A DNA stretch of 60,830 nucleotides, filler included, from Stramenopiles sp. TOSAG23-3 (Eukaryota): assembly GCA_900128585.1 (NCBI GenBank). It is 6 parts of 6 records of this genome, joined end to end, with 100 filler letters (N's around TTAATTAATTAA, not from the genome) between each part and the next. Parts side by side here need not be neighbours in the genome. Positions count along the whole stretch, not along the records: positions 18,401 to 36,600 come from LT642432.1; 5 more parts are not named here. The stretch is one strand, 5' to 3'. Position 1 is the stretch's first letter. Every line of letters begins with the position of its first letter. Positions 1 through 60,830 of this stretch are shown piece by piece. The notes below the pieces were generated by a model, which was not told the DNA's origin, did not search any database, and worked only from the letters and a program-made list of their open reading frames with translations. The position numbers and the translations under genes were made by a program.

Positions 1-280
1 TGTAACACTAACTCCCTGCTAGTTTTTTAATTGAAAAAAAGTTCACACATATACACACATACACACATACAAACACCCTCTTCTTCTTCTCTATATCATC
101 TTCTATCTTCTTCTCTTCTTCTTCTTTTTTTTCATCAACAATTTTATGGGCGCCACTTCCATATCTTTTTTGGAACTTTAAACCCATTGTTCGTAATGAA
201 TGTTTCAAGTTTTGAAATGTATCTCTGCAAACGATAGTCTATATTGTTGGATCTGTCTTCGCACAGTAGGACATAAACCT

Positions 281-854
281 ATGTCTCGTTGTACTAGATA
301 TGGAAATGGCGCGGCGTGCGTATACAGTGGGAGTTGCACCTGCGGGGCCATTACCTACAGGATAAAAAACGGCAATGCCAGCAGGCAGCCTCCCATTCGG
401 AAAGTAGACATATGCCACTGTTCACAGTGTAAGGAAGAATCAAAAACCTACAAAGATGAGCGTTTATTAGAGAATCCTGGAGCACCGTGGATGGCAGTTC
501 CTCGCGCGGGACTTCAGTTTATTTTTGGTAGCTCGTTGCAAAAAGAGCATTTTTGCGGAAAGGGGATCCTGCCAAGACTGCGGGGACCCGTTGTACATAC
601 AGTATGATTGTGAAAAGCACACGACAATGGTTCACATGGAAACGTTAAAATCCCCACCGATGGAAAGTATTGCTTCACAGATCGTCTTTAATCACATTCA
701 TTGCAAAAGCGAGCTTGAAGAAGATTCCAAAGGCAATGCTATTTACAGCGAAAGCCAAAGTTGGGAGCCCGACCCGTGCAGACCACAGGGGGTGCCAGTT
801 CCAGAATTGTGTTATGAATGTTTTCAATTGTTAGATTCTTGCAAATGTGCTTAA
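281..854 (+). CDS. GFA / CENP-V (Mss4-like zinc-binding) family protein, split by a frameshift near 520-550
   Basis: Frame 1 gives YSGSCTCGAITY and ICHCSQC; frame 2 continues with AERGSCQDCGDPL and HIHCKS. Together these form the GFA Cys pattern. The frames overlap at T/A runs (517-547). Confidence 0.75.
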
Positions 855-1222
855 ACGAATAATTTTTCCAAAACCTCTTCTGTAGAGTATTATGATTGCC
901 TTAAATAAAAAAATTCACTAAGTACTTTTTTTTAAAAAACAAAACATTTTGCATGTTATATTTTTTCAGAACAACCAAGTACTCCTCCTCCTCGTACTTT
1001 AATACTTACTGAACATCGTATCTTACTTTCCTTCGTGCTTACCACGGAAATCGTAAATGAAAGATTTTACAAAATCATATAAAAGAATCAAAGTTCTTTT
1101 TAGTTCAATCATAAATAATTAGATTTGGATACATACCAAAACACGCAAAGATAGAATGAATCGAGGAAGCAACAGCAACAACTGTGATATTAATACCCGA
1201 GAATGCAGACAGAGCCAGTCCT

Positions 1223-1630
1223 TTATAGAAAGAAATATTGCTTCGCTGCTATATATGACGACTTCATCTCGTAAGCATAAGGAATGTAGTGGTGTGGGCA
1301 AAAATTAGACAATGCCTCCTTGGATAAGACGTAAGGCAGGATCACATACAACATTGTCAACGCAATCAAAGAAACGATGAGTGTCAAAAATGTGTAAAGC
1401 ACACAGCCCCCGGCCTCCCAGAACTTTTTCCCTTGATTTACAACATACACCCCGTTTGTGTATTCCAAAATAGAAAACAACCTCGTTCTGCTAAAATAAC
1501 CCGTGCTGGATTTTTCCCCTTCTCCCTTCTCGTTTTCTTCCTGCTGACCCCCCGGGCCCCAGACTACTAAGGCTAGGGTGGCGACTGCAACAGAGAAGCC
1601 AACAAGTACGAATCGCAAGGGGCACGGCAT
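1223..1630 (-). CDS. Small membrane protein with MxCPLRF N-terminus (uncharacterised conserved family)
   Basis: MPCPLRFVLVGFSVAVA hydrophobic N-terminus, LEYTNGVYV motif and a second hydrophobic helix. Resembles small plant/algal 'MCPLRFILVFFSA' proteins. Confidence 0.65.
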   Translation of the reverse strand: MPCPLRFVLVGFSVAVATLALVVWGPGGQQEENEKGEGEKSSTGYFSRTRLFSILEYTNGVYVVNQGKKFWEAGGCVLYTFLTLIVSLIALTMLYVILPYVLSKEALSNFCPHHYIPYAYEMKSSYIAAKQYFFL

Positions 1631-1859
1631 AGTAGCCTCTTACCACCCCCCCGTCTTTAGAAAAACTTGAATCCACACGCCAAACGGCTTGAAAATTAAA
1701 ATGAGAAATTTACCGAGCGGTGGGTATCCCCGATAAAAAATGGGGGAGAAAAGGTCCTCTTTCAATCTTTGAAAATCCACCAGCGATCATCCAAACCTGA
1801 AAAACAATGTTCGCACGGTTAACAATTCGATACAAAGTTTACCGATAAAAGTAATACTG

Positions 1860-1980
1860 GAAGGGAGAAGAGAGAAGGGAAAAGAAGAAGAATAGAAAAA
1901 GAAGAAAAAAAAACGACGTGATGATGATGATGGATGAAAAAAAAAATGAGAAAAAAAAAAGAAGAAGAAGAAGAAGAAAA
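1860..1980. repeat. GAA/A-rich purine tract in divergent intergenic region
   Basis: gaagaagaagaag runs and poly-A seen directly. Confidence 0.8.
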
Positions 1981-3235
1981 ACGATGTACCGTACCAGTAC
2001 TGGTACCTGTATATTAATACTTGTACGACAGATCTCAGCATATTCAGCAGCCATTATTTTAAAATTTAATAACTGTTTATAATGAATGTACTAGTCTACT
2101 ACCGTAGACAATTAGACTAGTCAAATTAAAATGTACAATACTCCTCGTACGCTAAAATAGAAGACTGACTAAATGTAATAATCCAGAAGGAGAAGAAAAG
2201 ACTAATAAAATATTAATAATAAATGTCACTGGTATTATTGTATTATACCGTAGTACAGTAGTAAAGATTGTAATTAATAAGTAAATGAAGAAGGAGTAAG
2301 AAGTCTGAAACTTAAAAAAACAATTACGAATATTGATAGAGAATATACTATGGTTAGAATACCTCTTCTAAATAAAATAGACACTAAAAATATACGTTGT
2401 TTTTTAAGAAGAAGGAAGATGAAGGAAGGGTCCATCATTTTAATACTATTTTATTATTAGGCTATTTACATTAAAATATCTATACACATTATACTAGTAT
2501 TATTAGAGCTAATATAAATTAATTAATTAATTAATTATTGCCAATAAAAAATCAGCAGAGATAACATAAAAAAATAACGTTCATTATATTATTTGCTCTG
2601 TTTATGTAAATTATATCAACTAGGTAAATTTAAGTACATTATTTATGTATTCTTCAATAAAAAAATCTTTTTTGCGAGTCTTGAATTTTAAATCGTACCT
2701 CTATCGATACTAACTAACTACACTTTAGAACGACTATGAAGTAAGAAAGTAATTAACTAAGAAAGTAGAAGTAACAAATCTGAAATCAATAAATATTATT
2801 ACAGGTATTATTATATTTTTTATATCTAATACGATTTTGTTTTAATATTTATAATAGGCACATAGTACAGTAGCATAACACACACTTGATGATGACGTTG
2901 GTTTTTTTTCATCCGGGGAGGAGATGATGATGGTCTGTTTATTATTAGTACTCTTCTGGACAGGTTTAATTATAATATAGACTTTCAGTTATAGACGACT
3001 ATTTAAATTACCAACCTTCTGATAACGATGGGACTAAAAGTAGAAATGATTTAAACAAACTATTATGTACTTGACAAGAAAAGGCATCGTGTACAAATTT
3101 ATGATTTAAGATTGAATTGTGCAAAAATTTTTTACGGGTTGTGAGTTTGGATCATACGGTGTACATTGTATAGTACAAGATTGGTCGTGTGTAGAAAAAG
3201 TTCTGTCTTTCTGGAGAACGAACGTACAGTCAAAA

Positions 3236-5557
3236 ATGGCTTCCAAGTACGACGATAGGTTTGAAGTTCAGTCAGAAGGAAAGTATGGGGAAGAGAATGC
3301 TGGGAGTAAATTCGACGAAGGCAATAGTAGACGGCGTGCGCCGCCGCCGGCGCGAAAGCCGCCTCCCTCTGGCAAAGGGAGGGTTCTTCCACCCCCGTCT
3401 GGAACCAGGCCCGGGCACCTTTCGGCCGTTAGTCGGGCGAGGCTGAAGTACGCCAAACCGCCGAGCAACAAACCCGCGCCCGCGGGTGCAGCCGCCAGGG
3501 CAGAGTATCGTCGCATTGCGATGCAGAAAAAACAGGCCCAAGAAGCCGCAAAGAAGAAAGACGACGAGGAGAACCAACGGTCCCACAACTACGAACAACC
3601 CGCGCCCACGTACTCGTCCAAAGTGGCCGACGACGAAGAGGAAGAGGGGTACGGGGACAATATCATCGAGTCCAGGAGTTTCCCTGCCGACTTGCCCCCT
3701 TCCGAGGACGACGAAGAGAACGACTCTTACGAAGTGGATGAGATCGATGACGATGCCTGGCGAATGACTTCGTCGAAATCGGGCGGGCGCAACAAGAGCG
3801 CCTCGTCCCGGCAACGGTCTCCGAAGTCCAACGAATTCTTTTCGGACGACGATGGCGACAGTGATGGGTTTTATATTCCAGACTTGAACGAAGTCGACCA
3901 CGACGACCTGAAGGAGGAATTTGGCCTTGATTCGTGGGCGGACAAAAACAAAAGGGGGAGGGGGGGAGACCGAGGAAAGCGGACCCCCCAAAAGCAGCGG
4001 AGCCAGAACAATTCTAACGGCCGAGCCAGGGGAAAAGTTCTCTCGAGCAAAAAGGTGCTGAAGCAGCAGCCCGAAGGGTACTTTGAAGACGACGACGACG
4101 TAGAAGAATTTGGGGCCCCGCGCAATAGCGCGACGGACGACGGGACCGTTGCTTATGATTTGTCGCCTCAACACAGAGAGCGGCAGATGGAGATTAGCGT
4201 TGGTGATACGGTGGAGGCAAAGGCAAGGGGTTGGTTGAGATTTTACGGGGGGGTGGTGAGCAACGTGGACCACCGCGCAGGGACATATGAAGTAAGTTTT
4301 CATGATGGCGAGGTGAAGGGTGGCATTCCTCCCAGCGACATTGTGCTGATAAATCAGGCCAACGAAAAGAAAAACGGGCCGGCACCACGACGAACCAACA
4401 GCAGCTTGACGGAGCGGTCGTCCCCGAAGCTGAACGAAACGAACCTTAATGGTGTCGAAACGTTGATTTCAGACGATGCAAGAAAACGGCGCCCAGATGC
4501 GATGAGGGGGTTGACGACCGGGCATGATCCAGAGGGGAAAGTACAAGGTCCCGCGCAAGTGGAATCGCCGAAAGGCTCCTCCACCGAGCCGCGGGGTACG
4601 AAACGCGACAAGATGACGTCGTACAACGTAGGCCTTGTTCCGACGCGCCGCAGCGATCTGTTTAAATTTCTTGTGCTGCCACCCTACAAGGGTGTAAACA
4701 AAAACATTCGTTGCTACATTATACGCCATCGTTCAGGGGCGAATCGGTTCAACCCGCTGTATACATTTCACGTCGAACAGAACGGCAAAAAGAACTCCAG
4801 GCAACTGATGGTTGCACAAAAGCTAATGGGGTGCACCAGCACCAACTTTTTGATATCACTAGACCGGGAAGACATGGGTAAGTCGTACAATAGTCGCAGC
4901 AAATGGTACATGGGAAAATTGCAAGCAAAGAAGGGCACAGACGAGTTTGTTTTGTACGATCGAGGAATGAACCCAACCGACCTTGTGGACCTGGTAAAGT
5001 CCACCAAGTGGGAAATGAAAGAAAGTGCAGCGCGCAGAGAAATGGCCACGGTTGTCTACAACAGAAAGAAAGACGTCGCGAAGTCGCGAAGGATGGAGGT
5101 GTCTTTGCCTGCCGTTGTTCGAGACGATGGGAAAACTGTGACCGAAGCTCAGTTTCGCCCGTTTACCGATGAAGACAGCATGTACAAATTATTCAGCGAG
5201 GTAAGAGAAGAAGGGAAACAGAACGTGAAGGCGACCGAGCGTATTTTGTGCTTGCAGAATAGAATGTTCAGCGCTGGTAAAACCAGTATCTTGAGCGACT
5301 TCAAAGGCCGTGCGAACGAAACGAGTGTAAAGAATTTTCAGTTGTGCGTTAGCTATCCATCTTCCTCGGAAAATCACACCAAGTTTATGGAGACCAAGCT
5401 GGGGAAAGCGGAAAGGCTGGACCCCGAGCGGGTGTTGCTTCAACTTGGAAGAGACTCGGAGCGTTTTAACGTTGATTTTACATACCCGATGTCTTTTTTT
5501 GCGGCATTCGGTATCTGCTTGACGCGTTTTGCAACAAAAGCGGTAGAAGATTTTTAA
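3236..5557 (+). CDS. Tubby-like protein with internal Tudor/Agenet-like domain
   Basis: C-terminal Tubby motifs (IRCYIIR, TNFLISLD, YMGKL, SVKNFQL, FNVDFTYPMSFFAAFGICLTRF). Internal VGDTVEAK..GWLRFYGGVV...TYEVSFHDGE resembles Tudor/Agenet. First ATG in the ORF is at 3236. Confidence 0.88.
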   Translation: MASKYDDRFEVQSEGKYGEENAGSKFDEGNSRRRAPPPARKPPPSGKGRVLPPPSGTRPGHLSAVSRARLKYAKPPSNKPAPAGAAARAEYRRIAMQKKQAQEAAKKKDDEENQRSHNYEQPAPTYSSKVADDEEEEGYGDNIIESRSFPADLPPSEDDEENDSYEVDEIDDDAWRMTSSKSGGRNKSASSRQRSPKSNEFFSDDDGDSDGFYIPDLNEVDHDDLKEEFGLDSWADKNKRGRGGDRGKRTPQKQRSQNNSNGRARGKVLSSKKVLKQQPEGYFEDDDDVEEFGAPRNSATDDGTVAYDLSPQHRERQMEISVGDTVEAKARGWLRFYGGVVSNVDHRAGTYEVSFHDGEVKGGIPPSDIVLINQANEKKNGPAPRRTNSSLTERSSPKLNETNLNGVETLISDDARKRRPDAMRGLTTGHDPEGKVQGPAQVESPKGSSTEPRGTKRDKMTSYNVGLVPTRRSDLFKFLVLPPYKGVNKNIRCYIIRHRSGANRFNPLYTFHVEQNGKKNSRQLMVAQKLMGCTSTNFLISLDREDMGKSYNSRSKWYMGKLQAKKGTDEFVLYDRGMNPTDLVDLVKSTKWEMKESAARREMATVVYNRKKDVAKSRRMEVSLPAVVRDDGKTVTEAQFRPFTDEDSMYKLFSEVREEGKQNVKATERILCLQNRMFSAGKTSILSDFKGRANETSVKNFQLCVSYPSSSENHTKFMETKLGKAERLDPERVLLQLGRDSERFNVDFTYPMSFFAAFGICLTRFATKAVEDF

Positions 5558-5982
5558 GACGTAAATACATCGAAGCACCAAAGGAAAAAAATTAAGCATC
5601 ATTTTCTCTGTTCTTGAGAACCCGAAGTTAAAAACTTTATACCGCTTAAATATGATACCTTCAAATAACAGCCATTATTTTTGTTAAAAAAAAAGAATAC
5701 TTCTCGTAGGATAAGATGACATTACACATTAACACGACACATTATTTTAACTTACAGCTAAAAACAAAAAATTGGCGCTGTTATTGAAAAAGTGTTTTTT
5801 TATTTTCAAGTTAATTAAAAATTTATCTCATTCACGAGTGAGATATCGGATGAGGAAGTTGACTAGGGGGTCTTTTGACAACGACGCAATTCCACACACC
5901 GATTCGGATCATGCATGGAGTACACATGAGAATGATAATCAAGTCTAAGTGACAAGGGTATTATTGATTTAGTAACATCTCA

Positions 5983-6262
5983 GGAGCAGAGATAACTTCG
6001 CAGTTTATGAAGAAGACAAATTTTAAAAACAAGAAAATTGGCTGTTATTTAAGTAACATAATTAAAATTAATGTACTGCAAACTGAACTCTAAATGAAGA
6101 AGATAAGTTTTCAGTTCGCAGTACATTCAGTTCGCAGTACATTAATACTTTAAATAAAACAGCCAATTTTTCTTGTACTTAAATTTTAATTACTTAAAAT
6201 AACAGCCAATTTTTTGTTTTTAAATTTATCTTCCTCATGTACCGCGAAATTGGATCTGCTCC
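5983..6262. repeat. ~280-bp imperfect inverted repeat built from the AAAACAAGAAAATTGGCTGTTATTTAAG family
   Basis: Left arm ggagcagagataacttcgcag...aaaacaagaaaattggctgttatttaagtaa matches the reverse complement of the right arm ending ...gatctgctcc. Inner arms aattaatgtactgcaaactgaa / ttcagttcgcagtacattaat. A 16-bp tandem duplication lies at 6111-6142. Confidence 0.85.
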
Positions 6263-6463
6263 TTTTGTCCATGAAAGTAGCTATATGTCCAGAGTTTGGC
6301 TTTTTTTTATATAAACAAGAAAATTGGCTGTTTTTTTATATAAATCGTAATTGATATAAAATGAAAACATACTATATAAATTTGTTTTTTTAATCGTATA
6401 CGTCCCAGGACTTAACTCCCAAATTAATCTATTTTCCTTATCTTTCACCCCCACCACCCCACT

Positions 6464-9400
6464 CTAAAGGTCGTACGTCCCACACTCTTCGGGGCGATAC
6501 ATCCTTGTAATTACCGACAGATGGTTAATCACAGTACCACCCGACGACGAACCCAACTTGATGGTGTACTTCTTCTTTGGGCGGAAGGCACGCTTTTTCT
6601 CCCGGTCTCGTTTACGATTGCACTCCAAGCACACCAGTTTGTTGTCCATAGACTGCTCCATCATCTCTTCTATGTCCTCAAATTCCAACTTGGACAGTTT
6701 TGTTCGGGTATAACCGCTCAGGCCTTTGTAAGTTTGGCAGTACATGCAGCGTAACTTTTTGGCTTGTAATTTTCTTGCAGATGGGCGACGTTTGTAAGCC
6801 TTTTCTAAGCCGTAACCTCGGACCTGCAGCGCTATTTTTCCTCGTCTTTCAAGCAAGTACACTTTGATAACATTCACCACGGGTGAAGCTATGCCACAGT
6901 TTTGTATGTCCAAAAGCATCAGCGTATCGTTCTTCAGTATCGTTTGCATGTTCTTTTGCAAATAATTTGCCCCAAAGGTAATTTTTTTATTGTCCTTAAG
7001 GACCAAACGCCTCAAATACTTGGAACTTGCGAGCCCATCAAATATTTTCATTGCGCCTTCGTAACCTATCCCCGTGTTCGTTAAATCCAGCGACTTTAGT
7101 TTTCCGTTGTTTCCCCCGATGAACTTTGCAAAGATCTTCGCCCCTGCATCACCAATATTGTCGCCGCAAAGGGATATGTGTTCTAATGCCGTGCGCTGCC
7201 CCAATACATTTCGCAAAAGTGGAAATGCAATTCCGTCCGAGGTCAAATTGTTTCCGCCCATTTTTAGGGATGTTAGTGTAGCGTTTGTCCTGAGCGACTC
7301 TACCACAAGAGCAAGGTTCTCGTCCCCCAGGTTGTTGTTTGAAATATCTAAATCTGTGAGTGTGCCCCCCTCCCCGTTTTCAAACAAAAACACACTGAGG
7401 GCTAAGGCAGCGTCTTGTCTCTCTCCGGCTGTAGTTTTTAGTGCGATAGATTCATCGTCGCCGTCTTCTGAGCCGTCGCTCTCACTGCTGCTATCAGACA
7501 AGCTCTGTTGGCCAGTGTACATGGAATCCCCTTCCAACGACCGGATCTTGTACTCTGCGGGAACAAACCCAATTATTGGTGGTCTCTTTTTTATAGGACC
7601 CAAGATGCTGTCAACTTCGCTGTATATCTCGCTAATTACAGACTCGTCTTCGGACTCCTCTTCCGCACTGCTCCCGTTTTCGGCTGCATGCACTGCTGCC
7701 TCTAGTTCTCGCTGTTCTTCCTCTGCGATGAGAATCTTTTCCAACGTATGAAGCAATTTTGGCTCGAGCTCGTCGAGCTCAGTTGCCAGCTGCCTGCATT
7801 GTTTTTCTCGATCACGAATTTTTTCATTGCGCATGCGTACACCTCGATTTGGGCGAGCAGAGCTTTTTATTCGGATTATTTCGTCTTTCAAAGACTGAAT
7901 TTCATTTTCCAACTCATGAAGCAGAACCAGCTTCCCCTCTTTTGTGGCTTCTATTGTTGCCTTGTCTTCCAATAATTTGGCAAAATTGTTGTTTCGCGCT
8001 TCTTCCGCCGCCTTTTCATCATCTTCTACTTGCCGATCTCTGTGGGAAAACAGTGTATTTGAAAGGTTCAAAGACACGAGGCTCGATTTGAACTGCAAGT
8101 GCTTCAGCAGCTTGGAAAACGCCCCCCGGTTTGCTATGGGGTTCGAAGACAGGTTCAAATGAGTTAACACTCGATTGATGTGCAAGGTCTCTGCAATACG
8201 CATAGCCCCATTGCAGGATATTTCATTATTTTCCAATTGCAGGGATACCAACTGTGGCTCATTTACAAGACGATCACTGCAGCTTTTTCCCATTTTTGCG
8301 TCTATCAATTCAGCAATTGTGATTACGCCTTCATCCCCAAACTCATTATTGCACACACGAAGCTCAGTCAGGCTACTGTTTTCTTTCAAGGCCTCCGCGA
8401 TCATAGCAATCCTTTTTGGGTTGAGCAAGATGTCACCGTACGCGTCTCCCCGCAAAGACTTTTCTTGGGCGTCCAAGTCAAGCAGTTTGAGCCCCCGGTG
8501 TCGCCTTAAACCTTTGGCGAGTTCATCCACAAGCTTGTCGCACATATGGAGCTCACAAAGGCGCAACGTATCCAAACGGCAAGGGTGCGCCCCTGTACCA
8601 AAAACAGATGTCCGCATTACCATTTCCGACGCAACAAACGCACCAATATTCCCCGTGCATGTTGACACCTTTAATTTCCGGACCTTGTTCTGCAGCACGT
8701 CTCGCACTGGCATTCCACAAAAGGTTTTGAGCGTGTGCGTTGACGTCAGCGCTTTTCCGAATTCTAACGCAGTTTCTGGCTCCGTGTACACAGTTTCCAT
8801 GTTTAAGTGAAACAAGTGAGTATTTCTCGGCAATGCTTTCGCTATCCTCATCAAACCAGAAAAATCAACAGCGTGGGACTCCATGTGCTGCGAAAGTAGT
8901 GTTTCCGAAATGTCCAACTCCGTCAAATTGCAGTTTTGTTCAAGGGCTATAGCAAGCGCTCGTGCACCTTCACAGTACAGTTTGTTCCCCCGTAGGTTCA
9001 GTGCTCTCAATCGGCATTTTTTGTCCGCTATAGCACTTGCAAACCTTTCAAACCCAACGTACTCTTGACCAGTTGCCCCAGTTAATGAATTGTACGACAA
9101 ATCGATTTGCAAAATTCCACTTTGCTTCAGGCTCAAAATGTGGGAAAGTCCTCCGAGATCTCTGTGATCCAGGCCACAACAGGACAAATTGACAATTTTT
9201 AACGAGGAGAAATCGCCGTGAAGTTTAAACAATTTCTGTACCGCGGCATGCCCTTCTTCGTGTGCTTCCTCTAGACCATCCCACAAACGCCAGTCCCCCA
9301 CCGACGCGCTCTGAACATCCCGCAAAATGGGAGTGATCAAATCGTGCCGACTGCGGTTTTGCCGACTGCAGTTTTGCCGACTGCGGTTTTGGCGACTGCG

Positions 9401-10489
9401 GCTTTGACGGCTACGGCTCTGACGGCTGCGGCTTCGGCGACTGGGGCTTCCCTGGCGGCTACGGCTTCGGCGACTAGGACTTCCTTGGCGGCTAGGACAT
9501 CTCTGACGACTAGGACTTCTCTGACGACAGCGAGTTTGGTGACTGGGACTTCCCTGGCGGCTGCCGGGACTCCGATTTCGGCTGCGCCGGGAACCCGCTC
9601 TGCTCCCGAGACGACTGCGCCGACTTCCAGCACGACTGCTAAGATTTGCTCTACTATGCACGCTACTTCGACTACTGCTATAATCTGCCGTGCGTTCTCT
9701 AGAACGGGAGGAACCTTTCCCAGAATTCAATCCCAAGCTTTGCCTGCTACCGCTCTGACTTCTAAAATGCCGGCTACTAGGCGGCGTTTCGATACTGCCG
9801 AACCCCGTCCACCATTCAGGGAAGCTCTCTTCCAAGGGACCATCCGTTTTTGTGGCCTCGCCACGCCTTCCATATTGGCCTCGCTGTATTCTATCGACAA
9901 CGGGGGTTCGTGCTATTTCCATGGCTTCTTTAATATCTACAATGCCCTTCGTCTCTGTCCATTTATTCAGCTGTTTTATTGTTGGAAAAAAGTGAATACC
10001 ATCTGTGGTGAAATTACCATTTGTCGAATCTCTAAGTTTTCTGATGGCTTCCGGGACTACCGGTTCTTCGGACTTTCCAGAGCTACCGTCGTCCGAGGTG
10101 GAGGCGTGAAACAAGCCCTCAAAACCACCTGGGGACGGTGCATTTGGAGCCATCAGCGCATTTTTTGGCTTCGGGGGAGGCAGAACCAGCACTTCGGGGG
10201 GGCCACCAAACTCCGGCGGAACTACGACGCCTGAAATTTTACACCGTTTCAGCATTAACTCAAGAGTGGCCTCTGCGGAAAATGATAGACCATGGTAAGC
10301 CTTGGCAAACTGGCGCAAGTCATCCGCCTTTTCTTTTAACTCCTTTTCTTTCTCTTGCAACTTTACCCACTTATTCAAGTCTCTCATAGACCCAAAAAAA
10401 TTAACATTGTCTATGGTGAACTTGCCCTTCTTTTTTGGAGTGACGGTAGCACTCTTCTGAGACCCCTTTCGCCTCGAGCGCCGCGGCAT
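6464..10489 (-). CDS. RNI-like leucine-rich-repeat protein with Arg/Ser-rich repeats, coiled coil and C-terminal 4-Cys zinc finger
   Basis: Many LxxLxLxxNxIGDxGAxxIA repeats, an RSRQ repeat tract, and CMYC...CLEC near the C-terminus. Uninterrupted 1341-codon ORF. Confidence 0.88.
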   Translation of the reverse strand: MPRRSRRKGSQKSATVTPKKKGKFTIDNVNFFGSMRDLNKWVKLQEKEKELKEKADDLRQFAKAYHGLSFSAEATLELMLKRCKISGVVVPPEFGGPPEVLVLPPPKPKNALMAPNAPSPGGFEGLFHASTSDDGSSGKSEEPVVPEAIRKLRDSTNGNFTTDGIHFFPTIKQLNKWTETKGIVDIKEAMEIARTPVVDRIQRGQYGRRGEATKTDGPLEESFPEWWTGFGSIETPPSSRHFRSQSGSRQSLGLNSGKGSSRSRERTADYSSSRSSVHSRANLSSRAGSRRSRLGSRAGSRRSRNRSPGSRQGSPSHQTRCRQRSPSRQRCPSRQGSPSRRSRSRQGSPSRRSRSRQSRSRQSRSRQNRSRQNCSRQNRSRHDLITPILRDVQSASVGDWRLWDGLEEAHEEGHAAVQKLFKLHGDFSSLKIVNLSCCGLDHRDLGGLSHILSLKQSGILQIDLSYNSLTGATGQEYVGFERFASAIADKKCRLRALNLRGNKLYCEGARALAIALEQNCNLTELDISETLLSQHMESHAVDFSGLMRIAKALPRNTHLFHLNMETVYTEPETALEFGKALTSTHTLKTFCGMPVRDVLQNKVRKLKVSTCTGNIGAFVASEMVMRTSVFGTGAHPCRLDTLRLCELHMCDKLVDELAKGLRRHRGLKLLDLDAQEKSLRGDAYGDILLNPKRIAMIAEALKENSSLTELRVCNNEFGDEGVITIAELIDAKMGKSCSDRLVNEPQLVSLQLENNEISCNGAMRIAETLHINRVLTHLNLSSNPIANRGAFSKLLKHLQFKSSLVSLNLSNTLFSHRDRQVEDDEKAAEEARNNNFAKLLEDKATIEATKEGKLVLLHELENEIQSLKDEIIRIKSSARPNRGVRMRNEKIRDREKQCRQLATELDELEPKLLHTLEKILIAEEEQRELEAAVHAAENGSSAEEESEDESVISEIYSEVDSILGPIKKRPPIIGFVPAEYKIRSLEGDSMYTGQQSLSDSSSESDGSEDGDDESIALKTTAGERQDAALALSVFLFENGEGGTLTDLDISNNNLGDENLALVVESLRTNATLTSLKMGGNNLTSDGIAFPLLRNVLGQRTALEHISLCGDNIGDAGAKIFAKFIGGNNGKLKSLDLTNTGIGYEGAMKIFDGLASSKYLRRLVLKDNKKITFGANYLQKNMQTILKNDTLMLLDIQNCGIASPVVNVIKVYLLERRGKIALQVRGYGLEKAYKRRPSARKLQAKKLRCMYCQTYKGLSGYTRTKLSKLEFEDIEEMMEQSMDNKLVCLECNRKRDREKKRAFRPKKKYTIKLGSSSGGTVINHLSVITRMYRPEECGTYDL
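9345..9625 (-). repeat. Coding minisatellite (15-, 18- and 33-bp units) encoding RSRQ(N/S) and RQGSPSRRSRS
   Basis: gccgactgcggtttt units and cttccctggcggct units seen directly. Confidence 0.85.
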
Positions 10490-11436
10490 CAGGCAGACTC
10501 GTTTACTCTATCTAAGCGATGGGTTGCTTTATTCCTGTCTATTAATGCGCCCAACACACTCCTCAATACTTCCCCAAAAACAGCGCGTCAAAACAGTTAA
10601 CGAGTAAAGAATCAGCTGTAACAATTGCACATCTACTCTATTTCTTTTGAACAGAGGAAACAAACTATCTCTAACTCGTCTCAACCAATATTCTCGTTCA
10701 TATTAACATTCTTACTTCCCCTTTCTTGCTTGAGACCTGAGAACTTCGAGAAACAGAAGAAGTAGTAATAAAATGATGGAGGTAGGACTAATAATAAATA
10801 AAAATAGTCCGTCTAATATAGTAACCGTACCGACCGTAGTACGAAATAGCAACACAACAAGCACAATTTTGTTCTTGTTGCTTGTTTTAGTCTAGTCTAC
10901 TAATTTTATATTTTTTACTGTGCATGTGATAATAGCATAGGAATAGCAAGTAGTTCTTGGAGAGATGAAATTTTTTAACAATAACGGATCAACAAAGAAG
11001 ACGACAAAATGGAAGAAGAAGAAATGAACACATCTTCTTCTTCTCCTCTCTGCTCCACCATTGTGTGTTCTTATTTTATTGTTATTATTGGATAAAATAA
11101 AAAATCATCTCATTATGTATTCTCATTGAATTTATTAGACGACTCTCTATTAGGAATTCTTCCCAAAAAATAAAAAATATATTTTTTATTTTTTTTTTTT
11201 AGAAAACTTTTTTTTTTTTTTAAATATCATCATCCTCATCATCCCCGCCGTCGTCGATCGCGATCCATCAAACTAATATCATCATTCATTTCATCATTTT
11301 ATCAAACTTCGTGGAATGATTATTAATCCCATGGTGATTCTTATAAAACTGATTGTTTAATGTGATTGTACCGAACAAGTAAGTTTCGCAGCCAATTTAG
11401 TTGCCATCCAGTCAAAGCGAAGCGTATACGAAAGGA

Positions 11437-12633
11437 ATGGCCTCGAGTGTAGCTGGGGGTGGCGCTTTGGCGCCGGGTGAAGACAACGCCTCCGTTGGTT
11501 TGGGGGCAAAGGGGAAACTTACCATTAAAGCTGTTACGTGGAATGCCCACGGGAAAACTCCAAAACAAATGGGCGTAGACGAAAATCTTGCCAAAATATT
11601 TCAGACCGAAACGAAACCAGATATTTTTGTCGTCTCTTTGCAAGAAATTGTGCCCTTGGACGTGGACCACATTTTTTTTGACCTTGCTGGAGACATCGAC
11701 GCCAAACGTATCGAGTGGACAGCAAAAATTGCTAAGGCTGTTAACGAAGGTTTGCCAGCAGAAAAACAGTACTTGGTTTCCAGCACCCGTGCCGTCGTTG
11801 GTACCTACCTGCTCGTTTTGGTAAAGTCGCTGCATAAAGCGCACGTGTCTATCCGCGAAGATCTAGATATCAATTTGCAACTGGCTTTTTTTGGTTTGCT
11901 GTCTTTTGGAAATAAAGCCGCGGCTCTGCACCGCCTCAAAATTTATGGATGTACCTTTTGTTTTGTCAGTGTTCACCTGGCTGCGCATAGGCCAAACGTG
12001 AACGGGCGAATTGAACATGTTAATTACATAATTCAAGAAACTCGCTTTGCACAGTCCCAACCAGTACGCTTGGAGGAGCATGACTTTGGATTCTTTCTTG
12101 GAGACACCAATTTTCGAATTCTGGAAACGCTGGGCGCGGAAGAGGGCTACAGCCTTGCCAACGAAGGCAGGTACTCGGATTTGAGCAAGCATGACCAACT
12201 GCATGATTTACAAAAGAAGAGGATTATTTTGAGCAATTGGAAGGAGGGGGAGTTGAATTTTAAACCTAGCTATAAACTAGACCTAAAGGCAAAAGCGAAG
12301 GGGTCGTACAAAGTAGCAGAGAATAACCTGGAGAAGTATGTGCCTGCATGGACGGACCGGATACTGTATAGGAGCAAGCACGTCGACCAGTGCGTTAGTG
12401 TTCAACAATACACTTCCGTCGAATTAGACACACCCGTCTCCGACCATTACCCTGTTGTGGGTGTTTTCGAAATTGATGTGCAACAGTATTTAAATATCAA
12501 GAAACTGGATCAAGAAGCATTAGCGAAGTTCCCGGGAACGAGTGCCTCGGATTCTTTTGCGGAAGAAGGCTACACTGGAGGCGTGTTCTGGTGCGGCGGA
12601 AAACGAAGCTCCCCTGGGAAGCTCTGGAAATGA
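11437..12633 (+). CDS. Inositol polyphosphate 5-phosphatase
   Basis: TWN, DIFVVSLQEIV, GNKAA, HLAAH, GDTNFR, PAWTDRILY and SDHYPV motifs. Confidence 0.93.
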   Translation: MASSVAGGGALAPGEDNASVGLGAKGKLTIKAVTWNAHGKTPKQMGVDENLAKIFQTETKPDIFVVSLQEIVPLDVDHIFFDLAGDIDAKRIEWTAKIAKAVNEGLPAEKQYLVSSTRAVVGTYLLVLVKSLHKAHVSIREDLDINLQLAFFGLLSFGNKAAALHRLKIYGCTFCFVSVHLAAHRPNVNGRIEHVNYIIQETRFAQSQPVRLEEHDFGFFLGDTNFRILETLGAEEGYSLANEGRYSDLSKHDQLHDLQKKRIILSNWKEGELNFKPSYKLDLKAKAKGSYKVAENNLEKYVPAWTDRILYRSKHVDQCVSVQQYTSVELDTPVSDHYPVVGVFEIDVQQYLNIKKLDQEALAKFPGTSASDSFAEEGYTGGVFWCGGKRSSPGKLWK

Positions 12634-12899
12634 ACTATGAAAAAAAACAACGTTATATAGTATGTTTTAATACGATCAAAAAAGAAAAAAGAAGGTAAAC
12701 CGTTCAAGAACCCGAACTCCTCCTTGTTCCAGAATGCGAAAAAATATTCTGATATGTCAAACTATCATAAGATTGTTTGAGACAGCGGCTGTTATTGTTT
12801 TGTAGATGCCTGGATATGTAAAAAAACAAATTATATTTGCCTGGATATGTTCAGTGTTTTAGGTATGATATGATATCAAAAAACAAATTATCATATCAT

Positions 12900-13082
12900 A
12901 AACAAGAAAATTGGCTGTTATTTAAGTGATTAAAATTAATGTACTGCGAACTGAAATCTAGATTTAGACATTCTAGGTTTGCATTCCTTCATGAACTGCG
13001 AACATATAAACCTAAAAGTACAATATAGGGTATGAGGAAGCTAAATTTAATTACTTAAATAACTGTCAATTTTCTTGTTTTT
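12900..13082. mobile_element. MITE-like element with ~35-bp terminal inverted repeats (same repeat family)
   Basis: Left aaacaagaaaattggctgttatttaagtgattaaa; right end reverse-complements to aaacaagaaaattgacagttatttaagtaattaaa. Non-coding, ~180 bp, TA next to both ends. No transposase in the window. Confidence 0.6.
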
Positions 13083-13345
13083 ATCGTAAATTCTTAACTT
13101 GCGAGTGATGCACACACCACACAATTACTTCTCCTAAGAATTCTTTAAAAAAAATAAAATCTTATCAAATACAACTAAAAATAATCCAAACAAATAATAA
13201 GTACAAGAATCTCTTCTGTTTTTGTGTTTTTTCGTAATTAACCCGAAACGTGTTTTAATCGTTTCCCTCTCTCTCCTCCGTAATAAATTACTTCTTCGTA
13301 CAGTTACAGCATCTCTCAAGTAGAATGCGAAGAGCGATAACTTAC

Positions 13346-14704
13346 TCAAACGCCGGCTTCTTTGTTGCACATCTCATCCAGCATATTCACGCACATAAAC
13401 AAGGCGCGAGGAACGTGGAAGCATCCTTTGTACGGTCCACCCTTGAACGTCTGCGTAACTTCCCCTTGCCTATTGCAGTAGCCGTACCATTCGCCTCCTC
13501 GATCATTGTCTTTAAAATGCTCGATAGTGTATTTTGCTACCATGACGAAGCGGTCCCATAGTTTCTCGTCCCTGGTGATGTAGTAGCCCATACAGAAAGC
13601 AATCAAAGCCTCTGTGTGGGGCCACCACAATTTCATGTCCCATTCCAACTCCATTGGTGAGTACTTTTCACTGCAATCCAAAAAGTAAAATATCCCCCCA
13701 TGCTCCTTGTCCCAGCCGTAATCAAGGGCCCAGCATGCAATGTCTCTTCCAAGGGTCAAAGTCTCTTCTTTCCAGGCCTCGTCACGAACAATGCGTTGGG
13801 AAAATTGCATCAAGAACCAGCCGGCTTCAATGACGTGCCCTGGGTTTATGACACGCCCGGCGGAACCCTCTAGTTCTTCCCCGTCTTCTGCGCCGACTGT
13901 CTCCAGAACCCTTAAAATGGACTTTCCGTCGTCGGTATATTTAATGTGTTTTTTTATTTCCTTTATGCACCACCGCTCCTTTTGGTTGCAGATGTCGAGT
14001 AACGCGACGTCCTCATCGCCAGACAACAATCGCAATGGGGCAGCGTCGTTCTCATCAGGGTCACCAACCATTCCACGGATCTCATTGCACATGTTCAAAA
14101 GAATCATGGGAACCGCCAAGGACGAGGTGGCAGGCTGGCCTTTTCCATACTTCGAGCCTAACAGCCACGGTGTTTCAAACCATGTCAATATCAGCCGGAA
14201 CAGGTCCGTCGCGAGACGATAGAACACCCCAGCTTCTTCCTGTTGGCTGTTGGGCATTACGCGCGCAAGCTCTGCTAGGCCCATGCAGTAAAAGCATGCA
14301 CCCCAAGGCTTTCGTTGCATTTGGACTGGGGAACCGTCCTTTCCTAGCAGGAACCAAACCTGGCCATCTTCTTTTCGAACAGCGTGCTTTTGCAAAAATC
14401 GGGCCCCCAGCAGTGCCGAGTTCAAAACTTTGGTTTTGGACAGGACCCCCGACGCGTGCTCGCGAAGAAAAGTGTCGTCGACGCTCTCGGCCCCGTATAT
14501 TTTTGCCAGCATCCAAACCTGCCTCCCTTGCAGCCATACGTATTTACCAAAATCGAAGAGGCTCCCATCTTCGTGGATGCAATTGTAATACCCACCGTTT
14601 TCTTCGTCCAACGAGTGTTTAATCCACCAGGGCAAAACTTCAGAGTAAAGTTCACCCCGCAATTTGTTCAGCCAATACCGTGGGCTTTCTGGAGTGTCTG
14701 CCAT
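13346..14704 (-). CDS. RENBP: N-acylglucosamine 2-epimerase (AGE / renin-binding protein family)
   Basis: KYVWLQGRQVW, SLAVPMILLN, PGHVIEAGWF, KLWWPHTEA and KGGPYKGCFHVPR motifs. Confidence 0.93.
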   Translation of the reverse strand: MADTPESPRYWLNKLRGELYSEVLPWWIKHSLDEENGGYYNCIHEDGSLFDFGKYVWLQGRQVWMLAKIYGAESVDDTFLREHASGVLSKTKVLNSALLGARFLQKHAVRKEDGQVWFLLGKDGSPVQMQRKPWGACFYCMGLAELARVMPNSQQEEAGVFYRLATDLFRLILTWFETPWLLGSKYGKGQPATSSLAVPMILLNMCNEIRGMVGDPDENDAAPLRLLSGDEDVALLDICNQKERWCIKEIKKHIKYTDDGKSILRVLETVGAEDGEELEGSAGRVINPGHVIEAGWFLMQFSQRIVRDEAWKEETLTLGRDIACWALDYGWDKEHGGIFYFLDCSEKYSPMELEWDMKLWWPHTEALIAFCMGYYITRDEKLWDRFVMVAKYTIEHFKDNDRGGEWYGYCNRQGEVTQTFKGGPYKGCFHVPRALFMCVNMLDEMCNKEAGV

Positions 14705-15501
14705 TGTTGATAGGTATACCAGAGAACCGTCCGTTCAATTCAATCCAATCCAATGGTAACTTTTCAAACCTTTTTTCGTTATCACTCTCTAGCCTTTTCC
14801 AGACACGTATAAACATTCAATCTTTACAAGCAACTAATTAACTACTCTTCCAATTTCCACTTGACTAAATCTACACAAATTGCTCATACTATTTATTATA
14901 CACAAATTATTATTATCGTATTATCATCATCATCATTTCCTTCTTCTTCTTAGCTCGTAGATAGCTTTCTCTATTATTTTTTTTCCCTACCATTGATTTC
15001 TTCTGTTATTTGTTGCGCTGAAATTATATATTTTTTAATTTTTATTTGTAGTTGTATATAATTAGTATATATTTCATCTTCTATGTATATTATTATTTCA
15101 TACTTTATAATATATGTAAGTATACTCCATCATTCCTATTAAATATTATAACTCCTCATTAGCCGCCGTCGGAGGAGCGTCGGAGACGAAAAAAAAGAGA
15201 AAAAGACTCTTCTTCTTCTTTCTTCTTCCTTTCAACTTTTCATCATATCTTCTTCTTCTCAACAACAAACAAACATCTCTCCTGAAATAATAATTCCATC
15301 AATCAATCAATTTATTGGGAAGTGTTGTTTTCTTGTTTTGACATCTTCTTATGAATGATTTATGCAGCAATATGCAAATTCTTTTATGCAAGGGCGTTTT
15401 CTGAGCACTTAAAAATTAGCGTAAAGCGTCAATAGATTCTGTAAAATCATTTTGGCGCACACTTGCTGTTGTCAATTTTGAGATTACTGCTGCGGCACAA
15501 T

Positions 15502-15858
15502 ATGAACTCTCCGTCCGCTCGCCAGGGACCTGCGAGAGCACCAGAGCGAGGGTCGTTTCCACTTGATCACGGCGGGACGTGTAAGCCCCAAATGATCGAA
15601 TTTCAGAAGTGTATGAAGCAGCATAAAGGTGGTCATGCAAAGTGCAGAAGCTTTTCAAAAACTTATTTAGCGTGTAGAATGGACAACGAGCTGATGGCAC
15701 GAGACGACTTCAAAAATCTTGGGTTTACTAAAACTGCGGAGGAGGCGGCTTTGAAGGTGCACAGAGAAAATGGTGAACGCAACCGAAAGAAAGAAAACAA
15801 GGGTTTCGTAGCGGGGTTGACGGTAAGAGGCGAGAAATTAGTGGGGGAAGAAACATAA
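15502..15858 (+). CDS. COX19: Cytochrome c oxidase assembly protein COX19 (twin CX9C)
   Basis: PERGSFPLDH..C, twin CX9C, YLACRMDNELM and LGF motifs. Confidence 0.93.
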   Translation: MNSPSARQGPARAPERGSFPLDHGGTCKPQMIEFQKCMKQHKGGHAKCRSFSKTYLACRMDNELMARDDFKNLGFTKTAEEAALKVHRENGERNRKKENKGFVAGLTVRGEKLVGEET

Positions 15859-15992
15859 CCGTAATTTTTGTAACTCTTGGAGATCTTCGTAGTAAGACAC
15901 ACCAGATTCAGACTCCTTCATTTTACAATCGTAAGTTTAATAAATCTGATCTTATCTTATTTTTAGATTTAGATGAGCTAAATTAATATATC

Positions 15993-16102
15993 TAAAAAAC
16001 AAGAAAATTGGCTGTTATTTAAAAAAACAAATTATATATTGGCTGTTATTTAAAAGTAATTATTAAAATTTGTCCAAATAACAGCATATATTTTGGTTTT
16101 TA
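15993..16102. repeat. Cluster of AAAACAAGAAAATTGGCTGTTATTT family copies
   Basis: Two direct ttggctgttatttaa copies and one degenerate inverted copy (aaataacagc...ttggttttt). Confidence 0.8.
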
Positions 16103-16136
16103 AGCGTGTCAGCATCTTCACCTTTATCATCGAAAC

Positions 16137-17927
16137 TCAATGCCCCTGGGGTGGGGTACTTTCCACCTGTCGAAAAGAAAGTATCGCCCTCTGAAACAAC
16201 GGGTGTCTATTCAATTCATATTTGCAGACACTTGCAGAGGATGGAGAAGTGGCCAAGCGCATCCCTCCCATCGATCCCGCCAATTCTTCTCGAAGCGATT
16301 CCACAGCCTCCGCGTACTCGTCCCGTTGCGAGCAAACCTCAGCTAATTTTGCACGAAAGGCATTTTCAAAGCTGCGAATCGCTGACTTATGCTCCACCCG
16401 CAACAGGTCTAGCTGGCGCCTTAACGCCCCCTTTTGGTCCTGAAAATCTTCGTTCAAGTTCTCCAATGCTTGCTCTAGCGCACTCGTAGTTTCAGAGGAC
16501 TCTCTCATGTGCTCGTGATATCGTTGTTGCACCTCCCGTTTCGTGTTCTTTTCCAGGGTCAGCGCTTTATCCGCCTCTTTCAATTCGAACTCGATCCGGT
16601 TAAATTTCACACGGTCGGTCTCCATGGCGCACTGAAGCTCTGAGACTTCGTTTCGCTTGGCTTCTAATTCGTTCTTAAGAGCGATCATTTTTTCTGTCTC
16701 CATCTGTCTATCGTAGTGCTCCAGTAGCTTGTTTCGCATTTCTTTATTTTCGGAATGCAGCTGTTCTTTCTGCTTCAACGCCCTGTTCAATTTTCGATCG
16801 CATGCCTTCCATTGCTTTTTATACCCTTCCAGATCGTCGATAGTCTCTCGCAAACAGGCGTTTTCAGTTTCCACGCTTTCACATTTTTGTAGTCTTGATC
16901 TAAGCTCAGATATTTCATCGTTTTGCTGTTCAATCACCGACGCCAGTTCATGTTGCACCTTAATAGAATGTTCATAGTTCTTGGTCTTCGTTTGAGACAC
17001 CCGCTGCTCGTTAGCGACTTTCTGCTCCAACTCATCTATGAGCTTGCGCTGCGTTTTTATTTTCAACACCAAGTTCTGCGGTGGGGAACGCTTCCCGTAT
17101 GGTGTCTTCGCAGCTGTCTGGAAAAACTTTTGGGGCGTCATCATTATTGACTCCTCCCCCGCTTCTATAAGGCTATGCTTCTGTCGACGGCGCGGCTGAA
17201 AGTGTCTTTGTGGCACTGTATGGTTACACGACGTGCGCCGGTTGTTGTCCGTGTTCCTGTTGTTTTCCGAAGACTCCCCTTCCCGCTCGCCCCTGCACTC
17301 TGGCATTTTCCCTGTTCCCTCATCACTGCCCTCTTCATCACTGGCGTACCTGTCCCTGTAATCATGTTTCGGCGGTGATTTGTACGGACTGACTACCGCG
17401 GCTTCAAAAATGGTTGGTATGTAATTTCGCTGTATTGCTATCATAAGCATGTGCTGCGTTTCTTGCCGAAGTTCCATAATCTTGTTGACGTAGTGTTCAC
17501 GGTCGTTCCCGTGAACGGCAATGCTAAGCATTACTTCCAACGCTATTCTGACCCGCGAATCTATATTTGCAGCATCGTATTCATCAATCACGGTGGGCAA
17601 ACCTTCGTAGGCATGTGCTAAATAATTCCTGATGTGCCCCCAATTCGACGTCAGCGTGTACATGACAGAGCTCAAGACTCCGCCGGTGCTCATTCCCTCT
17701 TCTACGTCCAACTCCGTTTGCGATAGAACAAATCGAAGGGCCAACAGAAGCAGCTTGCCATCCTTTAAATCTTTAAAAGTAACGCGACCCCTTCCAATAG
17801 GAGAGTTAGAACCAGAGTCTTTGCAAAACTGCCCACGATGCTGCTTCATTCGCGGGATAAGTTGAGCCCCAAACCAGCAGACAAGGGCGTCGTCAAAAGT
17901 AGACTTGGACCCAGCGGGTTTATCCAT
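16137..17927 (-). CDS. Hook-family-like protein (N-terminal Hook/CH domain plus long coiled coil)
   Basis: FKDLKDGKLL, NWGHIRNYL..Y and LSIAVHGNDREHYVNKIMELRQETQHMLMIAIQ match Hook N-terminal domain features. Heptad-rich C-terminal half. Confidence 0.75.
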   Translation of the reverse strand: MDKPAGSKSTFDDALVCWFGAQLIPRMKQHRGQFCKDSGSNSPIGRGRVTFKDLKDGKLLLLALRFVLSQTELDVEEGMSTGGVLSSVMYTLTSNWGHIRNYLAHAYEGLPTVIDEYDAANIDSRVRIALEVMLSIAVHGNDREHYVNKIMELRQETQHMLMIAIQRNYIPTIFEAAVVSPYKSPPKHDYRDRYASDEEGSDEGTGKMPECRGEREGESSENNRNTDNNRRTSCNHTVPQRHFQPRRRQKHSLIEAGEESIMMTPQKFFQTAAKTPYGKRSPPQNLVLKIKTQRKLIDELEQKVANEQRVSQTKTKNYEHSIKVQHELASVIEQQNDEISELRSRLQKCESVETENACLRETIDDLEGYKKQWKACDRKLNRALKQKEQLHSENKEMRNKLLEHYDRQMETEKMIALKNELEAKRNEVSELQCAMETDRVKFNRIEFELKEADKALTLEKNTKREVQQRYHEHMRESSETTSALEQALENLNEDFQDQKGALRRQLDLLRVEHKSAIRSFENAFRAKLAEVCSQRDEYAEAVESLREELAGSMGGMRLATSPSSASVCKYELNRHPLFQRAILSFRQVESTPPQGH

Positions 17928-18300
17928 ATTGCCCCAAGCCTCTTAAACCAAAAGTTGCAGTAGACCACTGGTCAGTTTGTATTCAAATCGTTCGGTGTGA
18001 AATATTCGGTCCCTTTTCCCAATTTATTCATCCAACTTCTGTAAGAAAGAAAGGAATATCTTCGCCTTGTTGATAACCAATTATATTCGTCAAGTCGTAC
18101 AATTGTCTCAGTCGGCTAGAAGAAAGAAAAAAACACTCTCACTCCAACAAACAAATTTGGTGGTAATGCTGGTACGTTACCGGTAGTACTTCCAACATCA
18201 AACAACAGAAATTTATTATTACTAATTCTAGAAATATTTCCTACGCAAAGCCGGAAATGAGAGGTATGATAAGTATTTATATAGGTAAAGTGAGAGGCTA

Positions 18301-18400
18301 NNNNNNNNNNNNNNNNNNNNNNNNNNNNNNNNNNNNNNNNNNNNTTAATTAATTAANNNNNNNNNNNNNNNNNNNNNNNNNNNNNNNNNNNNNNNNNNNN
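18301..18400. other. Artificial contig linker
   Basis: N44-TTAATTAATTAA-N44 (stops in all six frames). Confidence 0.98.
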
Positions 18401-18401
18401 G

Positions 18402-21400
18402 GCCAATCAAGCAGTAGAGTACGGTGTACTTTTCGATGGGCCAAGCATTGGATCGCAGTTTGAGATAACCCGAATATCCATAAATAAAATGGAAGCAGGA
18501 TCGTATGGGTGTGCTGCACAACACCTTCAACAACGGTGTATGCTATTTAACAAATGCGAGTTCCCTTCTGCGGGACTGCCAAAATCGTCCGCCGCAAATG
18601 ATAAAAATAAACTTAGTTTATGCCTGCTGCGAAATGGTTGGAAGAACTCGAGTCAACTAGCTCAGCTTCAGCTAAGTGATATGAGAGATCTGCTGGTTTC
18701 GCACTTACTTGCATTTGGAGAAAATGTTGTGGAAAATGACGAAAGCATAAATACACTTATCTCTATGTGTCCAAGCATGGTCGGGGCTAAGCTGTATTCC
18801 TCGAAGACAAATACAATCGTTCGATCTACTAACGGGGCCGGAGCCTTCCCTAATGACCTTCTTCAATTGCATCTGCATGACCATTTCACCATTGAAACCT
18901 CTTCTGGTGTTCTCTTTGATAGCCCAACCACAGAAACGATGTGGACTCGGCTTTCGCCCGGTGTCTTTAGGGGGGTTAACGTCTCGGCATGCGCTATTGT
19001 TGAGATATCCATTAGTGCACACGATGGGTCTGTTGTATCCTGGTATGTTCGCCCTGTTCAACCCATTTCCGGGTACCCCACAAAACGTTATGGGCATACA
19101 AATGGGTTCTACCCTAGTGGAAAATTAAGCGTGACTCACAAATACTGTTTGCCGCATGGAACATACCGGTTCGTAGCCCTCTCTACATCAGGAATTGGCT
19201 GGAGTTCTAAAGGGTTTTACGGTGTTACGTGCCGTAAATTTGCCCATCTTGGTGGGCAAATTTTGCTCCCAGAGTCGCCATTAATATCAACATTCAATCA
19301 GGATTTAACGTTTTCAACTGCAGTTTGCCATCGAAGTCCCACTTATTTGTATGGAGTTCGAAGTCCTGAAGGGAAATGGCAGCATGTAGATTGGGAAGTC
19401 AAACGGGTGATTGATGCGAGCGGCGTCTTTGATGGTATCTTAGTGGAAGAAGACGTTTACCATAAAGACAAGGGGGTAAATCATCTTGTGATTTCTCCGA
19501 GTGTCCCATCTTCGTTTGTTCGAAGTAAAGATCCCCCTCTTATGTTCGCTTCGGATGGTTTCGTAGTAATGGATGTAGAAACCCTTGCAAATGAAATGGA
19601 CTTTGTAGCCATATTAGACGTAGACGTAGAGTCGGCGGCTATGGTTGTTGGCGGAGAGGACCATAGAATATTTGACTACAACGCATCCCTAAAACAGCAC
19701 GAAGAAGAAGTAGGATACAATCATGGGGGAATCCAGTTAATGAGATCTGTGCTTAGTAAAGCCGAAGCAACGTTTGCCGTAGCAATGACTCAAGGGGATT
19801 TTGTAACCCCAGTCATTGCAGCATTTGATAACTGTGCTGTGGTACTATCAGGAAAGCGGGTAGGGATAAATATAGACACAGAATCATGGGTCCAAAACGA
19901 GGTGCCTTTCCATGTAGAAGAAACGTTTTTATCTGGGATCATATGGTCGTCTTATGATTCTAATAATTCACTGTGTAGTTCCAAAGTGGCTGCCCCAACA
20001 TTGCTGACAATAGAAATTTCGCCTACAGACCCCAGTGCAAATACGGCAGTGTTGGCTTGGACGCCTGGGGACAGTAAATGCACGGACAATGGACTCATAT
20101 TCTTGCGATGGGAAGTACAAATGGGTACGTCTCCGTACGATAATTTTGTTACAGTTCCTGGCTGCGATACGGCCGATCGGTACACAACTTTAGAGTGCAC
20201 AACAACAGAACTTATCAGAGATTCGTATGTTGCTTTCAGGGTACGAGAAAGATGTAATCTGGAACTGGCGTCAGGTATTTGGAAGCGTGTTTATAGGCAA
20301 ACCTTCAGCCCGCGGGCAGGTAGCCCTACTTCATTTCTTGCTGAACCATATGGCCATCAATCAATGTATCTCTCATGGGTGCCTTCGACAACCTCTTGCG
20401 CCAGTGCTGCATCTGTGTTTCAGAGATGGGAAATTAACATTGGTGTAGTCGGTGAGGAAAATAGCTTCTTGGGACCAAGTGGTTGCACTTGCCTAACGAA
20501 CCGCAGCTTTTCTTCATGCAATGCCGTGAACTTGCAATCAGAAACCCAGTATTCTTTTCAAGTACGAGAAGTGTGTATGACGGATGATGAGATTGCCGCG
20601 CCGTTTAGGTCAGGCATTTTCGTAACAACAATTACCGCCCAAACCTTGTCGGGGCGCGCTTCCCCACCAGAAATATTTTTCGGTGAAACCAATGTTTCTT
20701 CGACATTTATCGATGTAAGATGGGTACCTAATTCTATTGGCTGTGTCGAAGCTGGTTCCTCTTTCTCCCGTTGGATTGTTGAGTATTTAGACATCTCCAT
20801 TCCTGGAACTGTATATCTTCCTGCTTCCAACTGTGCGTCAAGTAATTTACCCCGGACAGCCGGAAATGAGTGCATATTGGCTGGGTTGCAGCCCCACCAT
20901 TCATACATTGTAAAGATAAGAGAAATGTGCACTGATTCGACACGGGCCAGTGCCCCCCAATATTCAGATGCGCATGCTACCTGGGGCTCTTCGGCCGGTA
21001 GGCCGATTGAATTACGGTCTGGATCAGCAGCTAGACCATCTGACGGTGTTGTTTCAGTGACTGGAATACATCGCATTTCGACGGGCATACTTCGCTTAGA
21101 AATAAGTTCTGTACATGATTTTAAAAAAGGGGACACAGTGGCATTAGAGGGTATTACATCAAACAGAAGTGTTGCCATTGATAAAGTGTCAGAGATTGTT
21201 GTCACCTCCTTATGCCTTCAATCGTCAGACCTTCAGCATGTGAGCGATTCAAAAGTTGTGTTAAATGCGGAGTTTTGTGATGAAGATGCATTTAAAAGGT
21301 GCGTTATCCTCCCTGTGGCTTCCACATACCCAACTGCAGAACAAATTTTTGCGGGTCTAGATTCTAGTGGCGTAAATGCGTCGTTTCGATCAAATTTACA

Positions 21401-24400
21401 ACAGTCCACGAATATCAATGTTGGTGGTTTAAACCCTAATACAGAATACAATGCCCACTGCGCGATGCTTAATGGCAACGGAGACTTTATTTCAAATGAA
21501 AAGGTTGCATTTCACACCGCATTTCAAAATTCAATATCAGAACAGCCCCGGATCGTCCAATTGACGGCATCACTATTGATTGTTCGGGTGACTTTTTCGA
21601 CTTCGGGTCTGGCTAGATGTATTATTGTACCTAGTGACACACTGGTTGAAGATGCTTCGTTCGTAATGGACGGAACAAACGGGGCGATAAAAGGGGCGCC
21701 ACCGGCCAGTGCAATGGCATCTCACGGAGATCCCTTCGAAGTAACATACGATATTTCGAGCCCAATAACAGATGCTGGTACACAATATGGCGTTTTCTGT
21801 GCCCAGTCTGCTGTTTTAAGTGGGAAAACCGCGTTCGTGGCCCCTTTCATTATCAGCCCAGTGAACCTTCTTGCAAATTATGTACATAATGGCCTTGTCT
21901 ACGCGACGTTGTCAGTACATTTCTCAAGCACAAACGAGTCGAACTGCATAATTTCGACTTCCGGGACGTATGTTTCAGCGACTGCAGTCGGCTCATGCTC
22001 ATCTAGTGGTGTGTTGCACCCGAGTGTGCCACATATTCACACGTGCTTCGGCTTATCTACCAGCGATTTATACTTTGCTCATTGCGTCCAAAATGGAATT
22101 GTAACAACTAGCATACAATTCGGTGCATTGTCGGCAAACAAAAGCCCAAAGCTTTCAAACTTGTCTGCAGCGCCAATTTTGAAGAAAACAGTGGCCAAAA
22201 GAATAGACAAAACCAGCGTTGAATTAGTTACAACCTTCTCAGGCTCTGGAAATTCTCGTTGTGTAGTCACGCTGCCAACATCGAGCAATAACATTAGGGC
22301 AAGTAGTATTCTTGACGGTTCCGCCCCCGGGGTTGTTGGGACCCCGCCTGTTTCAACAGAAGTAGAGGCGGGCATAGCACTCACCGTTGTCTATCCTGGC
22401 CTCAACAAGGGAACAGAGTATGAAGCATACTGCGCCCAAAACGGTGTGCTAGGAAACAAGGTGGCATTCGTAACTGCGTCGGATAATAGTATTATCGTGC
22501 CCCCGAAAATAACTAATAACCAGGGCGATAAAGTAGAAATAACAGTGGTTTTTGCTACTACGGGGATGGCTCGTTGTTGTGTTCGGCGCATTGAAAATCC
22601 ACCCAGCGTTCCATCAGCAACAGATATTTACAGTGACACGTCTGGAATGGCATACGCTGGAAACCTTCCTCCGCTTCAATCCGCAACAGGAGGCGACGCG
22701 TTTGTGCAAGTTGTACAGGGTTTGGCACCTGGGACAACATACGAGGCTTACTGCGCGCAAAATAATGTCCTCGGAAGTCGCCTTACATTTCGCACAAGAC
22801 CTCAGTCCCTTGCGGTCGATAACATCGTCAAACAACCGTCGCTCATTGCAGCAGGTAGTTTTTGGGCAAAAGTGACGGTGGCATTTACAGAAACGGGAAA
22901 CGCACGGTGTGCAATATTGAAGAGAGCTATAGGCGATGCCGAACCGTCTGCGACGCAAGTTTTGGGTGGGGATTTGGACGAATCTGGGGCACATATTCCA
23001 AAGATTCATGCTTTCGGGGGTTCTTCCGTTAATTTTACGTTCGTTGGTCTTTCCCCTGGGACTTCTTACGTTGTCTACTGTGCACTGGATAATGGGAATA
23101 GCAATTTCCCATTGACTCAAGCATTAAATATTGAAACATCTTCAATCTTAACACGGCCAGAGCTCGTCCAATACGATGACGGTGTTGCGATAATATCAGT
23201 AACGTTTTCGAAGGGGGGGGTCGCAAGATGCGCTGTAGTCCATTTTGACAACGTTGCGCGCCCAAATCCATCAGATATCCTAAATGGGGCAGTCAGTGGC
23301 TCCGTCGGTAACTCTTCTTCGGCCATATGGGCCAGGGGGGGAGTTCCCCAAACGTTTCGACATTCGAACTTGACTTCCGGGAGATTATACAAAGTGTACT
23401 GTGCTCTTGGGGACCTCGTCACTTCTGAAGTACAATTTTATTCGAGCTCTGTTAGAGAAAGTGCGCATGTCCATGAGTACGGCAGCAGCAGTGTAACAAC
23501 CAAAGTAATATTCGGTGCGAATGAATCCTCACGGTGCATTGTACTACCCAGTGGTTCTCCGGTGCCTAACTCAGAGCACATTGTGAAGGGCTTGAACATA
23601 TTTGGAACGCAAGCCGCGCATCTCACATCGTTAGACACACGTTACACTAAGACAGTGTCTGGATTGAGTGAAAACACTAACTATGACGTGCATTGTGCAC
23701 AACCACTAACGGTTTCATCATTTACTTTCCAAACGGCTCCTCAAAATATCTTGACATCAGACTTAGTGCCCAGTGATGCCAAAGGAACGTCCGTTAAGCT
23801 ATCAATAACATTTTCTTCAACTGGAACATATTCATGTGCCGTAGTGACAAAGGGGTCGACTGCGACGGCTGCAAACATATTAGACGGTACCGTTGGGGGC
23901 AAGATTGGCGCAGGCGCTACTGGCACAGCTGTCGGCGGTGCGTCTGTAGATTTGGTGTACAATAATCTCTTCCCAGGATCGATATATGACGCGTATTGTG
24001 CGCAAGGGTCGCTATTATCAAATCAGGCTAGCTTCGAAACCGATGCAATATTGAAGCCTCTTAAACTGGAGAAATTTTACGATGCAGAGCCGCGCGTTTC
24101 GATAACATTTTTAAAGGCGGGTTTTGTTCGATGTGTCGCTTTGGAAACTGCAGCAGCAAGCCCAACAATCGATACCATTTTGAGTGGCAATGTTGCGTCT
24201 CCAAAAAGTTACCCCGTTGGTTCAAACGTACATGCTGGAGTCCCGTACAATGTAGGGTTCGTTTCTTTACAAAAGGGAACCAACTACAACATATATTGCG
24301 CAAAAGACGGTATTCGCAGCGAAACATTAACGATTGTCGTCAGTGAAATAGTCTCTCCGTGCAAGGTTGTTCAGCAAAGTTTGAATACTGTAAAGATTCA

Positions 24401-27400
24401 AAGCACATACTCTGGCAGTGGCACAGTAAAATGCATTGTTCATCAAGATGACGATACAAACTTAAATAACACCGAAGTTTACGAAGGTTTACTTCCCGGA
24501 GTCCGCGGGGTGGTGCCGGCAGCCTCCTCAAACATTGCAGAGACGCCGCACGTTGTGGTTTACGGGGGGCTGGCTCCAAATAAATGGTACAGAGCAATGT
24601 GCGCACAACAGGGCGCGTTTCAAGTGAGTGAGCAACGATTTTTTTTAGACCCTGAATTTTCAGACCTTGACAATATTGTGATCACTGATATTTATAGTAA
24701 CTCCGTCAATTTCAAATATAAATTTTCACTGCCTGGCATATCACGGTGTGTCGTAGTCACTGGCAAACCCTCAATTGACTTAATCGAGAGCTCCCAAATA
24801 ATCTACGGGCCTATGGCCAATATACAAGGATTGCCAGCGAACTACAGTGCTGTTTCGTCCCATACGAACTATGATATTTCGTATGGAGGTCTGTCTGCAA
24901 ACACCGAGTATGAAATTTTTTGCGCAGTGGAGAGCATCGTGGTGCGATGTAAAAACACGTTTCGAACGTCGCATATAATCACCCATACTGCATTCATACA
25001 TTCGTTTATCAATCCATTGAGTGTAGATGTTGGTGTTCAGGTTGCAGTGACATTTGGCAAAGCGGGCCTAGCGCGCTGTGTCGTTTTACCGACGGAATCC
25101 CCTGCACCATCTAATGCAGGACTCATCTTGAATGACGATGTGGCAAATTCCCAGGGAAACCCGTCTTCGAAGAAATGGGCATATAGCGATGTACCGTTTA
25201 TTTCAGATCATACTGGGCTGGTTGTTGGCCATGCATATAGAGCCCATTGTGCACAGGGAGATCTTATATCCACCTCCATAAAATACTTAATAATTGGTGG
25301 AATAAATATGCAGACGAAAATTATTGAAGTTGGCCCAAGGCATGTTCGATTGGAGACCCGTTTTACAGCTGCTGGGAGCGCCAGGTGTGTGTTACTAACG
25401 AAAGGTTCAAATGTGCCAACCAGTGACCAAATTTTGCAAGGTTATAATGCTGTTGGGGTGAGCCCTTTTCCAATACTATTAATTTCAAACCAAAGCTACG
25501 TTGTTTTGTATGAAGGGTTGCAGCCTGGTGCCAAGTATGATGCCTATTGTGCAATGCGAAACGTTACGACAGAACGATTGCGTGTTCAGACATCATCTAT
25601 ACGTACTCCTCTTCGTATTTTTGAGAAAACTGGGAAGTCTGTCACCATTGTTGTCTCGTTCACCTGTGCGGGGATCACCCGATGTGCAGTTGTAGCTGCG
25701 GGATCAATTTCTCCAAAAGCATCCGATATATTGAGCGGTGTTGTCATTGATGCATTCTATTCAGCACCGATAAATGTTAGTGCCAATTCCGTGGCGATAC
25801 ACAAAATAGCGAGCCCACTAATGGTGCCACGTAACGAATATGATGCGTATTGTGCCACGGCTGGTATATTAACAGGCGCTAAAAGATTGTCTACTTCAGG
25901 GGGGCGTTTGCACGTAAGAACTAATGGCGTACATAGCTTTAGAGGTGGTCAAAGTGTATCGTTTGGGTCTTACAGTGGACCTTTGCCCTTGAAGACGGGG
26001 GTATTCCGTGTTAATAGACAGACGGGGAGCATTCCGAACGGACTCTCTTTGAGCACATTGGTGGATTACATTCCTGCAGAGGCTTGGGGTACAAAATCAA
26101 TGGGACACGTACAGAGGGTAACAGAGGAGTCGAATTTACATGGTTTGACCGTCGTGTGTGACAGCAACTGTAACGAGAGGCTGTCATGGCCACATTCTGC
26201 ATACATTGACGTGCAAGTAGGTATGTTTTCGAGTTTGTCGTGCTGCAACTCCGGTTGTGAGCAATATTGCGACTTATCTTGGGGAACGCTTCGACCTGCA
26301 GGCAACAAATTCCGAAACATTCTATCCGTGTCCTGGCGGGAAAATAAGTATGACACCTGTGCAAAATCTGGGAGCACATTTAGTAGATGGGACGTGCACT
26401 ACAAACGTTTAGAAGATGGAGCAAACTCGTACACTGCTGCTCCAGGATGCACGAACCTTGTTTCTCTGCCTGACACTTTTTGCGACGTTGACGGTTTGTC
26501 TGCCTCTTCATGGTATAGTTTTAGGGTTAAAATGATTTGTGCCGACTCCACTTCTTTTGACGAAAACACTGGAGGTAATGTAGTTCTTCCACTTGACAGT
26601 CCATGGTCCGAAGACTCGGAGTACTCATTTGCCCAAACACAAGTAAGTGGTCCTAGCCCACCTGTTCGTTTGACAACTGCTGAAAGAGCTGGGTCTTTGG
26701 TGTTCAGTATTGTGGCGATGAACATTGATCCCACTTCCACATTTGTAAAAATAAATACCTTGGGGCACTCATTTTCGGAAAATGAGTTGGTTTATATTAC
26801 AAATATTCCAGATGCGGGGCCGTCTGAGTTAAACGACATTGTGTACACCATAACGGGGGTAACAGAATCTTCATTTCAATTATTGAATATCACCTCGCTC
26901 TCAGTCAGTGGGACGTTCTCTGGGCAGGCAACTGAGTATAGCGGCATAAGAACTAATGAAACCATGTCCATTGTCTGGCAGCCAAGTGAAATCGAATGTG
27001 ATGTGGCAAAACCAACATCACAATTTGTACAATTTCACCCGCAATACATAAAAGTCGGGGACCCTATAGATGTAGTATCTGTCTCTGTTAATTCTGGGCA
27101 AAATGTTGAATTATCTTTGTCGTCTTTGGTCGCTGATTCAAACTTCTTACCCGGAGACAAAGTTGAAATGCAAAATTTGGCATCGGACGCCCCACACGAA
27201 CTTAAGAGTCAAACATTGTACATCCATGAAACCACAGACTATGGCATATCTTTGAAGGATATCAATACATTGAATGGGAGCATTTCCTTCACATTTACGG
27301 CTGTCAATTTGACTGTATCACATGCCTTTAAAAATGTTTCTGGAACAAACCCAGGCACAGCTTGCCACCATTGGCACGCCAGCAATTCTCGAAAACACAT

Positions 27401-30400
27401 CCTTTGTATTATGGAGTTGCTGACACCGAACACGTGGATCCAATTTAGGGTTCGAGAAATTTGTTCGGACAGTGGGGCATCCAGTGATTTTTCGGAGAGG
27501 TCAAAACCAATTAAGACTCTGGCCTCTTTTGCTCTTCCTCCATTGAACGTTAACCCGGGGCCGTTTGTATCACGGACATCCATGGGACTCAGCTGGGCTG
27601 GAGACGACAGTTCGTGTGTTTCTTCCGGTAGTGAATTTTTGAATTGGAAGATTGAATTAAGAGAAGTGGAACAGCTCAGAGGCGTATACATGGCACCTCA
27701 TTATGACATTCCATGGCGGGGTATTGAAGGAGACTGTGATAATGGCATATATAAATACGACTCAACCAGCTGTGTTGCTCCTGGGTTATTGTACAGTTCG
27801 AAGTACGCCTTTCGGGTTTCCGAAATATGCACCGATTCTGGGTTAAGCAGTGGACCTTCCAACACTAATGAACTTGTAATTGCCACGGATTCGTTTTGTG
27901 ATCCAGGTTATAGAACCAACCCTGTAAAACGGGACAGTTGCGTTGCGTGCGTTGCAGGAATGTATAACAGCGAGTTCGGACAAGATAATTGCAAAAACTG
28001 TGAAAATGGAAGGTTTGCGACGAATATGGGTATGGCTAAATGCGCCATGTGTTCTCCTGGCAAGCATGGTGTTTTCAACGAAACGGCTGGTTACTTCAGC
28101 TGCGCTCTGTGTAAAAAAACGGAATACAATGACGAATTTGGTGTGCCATACTCTCCCGGGTGCAAGGCTTGCCCGCACGGTCGTATGGCAGACGTACGAG
28201 GTCTGGCAAAATGCAAGAATTGTGCAGTTGGCAAGTATCAACCCGCAAGTGCAGAAATAGAATGTATACGTTGTAGCATAGGTCTATTTGCCGACATTGA
28301 AGGCATGTCTGAATGTGTGCCGTGTTCTAAGGGAACCGTTGGCCCATCGCAAGAGCTTAGCAAGTGCATTGGATGTGTCCCTGGAAAGTACATGGATGAA
28401 ATAGGTAGCACCGATGGGAGCTGTAAAGAATGCGATACTGGAAAGTCTGCCCCGTCAAATAACTCCCATATATGCACATCCTGTTTGGCCGGGCGGTTTG
28501 CTCAAAACACCTCATCAATAGTATGCTCGTTGTGTTTGACTGGTCAGTCGCAGTCTACCTCAACTAGTTCCAATTGTGTATCTTGTCCGAAGGGGCGGTT
28601 TACGAATATTCGTGGATCTACAGGTTGCACCAATTGTCCCACTGGTCGAACTTCCCCGAAAGAAGGAAGCACAGAGTGTACCTTGTGTCCTGGGGGGAAA
28701 TACAACAATATCCCAGGAGCTTCCACGGACTGCCTAATTTGCGTGAGTGGGAAAGATGCCCCGTTTGAGGGTGCCACAGAGTGTAGAGCTTGCAAGGCCG
28801 GAAGATTCCACGCAGGTGCGAGTGGAACGGAGGCCGAACCTTGCCAGGTGTGCGCCCTCGGTCAAGTAGCAAAAGGGACGGGAAACAGTGAATGTGAGAC
28901 TTGTTTGCCTGGGAAAATATCCAAGTTTTTAGGGGGGACATATTGCACGGAATGCTCTGTTGGTTTCTATACCGATCAAGCTGCTCAATCCGAGTGCAAA
29001 ATTTGCTCAGCGCAGAACAAGCACAGTAACTCTCCGAATCGAGATGACGTCTACCAAGACGAAACTGGGCAAAGCGACTGCAAAATATGTTCCAGTGGGC
29101 GAGCAGCTCCCGGAAGCAGCAGCTGTATCACTGACTGCACATGCTCTGCCGGTTCTTATAGAGACCAAGATAATAAATGCGCAGACTGTCCGTTCGGAAT
29201 GCAATGTGTCGGGGACAGCACTGATGATACTCCATGTGACTGCTCTGAAGGCAGCGCAACCGCCCCGTTGGGAAATCGCTACTACTGTCCCGTGGGCACC
29301 AGCGCCCAAAACCAACTCGTCGTTCTAGACGGGCATAGGATTACTACATCAATTGGCGCATCGGATTGCGATGATAAAGTAGGGATTAACTGGTGCTCCT
29401 GCACTCGTGGAGCAGTTGCGCTTTGCGAAATGGGGAGAGAATGCACATGTGGAGAATCACGAAAATGTCCTGCAGGTAAGTTTTCGTCGCGAACGGGCAT
29501 GTCCGAATGCAGAAAATGTGAAGCTGGCCAATATCAAAATGAACTGGGGAAAACGGAATGTAAAGTCTGCCCCAAGGGGTATAAATGTCCGTATGGAGCG
29601 CCCGTAAAATTTGACTGCTTCGAAAACTATACCTGTATTTCTGCTGCGCTTGATAAATGGGATACATGCGTCCAACGCGTTGTAAACCGAGAACAGAACC
29701 ATCACTGCGATGATGTCGGTGACGCAACTAGTGGTATATTGAGTATCGCTTACACTGAGTGTGATAATGCCACAATACTTGGAGGGGGGGAATTTAAAGG
29801 GGCGAAAGGGAACCTAACTGCTATTAGAGGAGCAGACATATGTCCCCGTATGGAGAATATCAATTACTTCTGTAAAGATGGGGTAGATTTAGAAACTGCT
29901 ATTCCCGCCGGATCCTTTGGGGTCAGCTGTGATGAAAACCACGAGAACTGTGATGACAAATGCCAAAGTAACTGCAACGATATCCAGGGTTGTCTGGCTG
30001 GCGAAATGTGTAACAACGGCCGTAGAGAAAGCTGCTCTGTAGGGAAATATGCTGAAGGATCAGGAAACGCCATTTGCTTGAGCTGTCCCCCAGGAAAAAT
30101 TACAAATGTTATTAAGCAGGCAGTATGCCTAGAGTGTCAAAAGGGACAGTTTTCTCCAATCAGTGGAGGATCTGTGTGTGACGATTGCCCTGCCGGTTAC
30201 GCAGCTGACTTGTTAGGATCCGTCAGTTGTGACGCATGCGTTCCTGGCCGCTATAGTGCCGTCCCCAAAGCCGGAAGCTGTGATGGCTGCCCCATGGGGA
30301 AATTTTCGAGTTCTGAAAACTCCACTATGTGTACGCAATGCCGTGATGGAACGGAAACGCCCGGTATAGCTTCACCTGAATGTCTGTTATGCCCAAAAGG

Positions 30401-33178
30401 AAAGTATTCCGTAGGTGGACTGGCGTGTAAAAGTTGTAAAATAAACGAATTTCAACCTGATCCTGGGCGAACGGTCTGTGAAAATTGTCGCTGTGGTAAG
30501 GTCTCTGCCGTCGGTTCGTCGGCTTGTAAAGAACCCGTGAGTAGAGATGAGCTTGCGGTTATCAAACCCCCTCAAAGCATGGTCTATTTCGCTCCGCAGG
30601 CTATCCGCATCGATTTCAACCCATTAGAGCAGTTAACAGGTACTTTGATCTTCTATCTAATAGAATGGTCCAGCACTATACAAGATGGGGTTCCTGATTT
30701 TAGTGCTACGTGCTCTGGAAATGCGATCGTAGTATCAAAATTTTGTGAAGCAGACGTTGTAAGCAAAAGTGAAGCAGTTTCCGATGGAAAGACGGTGTAC
30801 TTTGAAGTTGATTGGGACAAAGACAAGGACGACTATACGAAATTCTCTCCCCAGGCGCAGACAAGGACGACTATACGAAATTCTCTCCCCAGGCGCAATC
30901 TATGACTTTAGAGGAAGCTATGAAAATAACACACCCTGTTGCCGTACGAACTTCAACCTCTTCGAAAAACTGTTTTGCGACAATGACGCTTGACCACTAC
31001 TTGCATAGCAGACATTTCTTTTTTCGACTTGTTGCAGTAGTAGAATGGCTGGATTCATCGGATGAAAAGGACTATATTGTTCGTGCTGAAAGTGATCCCT
31101 ACTCTATTCGTGAGTCTTTTACATGGCCTGTAAGAGTGGACTGTGTTGATCAAGACGAGTACTTGGAAACCAGGGACGTAAATGGACCCAGCGGATGCAT
31201 TGAGCGGGGAATGGAACCTATATGCCAATGGAAAGAGCTCATAGATCCGTTCGTATGGCGCTGCGAGCGGTGCCCGTATGGCGGGGACTGCAAAGGTCAA
31301 CCGGCTTGGATGCACGTGAAAGCCTTGTTTGGTTTTTGGAGAAATAAGAACTTTACTGGAATTACAAGGTTTCATCGATGTCCTGTTCCTCAGGGCTGTT
31401 TAGGGTCAAATAACCCCGCGTTCGTTGATTTGTATATAATGAACGGTACTGACAACCTTGCTGTAATTGATCATGAAGAACGATGTCATTCGGAAATGGG
31501 TTACAGTGGCCCATCGTGTGCAGTGTGCAGAAAGGGTGAATTCTATATGACAGCTAGTGGTTGCCGCACATGCGAGGGTAAGAGTGGCGGAAGCATCGTC
31601 CTGTCGATAGCGACCATGGTTGGTGTTGGCCTTGCAGGTGCGTACTTTATATACAAGTTTCGTTCCCTAGCCATAATTGCCAAAGATATCCAAAAAGTGA
31701 CAAAACTAGTTATTAACTTTTTGCAGGTAATGACATCCATAAAAAGTGTATATACGCTAGAAATCCCCAGCATGAATATTGGGTTTAGTATGTCTGCGTA
31801 TTTTGAAGTGTTCAGTTTTGACTTTGTAGCAATTTTTGGCTTTCCGTGCCTGTACGAAATGACGTATTTTGAGAAATATGCGGCCGACATGTCAATGCTG
31901 ATTGGTTTTGGTGTTTTCATTCTCATTGTCTACGCAATAGGGTTGGTAGTGTTGACTATCCGTAGCAAGAGAAAAAAGAAAAAGGGGATAGATCCGGCCG
32001 CAAAAGCACGCCTTGAAGAGATGATGGCAATGGGGGGTGGGAAAGGAATGTTGAGCATGTTCAAAAATAAAAACCCGGGAGGCAAAGTGACCGGGCTGAA
32101 CCGATGGGCCAATGTGCGAAAAGGCTTCCGAGCAGTGAGTATGTTTCGATCCCAAAAGCTTAGCGCGAAGGTAACACTTCAGAGTCGAGCCATGGCGGTA
32201 GGTTTTCAATGGTTCATGTTTCAGCACCAACCAACTTCTGTAAAGACATTTAATATGGTAAAATGCGAGTACCTGGACGGGATTTATATGCTTCGGCAAG
32301 ACTATCGACGAATCTGTGGGGGTGGGGAGTACGTCCCGTATTTTATGTTTGCCATGGTAGTCATTGGTATGTATATTGTAGGACTTCCAACGTTCATTGC
32401 AATCTACCTCGTGAAAAATAAAAGAAATTTGGCCGATCCCGTAATTAGGAGCAAAGTTGGGTTCCTTTACGTGAACTACAAGCCATCCTCATTTTTATGG
32501 GAGGTACAAATTTTGGCGCACAAGTGCTTACTCACTGGGGCGCTAGTGGTCATGTATCAGTATGCCATTGTCCAATGCACACTGGCATTTGTTATTGCTA
32601 TTCTCTCCCATTCTATGCATGCTCTGTACAGCCCCTTCCGGATAAACCTGCTGAATAAAATACAGCACTGTTGCCTATTTGCCACATCGGTTGCATTCGT
32701 TGGAAACCTTGCCTTTCAGTGCGCTGTAAACAACAAAATGGCGGAAGACAATTTCGAGGAGACCTTCATTCGTAATACGCTGGTGTACACTTTTGTGGGC
32801 GCTTTGTTTCTTGCCTTTCTGGGAACCATGCTGGCTGTGAGCCGTAGCGTGAGGAAGTACAATGTAATAATGAAAGAGAAAAAACTTGAGCGCAAGAAGA
32901 AACGGGAAGCCAAGCGGAAAGCGGAGTTAAAACGGACAGGACAAAGGGACATGGCTCATAAGAAAGTCTTTGGGGGCAAAGATGACGAGGGAAAAACACC
33001 GTTTCGCCCAGGACAAATGCGCAGGATAAAGCCAAGAACAATTAAACAAGTCTACCGAGATAACCCGGCCAAAGCGCTGCAGTCGTTTCATGTTAAGGGC
33101 AAAGGCGCCGGAGCTGAAAAGAAGTCGAAAGAAACAAAAAACTCCTCAGCGCAAAAGCCCGAGTCTTTTTTCATATAG
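18402..33178 (+). CDS. Giant cell-surface protein: FN3-like domains, 15 tandem ~95-aa repeats, TNFR/ephrin-receptor-like Cys repeats, multi-pass TM C-terminus. 5'-partial; frame broken by a 38-bp duplication
   Basis: Frame is open from the contig edge (18402). ORFs 18489-30905 and 30812-33178 join in frame if one copy of the exact 38-bp tandem duplicate is removed (4883 aa from ATG 18489). CxxCxxG(K/R)(Y/F) repeats at ~27900-30530; about 7-8 hydrophobic helices at 31590-32850. Confidence 0.85.
30821..30896 (+). repeat. Exact 38-bp tandem duplication causing a frameshift
   Basis: agacaaggacgactatacgaaattctctccccaggcgc at 30821-30858 and 30859-30896. Confidence 0.95.
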
Positions 33179-33781
33179 AATGCGGAGAAATGTGGTAGTA
33201 TATATTGTAAAAAGATATTGAACTTCTGCAGCTAACAAAGGATCACTAAAATAAAGCCTGTGTTAGAGTTAAAACTGGGGCTACGCCTCACATCGTATTA
33301 TTTATATTATAGAATTACCGTAGTCCATAGTAGATCTACCTAAATCGAAGAATAAAAAATAATACGAGGAGGAGGAGGAGGTAGATTATTTATTTCTAGA
33401 AGACGACTGTGGTATTTATAATAAAAACAACGAGACGACGACGACTGATGATATTATTATAATAATAAAATAATATAGTAGTAGTAATATTAGACTATAA
33501 TATTTAATAAATATATAGTCTAATAAATAAATAAAAAAAAAATAATAATAAATGATCATTTTTATATTAGTAGTAGTAGAATTATTCAGAGAAGTCTTTC
33601 TTCTCCAGCGGAGGATGGATTGTATGAAATGGTATAAGGAATGATTAAAAGAATTTGTCTGAAATTGCAAAAGCTGAAGAAATAGAGAGAGAAAATACAA
33701 GTTTGCGTTGAAATAGAAGAAATATAGACATTTTTTTGGGGAAAGAAAGCATCGCGCAGTCGTCGACCATTGTATAGGTTC

Positions 33782-35128
33782 ATGGGGGCGTACTTTTCTA
33801 GACTGTTCCAAGCAGTGCGAAAGAACCCATTTTTATCTGGGGTGACTTTTTCACTTTTGCTGTTGTTGAGAATTCCCAACTCGCGGAAAATTAAAGGGGC
33901 GGAAAAAATCGTTGCCTATTCTGCGTTCTTAAAGTCTTTGCAAGCTGGCAAAATCATAAAAGTGCTGTTTTCGCACAACTCGGTTCAGGGTAACGGAGCC
34001 TACAAGTTTTGGACAAAAGACCTGCCAGATGCGGTGCAGCACACAATACCAATCACGGAAAGTAATGTTGGGGCTGGCTTAGTGAAAGTAATGCAGAAGC
34101 AAGAAGTCAATTTCTCTGTCGGGTCACCGCCCTTGAAATCAAAGTTATTGCCCGTTCTTGTTGCCAGCCTACCGTTCGCGTATTTGCTTGCAATGGGTGG
34201 TTTATTCTACAAAATTTACAAAGATACTGTTGGTGACGTCGGCGAAGAGACTGGCGCCCATAATTCTTCCAGTGGCGACGGGCATATTCCCCGGGTAACA
34301 TTTAAAGATGTCGCCGGTATTGACGAGGCAAAAGCTAGGGTTGTTGAAGTGGTAGACTTCATCAAGCACCCTGAAAAGTACGAGCGTTTAGGTGCACAAT
34401 TAAGCAAAGGAATCTTGTTGGTAGGACCTCCAGGGACTGGGAAAACGTTGCTCGCTCGGTGCATTGCCTCTGAGGCGAACGTCCCTTTCTTTTATTGCAG
34501 CGGTAGCGATTTCGTTGAAGTATATGCCGGGCGCGGTGCTAGCAGGGTTCGTTCGTTGTGGAAACGAGTGCGAAAGAGTAGCCCTTCTTTGCTATTTATT
34601 GACGAGTTGGATGCTCTTGGGGGCGCCCGTGGTCAAGGGTTCAGTGGAAACGAGGAGCGAGAGCAGACGCTGAACCAGTTGTTAACGTGTATGGACGGTT
34701 TTGATACAAAAAACAGTGGGGTTGTAGTGATTGGAGCCACGAACAGGTTCCAAATGTTAGATCGTGCTCTATGTCGTCCAGGAAGATTTGATCGTATCAT
34801 TAAAGTCCCACTGCCAAACTTCAGCGGGCGAAAAGAAGTTCTAAAGGTCCACCTCAAAAACAAACCATGCTTGACTACCAGGCTGAATTTTGATGTACTG
34901 GCTCGTGAAACCAAGTCATTTTCTGGAGCGGAGCTGGCGCACGTTGCAAACGAGGCAGCGATTGCTGCGACTTTGTGCGATGCCAGCGGAATTGAACAGC
35001 GGCACATTGAACTCGCAATTGCGCAGTACAAAAATTCAAGAGCGATGCCTGAAGAGAACAGCAACGAACAAGCAGAATTTGACCTTCACGATATGCTGAG
35101 ACACTTGTCGCGGACTGCGAATTCATGA
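33782..35128 (+). CDS. FtsH-like membrane AAA ATPase lacking the M41 protease domain
   Basis: Two TM segments flank an FtsH_ext-like region. VTFKDVAG, GPPGTGKT, LFIDELDA, EREQTLNQLL, RPGRFDR and FSGAELA are present. The ORF ends ~35 aa after the lid with no HExxH. Confidence 0.9.
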   Translation: MGAYFSRLFQAVRKNPFLSGVTFSLLLLLRIPNSRKIKGAEKIVAYSAFLKSLQAGKIIKVLFSHNSVQGNGAYKFWTKDLPDAVQHTIPITESNVGAGLVKVMQKQEVNFSVGSPPLKSKLLPVLVASLPFAYLLAMGGLFYKIYKDTVGDVGEETGAHNSSSGDGHIPRVTFKDVAGIDEAKARVVEVVDFIKHPEKYERLGAQLSKGILLVGPPGTGKTLLARCIASEANVPFFYCSGSDFVEVYAGRGASRVRSLWKRVRKSSPSLLFIDELDALGGARGQGFSGNEEREQTLNQLLTCMDGFDTKNSGVVVIGATNRFQMLDRALCRPGRFDRIIKVPLPNFSGRKEVLKVHLKNKPCLTTRLNFDVLARETKSFSGAELAHVANEAAIAATLCDASGIEQRHIELAIAQYKNSRAMPEENSNEQAEFDLHDMLRHLSRTANS

Positions 35129-35272
35129 AAAAAGAATTAACCTATTAAAGATATCGGTCTTGTCATCAGCTCGGAGTTATGAGCATGAGGATGTAATAAA
35201 AAAAACAAATTATTAATATAGTGTACATGCTTTAAGATAAGATAAAACTGAGGAAATATTTTAGTTTTTTTT

Positions 35273-36598
35273 TTATTTCTTGCGGTCGGGAAAAGGCTTC
35301 ACAATAATATCATCCCTGCGCTTGACTCTTTCTCGCAAAAATACCTCGTAGAAACCAATCATTGTCAAAGGGAAGAGGACTAAGGTCAAAATCGCTATCA
35401 AAACGATTATTGCATAAACTGCATCGACACCGCCGTGCCTGTTTTCCCTGAGCTTTGGCAAACTGTCTAGTGGAGAAAAGGCTGGTTCTGGCTCTTTTTT
35501 TGTAGTTGCCAATACATCGGCTTGTCTTTGAAGACTTTCAATGGCTCTAGTTTGTTCGTTTGCTGCGGCAATTAAGATAGCGCTTATTTTTCCGTATTGC
35601 ACAGATTTAAAGCCGTCCTTGTTGGTAATCACAACACTAGGGAAAACTTTTTCAACTTCTTGCGCAATTACTCCCAACTGCTCTTCAGGGGGGAAACTTT
35701 TTTCTGGGTATTCGCCCGTTCGATAATTGTAATAAACACCACGCACTCTTTTTAGCAGTTGGCACGAATTGTTTAATTGGCGAATATGCTTCTTCCACCT
35801 TCTGTCCGAGGAGGATGCCACTCCATTCGTCGATGTTATGTTTCCTTTAACGTTCAAAGCTCCCCCGATACCAACTCCGCCACTTACAACTAATGCTCCA
35901 GATTCTGTGCTCGTAGACACTGTCTCAGACGTTAGCTGAACGACACCAGACGCCTCCAGGGTCGTAACTCCAGAAACTTTTCCATTGTCGAAAATCACAT
36001 TTTCAATGCTTACTTTTTGGCTCGTGGATGTAATGCTCAAGTCAGAGTCTCCAGTGTGTTCGATCTCATTGCCTTCCACGGTAACTTTACCTACCACTGT
36101 CAAAGATGACAAAGACCCCACGCTTGTCAGCGCTGAGCTTAAAACGGTGCTACCTAGGGTATCCTTTGATAAAACTGTAGTGCCGCCTATAGAATACACA
36201 GCATTTGTGGATTCTAAGTCGAGTTTTTGTTTATTCAATGTCACGATTTTATCTACAGAGCCACCGTCCGCAGTGTATAATAAAAAATCCCCAACTTCGC
36301 TTCCAGCATTTGCGTTGGAGAGAACTGCTTCTAACTTGGCAACGACTACTGGATTCCCATCGGTATTTTCAGACTCAAATGAGATTCCGACCCCGATGCC
36401 AGCTTGACCGTTCCCACCATCACTAGTCGTATGAGATAAAGTCAACAAATCCACTCCATCGTTATTAACTGTGTCTTCTTTTTCGGCTAGAATTTTAGAT
36501 CCTTTTATTTCACCTAGAGACGAGTACACCACGGCTTTGCTGTTGACAACCGCTCCTGCAGACGATCCGTCTAGAAGGTTCAACTCCGCTGTGGTGCT
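35273..36598 (-). CDS. Tail-fibre-like protein with peptidase S74 intramolecular chaperone domain, coiled coil and C-terminal TM helix (5'-partial)
   Basis: SSDRRWKKHI, VRGVYYNY, LGVIAQEVEKVFPSVV and KSVQYGKISAILIAA form the S74 signature. Upstream motifs AELNLLDG..NSKAVVY, SSALTSVGSLSSLTV and STSTESGALVVSGGVGIGG. TM helix AVYAIIVLIAILTLVLFPLTMIGFY. Frame is open to the contig edge. Confidence 0.85.
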   Translation of the reverse strand, partial: STTAELNLLDGSSAGAVVNSKAVVYSSLGEIKGSKILAEKEDTVNNDGVDLLTLSHTTSDGGNGQAGIGVGISFESENTDGNPVVVAKLEAVLSNANAGSEVGDFLLYTADGGSVDKIVTLNKQKLDLESTNAVYSIGGTTVLSKDTLGSTVLSSALTSVGSLSSLTVVGKVTVEGNEIEHTGDSDLSITSTSQKVSIENVIFDNGKVSGVTTLEASGVVQLTSETVSTSTESGALVVSGGVGIGGALNVKGNITSTNGVASSSDRRWKKHIRQLNNSCQLLKRVRGVYYNYRTGEYPEKSFPPEEQLGVIAQEVEKVFPSVVITNKDGFKSVQYGKISAILIAAANEQTRAIESLQRQADVLATTKKEPEPAFSPLDSLPKLRENRHGGVDAVYAIIVLIAILTLVLFPLTMIGFYEVFLRERVKRRDDIIVKPFPDRKK

Positions 36599-36600
36599 TG

Positions 36601-36700
36601 NNNNNNNNNNNNNNNNNNNNNNNNNNNNNNNNNNNNNNNNNNNNTTAATTAATTAANNNNNNNNNNNNNNNNNNNNNNNNNNNNNNNNNNNNNNNNNNNN
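36601..36700. other. Artificial contig linker
   Basis: N44-TTAATTAATTAA-N44. Confidence 0.98.
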
Positions 36701-37102
36701 TTATCTTCTTAGTTCTTCTTATAGTAGGTATATTTTATTATAATAAATAAGGACAAAAGTAAAAACATGTTACCCTATTGATAACACTAACATGTCCACA
36801 AAAAGTGGAGCTTTTGCAAATAGCTCTTCTTATTATAATATACACACAAAATAATTTAAACTATTTTTTTGTTGCTTTCTTCTATATCATTATTATTTAT
36901 GGTGGTAAGATTGTTGCGAAAAAGGTTTTGTAGGCCGCGATGGAAGGGTTAAAAAAATAAATAATACGAGAATCGTCTGTATTGATTTTTTTTTTCCGTT
37001 GGTTTGGTTTTGGGGATATTCAGGTGTGCCCTGCCTGCCTCCCTACCTGCCTCCCTGGCCCACCTTTTGTACCCCACCAACCCGACGCCGCGCGTGTCAA
37101 AT

Positions 37103-38026
37103 ATGGCCACGACGGGGGCTACCCCGGGTTCGTTTACCGCTTGCTCCCACGATGGTGCTGAGATGGAAGACGGATTTGTGGCAATTGAACGGGTTAAGCA
37201 GATGTTAGGCAGTGGCTCGCACTCCCTGGTCGTTTTTTTAGATTATGATGGTACGTTGAGTCCGATCGTGACTGACCCAAAGGCTGCGTTTCTTCCGGAG
37301 AAGACTAAAGTTACGTTGCAGCGTCTTGCAGGGCTTGTACCGACTGTAGTAATCAGCGGACGGGCGAAGGAGACCGTGAGGAACTTTGTACAAATCGACG
37401 ACATCATATACGCCGGAAGCCACGGCTTCAAGTTAGACGGGACGGCACAGTTTCAGCACGACCTTGAGGTTGGGTTAGACCACAAAGACATACTGACGGC
37501 AGGCTTCAGCAGATTAGAAAAGGCCGTCGCGGACGTTTGCGGGGCCCGGCTCGAGTGGAACGATTTGTGTTTCACCGTGCACTACAGGTGCGTTGGGGAA
37601 GGAGAGCAGGAATCTGTGATAAACAGGGTCCGGAAAATTGTCGAAGAAGAGTTTTGCGTGGGGAAATGGGAGGGTGGCACACCGGGGAAGGCGGTAGGGC
37701 TGGAAGTCAGGGGGGGGAAAATGGTCCTGGAGGTTCGCCCCAGCATTGATTGGAACAAGGGCATGTGCGTTTCGTGGGTTTTGGAAAAAATGGATGCTGC
37801 CCTGAAGAAAGAGAACAAGATGAGCATTTCGCTGTACATCGGGGACGATGTGACGGACGAGGATGCATTTCAGGAGCTAAAATGCAAGTACGGGGGCTTG
37901 TCGTTTGGAATCCTGGTTGCCAAGGATGGGGGGAAGGGTCTTGGGAGAAAAACCAATGCCAACTTTGTTTTGGACTCTCCCGTTGCAGTGGAATCCTTTC
38001 TCGCGGCCCTAGCCGATACACTATGA
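37103..38026 (+). CDS. Trehalose-6-phosphate phosphatase (HAD IIB)
   Basis: FLDYDGTLSPIV, ISGR, YAGSHG, VHYR, LEVRP..WNKG and YIGDDVTDEDAF motifs. Start could be 37103 or 37163. Confidence 0.93.
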   Translation: MATTGATPGSFTACSHDGAEMEDGFVAIERVKQMLGSGSHSLVVFLDYDGTLSPIVTDPKAAFLPEKTKVTLQRLAGLVPTVVISGRAKETVRNFVQIDDIIYAGSHGFKLDGTAQFQHDLEVGLDHKDILTAGFSRLEKAVADVCGARLEWNDLCFTVHYRCVGEGEQESVINRVRKIVEEEFCVGKWEGGTPGKAVGLEVRGGKMVLEVRPSIDWNKGMCVSWVLEKMDAALKKENKMSISLYIGDDVTDEDAFQELKCKYGGLSFGILVAKDGGKGLGRKTNANFVLDSPVAVESFLAALADTL

Positions 38027-38204
38027 TGACGACGAGGAAAACACGAAGGCGTGTAACAGAAGGGAAGTGGTTTGTGACGTATTTATAAAAACCTAGAAAT
38101 CAAAATTTTTATTTTTAATGACTGTAGTGGTGTGGGCAAAAATAAATTACTTTGCAAGGAAGGATGAATTTTGGAAATTTCAGTAAAATGTACCCCGTAG
38201 TCAT

Positions 38205-38303
38205 TTAAAACAAGAAAATTGGCTGTTATTATTAAAAACTGAACTCTGAATTTAAACATTCAAGGTTTACATTCCTTCATGTACTGCGAACTTATCTTTG
38301 CTC
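38205..38303. repeat. Copy of the AAAACAAGAAAATTGGCTGTTATT modular repeat
   Basis: Shares aaaacaagaaaattggctgttatt, aacattc.aggttt.cattccttcatg.actgcgaac and gaacttatctttgctc modules with the 12900 and 5983 copies. Confidence 0.85.
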
Positions 38304-38428
38304 TTTTGGTTTTCATAAAAATTAACTCTGTTCTGAATCAAGTTAAATGATGATATCACACCTAGTATATAATTTGTTTTTCACACCTAGTGCGTGGCCG
38401 ACCAATGTTCGCATATCTCGACTTACGG

Positions 38429-39319
38429 TTACAAGTTGAACCCGGCCACCTTGGATTCCTCTTCCAACACGATGTCTCTCCTTTTCGTCGAGGCTTTCTC
38501 CCCCTGCAGGCTCTTGTCGAAGGATTCAAATATGCCTTTGACAATATTCGCCGCCGCCCCGATGCACAGTTTTATGACTTTCGGGGCAACGGCTTGCTCG
38601 CCCGCTTTGTAGAGCCCGCAAATACTATTTTCACGATCCATGCATATAGTGATGGAGCTGTCGGCACACAATTCCTCCTTTTTCGTGGTGTCAATGATAG
38701 GGACGCCCCCCAACAGCCAGAGCGAGATGGACACGGGCAGCATGGATGTATCTAGTGTGCTATGGACCGTAGGGTCGTTGCTAACGTCTAATATTTTCGT
38801 GCCACCGTCGCCATCGATGACGGAGACTCTCGGCAGCACCACACTATTGAGTGCCGCGTGGGTGGCTTGGACGACGTAGTCCAACGCGTTGCCGTCGCAG
38901 CTAACTATAAAAACGTCCACGTTCAGCAGCCAGCAGTACTGGCCGGGGCAGATGCACAACTGATCTAGAAATTCCGACCCGGAAAAAATGCGCTGCAAAC
39001 GCTGCGTCAAGACGGCAGGGCTCGTGTTTGCCAGGGAAAGCCCCTCCCGTGCCTGCACGTTGCACGATATTTTACCCTGCCTCGGCGATGCAGTCTCTGG
39101 TTCAACAAAATTTGCTTTCACGGACGCGATAACATCCGTTCCATTGTAGAGTGTGGTGTGACGGGCACTCCCGTTCACGTGCAACAAAAACCCAGTCTCT
39201 ACCCTTGAAGATCTAGTGTCAAACCTACCACGCCCATCTTCCCGAACGTTCTGCTTCACCCCATCTAAAATGTACTGCTTCTCACCGGAAGAGATAGCCG
39301 CGCCAGCCGGTGTAAACAT
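38429..39319 (-). CDS. EXOSC7: Exosome complex RNase PH-like subunit RRP42
   Basis: ISSGEKQYILDGVKQNVREDGRGR, NGSAR, TDVIASVKA, LCICPGQYCWLLNVD, DGNALD and IIDTTKKEE motifs. Confidence 0.88.
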   Translation of the reverse strand: MFTPAGAAISSGEKQYILDGVKQNVREDGRGRFDTRSSRVETGFLLHVNGSARHTTLYNGTDVIASVKANFVEPETASPRQGKISCNVQAREGLSLANTSPAVLTQRLQRIFSGSEFLDQLCICPGQYCWLLNVDVFIVSCDGNALDYVVQATHAALNSVVLPRVSVIDGDGGTKILDVSNDPTVHSTLDTSMLPVSISLWLLGGVPIIDTTKKEELCADSSITICMDRENSICGLYKAGEQAVAPKVIKLCIGAAANIVKGIFESFDKSLQGEKASTKRRDIVLEEESKVAGFNL

Positions 39320-40047
39320 TGTGTATAAAATATATGTAGACGTTATCGAAAGAACCTAACCTTTCAAAACTTTACTTCAAACAAAAGTAACCGAAAGTCA
39401 ATTAAATTGTTTTGAATACTCACTCTCCAACAGTTTTCCTCAAATTCATTCTTCCTTCCAATAAAATCTGTTATAATTTATAAAATATTATTAGTATTAT
39501 ATCTAAGCTATATGGATTCACTTTCGCGGCGAGGAGGAGTGGTGGTGGTGGAGGTGTGGAAAAAAAGAAGAAAAGAAGAAAGAAGAGAAAAGAAGAGAAG
39601 AGAAGTGGTGAGGAGTGTTTTGTTTTTTGTTTTTTGTGGTTGGACGACGACAGACGACGACAGGGGGGGGGGGGGCCAAAGGCTTGATTTTGTTGTATAT
39701 ATTTACCTTACAAAAGACACATTAGAAAATATACTTCATATATTATATATAGAAATAAGATAATCAACTTATAAAGAATATAAGTACATAAGGAATTATA
39801 TACTGTTTTTAACTTGCACAAATTTTTAACCCAAAAAAAAAAAAAAAGTCCGTCCGCCGTGTCCTTCCAGCAGAGATTTTGCTTCCTGCAAGAACACCAC
39901 GATTTCTTCTTTAAGGGAACCGTACCTGGTAATTATTTCGTCTCAAACGTTGCGCGAGGAAAAGCAAAGCCACATCGGCAGCAGAACCGTTTCTTCCACG
40001 ATTTCATCGGCCGCTGCCAAGAAAGAACTCGGCACAAACTGGTTCAA

Positions 40048-41700
40048 ATGTCTACGCGGAGTCGAAAGAAGCAGAAGAAGCGAGGGGGAAAGGCCACGCG
40101 CCGTGCGGGTGGTATTGGTGGCGGTAGAGGAAACAAGATGAGCGCAGAGGAAATGTTGGAGATTCTGCTTGAAATGGAAAGAATGCACCAGGAAAAACAA
40201 AACACGCTGCCCCGAAAATGCCTGCGGTGGTCCGGCGCAATCGGAAAATTGCCCTTGGCCATGGTGTTATCCTTGTTGTTCAGTGTTTTCCCAAAGCGAG
40301 GCGAGTTTAACCCGGAAGGGGACGACGAGGGAGCAGGGAACAGCAGCGACGGCACCAACGATGGCAGAAAAGCGGGGAAATTAGTCAGCCCATTCGAGAC
40401 TTTGGGGTTAAAAGAAGAGGACAACCCGGCAGAAAAAGACATAAACAAGGCGTTCAAACAGTTGGCGCTGAAATGGCACCCTGACAAAAACAAAAATAGC
40501 GAAGAAAGCGTCAACATGATGCAGCGGTTGAACGAGGCGAAAGTACTGTGCCTCGAAAAGGTCAACGGTGGGCGCAGTGTCGACGAGGGAAGGTACGACA
40601 GCGAAGACGGGGGGGACGACCGGGAGCCCAAACGGTCCCCATCTGGGAAACCTGGTAAGGGAAAGGCCAGCGCAGAGGCCAAAGAGAGAAAAGCAGCGGA
40701 GAGGGCGTACTTTGCAGCAATGCGAAAGGCGCAAGAAGAGTATCGTCAGCGGAGAAAAGATGAGAAGAAAAAGATAAAGTCTGAAATGAAGCACCCAGGG
40801 CGGCGATTTTTCAAAGAAACCGTGGCACGCGACGCAGTGAACGCTACCATCAAGCCGACCCCCATTAAACGAACGGGAAAGGCGAGTGCCCCGAAAGAAG
40901 AATTGAACGAACCCGAACCGTTGAAGCAGATGGACACGTGTACGCACGAGGTCGCCGTCGCCGTGCGAGCAGGAGCCTCGTGCATTTTGTCGGAGTTGCT
41001 CCAAATGCGCTACCCACCGCTAAGCCACATAGACGAGAACGAGAACACCGCGTTGCACTACGTTGCTAGGTATTCTCCTGAGATGGCAAACACGATGCTT
41101 TCCATCTTAGGCGAAGATTGGCAGCCGGCAATGATGATGAAAAACAAAGATGGGAAGTTCCCCGTCAATCTCCTCAAACTACGCTCTGCAGGGGACGCCC
41201 AGGGTTCACGGATCAAGGACGAGAAGGAATTGAACATGGCGAAGTTGGGGGCCACTCGGTTGAAGCAGCTTCACGAGTCCTCCCTTACTGCCGAAAAAAA
41301 GATAGAAAAACTGAATGCGCGCGTCGTGGACCCATCGGCCCTTCTGTCCGCCTCACTTGCGTGTGTCGCTGGCGCCACCGTGTACTCGAGCACAGGAGGC
41401 GGCCTGTCCCTTCTCTCAATTTTCTTGTCCTTTATCACTGTTTTTATCGCTTTCAATATATTTGGGTTCGTAAGCCCTTGCTTGAAGCAAGAGAGAAATG
41501 AATATAACGCGCGAGGATTGAACCGGGCGACCGTTCTGGTCGCCTCACTCGCGTGCGGCGCTGGCGCCACCGTGTACTCAGGCATGGGAGGTGAACTTTC
41601 CCTTCTCTCGATTTTCTTTTGCTTTGTCACTGTTTTTCTCGTTTGGAACATGGTTCGGCTGGTGCAGGGTGGAGTCTGTAAAAAAAGCCAAAATGCGTAG
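40048..41700 (+). CDS. J-domain (DnaJ) protein with ankyrin-like repeat and duplicated C-terminal TM hairpin
   Basis: PFETLGL...FKQLALKWHPDKN...MQRLNEA; DENENTALHYVA and NKDGKFPVNL ankyrin-like motifs; two hydrophobic hairpins. First ATG in the ORF is at 40048. Confidence 0.85.
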   Translation: MSTRSRKKQKKRGGKATRRAGGIGGGRGNKMSAEEMLEILLEMERMHQEKQNTLPRKCLRWSGAIGKLPLAMVLSLLFSVFPKRGEFNPEGDDEGAGNSSDGTNDGRKAGKLVSPFETLGLKEEDNPAEKDINKAFKQLALKWHPDKNKNSEESVNMMQRLNEAKVLCLEKVNGGRSVDEGRYDSEDGGDDREPKRSPSGKPGKGKASAEAKERKAAERAYFAAMRKAQEEYRQRRKDEKKKIKSEMKHPGRRFFKETVARDAVNATIKPTPIKRTGKASAPKEELNEPEPLKQMDTCTHEVAVAVRAGASCILSELLQMRYPPLSHIDENENTALHYVARYSPEMANTMLSILGEDWQPAMMMKNKDGKFPVNLLKLRSAGDAQGSRIKDEKELNMAKLGATRLKQLHESSLTAEKKIEKLNARVVDPSALLSASLACVAGATVYSSTGGGLSLLSIFLSFITVFIAFNIFGFVSPCLKQERNEYNARGLNRATVLVASLACGAGATVYSGMGGELSLLSIFFCFVTVFLVWNMVRLVQGGVCKKSQNA

Positions 41701-41963
41701 TAAAAATAAAAAAAACGTCGTTTTGCTTTGATTAAAAAACCAAAATATATAGTATGTTTGCTTTGATTAATACTTTTTTTTAGAAAAAAAGAACAAATTA
41801 TATTTATACAGAAAAAACAAATCATATAGTATGCTATACATATGCAAAAAAACAAGGAGATCTTTTTTAATAGACACTCTATGATTTTTTTGGGCGCGAA
41901 TTTTTTTAATTGAACTCCGTGGGGGCCTCTGACAAACACGCGAGAAGGAACCAATCTCATTCC

Positions 41964-42827
41964 TCACGAATTGTTTCCGTCGCTAAGTAGCCGGTTCAAA
42001 ATGTTCAAATCCGATTGCAACAACGATAGATCCGAAGCTCGACTCTGTGGAGTTTTCGCGTCCATGATCGCGCCTTCTAAAACTTTTGCACGGCCCAGCA
42101 CCGATTGCGCTCGCTCGTTATCGAGACCCACCAGGTTGATTAAACGCTCAATGCCATGAAGTTTCCCCAGCAGCACATGCATGCGAGCATCGTCGGAGTC
42201 ATCTTCTACTATGTGGGATGCTCTTTCCATCGGGGCACTCACACCCGATGAGCTCTCAGACTTGTGTCTCGCTATTTTCGGCCCTGCTGGTTCTTTTGGT
42301 TCTTTCGGCGCTTTTGCCCGGCCCCACGCTTTGGAATGCGTTACAGGCGAGTAGACTGGACGTTTCTTTTGCCGGGCCACCCGCTTCCCCTCCGCCACCC
42401 CGCGAGCACCGTCGTGTGCCCTTCTCCGCGCTGCAGTTTTGCCTTTTTGGGATGCGGCTCTCCTTCCGTCCGGGACTGGAAGGTCAGGCACCTTGCTGGT
42501 CGGAGGGGCGGGCGGAGCAACGGGCAGGCTGGCCATATATTTTTTCATACTATTTTTCATTTTCGTTGCTGTACAATACAAGGACTCCATGTCCTGCCCA
42601 TTCTGGGCAATATCTAAAAGGTTTAAGCCGAACGTCACCGTCTTGGCATATTCCAGAACATTTCGGTCGGTGTACTCTTTCAAAGACTCAGGGTCACCAG
42701 TCTCTGGGTTAAAAAATTTTGGATATTGCACCATGGCCATAATTGTAGCTTTGCCTTCCTCTGTCAAGGCATCGACGTAATCCTCACTGTCCGACGACCC
42801 CCCCTTCAAAATACCATTCGATGCCAT
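41964..42827 (-). CDS. Hypothetical protein
   Basis: GC-rich ~287-codon ORF between AT-rich spacers; fits the alternating gene pattern. No family recognised. Confidence 0.65.
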   Translation of the reverse strand: MASNGILKGGSSDSEDYVDALTEEGKATIMAMVQYPKFFNPETGDPESLKEYTDRNVLEYAKTVTFGLNLLDIAQNGQDMESLYCTATKMKNSMKKYMASLPVAPPAPPTSKVPDLPVPDGRRAASQKGKTAARRRAHDGARGVAEGKRVARQKKRPVYSPVTHSKAWGRAKAPKEPKEPAGPKIARHKSESSSGVSAPMERASHIVEDDSDDARMHVLLGKLHGIERLINLVGLDNERAQSVLGRAKVLEGAIMDAKTPQSRASDLSLLQSDLNILNRLLSDGNNS

Positions 42828-43074
42828 GCCCAGAAACGCGGGAAATAACCCTACTCCTCTTGACAGGGCAAGTGAAACGTGCAGCACCTTACCAACCACC
42901 GTAAGCTGGGCCAAACAATTAAGAATTAAGACACGTCAAGGTGATATTGATAGACGATAAAACTCCCTATGTCCTCCCAATCATAGGCAGACGATAAACG
43001 TAAAATGACGAAAAAGAACATACGGGCAAACAAACGTTACGTGATACAAAATGAAAACGAAATTCAAATTTTTA

Positions 43075-43500
43075 TAGAAGAAGACAAGATAGAGAAGAAG
43101 AATAAAATAATAATAATAAAATGATGATGAAGGAAAGAAAAAAAAAAGAAAGAGAAAAAAAAAAAAGAAGAAGAAGAGAAGAAGAAGAAGAAGAGAAGAA
43201 GAAGAAGAAGAAGAAGAAGAAGAAGAGAGAGAGAAAAAAAGAAAGAAGAAGAAGAAGAAGAAGAAGAAGAGAAGAAGAAGAAGAAGAAGAAGAGAAGAAG
43301 ATGAAGAAGAAGAAGAGAAGAAGAAAAAAAAGAGAGAGAAAAAAAAAAAAAGAAGAAGAAGAAGAGAACTCCATCTTCATCATATCATCACATCATCATC
43401 ATGCATTATTATTATTACTTAGGTTGTGTTGAGAGAAGAAGATGCGATCGATGATTAAAAAAATCAATTAAATCTGAAGAAGAAAGAAAAAAAGCAAAAG
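43075..43500. repeat. Long (GAA)n / purine microsatellite in divergent intergenic region
   Basis: About 240 nt of almost pure A/G at 43130-43367. Confidence 0.92.
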
Positions 43501-43624
43501 AGTTTTTTGTCAGAGAGAGAGAGGAAGTTTTTACCAACGATCAAAATATATCGATGTGTACAAGAGTACATATTTTACCAGGACAATTGTTCGGGAGAAA
43601 CGCTGGTTATAACCGTGATTTCTT

Positions 43625-45034
43625 ATGGGGTTGTTGAAGACTTTTTTAAATGAGAAAACTGCTGCGACGATCTTCAGGCCAGCGGGGCTGAAGGTGTCCG
43701 CCAGTGTTCTGGAGGCCGGAACACTTGTGTTTGGGGAAAAGGGTATGGGGAGGCTGGTTGGCGCGGGTTCACCTGGTCCTCTTTTCTCACGGCTGCTGGT
43801 ATTCAATAAAACCACGAAGGCGTTCGGCACGGTCCCTGGCGATTACAAACTGCCGAAAGAATATGACCTTTTGGTAGATATTGACTACTTTGCTTTTAAT
43901 TTTCTGAGGGCAGTTTCAAACGCCAGTTTGACGACAGGGGCAAACTTAAGGTCGGAGAAAGAATTAAGCGTGTCTTTGCAGGGCATTGGGAAGGAAGGTT
44001 TGATTCGATTGCGATCAGAGTTGAAAACACCCCCCCCCGTCAGCCCTGTCCCGGTACTCTTGACACGGGGTACGGACATTGATTTTGAACATACCTTTTT
44101 CAATGCCTTGGACGACGAAGCCAAATATTTTTCAATCCGTGATACTGACGATGTTCATGAAAGCGATATGCGCGAGGGTCGTGCGGTGGCCATAATGACC
44201 AACTTGGAGAGTGCAGAAAGCATTCGAGCGACCAATAAAGCTCGATTAGGGGATGGGGGAATAGTTTTGTGGCCTGTTGAAGATTTGACAGCAAAAAAGG
44301 CGATCGATTTCCTGTCTGATAAATTTGGTGACGAAAATAGAGTGCTTGTCGAAGCAGGCCCGTCCCTGGCGGATTCTCTGTTGGAGCGAGAAATTTCCAC
44401 GCTATTTTTGACTGTGCTGGAAGAAGACTCGGGGCGGATTACGGAAGATTCGCTGCCTTTTTTTGACCAAGGCCATATTCGAAACGTATGTGGTTTTGAA
44501 CTGCTGCACGAATGTCGTGTCGAACTCGACGATGGTACGAACGCGTCGTATTTGACTTTCGCGCGCCGAAACGAAAGCGGAATTCGACCAACCTTTTATT
44601 ACAAGTCCAAACCCGTTCGAGCGGCCGGGATGCTCTTGAAAAAAGGCAACACGTACCTCCTTCGTCGTTGCAAAGGCAAATGGAGCGACGTGGGTGGTAA
44701 AACTGACGCCAAAGACAGTTGTGCGTTGGACACAATGGTTCGCGAGGCGGTGGAAGAGACAAACGGAAAATTGTTCGGTGACGATAGCTTGGAGGAAGCT
44801 TCTAAGAAATTATTTAGCTATTTGGAGAATGCCCAGTTTGAAGTCAAGTACGGAAAACGAAGCAAATACCTTCTGTTTGTGGTGGACGTGGACGAGAACT
44901 TTGATATGAGTACGGAACGATTTGGAGACATGGAAGACACGGACAAGATGAAACACGAGTACAGCTGGTTGGAGTTGAAGGGTTTAAAGTTACATTATCG
45001 ATTAAAAGATACATTCAAGGAAAGGAAAGGGTGA
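43625..45034 (+). CDS. Fusion of a RibD C-terminal (pyrimidine reductase/DHFR-fold)-like domain and a Nudix hydrolase
   Basis: FLRAVSNASLTTGANLRSE, PVLLTRG, RVLVEAGPSLADSLL and LFLTV are RibD_C-like. VRAAGMLL...WSDVGGKTDAKD...REAVEETNG is a Nudix box variant. Confidence 0.75.
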   Translation: MGLLKTFLNEKTAATIFRPAGLKVSASVLEAGTLVFGEKGMGRLVGAGSPGPLFSRLLVFNKTTKAFGTVPGDYKLPKEYDLLVDIDYFAFNFLRAVSNASLTTGANLRSEKELSVSLQGIGKEGLIRLRSELKTPPPVSPVPVLLTRGTDIDFEHTFFNALDDEAKYFSIRDTDDVHESDMREGRAVAIMTNLESAESIRATNKARLGDGGIVLWPVEDLTAKKAIDFLSDKFGDENRVLVEAGPSLADSLLEREISTLFLTVLEEDSGRITEDSLPFFDQGHIRNVCGFELLHECRVELDDGTNASYLTFARRNESGIRPTFYYKSKPVRAAGMLLKKGNTYLLRRCKGKWSDVGGKTDAKDSCALDTMVREAVEETNGKLFGDDSLEEASKKLFSYLENAQFEVKYGKRSKYLLFVVDVDENFDMSTERFGDMEDTDKMKHEYSWLELKGLKLHYRLKDTFKERKG

Positions 45035-45166
45035 AATTTATGTGATGATCTCATAACGTTTTTAAAGAATTACATTCTTCCCGCGTGGTCATTTTTATTA
45101 CGTTAAATTATTATCAATTTTACGTAAAAAATATAAATATACAGGTTAACGCAAGCCTCTCTTTTT

Positions 45167-45940
45167 TTAAATAAAAACATTTGGGTCAACGCGCTGTGGA
45201 GAATCGAACGAAGCAGTGTTTTCCGACCTGAGTTTCAAACGACGCTGGTAATAGTCGTACCGTTTCCCCTTTCGTTGCTGGGATCTATTCATGGAGGGCT
45301 TTGTAAAATTGCGCAAGTTTTCTTTGTCAATCATCTCGGTCCCCATGCCCAGCTTCATGTTTCTGTCTGTATTATTTGGAGTTGACCATGCTTTGTTTCT
45401 TTGTCGCTGTGGACTCACCGGATAAAATTCACCTTGTTCTTTATCAAGGTCCAATTTCTTCGGCGGTGGTTTGACTATTCGCACATTATTGTTCCTTGCC
45501 CCTCTCGACACAAGCTTTGGCAGTGATGGCAAGGAACTCGCGGTGAATTCGTTTTCGACGTCGTCTTGGACTGACGCAAACGGGAGATCCCCCGCAAATT
45601 GGCCACCTCCCGCCCAAACTTCGGACGGGGGAAGGAGTGAATTGTCCTTGATCCCATAATATGCAGTCGGTACTTTTCCTATGATCCAGCCTGCGTCGCC
45701 ATCAATGATTTCCCTGGAAATGGTAAAGTTTTTTTTGTTACGGAACATCCACGCTTCGTTCCTAATTAGTGGATCATTCGGGTTTTTGCTATCGGGCACA
45801 ACCGTGTATATACCGTTCGCTTCAAGTGTTCCGGCACCCAATACAACAACTTTTCTTTGCATTACATTGGCTCTCTTCTCTAATTTTCTTTCGCCTTCCT
45901 CTAGGTCCACTTCAGCAGCTACCGAAACGCCACCGCCCAT
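45167..45940 (-). CDS. Hypothetical protein, putatively N-myristoylated, with GAG..NGxY/W/PP..W domain
   Basis: MGGGVS start; VVVLGAGTLEANGIY...GWII....YY......PPSEVW motif that I recognise from uncharacterised protist proteins. Confidence 0.7.
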   Translation of the reverse strand: MGGGVSVAAEVDLEEGERKLEKRANVMQRKVVVLGAGTLEANGIYTVVPDSKNPNDPLIRNEAWMFRNKKNFTISREIIDGDAGWIIGKVPTAYYGIKDNSLLPPSEVWAGGGQFAGDLPFASVQDDVENEFTASSLPSLPKLVSRGARNNNVRIVKPPPKKLDLDKEQGEFYPVSPQRQRNKAWSTPNNTDRNMKLGMGTEMIDKENLRNFTKPSMNRSQQRKGKRYDYYQRRLKLRSENTASFDSPQRVDPNVFI

Positions 45941-46504
45941 GGTTCAATAATAAAAAAACGTTTCAATACAGCAACGTTCAAAAACTTCCCTTATGCGTTG
46001 TATTGAATGTATCTACAAGCATCGAATCAATTCTTTTCAAGTATCCTTTAACACAATCTCTAGATTGGATTTATATACGTATCTATTTAACGTGATTATA
46101 TTTATACGTACAATATTTGTCGTATAGCAATTTGAAAATCCTTTCTGCTTGTTGTAACGTTTTTTCCACCCCCCATAATTATATAATTTATTTATCACAC
46201 ATTTTCATTCAAAACTACCTCACACAACACTGCACATCATAGGCGATGGATCATTTCAAAGCTTAGGTTTTTTTTGTATGATGATGCCAAAAAAAGTGCT
46301 TTGAAAAAATATATTTTATAAGAGAATAGTATAAGGAAAAAGTGAAAAAGGAATGAACTATTTCATCGCAACGGTTTTTTTTATTTTTATACAGCTAATA
46401 GCAAATGCATTATTCCCTGCTTTTTGACAACTGAGATGACTCGATTGCTGAGTCTCTATGCTGCTGATCACAGCTTCGTCAGCAACAGCAGGAACACAGC
46501 AGTG

Positions 46505-46680
46505 GAGATGAGGAAGGAGAAAAAAAAAGAAGAAGAAAAAAGATAATGAAGAAGAAGAGAAGAAAGAAGAAGAAGAAGAAGAAGAAGAAGAAGAAGAAGA
46601 AAGAAGAAGAAGAAGAAGAAGAAGAAGAAGAAGAAGAAGAAGAAAGAAAAAAAGAAAGAAGAAGCAAGAAGAGGAGAGGA
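46505..46680. repeat. (GAA)n microsatellite in divergent intergenic region
   Basis: Long gaagaagaa run seen directly. Confidence 0.92.
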
Positions 46681-46856
46681 TATTGCGCCGAATTTGCAAG
46701 CACTCATTTGTTGATAATATATACTGTGAATGATTTAATTTTTTTCCGTTCCAACATTTCACATGCTTAACAGAACGAATTGGAATATTGATTGAACATT
46801 AACCACACTGAATACGGTGCCTGTCTTTCAAATAGGAAAACATTAAACAAAGCAAG

Positions 46857-48614
46857 ATGAAAGTAGTGAGTACGTTTTGGGGTTTGCTCGCGTCGTTTTG
46901 GACCGCCGTCTTTGCAAGCGCGACGGTGGACAGGCAAGTTGGGATACTGTATGAGATTTGGCACTGCAATGCAGCTGCTTCGTACGCGATGCTGAAAGAG
47001 CACGGGAAGGAGCAACTGACAACGGAGCTTGTAATCCAAAGCAATGGAAAGAAAACATTAGACGACGTGTTTCCACCAAGTGTACCAGTAACAAGCAGAG
47101 ACATTTACAATGTTCAACCGGAGCTGGGCTTCTACTGTTTGTGCACACCACGCTCACCGAATGAAACGTGGATGCCTAATTGTCCTATGGTCAGCAGCGT
47201 GGCAAAATCGCACGCTCAAATGTTGCACGAAGGCGGGTTCGATTACATTGCAGTCGATTTCACAAACTGGCCAGTCGTCGGGCCAGAGAACACGGACATA
47301 GATGTCATACGTCCGTTGGAAAATCTTTTTGAAGAGTGGCTTGCGCTCCGCGCCCAGGGCATCCCCACCCCGTCCATCGCACTCTGGGTGCAAAGCCCGG
47401 TCGCGAGTTACCCGGACGGGCGAGAGACCATGTGGCAGTACCTATTGGATCATTTTTATAACAACGCTACCCGCGCGGAATTAATTTGGCGTAAAGAAGA
47501 CAAGGAAATGACTTTCTTCGTTGTTGGTGCTGGGAAATACAATGCGACGGTCAATGCACTGATTAAAAAAAATGGAGGTCGAAATAACATCAAGACTGTG
47601 AAAATGTGGGCGTTGTTTGGAAAGCCCGATTTTGACACGGACGAGTGGGGTTTTTTCTCCCCGTGCACGATACCGGCAGGTGGCTTTACGACGTCTCTCA
47701 TCGGCACAGGAACAGACTGCAACCAGTATTCTTCTGTTGACAGCGATGGCAGTATCGATGAAATTACATCGAGTGGTGGGTACATGCTCACGCAGTGCGC
47801 TTTGCCGTTTGCATCTCCTGGGCACCTCCGCGGATTGGTGCAACAAAAAATGTTTCAAAATATACTGGAAAAGAGCCCGCCAAACGTTTTCATGTCAAGC
47901 TTTAACGAGCATATTGGAGGTAGGCAACAGTCTGTTTTTCACAGCAACACTGCGTTTAACATGGGGTTACCAAATGACCCACAGAAAAGCTCGGTCTGGG
48001 TCGATACGTACGGGGCCGAGTTTTCGCGAGACATTGAGCCCACTGTTGAGGGCGGAAGTCGTGTATGGGAGGTTACTGTCGCTTGCATTCGGTTGTACAA
48101 AACCAAATTGACATGCAAAGACGAGCCGTCTTCGCCTTGCTGCACAACGCAAGACAAATTGATTTGGAATAATGCGTTTTCGTTAAGAAATCCTGAATCA
48201 GGTGATAGTTTGGTTACCAATTCTCCTCTGGAAAAGAAACAGTTAATCGCCGGCAAAGTGTGGAAAGAAGTGTGCCATAGCGTGCCTGGCCCAAGCGTCT
48301 TCTGTGTCAACGCATCAATACTGGATGGACGGAACGGACCGTTTATGTTATACAACGTTCCAAATGCGACCGAGAGTACCATCTCCACCTATCGTTGCAT
48401 AACACCAAAAGGGATGCATTTTTTATCCAACGATGCATATTGCGAAAACATGGGCAAAATGGAATTCGTTCTTGGGTATGCGTCCGTATTACGCGGTCTG
48501 GAAACGTTAAGAGAATTGTTTCGATGCCCAAATGGCAAGGATCGTTTCACCCATGCCCTCGATTTACAGTGTGACGACGCACACGGCTCCGTATCTTTGG
48601 GCTTTGTCAGGTAG
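46857..48614 (+). CDS. Secreted GH99/GH71-like glycoside hydrolase with C-terminal Cys-containing (DUF5648-like) module
   Basis: Signal peptide MKVVSTFWGLLASFWTAVFASA; VGILYEIWH, GFYC, HAQML..GFDYIAVDFTNW, SSFNEH and FSRDIEP motifs; C-terminal YRC...HFLSND..CE...EFVLGY. Confidence 0.65.
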   Translation: MKVVSTFWGLLASFWTAVFASATVDRQVGILYEIWHCNAAASYAMLKEHGKEQLTTELVIQSNGKKTLDDVFPPSVPVTSRDIYNVQPELGFYCLCTPRSPNETWMPNCPMVSSVAKSHAQMLHEGGFDYIAVDFTNWPVVGPENTDIDVIRPLENLFEEWLALRAQGIPTPSIALWVQSPVASYPDGRETMWQYLLDHFYNNATRAELIWRKEDKEMTFFVVGAGKYNATVNALIKKNGGRNNIKTVKMWALFGKPDFDTDEWGFFSPCTIPAGGFTTSLIGTGTDCNQYSSVDSDGSIDEITSSGGYMLTQCALPFASPGHLRGLVQQKMFQNILEKSPPNVFMSSFNEHIGGRQQSVFHSNTAFNMGLPNDPQKSSVWVDTYGAEFSRDIEPTVEGGSRVWEVTVACIRLYKTKLTCKDEPSSPCCTTQDKLIWNNAFSLRNPESGDSLVTNSPLEKKQLIAGKVWKEVCHSVPGPSVFCVNASILDGRNGPFMLYNVPNATESTISTYRCITPKGMHFLSNDAYCENMGKMEFVLGYASVLRGLETLRELFRCPNGKDRFTHALDLQCDDAHGSVSLGFVR

Positions 48615-49396
48615 CAAGCTGCGCCTTGCTGCGAGCTGCTGCTGTTTCAGAAAAAACAAAATATGATATATTTCAAGAAGAAGTATAATAAAAAATATAA
48701 GATGTTGTGTTTATTTACAGGTAATACCAGAATCAACACATCTATACAGCATTGTAATGCATAAAAATCCAACGGTTTTACTCTCTATTTATTCCGCCTT
48801 TTCATGTACTTATAAGGAAAATAGTCTAGTCTTTAAAAGTCAATCTTCTCAATTCTTAAAAGAAATCTCCTTTTATTTGCATGTTATTCAAGATTAACAA
48901 CACTGTGTTCCTATTGTTGATGAAAGTTTGATTTTTAAATTCAAATAGCAGCGGTGATGTAATGCGTAAGGAGGAGATTGAAAACAATTACGCTAAGTAC
49001 ATGATAAAGTACATTATTATATAATAAAACAATGAAGGAATTAATTAATTATTTAAGTAATGAATATATTTTTATTTTATTAATTAATATCAAACCGTCA
49101 AGAAGTCACACGAGACCGACCGACTCTTCTCGGTCCGGATGACGAAATGGCACCACTTGTTTAATATTTAATATGGACACATCAACGAATAGATCATCAT
49201 CATTTTTTTTCTCTTCTCTTTTCTTTTTTGTTTGTCTTAACCGACCGGACGGGAAGAATGTATTTATTTGCCTTTCTATCCAAATGGATTGCACGACAGT
49301 GAGGTAAAGGTGGGGCTGGAAAATTGGCGTATTATCGCGAGCAAGGATTGGTGCACATTCGCTTGAAAGATAAAGATAATCAAGAACAGTAACTAA

Positions 49397-49693
49397 ATGG
49401 CGTCTGAAATTGAAGAGACTTTGAAGCGAATCCAGTCCCACCGGGGCGTGACTGGAATTTTGATTGTGAACAAGGATGGTGTTCCCATAAAAACGAATAT
49501 GTCTACGGAAGATGCAAAAAACCACGCGTCCCTCATTTCGCAACTTACAACCAAAGCTCGTAGTGTAGTACGGACGTTGGATCCCCAAAATGATTTGACA
49601 TTCCTGCGCATTAGGTCCAAGAAGAATGAAATCATGATAGCCCCAGATAAAGATTATATGTTGTTCGTCATTCAAAACCCCAACACAGATTAA
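49397..49693 (+). CDS. DYNLRB: Dynein light chain roadblock-type
   Basis: [15 protein letters not shown]...[34 protein letters not shown], close to the family consensus. Confidence 0.97.
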
Positions 49694-49848
49694 GGCACTT
49701 CCAAACGCAACGCTGTCGTGCCAAGGGGAAGAGCTGAGAGCACGCAAAAGATCGGCGAAAGAAAGATATTATATAGTAGGCTTGAGACAATTGTAAGACT
49801 TATGTAATCTGTTTCTTACGTTTTGAAAGTTACTCACTGCGGACGGTG

Positions 49849-52800
49849 TCAAAGCAGCTTGGCATCGTCCCAAACCTCTTGTTTCCCTTCTAGGTCTGTG
49901 AACGTTTTGGTGTCGCGGTCGTATGTACCAATCATGTTGCTCTCCCCGCTCTGGTCGATTTCATACAACTCTTTCTCTTCCGTCGTGACCATGTACTCCT
50001 TTCCCCCATGGCCAACCTTGAGATGGACGTAGTTGTACGGAAAGGCGCCATATTTTCCATCGAGCTTTCCGTGCCACCACCCGTCGTCATCAATCGGCCT
50101 CGTCCGCTTTCTCCTGGATAGACTCTTTGCTCGGTTTGCCCTTTTCTGACAAATGAGATTTGAACGTTTTCCTGGCTCTCTTTCCTCGCATGGCAGCCTG
50201 GATTTTGATAGCTGCAGCTTCTGTTTCCGCCAATTCCGTGTCGACTTTTTCCTCGGTCGCGTGTGGCTGGGCCTCCGGAGTTGTGGACGTTTTTGCTTTT
50301 TCTTCCGCTGGCTTTGGGGGTTCTGCCTTCTTCGGAGGTTCCTCCTTTTTCGGAAGCCCGGCCTTCTTCGGAGGTTCCTCCTTTTTCGGAGGCCCGGCCT
50401 TCTTCGTTGCGGAGGCCTGGTTATTTTCTTGGGCAGCCGCAGTATGATCATCCTTTCCACTGGGGAAAGAATCTGCAGCCTTCTTGGTTTCTTCGTACAG
50501 CCTCTTCGATCGCTTTTCCCTCCAATTACCCTTTGCTTTGTTCGCATCTCCAGGTTTTCGCGGCGATATACTTCCTACCACATTTCCGTCTTTGTCTAGC
50601 ATAGAGTCGCTCTCATCGTTCAAAATTTGCCACAAGTCAGCAATTTCCTGCTCCACGCTCTTTTTGTTTCGATCGATTTCTTCTTGGCTCGGTCCTGCCC
50701 CTTCCAACAAGGCCCAATTCGACGCAGTATTGTCCGCGGGTGGCTGCTCAATGGCCACGATGTCACTGCCAAGCGCTTTCCGGGCCGCTTCAAGCGCGCG
50801 TTCCTTTTGTTGGCGCGACTGCGCTCGGGTTGTATAACGGTCCTTTTTCCCGCTCAGGTAATCCCATGCCTCTTTCACGGACTCTTCACTCTCTCCGATA
50901 TCTTCGTTTCGCCCAGAAAATGAGGAAACCCCGTGCTGTTGATTCTTCGTTTTTCGTTTTCTTCTTCTGCGCATGCCAGAGGTTGGGTCGACGACTCTCC
51001 ATACCAAAATAGTGTTGTCCATTCCACCCACCGAAACGACGTGAGTGTCGTTTGCAGAAAATCTCACGGAGCGAACGGAGGAGGCATGGCCGCGATATGT
51101 CCTGGCCTTTGCCGATTTAACTGCAGGAAACCGAAACAGGTTGACGCCGTACGAATCGTCTCCGGTGACAAGGAGCTGGTGCGACTTGGAACGGTTGCAA
51201 TCATGGAGACGCGAAACGTCTGCCATCAACGTCATGCTGTTTTGTTGGTAAGGCAGTTGCCCGTCTTTCGATTTTAAGTCCAGCAGCCATTCGTCGTTCT
51301 TGCGGTAGTGGTTGAGCATGAAACTGGCCTTTGTTGACTCCCCACTGTCACGGGTGGTCCCAGTCTTCTTCCGCGTCTGCCACGCGCCTTGAACGGGCCA
51401 CCCCAAAACACACGTCCACGTGTTCCATTTTTCGTCCCTTAAATTGTACGCGTCCCGCTCCTGGCGCCCAGTCGCTACATTCCAATAAAGTATCTCCCTC
51501 GCGGCGTCGTTAGACATCAACGTCCTTCCATTTTCCGAAAAGTCGACGTGAGTTACCCCGCTGGAATGCCCTTTGCAGATACGCTGAAGGACATAGTGGC
51601 ATCTGTATGAACTATTTGCGGTCTCTGCTCTATACAGATACACGTTTTTGTCGTGGCACCCAAAGGCAAGTTTCAGCATGTCGGGAGAAAATTTTACAGC
51701 AGTAATGTTCATCTCCAGAGTTTTCGGTCCACCCCCATACCTTCCGAATGCCCTGTGCCGAGGAGAACGGGTCCCCCAGTGATAGTCGTGTTGCCGTGGG
51801 CGCTTTGCAATAACCTTGGACTCATGTGCGGTAACAGAGCCGGCAAAAATAAGCTCCAGGGCCGGCGGGTACGTTGCCTGCACACCGTAGACAGCAAACG
51901 ATCCAGATTTCATCCCCACCGCAAGAAGCGTGCCATCGCCAGAGAACGCAATCGCACTTCCTTGCACGGCCAGTTTCGCTTGGGCCAATACCCTTCTTTC
52001 TTTGATGGACCAGAGCCGCACGGTCTTGTCGTGGGAGCAGGTTGCAAAAACAGGGAGTGTAGGGTGAGTGTCGAGCGCCTCGACGCACTGGCGGTGCGCG
52101 TGCAGTATTACGGTTGGAGCAATGTCCTCCGACTCGTCACCTACGATCAGGTCCAAGATACCAGACTCGGCAGCGCAAATGTACAGTTTCCGACCGTAAC
52201 TTAACATCCCAAGCCCGTGGGAATCAATAGGGATTGTCAGCACAGGAGTCGGGCGTTCAGTAATTTCATATACGTCCCAAATGACAATGTTGTTATCCTT
52301 TCCCGCACTAGCAAATTGTACCTGGCGCTCGGGCCCCAAACTCTGCATGGTTTCCAACGCCGTGATTGCCAACCCAGAGTGCACGTCTTTTATAGAAACC
52401 CCTTGCCAAGCCACCGGGTCCCACCCCATGATGACATGGTCGACCAAACCTCTCTTGGAATTCTCCCGTGGCACAACCTTGGTTGCTCCTTCTTCCACTT
52501 GCTGGTGCCAATAGGCGATGGTTCCCGTAGACGACCCGATGACAAGAGCCCCCCCCCCGCTCTTGTCATTCAGAAAGCACATGGACAAGGACAGCTCATC
52601 GCTACGTCTGTATCCAGCACTGGATCTACTTTCACACAACGCACCTTGCAATACCCATGATTTCGACCCATTTATTGGGGTGTCCTCCATTTTCTTGGCA
52701 CGCGCATGGTACCCAACTCGCCCGGTCGAACCATCAACGTTTGGGTTACGAAAGGAGGGCCTCCATTGGCCACGGGAAGACTGAAATGGGGTCCGCTCTT

Positions 52801-54157
52801 TCTCCGCCAGGGTCTGCTGCTCCCCATTTTCCGCGTATTTTAATGACCACACTTTTGTGCTCCGTGCCCCAGCCGTCCCGATAGTGTAACATCGTCTGCT
52901 GAAAGGGTCGTCGGGATCGTCTATGTACATTTGGTACGGGTTAAAGCGAGCATTGTAGATTGCAGAGGGGCCGCACTTTCCCTCCACGAGCCGTTCACCT
53001 TGAACCCAGTCCCATATCACCAATGTGTGGTTCATGTCCTCGGACACGGACAACAACAAGTTGCCGTCTAAAGAAAAGTCTAACGAACTTGCCCCGCCGG
53101 TTCTGTCGAGTCGAAGCTTGTTCAGGATTTTTGGTCTCTTGTGCACTGGTTCGCCAGCATGCGTCGGAGAAACCAGCGGCGCCTTTGCACTGCCGCTGTT
53201 CCAAATGTAAATGACAGGGTTTCGTCGCGAGAACTGACTGCTGGCGACGTACACGCCGTTAGGGTGGACACAGACGCACGCCACCTCCGCATCGTGCTTT
53301 CGGAAAAACCGTTGTTCTAGGCGACTGTCGTCGTGCACGACCACGACGGCAGCGGCCGGGAAGACAATCTCTCCGCTCCCCAGCCTTGCAATGTACGCTT
53401 TGTTCGAGGTCACAATGGCCGCCTCGGAAGATTTCCCGTATCCAAAGACCCAATCCAGCAACAGCCCGTTGTCCGGTGGGACCAGGTCTAGTTTACTCTT
53501 TTTGTATCTGCTCGGTCGGAACACGGTGCTTCTGATTTCGTCTTTCGTCTCCGCGGCTTCCTCTCGCGCTCTAGATTTGCTTTCTTTCTCGGCCCACTTG
53601 GCTTCCACGTTCCGCGCCCTGTCGCGCGGGGAGGTATACCCTTGATCTTGCATGCTTATTTTCGCAACTCTTGGCACGTTTGGGTTAATCTTCAACCGCC
53701 CCGATCCATCTCGGCGGGAATCGTGCCGGTTGCGCTCCACCAGGCCTAACATCTTGTTGTGTTTATTTATATCCGGCAGTATACGAATCCCGTCGCCCCG
53801 GATAGATTTACTCTCGTACCCCAGTCTATTCTTTCCCGTTAATGTCTTCTTCGAAAGCATCACGCGACCATGGCTTGTTTTCGGTGTAAAGTACTTTGAC
53901 CGGTTTCTCATTTGCTCTTGATTCAAGACCCGTCTTGGTGTTCGGTAACCTTTGTCGGGAGGCAAATACCTATAACGCGGCGAACGCTTCGAGCTGGGAT
54001 TGCTGCTGCTGACGGAATCTTTCAGCAAATTTGCAACCTCTTTCAGGGATTCGTGCATTTGAAGCAACACTTTATCCCGTTCTTCAAAGCCCTTCGCAAC
54101 CCGAGTATCTACAATAGACGCCACCGCATTTCGAAGCTCATCGTTTATTTGAGCCAT
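49849..54157 (-). CDS. EML/EMAP-like protein (HELP + WD40) with IQ motif; C-terminal half-SH3 in another frame
   Basis: LLLDWVFGY (HELP), QRFFRKHD, GHSSGVTHVDFS, WNTWTCVLGWPVQGAW, YRGHASSV and SVGGMDNTILVWRV motifs; IQ motif AAAIKIQAAMRGKRARK. Main frame stops at 50090. DDDGWWHG...GAFPYNYV follows in a different frame to 49849. Confidence 0.85.
50325..50405 (-). repeat. 36-bp coding tandem repeat (PKKEEPPKKAG)
   Basis: gccttcttcggaggttcctcctttttcgga(a/g)gcccg occurs twice. Confidence 0.85.
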
Positions 54158-54839
54158 GAGAATGGCCGTTTGCCCCCCAAACCTGTTGCGTTTCCTCTGC
54201 GAATCGTTACAACTTTCTGCCAACACGTTCACCCCCCTCGCTGTCTTCGTATTCTTACAATCTTATCCTTCACCTTGAAACCTGGAACCAGTGTAAATAT
54301 TACCCCCCTTCTGACTCACTCGCTCATTCATTGCTTAGCATTGCTTTGCCATTACCGTTACCCGGAGGATAGTGAGTGAGTTGCGATGTGCGCGAAGAAA
54401 AGAAGATGATATAATAATAATAATAGAAGAATTATTATATGATGAGAAGATGATGATTATTATTAGTATTAAAATAATAATATTTTTTTAATATAATAAA
54501 AAAAAAGAAGAAATAAAAGAAGAAGACGAGATAATAATAAAACAAAAATATATAATAACACAAAGAGATATCATCAGATAGGATGAATGCATAATAATAT
54601 ATGAAAGAATCGTTTTGAGTACATTTTACAGTCTTGTTGCATTATATGAATTGTTTACCAATGGAATCATATAGGAAAATGGATCCTTTCAATACATAAA
54701 AGTATGTAAAAGAAGTATCGAACTCTCTCTTTCAAAACTGTTGGAACTGTATTTATTTCATAGTTACCATACGGTGCAATCATAGGACGAATGCTGTGAT
54801 TATATGTTCCACGGAGGGGGAGGGGGGGGGGGGGGGGGG

Positions 54840-54939
54840 NNNNNNNNNNNNNNNNNNNNNNNNNNNNNNNNNNNNNNNNNNNNTTAATTAATTAANNNNN
54901 NNNNNNNNNNNNNNNNNNNNNNNNNNNNNNNNNNNNNNN
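54840..54939. other. Artificial contig linker
   Basis: N44-TTAATTAATTAA-N44. Confidence 0.98.
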
Positions 54940-55647
54940 TTTTTTTCGCTTTTTCCATTGTCAGCTGTTACAGTAAAAACGTTATATTTTTTTTAACTAT
55001 GATTTCCATCTTGTCACCTGTATTTTTGAGATTTTTTTGTTGGGAAGTTATTAAACTGCAGCTCATCTTCTATTTTATTTTCTTCTTCGAGAAGTCTATT
55101 TAATAATAGGGTAATAGTACCTGATACAATGAATCTTGTTGTTGGTGGTGGAGGAGGGGGAGGAAAATATAATAATAAAATAATATTTATGACCAAGTAT
55201 GTGTGCGTGTATTGCTTTTGATGGGATACGAGAGGAGATGTCAACCTTTCACTACGCAACCAAAAATAACTGAATCGATACGAACTCCGAGGTATTTTCA
55301 TATTTTACGCACATAAATTATACCGACTAGAACGTATTGCACACTTAACCGACTTCTTTCTTCATTGGCATTATAGCAAAACGACAAGATTGGCTATTGA
55401 GGCAACTTAATTTTGCAGTGGGGTCTGAAGTCCACCGCCTGAAGGGAAAGAAATAGTTATACTTTTGTCCTGCTTTGGTAGACGTTGTTGATTACAACTC
55501 CCTCGCAGTTGATCTAAAGTATACTGAACACTGAGTTTAACGAACCGCACCGGAACTCCGCTATTGACGTAACATAACGACCGCCCGAAAAAACAAAACG
55601 TATACACAGAACTGAAACGCACACGAACCACAGACAAATTGAGAGAA

Positions 55648-56448
55648 ATGGACTTTGACACGCTGGATTTTGGTAATTTTGACTTCGAAAACTCTGCTTT
55701 CGAAGGTTATCGAAACGAGAAGAACAATGAAGACTTACTAGATGATGCGTCCACAAGCACAGTAGACCGCTCAAGCCCTGAAATACTCAGCGGTGATGAC
55801 GAAGGGGTTTTCGACTTCGCCACGCCAACGCTGGCAAGCATGGAGGCTTTCCAAGCTTGCAACTGGGACGATTTTTCGGCTGCGAACTTTTCACCACTGG
55901 AACAATCGGTATTCTCGTTCGAATCTGCCGAGAAGAAAACAAAGGTGTTGAAACGAAGCCGTGTGGTGACAAAGCCAAAACCCTTGGAAAGGAAAAGGGC
56001 GTCTATATTTGACTCGTCTTCGATTAAATCGGCCCCTGCCCGGAAGAAACAGAGAAAAACGGGGGTACCCACGAAAAGAAAACCTGCTGCGAAGAAAAAG
56101 AAGCAGCCCACAAAGAAAAAGCTTAAGACCAAGGCATCGGGAGCCACAAAAAAAACCAAGAAGAGGGGGCCTTCGAAAAAGAAGTCCACCATTTCACCCA
56201 AAAACAAAGACGACGGTGTCGTCAGGATTGGAATATACACCCTTCCCGAACGGAAAGCGCTGTTGGCGAGGTTCCGAGAAAAACGACTCCGTCGTATATT
56301 TCGAAAGAAAATTAAGTATGACTGCCGCAAACGCTTAGCGCAAGCGCGTCCACGATACCGAGGAAGGTTTGTCAAAGTCTCTGATATGCCTGCATATTTA
56401 GAAAGTTTGAAAAACAATACTCCATTTGTTCCGCAACCGAGCAAGTAA
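55648..56448 (+). CDS. CCT-motif protein
   Basis: IGIYTLPERKALLARFREKRLRRIFRKKIKYDCRKRLAQARPRYRGRFVK; acidic N-terminus and basic linker. Confidence 0.92.
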   Translation: MDFDTLDFGNFDFENSAFEGYRNEKNNEDLLDDASTSTVDRSSPEILSGDDEGVFDFATPTLASMEAFQACNWDDFSAANFSPLEQSVFSFESAEKKTKVLKRSRVVTKPKPLERKRASIFDSSSIKSAPARKKQRKTGVPTKRKPAAKKKKQPTKKKLKTKASGATKKTKKRGPSKKKSTISPKNKDDGVVRIGIYTLPERKALLARFREKRLRRIFRKKIKYDCRKRLAQARPRYRGRFVKVSDMPAYLESLKNNTPFVPQPSK

Positions 56449-56836
56449 TAGAGTTTCATTAATGGAAACTATTTTCTATTTGCATTTCTCCCCCCGCGCA
56501 TCAACGGTTCGCTTTTCGTTTTCGTTCGTCGTGCTGGGGAGGTTTGATGGAAGGATGTTAAAAATTACTTCGTGGGACCAGTAATAGTAATTTCCACATA
56601 CTTATAAAAAAGATACCGTATTCTACATTATAAAGTCCCTATATTTATTGATCATTTCTTTTTTTATTGGTGGTGTGTATATGAGTTTCTTTGCCAGCAA
56701 TTTTCTCTACGAGAACAAATCCCGCCAGCAACGAGAGTTTGTTTCGGTTCGAGCCCTAACTTAAATGTTAAAATAATAAAAACAAAAAAGTATCCATCAA
56801 ATTTTCGTTTCGTTTTGTTTTCTTTTGTAGAAATTT

Positions 56837-56936
56837 NNNNNNNNNNNNNNNNNNNNNNNNNNNNNNNNNNNNNNNNNNNNTTAATTAATTAANNNNNNNN
56901 NNNNNNNNNNNNNNNNNNNNNNNNNNNNNNNNNNNN
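56837..56936. other. Artificial contig linker
   Basis: N44-TTAATTAATTAA-N44. Confidence 0.98.
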
Positions 56937-56938
56937 GG

Positions 56939-57766
56939 GGGCGTATGGGTCGCACCGCCATTGGGAAAAAGAAACGGAGGCGCACCAAATCAGGTGGTGT
57001 CGATGGTGGCGTAGATGGGAAGATGAATGTTTTCAGCATTCCAGACACCTCTATGGCTGCACCTTATGCCGAACACATCAACGCCATTCCCCCGGATACA
57101 GAGTACGATTTTGGTAAAAAGAACAAGAAGTGGATAAGCGACATAAAATTTTATCAACCTAACAACAGCAATCAAAAGTATTTAGCCGTGAGCGATCATG
57201 ATTCAAAAGTTCTCATATACATGATGAAAGACTCCAAGAAGTTTTGGCCGTGTATAGGCATGTGCAAGAAAAGTCCGTCTTCTGTAACGCACATTGACTT
57301 CGGACAAAAAGGACAAGACGTCTACATCCGTACAAATAACCTTTCCTTGGAAGTCTTGCGCTACTCAATCAAAAAGGACACAAATGGGAAGTATAAAGTA
57401 AAGCAAGAGACCCGGCTTCGAGACGTAAGAGATGTGAAATGGGCCAGTAACACTTGCGTGATGGAGTGGGGAACAGAAGGGATCTGGCCCCAAGGTGCGG
57501 CTAGCGACGATATTAATTCAGTCTGCACATCACCAGACAACAATGTCGTTGTCAGTGCCGATGACCATGGACATGTAAATATGTTCAATTACCCGTGCAT
57601 AACTAGCGGTGCAAGTGCAAATGTCGGGAAGGGGCACTCGTCCCACGTAATGAATGTACGGTTCAGCCATGGGAAAGGTGCCAAAGTCAAAACTGAAAAT
57701 ACGAATATTTTCTCTGTAGGAGGCAATGACAGGGCCCTGTTCATGTGGAAACTTAAAAAGGTTTGA
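56939..57766 (+). CDS. EML/EMAP-like WD40 protein, C-terminal fragment (5'-partial)
   Basis: SSVTHIDF, VRDVKWASNTCVMEWGTEGIWP, DINSV, MFNYPC, GHSSHVMNVRF and SVGGNDRALFMW motifs. Confidence 0.88.
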   Translation, partial: GRMGRTAIGKKKRRRTKSGGVDGGVDGKMNVFSIPDTSMAAPYAEHINAIPPDTEYDFGKKNKKWISDIKFYQPNNSNQKYLAVSDHDSKVLIYMMKDSKKFWPCIGMCKKSPSSVTHIDFGQKGQDVYIRTNNLSLEVLRYSIKKDTNGKYKVKQETRLRDVRDVKWASNTCVMEWGTEGIWPQGAASDDINSVCTSPDNNVVVSADDHGHVNMFNYPCITSGASANVGKGHSSHVMNVRFSHGKGAKVKTENTNIFSVGGNDRALFMWKLKKV

Positions 57767-57965
57767 AAGAGAGAGAGAGATTGGCTGTGCGTACATAAAA
57801 AGAAAACCTAAAATTCAGTTTATCTTTTTAAAATATAACACAGGGCCAAAATTATAAAATTTATAATAGCCATTATTTTGTTTTTAATAAATTGGAGCCC
57901 AATAAATTTTGAACAGCATTAAAATATGTAAGAATTAGCGTTTGGGTTTCACTTTTGTCTGGTTC

Positions 57966-58832
57966 TTACAGTACCATATACTCTGCGTCCTGTTCTGACA
58001 CTGCATGCTTGGAATTTTCCAGGGAATGGTATGTAGAGACATTGAATTGAAGTGCACGATCTTTTTTTGTTTGTTGTGTAAAATACCATTTTGTATACAG
58101 CAAAGCAGCCAAAAGCACCACCCCAACGGAGTACGACACGAGAACAATAAATTGGGATGGCTTGTGAAATACTATGCCCATCAAATTAATGATCACGTAA
58201 AAAAATTGATACGAGGCTGTTTGGGCGCTGCCAAATGAGCCTCTGTTTTCCTCGCTTACCCTTTCCTGAGTCAATTGAGTTATCACCAAGTCGAACGACC
58301 ACAGACCAATTCTTCCGATCGACATGGACGCCATCAATACATAGTCCGTTATTCTGGACACGCCCGCCAAATAAAAAGACACGACCCCCGGGGCGAGAAG
58401 GATCCAAAACAGCCACATCGCAGCGACCCCGGATTTTTCGAGGGATCCAACGCTGCGCCGGATGCACAAAAACACAGAAGTACCCATGAGGCCAAAGAGT
58501 GCACCAGCCCCTCGAGCAAATCCAAAGTGCGTTGGAGGCACCCCACGCCAAAGAAGGTACGATGTGATCAGAGACCCGTTGTCTAACACCGTCATCCACA
58601 GCATGGTATACGCCAAACTAGCAGTGAACAAGTCATGCGAAAAGTATAGGCCCCACCCATAGCACATGCTTGATCTCTTCTTGTGATCTGGGGGGTTGCT
58701 CGCCCTGCTGTTTCGTCCACTGCTCGAAGATGAAGGCTCTTCTGCACCTTTGCCACTCTTTGGCCCTTTCTGCCGCAGCACAGGGAATGCATCGTAGACC
58801 ATCGTGTTCAGTATCAGCTCGACTGGGAAGCT
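57966..58832 (-). CDS. Ferroportin (SLC40A1) family iron exporter, C-terminal half (5'-partial)
   Basis: SLAYTMLWMTVLDNG, YLLWRG, RGAGALFGLMGT and RIGLWSFDLVITQLTQERV..RG motifs. Frame is open to the contig edge. Confidence 0.9.
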   Translation of the reverse strand, partial: SFPVELILNTMVYDAFPVLRQKGPKSGKGAEEPSSSSSGRNSRASNPPDHKKRSSMCYGWGLYFSHDLFTASLAYTMLWMTVLDNGSLITSYLLWRGVPPTHFGFARGAGALFGLMGTSVFLCIRRSVGSLEKSGVAAMWLFWILLAPGVVSFYLAGVSRITDYVLMASMSIGRIGLWSFDLVITQLTQERVSEENRGSFGSAQTASYQFFYVIINLMGIVFHKPSQFIVLVSYSVGVVLLAALLYTKWYFTQQTKKDRALQFNVSTYHSLENSKHAVSEQDAEYMVL

Positions 58833-58833
58833 G

Positions 58834-58933
58834 NNNNNNNNNNNNNNNNNNNNNNNNNNNNNNNNNNNNNNNNNNNNTTAATTAATTAANNNNNNNNNNN
58901 NNNNNNNNNNNNNNNNNNNNNNNNNNNNNNNNN
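58834..58933. other. Artificial contig linker
   Basis: N44-TTAATTAATTAA-N44. Confidence 0.98.
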
Positions 58934-58934
58934 G

Positions 58935-59357
58935 GTTCGGATGGAGAAAGTCATGGATGCTATGTCTGCCGCAGAGTTAGTTGCGCTTGTAAAGAAAGAG
59001 AGGTTGCAGAAAGATGCGCTGGAGGCTGACATCTTAAAATTGAGACGGAAAGTGTCCGATTTTGAAGGGAACATATCAGGTGCATTTAACAAGAGGTTTG
59101 CAAGAAGCACATCCAAAGAGTTGAAAACCATGCAACAGAAGGTACAGGAAAATCGCCTGCAGCGGTTGACAACGTTGGCCCAGAAGAAGCAAACCTTGAC
59201 GAAGAAGAATACAGAAACCTTTGAACCTGAGAAGGAGGAAATCGGGGAAGAAAGCACTTGGTTTTCCTTGGTTGACGAAGAAAGCGGGCATCTGTATTAT
59301 TGCAATAAGAACACAAACGAAGTGCAATGGGATCGGCCAGAATTGATGAATACGTAG
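58935..59357 (+). CDS. Coiled-coil protein with C-terminal WW domain (probably 5'-partial)
   Basis: WFSLVDEESGHLYYCNKNTNEVQWDRP. Confidence 0.8.
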   Translation, partial: VRMEKVMDAMSAAELVALVKKERLQKDALEADILKLRRKVSDFEGNISGAFNKRFARSTSKELKTMQQKVQENRLQRLTTLAQKKQTLTKKNTETFEPEKEEIGEESTWFSLVDEESGHLYYCNKNTNEVQWDRPELMNT

Positions 59358-59505
59358 AGGATTAATACGTGGAAGAACGTTTTTATTTTAAATATCCCGC
59401 GTGAAAATTAATATCGTATTAACACTTCCAACTTGGTAGTAGAACAAAAGAATAGTTTAACATATTAATTTCGTAAAAATATATTATTCAAAATGATACA
59501 CCTCT

Positions 59506-59545
59506 TTAAAAACAAGAAAATTGGCTGTTATTTAAGTAATTAAAT
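59506..59545 (+). repeat. Isolated core copy of the repeat family
   Basis: taaaaacaagaaaattggctgttatttaagtaattaaa. Confidence 0.88.
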
Positions 59546-59752
59546 ACCTCTTTATTCATTACACATTATATTATTTTTTTTGCATACGACGCCCATCCCC
59601 AGACCTCCATGCAACTGGGCAATTCGCAACCTTACATTTAGAGAGCTAAGAATCACATGAAAAAGAACCATTGGTATGTTTTTGTTTTTAGAAGGTTAGC
59701 ATTGCTGTTGGTCTGATTGAAGCGGCTCAAGAAAGACTTCTCGACGAACCTC

Positions 59753-59971
59753 TTATTTGCCATCGCCACGTATAATCCACGCGGCAACAAGAGAACCTAT
59801 CCCTGCGACATAAACCAAAACGGTGATCGCCATTCCAGCTGGGTGAGCAACGTTTGCAGCACAAACAGACTTCCCGCACTGCGCTCGATCCCTCCCACAA
59901 ACGCAAATCCTGGGGTCGTTCTTGTTTGAATAGCAGCAAGTGAATTCAGGATTTTTCTGATAATCAGCCAT
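59753..59971 (-). CDS. 72-aa single-TM microprotein, DUF5808-like
   Basis: YSNKNDPRICV...ANVAHPAG followed by a hydrophobic helix; resembles the Y-x-N-x-x-D-P-R...N-F-A-H-P pattern. GC-rich island converging on the WW gene. Confidence 0.6.
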   Translation of the reverse strand: MADYQKNPEFTCCYSNKNDPRICVCGRDRAQCGKSVCAANVAHPAGMAITVLVYVAGIGSLVAAWIIRGDGK

Positions 59972-60830
59972 TGGTAAATAACAATGCACTAAATAATCCT
60001 ACGAAAATCGAACTCAAGAATATGTCAAAAATCCTTTCGCGATTTGGCAAACAGTCAACAGTACTATTTCGTGAAACATTCATATGGAATGGTTTATCAT
60101 CTCATGTTTTACTTTCAATGAAGGATCCAGGACTCCGGTTACTCTGACGTACTCTACGAGGAGATATTGTTGATGGTTTCAAACTTGGGCATTGGTCGTC
60201 AGATTTTATTATTATATATTTTATTTTTTAATTTGAGCATTACGGGGTATTTAGACCCGTACTACCAGGTTTTAATACCGGTACAGCAGCAGGAACCTTC
60301 CGTTATTTTTCTCTTCTTTTTTTGCTCTTTTTCTTCTTTGTTTCTTCTTCAGTTGTTGTCAAGTCAGTCAAAAAATCCCCTCACGCGTACCTGGTACTCA
60401 GCATTACGACTTCTCTTTTTTCTATATATTATTATTTTTTATATTCGTTTTTTTTATTATTATTCTTCGCGAATAATACTACGAGTATAACTACGACGGA
60501 ACTGCATGTGATAATACTAGATGTATAATTTTTAATAATAAAGATCACCAACCACTTTTTTATTAGGATTTATTCTTTTTAATTTAGTCAGCAGAGAGCA
60601 GAGAAGATAATTCTTCTTCTTCCTCCTCGTTTTTCCCTCGTGCGTTCTTCTTCCTTCCGTCCTCTCTCATAAATTTGTTTGATCATCATGCGCTTGCATT
60701 GCCCAATTTACATCGGCAGAAAGAATTGTGAGGGCTGCATGACTGAATGCAGTAAATTTATTCGAAAGATATTTTTTGTTAATTGCAGAATATTGCAGAG
60801 AGAAAAAAATGCCGAGTTAAATGTTTTGCG

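Follow-up and report, generated by a model that had tools for sequence, protein, structure and literature searches.

S74 chaperones are known in two settings: in the fibres of phages and protist viruses, where the chaperone is discarded after folding, and in MYRF, where it frees a transcription factor at the cytosolic face of the endoplasmic reticulum (ER). In the characterized members, the motif SD.R.K accompanies cleavage. Phage fibres and tailspikes, such as the L-shaped tail fibre pb1 of T5 (6f45 and 4uw8) and the K1F endosialidase with its chaperone (3gw6 and 3gud), have in common with the protein described here the S74 domain, the SD..xK Ser-Lys motif, and the C-terminal helix, and they likewise place S74 after a beta-rich fibre. 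Among eukaryotes, MYRF of animals and MrfA of Dictyostelium resemble it in carrying S74 (ICA) just before a transmembrane (TM) helix, so that self-cleavage would free an N-terminal trimer from the membrane; MYRF itself is a type II protein with a cytosolic N terminus (available part of PMC3742443). The fibres of polinton-like viruses (PLVs), virophages, and giant viruses of protists are similarly built of long modular repeats that end in a single Peptidase_S74 domain (PMC12220804, PMC12906663, PMC13659346, and PMC13620141), and a TM anchor behind S74 is not mentioned in the available parts of these four papers. S74-terminated modular fibres are reported to be ubiquitous in the PLVs of most protist groups but were not found in those of ochrophytes, parabasalids, and amoebozoans (PMC12220804), and they are reported to be enriched in the genomic islands of giant viruses (PMC13620141).

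The window analyzed here, a stretch of 60,830 nucleotides from Stramenopiles sp. TOSAG23-3, is composed of six pieces joined via 100-base blocks (N44-TTAATTAATTAA-N44). Its minus strand contains at positions 35273 to 36598 an ORF of 441 codons with an open 5' end and a stop codon at 35273 to 35275 (Table 1), and all the motifs quoted in the original prediction for this region were recovered in its translation. The 5' end is absent because a joining block interrupts the gene, and the DNA beyond 36700 is a separate piece, for which adjacency to the fibre gene is not implied. The metagenome contig L001 runs uninterrupted across the cut at 36601. Fragments of the gene are present in EukProt, public gene models having broken it up: g1379.t1 has the same "VVYSSL" variant as the partial protein and reaches ~190 amino acids past the cut, and g1378.t1 has the same N terminus as P0274. 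The latter is a full-length protein of 2056 amino acids whose C terminus matches our partial protein, with 99% identity over the common part, and it supplied the missing 5' end, namely, a signal-peptide-like start (MPWIARLCVPVAIIICASAS) followed by ~1,850 amino acids of repeated fibre modules.

Table 1. Features of the fibre locus and its surroundings (window positions; amino acids [aa] are numbered in the partial protein)
Feature	Position	Strand	Basis or remark
Last fibre module and triple-stranded stalk, aa 1-263	35810..36598	-	Translation; PHROG; trimer-model contacts; module common to close relatives
Peptidase_S74 intramolecular chaperone including C-terminal helix, aa 264-366	35501..35809	-	PF13884, E 1.2e-13; 6f45, E 8.8e-12; AF2; Foldseek
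Ser264 codon	35807-35809	-	Translation
Lys269 codon	35792-35794	-	Translation
Juxtamembrane linker, probably flexible, aa 367-387	35438..35500	-	pLDDT <50 at aa 368-391; unconserved in alignment A1
Single TM helix, aa 388-421	35336..35437	-	Kyte-Doolittle; AF2 helix 390-429; C-terminal hydrophobic segments of relatives
Basic cytoplasmic tail RERVKRRDDIIVKPFPDRKK, aa 422-441, and stop codon	35273..35335	-	Translation
FtsH-like AAA ATPase without peptidase M41 domain, convergent neighbour	33770..35128	+	PF00004, 4.6e-43; TIGR01241, 1.9e-114, profile positions 13-401 of 598
Giant Ephrin_rec_like/fn3 membrane protein, next neighbour	18489..33178	+	Two ORFs: 18489-30905 and 30812-33178
Joining block N44-TTAATTAATTAA-N44	36601..36700		Removes the 5' part of the gene; ~1,615 codons absent, by P0274

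The S74 domain had been called intact, and the HMM search agrees: Pfam PF13884 (Peptidase_S74) matches aa 264 to 323 with 51.5 bits, above the gathering cut-off of 22. The closest sequence relative in the PDB is the T5 L-shaped tail fibre (6f45; aa 245 to 363) and the second is the ICA domain of MYRF (7dc3), so that the domain is closer to phage S74 (E value, 8.8e-12) than to MYRF (3.8e-5). The alignment with 6f45 takes in SSDRRIKK, opposite which SDRRWK of the partial protein provides both members of the Ser-Lys dyad, Ser264 and Lys269, and SD.R.K is preserved across the S74-bearing rows of alignment A1. It also takes in the C-terminal helix. The original prediction had listed a coiled coil after the chaperone; a helix is indeed present at aa 335 to 366, but it falls within the match to the T5 chaperone and is therefore part of S74 rather than an extra domain. 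The AF2 monomer had block-mean pLDDT values of 84 to 92 over aa 271 to 360, with 7dc3 (best) and 4uw8 as the top structural matches in Foldseek, and the protein atlas returned viral S74 clusters only (0.88 to 0.91). By analogy with these homologues, the Ser264-Lys269 dyad is predicted to cut between Ser263 and Ser264.

Upstream of the predicted cleavage site, the fibre segment (aa 1 to 263) starts with TAELNLLDG and ends, directly before the site, with NGVASS. The partial protein matched 25 PHROG families, including 17 for tail fibres, long tail fibres, or baseplates. Some of the matches run upstream of S74 (aa 45 to 365 and aa 120 to 362), and that to the tail-fibre family phrog_1980 (2.7e-18) reaches back to aa 45. 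The last fibre module is also contained in the close relatives in alignment A1. In P0274, eight IGVG-anchored modules were identified, five of which are 211-aa units that are 98% to 100% identical, and these repeats matched phrog_30158 over 8 stretches (2.3e-60) and also phrog_6002, a family of virion structural proteins (5.8e-33). Loose ends at repeat junctions were seen at position 36522 in runs X3 (DNA) and X16 (RNA), and the depth of X3 at this position was 28, versus ~7 elsewhere. Unlike phage fibres, the fibre part had no tblastn match among 50,697 phage records, to which the BLAST low-complexity filter may contribute. An NCBIfam search of P0274 gave nothing useful, and searching the PDB with the entire P0274 sequence gave nothing beyond the S74 domain. 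The fibre part is almost cysteine-free, and the partial protein has 2 N-glycosylation sequons per 441 aa, both of which are unusual for a eukaryotic extracellular protein.

A fibre had been proposed as the cargo in place of a DNA-binding domain, and this is what the full-length sequences indicate. In addition to the PHROG matches of the repeats, Pfam searches at an E value of ≤0.01 revealed no NDT80/PhoG-type domain in full-length P0274, P0280, or P0123 and no MRF_C domain in P0274. An ordinary membrane-bound transcription factor of the MYRF/MrfA type, with its DNA-binding part in the missing 5' end, would fit the order of S74 and TM helix and the top rank of 7dc3 in Foldseek. Such a protein, however, would have neither the signal-peptide-like start of P0274 nor a mere 20 residues after the TM helix, and it would not be expected to have the T5 fibre as the closer relative by sequence. 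Provided that P0274 represents the same gene, as its 99% identity and the continuity of L001 across the cut indicate, its lack of an Ndt80 domain means that the protein is not MYRF, and we regard this identity as ruled out for practical purposes.

The AF2 monomer had a mean pLDDT of 60.7 and was poor outside the S74 and TM parts; Foldseek therefore says little about the fibre modules. A model of three copies of aa 60 to 385 yielded ipSAE values of 0.89, 0.90, and 0.89, versus 0.00 for the best of three controls, with partner pLDDT values of at least 87 and at least 95% of contacts agreeing between runs. Contacts were dense over aa 121 to 262, and the beta-rich fibre is packed as an intertwined trimer in the model. 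The ipSAE mark used was reached by 20 of the 30 proteins solved as one-chain pairs and by 1 of the 23 solved as single chains, counts that are only a rough guide here because the job used a custom alignment and three copies. Look-alike complexes have already been solved (6f45, 4uw8, 7dc3, and 3gw6), and the trimer score may echo them, so that it shows likeness and not binding. On the basis of this model, the protein is predicted to be a homotrimer in which the chaperone follows a triple-stranded fibre.

The proposed single TM helix corresponds to the sole stretch of the partial protein with a Kyte-Doolittle 19-residue mean above 1.6 (peak, 2.9). C-terminal hydrophobic segments are also seen in P0280, P0004, P0276, and P0126. 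The tail, which had been described as basic, contains 9 basic and 4 acidic residues among its 20 amino acids, and its net charge of ~+5 compares with ~+1 to +2 on the opposite flank of the helix. All three full-length members (P0274, P0280, and P0123) have a hydrophobic, signal-peptide-like start, as judged by eye and by hydrophobicity. These starts support the suggested lumenal or exterior orientation of the fibre, and from them we infer a type I topology, opposite to that of type II MYRF, in which case the released part would be lumenal or extracellular. A C-terminal di-lysine ER-retrieval signal was considered and rejected: the canonical spacing is KKXX, and the tails end in RKK, TKK, ASK, and LLY.

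The anchor could also be permanent, with S74 serving only to trimerize a membrane-anchored surface fibre and with its cleavage blocked or regulated. Conservation of the TM helix and short tail in the TM-bearing relatives would suit such a product, and regulated inhibition of S74 cleavage has been described for MYRF in Caenorhabditis elegans (available part of PMC12803276). We nevertheless consider it unlikely, since the Ser-Lys dyad and SD.R.K are intact both here and in the aligned S74-bearing relatives.

The layout of signal peptide, fibre, S74, and TM helix is shared by at least five distinct relatives, which belong to one clade among S74 domains. Among the best 150 relatives matching the S74 probe, seven have a TM-like segment after S74; an apparent eighth, P0138, matched the domain only in part and was discarded as a false positive. 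In a quick tree, for which 131 of 151 rows were kept (the 20 dropped were 17 partial domain matches and the fragments or duplicates P0003, P0005, and P0122), the seven TM-bearing relatives formed a clade with P0123 and one fragment (SH-aLRT, 96), and the layout was limited to this clade. Great length and repetitive sequence characterize the closest relatives that lack a TM segment, two of which lie on a single 377-kb contig. The long repetitive relatives P0124 to P0140 have no hydrophobic start above 1.81 and no C-terminal segment above 1.45 on the Kyte-Doolittle scale; the signal-peptide-like start and the TM helix and basic tail behind the chaperone set the present protein apart from phage fibres and were absent from the non-TM relatives checked.

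Unlike the genes for phage fibres, the present gene adjoins cellular genes of a eukaryote. Eukaryote-like genes had been reported on the same contig, and this applies to the giant receptor-like gene and the FtsH-like gene, but only these two share the piece at 18401 to 36600; the remaining pieces encode Tub, EML, Rrp42-type RNase PH, CCT, and ferroportin proteins, the Rrp42 protein being eukaryotic by the protein atlas. The giant protein has roughly 4,900 aa and is encoded in one continuous frame in L001; here it is split into two ORFs because of a 38-base duplication at that locus. The metagenome contigs L001 and L002 are collinear with the locus at 98.7% to 99.5% identity, in the order giant receptor-like gene, FtsH-like gene, and fibre gene, and an X3 contig of 2,487 bases (33485 to 35981) joins the last two. 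Linkage to the FtsH-like gene thus recurs in three other contigs.

This recurrence bears on whether the fibre gene is a phage or bacterial contaminant joined to eukaryotic DNA or otherwise a product of chimeric assembly, as might be suspected because it lies where a piece ends and because the sequence is a composite. The piece itself is N-free, L001, L002, and the X3 contig make the junction independently, and the fibre part had no tblastn match in the phage records. With the gene order repeated in other assemblies, chimerism is very improbable.

We also considered that the gene belongs to a giant virus, PLV, or virophage, whether carried by a viral contig or integrated beside host genes. The signal peptide and the TM helix would in that case direct the fibre precursor to the ER-derived membranes used to build such virions. 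S74 fibres are widespread in such viruses, as outlined above, the closest non-TM relatives are long and repetitive (and, in two cases, share the 377-kb contig), and the observed neighbours are on the downstream side only. The GC3 of the fibre gene (0.41) is also the lowest of the 16 ORFs, but that of the adjacent giant ORF is 0.416, and the RSCU correlation of the fibre gene with the rest of the sequence (0.42) is within the range of the other 15 ORFs (0.30 to 0.73); compositional foreignness is accordingly not decisive either way, the fibre gene falling inside the range or at its limit, like its giant neighbour. Fibres of protist viruses sit in viral genomes or elements, whereas the two downstream genes seen here are of cellular type, are not viral hallmarks, and recur in the same order in three other assemblies. 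The locus is present in 20 of the 24 listed runs (14 studies; 2 flagged as potential sources of the present DNA), yet the 2.9 million contigs of IMG/VR contained no relative of the fibre part, the FtsH-like protein, or the C-terminal portion of the giant protein. Moreover, P0124 to P0140 have no comparable hydrophobic start or C-terminal segment, and the complete layout occurs in one clade only. A viral gene is therefore rather doubtful, and domestication is likely, although short of proven because neighbours were observed on the downstream side only. The host is probably a stramenopile related to MAST-4, judging from a single protein encoded on another piece. The organism is found in marine metagenome runs of many studies; among its named relatives, the nearest is a lineage of uncultured bacterivores.

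The fibre gene is present in RNA libraries: contigs from X15, X16, and the oligo-dT library X20 (three studies) cover parts of it, mostly at ≥99% identity and with no joint in any. These contigs could include DNA carry-over, and strand and level are not readable from them. The three RNA runs had essentially no contigs over the FtsH-like gene and the intergenic stretches, which is not evidence about expression.

Taken together, we consider it fairly probable that the ORF represents the 3' end of a gene that is cellular and belongs to a marine protist, and that the very long, homotrimeric fibre it encodes is made as a type I membrane precursor. As suggested by the N termini of P0274 and of the EukProt fragment from the same genome, a signal peptide would bring the chain into the ER, where the C-terminal helix would retain it in the membrane. 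By homology to T5, K1F, and MYRF, and in line with the trimer model, the adjacent S74 chaperone would gather three chains and template the folding of a triple-stranded fibre from its C-terminal end. The Ser264-Lys269 dyad, again by homology, would then cleave between Ser263 and Ser264. For the full-length protein, the products of this cut would be a lumenal fibre with ~1,858 residues in each chain, free for its predicted export, and a 178-residue stub (chaperone, TM helix, and tail) that remains in the membrane. As a first guess, the exported fibre could be an adhesive filament of the surface or coat.

Phage-fibre-like trimers made by a cell and not by a virus also occur on the surface of the bacterium Bdellovibrio bacteriovorus, where they have a role in prey recognition. 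The likeness of these bacterial fibres to the present protein is weak and structural only, with Foldseek matches to 8onf, 8ol4, and 8oml (E values, 0.018 to 0.059; probability, 0.96 to 0.99) and to 8ond and 8onb (0.6 to 0.7; probability, 0.15 to 0.25). A speculative extension, to which we give a low probability, is that a bacterivorous marine flagellate has co-opted a phage-type receptor-binding fibre to catch bacterial prey at its own surface, as a counterpart of the Bdellovibrio fibres. The chaperone would then act as a membrane-tethered, self-removing assembly platform, and the five 211-residue repeats could tune reach or avidity and change fast between strains.

No mention of such a protein was found in searches of open-access full text or in two papers on MAST genomics. 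If the proposed precursor is real, it would represent a third use of S74, with the original fibre cargo retained but placed in the secretory pathway of a eukaryote, a membrane-bound chaperone, and an orientation opposite to that of MYRF. The fibre precursor would offer a simple system for studying membrane-templated trimer assembly, and a phage-like adhesive fibre made by a cell would bear on prey recognition or virus resistance in the small predators of the ocean.

The partial fibre protein combines phage-like fibre sequence with a chaperone domain and a membrane anchor. Peptidase_S74, originally predicted to be intact, was found at amino acids 264 to 323 (Pfam; E = 1.2e-13, 51.5 bits against a cut-off of 22), and both residues of the predicted dyad are present (Ser264 and Lys269 in SDRRWK, which aligns with SSDRRIKK of phage T5). 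Among solved proteins, the L-shaped tail fibre of T5, chaperone included, comes closest (6f45; E = 8.8e-12, amino acids 245 to 363), and the ICA domain of the animal membrane-bound transcription factor MYRF is more remote (7dc3; E = 3.8e-5). The helix described as a coiled coil exists (amino acids 335 to 366) but is not a separate element, since it falls inside the T5 alignment and thus belongs to the S74 chaperone. The proposed single TM helix corresponds to a strongly hydrophobic segment (amino acids 388 to 421; Kyte-Doolittle up to 2.9) that is modelled as a helix, and 9 of the 20 residues behind it are basic, in line with the basic tail proposed. The fibre-like character is based on profiles, not on appearance only: the partial protein matched 25 PHROG families, including 17 of tail-fibre, long-tail-fibre, or baseplate proteins, with some alignments that begin well before the S74 domain (amino acids 45 to 365 and 120 to 362).

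A full-length relative, P0274 (2056 amino acids, from a 24.4-kb contig), is a member of the 90%-identity cluster of the window protein, which its C terminus matches at 99%. P0274 begins with MPWIARLCVPVAIIICASAS, signal-peptide-like by look; repeated modules, which carry eight IGVG anchors, then extend over ~1,850 residues. Among them, units of 211 amino acids, five in number (626 to 1680), are mutually 98% to 100% identical, and this near-identity (in the window, positions 36522 to 36598) implies that the units expanded in tandem very recently or evolve in concert. The metagenome contig L001 is continuous across the cut in the window into P0274-type repeats, and at position 36522 contigs of DNA run X3 and RNA run X16 each pass into the internal-repeat version; X3 depth there is 28 versus ~7 elsewhere, suggesting about four extra repeat copies. 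The copy number of the 211-amino-acid unit varies among short-read assemblies (two in L001, five in P0274). Public annotation splits the gene, as two EukProt gene models are pieces of it, one with the N terminus of P0274 and the other with the window's own VVYSSL variant and extending ~190 amino acids further upstream than the window. An Ndt80 domain in the 5' part had been named as one case against the original prediction; neither Ndt80 nor MRF_C was matched in P0274, P0280, or P0123 at E <= 0.01, and identity with MYRF is therefore rejected.

A search of 1.84 billion representatives returned 27 proteins at E <= 1e-30. Among the 150 top relatives matching the S74 probe, seven have a hydrophobic, TM-like segment behind the domain (P0274, P0280 and fragment P0122, P0004, P0276 and fragment P0005, and P0126); an eighth, P0138, was a false positive caused by a partial domain match, and the segment in P0123 is weaker (Kyte-Doolittle 1.49). 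All three full-length members (P0274, P0280, and P0123) start with a hydrophobic stretch (2.29 to 2.74), and values in the long repetitive relatives checked, P0124 to P0140, are at most 1.81 at the N terminus and 1.45 at the C terminus. A quick maximum likelihood tree was built from 131 rows of the S74 region after 20 had been dropped; in it, the window protein, P0274, P0280, P0004, P0276, P0126, P0123, and one fragment form a clade (SH-aLRT 96). Two very long repetitive fibre-module relatives, P0124 (3291 amino acids) and P0125 (2349 amino acids), are encoded on a single metagenome contig of 377 kb and have a distinctive motif in common at the C terminus. Neither has a signal peptide, a TM helix, or an S74 match in Pfam; they may be fibres of giant viruses or of cells and would serve well as outgroups.

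Three copies of amino acids 60 to 385, modelled with our alignment of relatives (A1), gave ipSAE values of 0.89, 0.90, and 0.89 (best of three controls, 0.00), with partner pLDDT of at least 87 and at least 95% of contacts shared between runs. The mark applied is reached by 20 of 30 solved one-chain pairs and 1 of 23 solved single chains, counts that hold only roughly for a job with its own alignment and three copies. Because similar complexes have been solved (T5, K1F, and MYRF), the pass shows likeness, not binding. Modelled contacts are dense at amino acids 121 to 262 and in the chaperone and sparse at 60 to 120, as would be expected of an intertwined stalk with a peripheral domain. The AF2 monomer was confident for the chaperone and TM helix only; Foldseek matches were to the ICA domain of MYRF and the fibre of T5 and, at a weak level, to cell-surface fibres of Bdellovibrio.

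The six pieces of the window (18300, 18200, 18139, 1897, 1897, and 1897 bases) are separated by five blocks of 100 bases, each consisting of TTAATTAATTAA with 44 N on either side. Their near-equal sizes suggest cutting to length rather than natural contig ends, and adjacency across blocks is not to be assumed, so that sequence past 36700 is not necessarily a neighbour of the fibre gene. As the second block cuts the fibre gene, its piece (18401 to 36600) holds only two other genes. The other pieces encode Tub, EML, ferroportin, a protein with a CCT motif, and an exosome subunit of the Rrp42 type. The nearest named relative of the Rrp42 protein (67% identity) is labelled in EukProt as a MAST-4 stramenopile, a mere pointer to lineage because this is a single protein on another piece. 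The EML second beta-propeller family matched by the EML-like gene of piece 3 is also matched by a 273-amino-acid ORF on one of the short pieces, which may represent a paralog or else a contig that is allelic or duplicate.

Features of the window and contigs matching the fibre gene locus (window coordinates)
Feature	Position	Strand	Remarks
Fibre gene ORF	35273-36598	-	441 codons; stop 35273-35275; open at 5' end
FtsH-like AAA ATPase	33770-35128	+	without protease domain; same piece as fibre gene
Giant Ephrin_rec_like/fn3 membrane protein	18489-33178	+	same piece as fibre gene
38-base tandem duplication	about 30812-30905		junction at 30859
EML-like gene	50090-54232	-	1380 aa; piece 3
EML-family ORF	56945-57766	+	273 aa; short piece
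Joining blocks	18301-18400, 36601-36700, 54840-54939, 56837-56936, 58834-58933		identical N44-TTAATTAATTAA-N44
L001 and L002	29943-36600		metagenome contigs; 98.7-99.5% identity
X3 contig	33485-35981		DNA run; 2,487 bases
X15 contigs	35323-35973, 36500-36598		RNA library
X16 contigs	35868-36134, 36254-36471, 36522-36598		RNA library
X20 contig	35508-35824		oligo-dT RNA run

At ~4,900 amino acids, the giant neighbour is a receptor-like surface protein of very large size. It contains fn3-like units and numerous cysteine repeats of the Ephrin_rec_like (GCC2/GCC3) type, no Pfam match was obtained for its long, hydrophobic C-terminal stretch (788 amino acids), and in every assembly seen its gene lies beside the fibre gene. 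A 38-base tandem duplication sets the window apart from L001 and L002: it encodes the peptide DKDDYTKFSPQAQ twice and shifts the frame, so that the gene falls into two ORFs (4138 and 788 amino acids). In L001 the gene is uninterrupted in one frame, and the duplication may stem from misassembly or be a frameshift specific to the strain. The FtsH-family AAA ATPase (448 to 452 amino acids) covers only positions 13 to 401 of the 598 in profile TIGR01241. No peptidase M41 was found in it or is listed for close relatives (59% to 61% identity), and, given its basic N terminus and one hydrophobic segment, the protein may represent a derivative of FtsH that lacks the protease and resides in an organelle.

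Linkage of the fibre gene to the FtsH-like gene, which the original prediction had wanted confirmed, is spanned by L001 (8,282 bases) and L002 (6,042 bases), both collinear with the window and carrying the same three genes, and by the X3 contig, which runs from the FtsH-like gene into the fibre gene. Since all three keep the same order, an assembly chimera is very unlikely. We consider it quite improbable as well that the locus is of viral or endogenous-viral origin: none of the three genes was found in IMG/VR, although the locus occurs, whole or in part, in 20 of 24 listed runs from 14 studies (2 of those runs flagged as a possible source of this DNA). This origin keeps its small share of probability because the sequence covered stops short of the fibre gene's upstream neighbour. 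Codon usage of the fibre gene is not set apart; its RSCU correlation (0.42) lies inside the range of 0.30 to 0.73, and its GC3 (0.41), the lowest of 16 ORFs, is equalled by the adjacent giant ORF. Contigs on the fibre gene came from three RNA libraries of three studies, most at 99% identity or more and none with a joint; they hint at transcription but are not proof, as contigs are blind to strand and level and DNA can be present in RNA libraries.

Modular fibres that end in an S74 domain are known from polinton-like and giant viruses of protists, as described in PMC12220804, PMC12906663, PMC13659346, and PMC13620141, the last crediting a surface-adhesion role of the S74 domain to a Chlorella secretome study. 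Among the papers returned by full-text searches of open-access literature, none describes in its title or abstract a cell-encoded protein that combines a signal peptide with a fibre, an S74 domain, and a TM helix; the words phage, S74, fibre, and fiber are absent from the main text of two MAST genomics papers. The window protein would have type I topology, the reverse of type II MYRF as described in PMC3742443.

The data show the domain content, the Ser-Lys dyad, the TM helix, the gene linkage, and the family. From homology and the models, we infer this topology, trimerisation, cleavage, and export, and the mechanism that we favour, if with reserve, is that of a membrane-tethered S74 fibre precursor. 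The signal peptide would send the chain into the ER, and the C-terminal helix would concentrate chains in the plane of the membrane. They would then be trimerised by the S74 chaperone, which would also template fibre folding from the C-terminal end, and the Ser264-Lys269 dyad would cut before Ser264. The lumen would receive, for export, a trimer with chains of ~1,858 residues, and a 178-residue stub would be left behind. Phage fibres bind bacterial surfaces. Since, in addition, the two MAST genomics papers describe the lineage of the nearest named relative, uncultured marine flagellates, as predators or phagotrophs, the boldest reading that the data allow, an unlikely one, is that the released trimer may be a prey-capture fibre; a coat filament, a mating adhesin, or a virus-blocking decoy would fit the data equally well.
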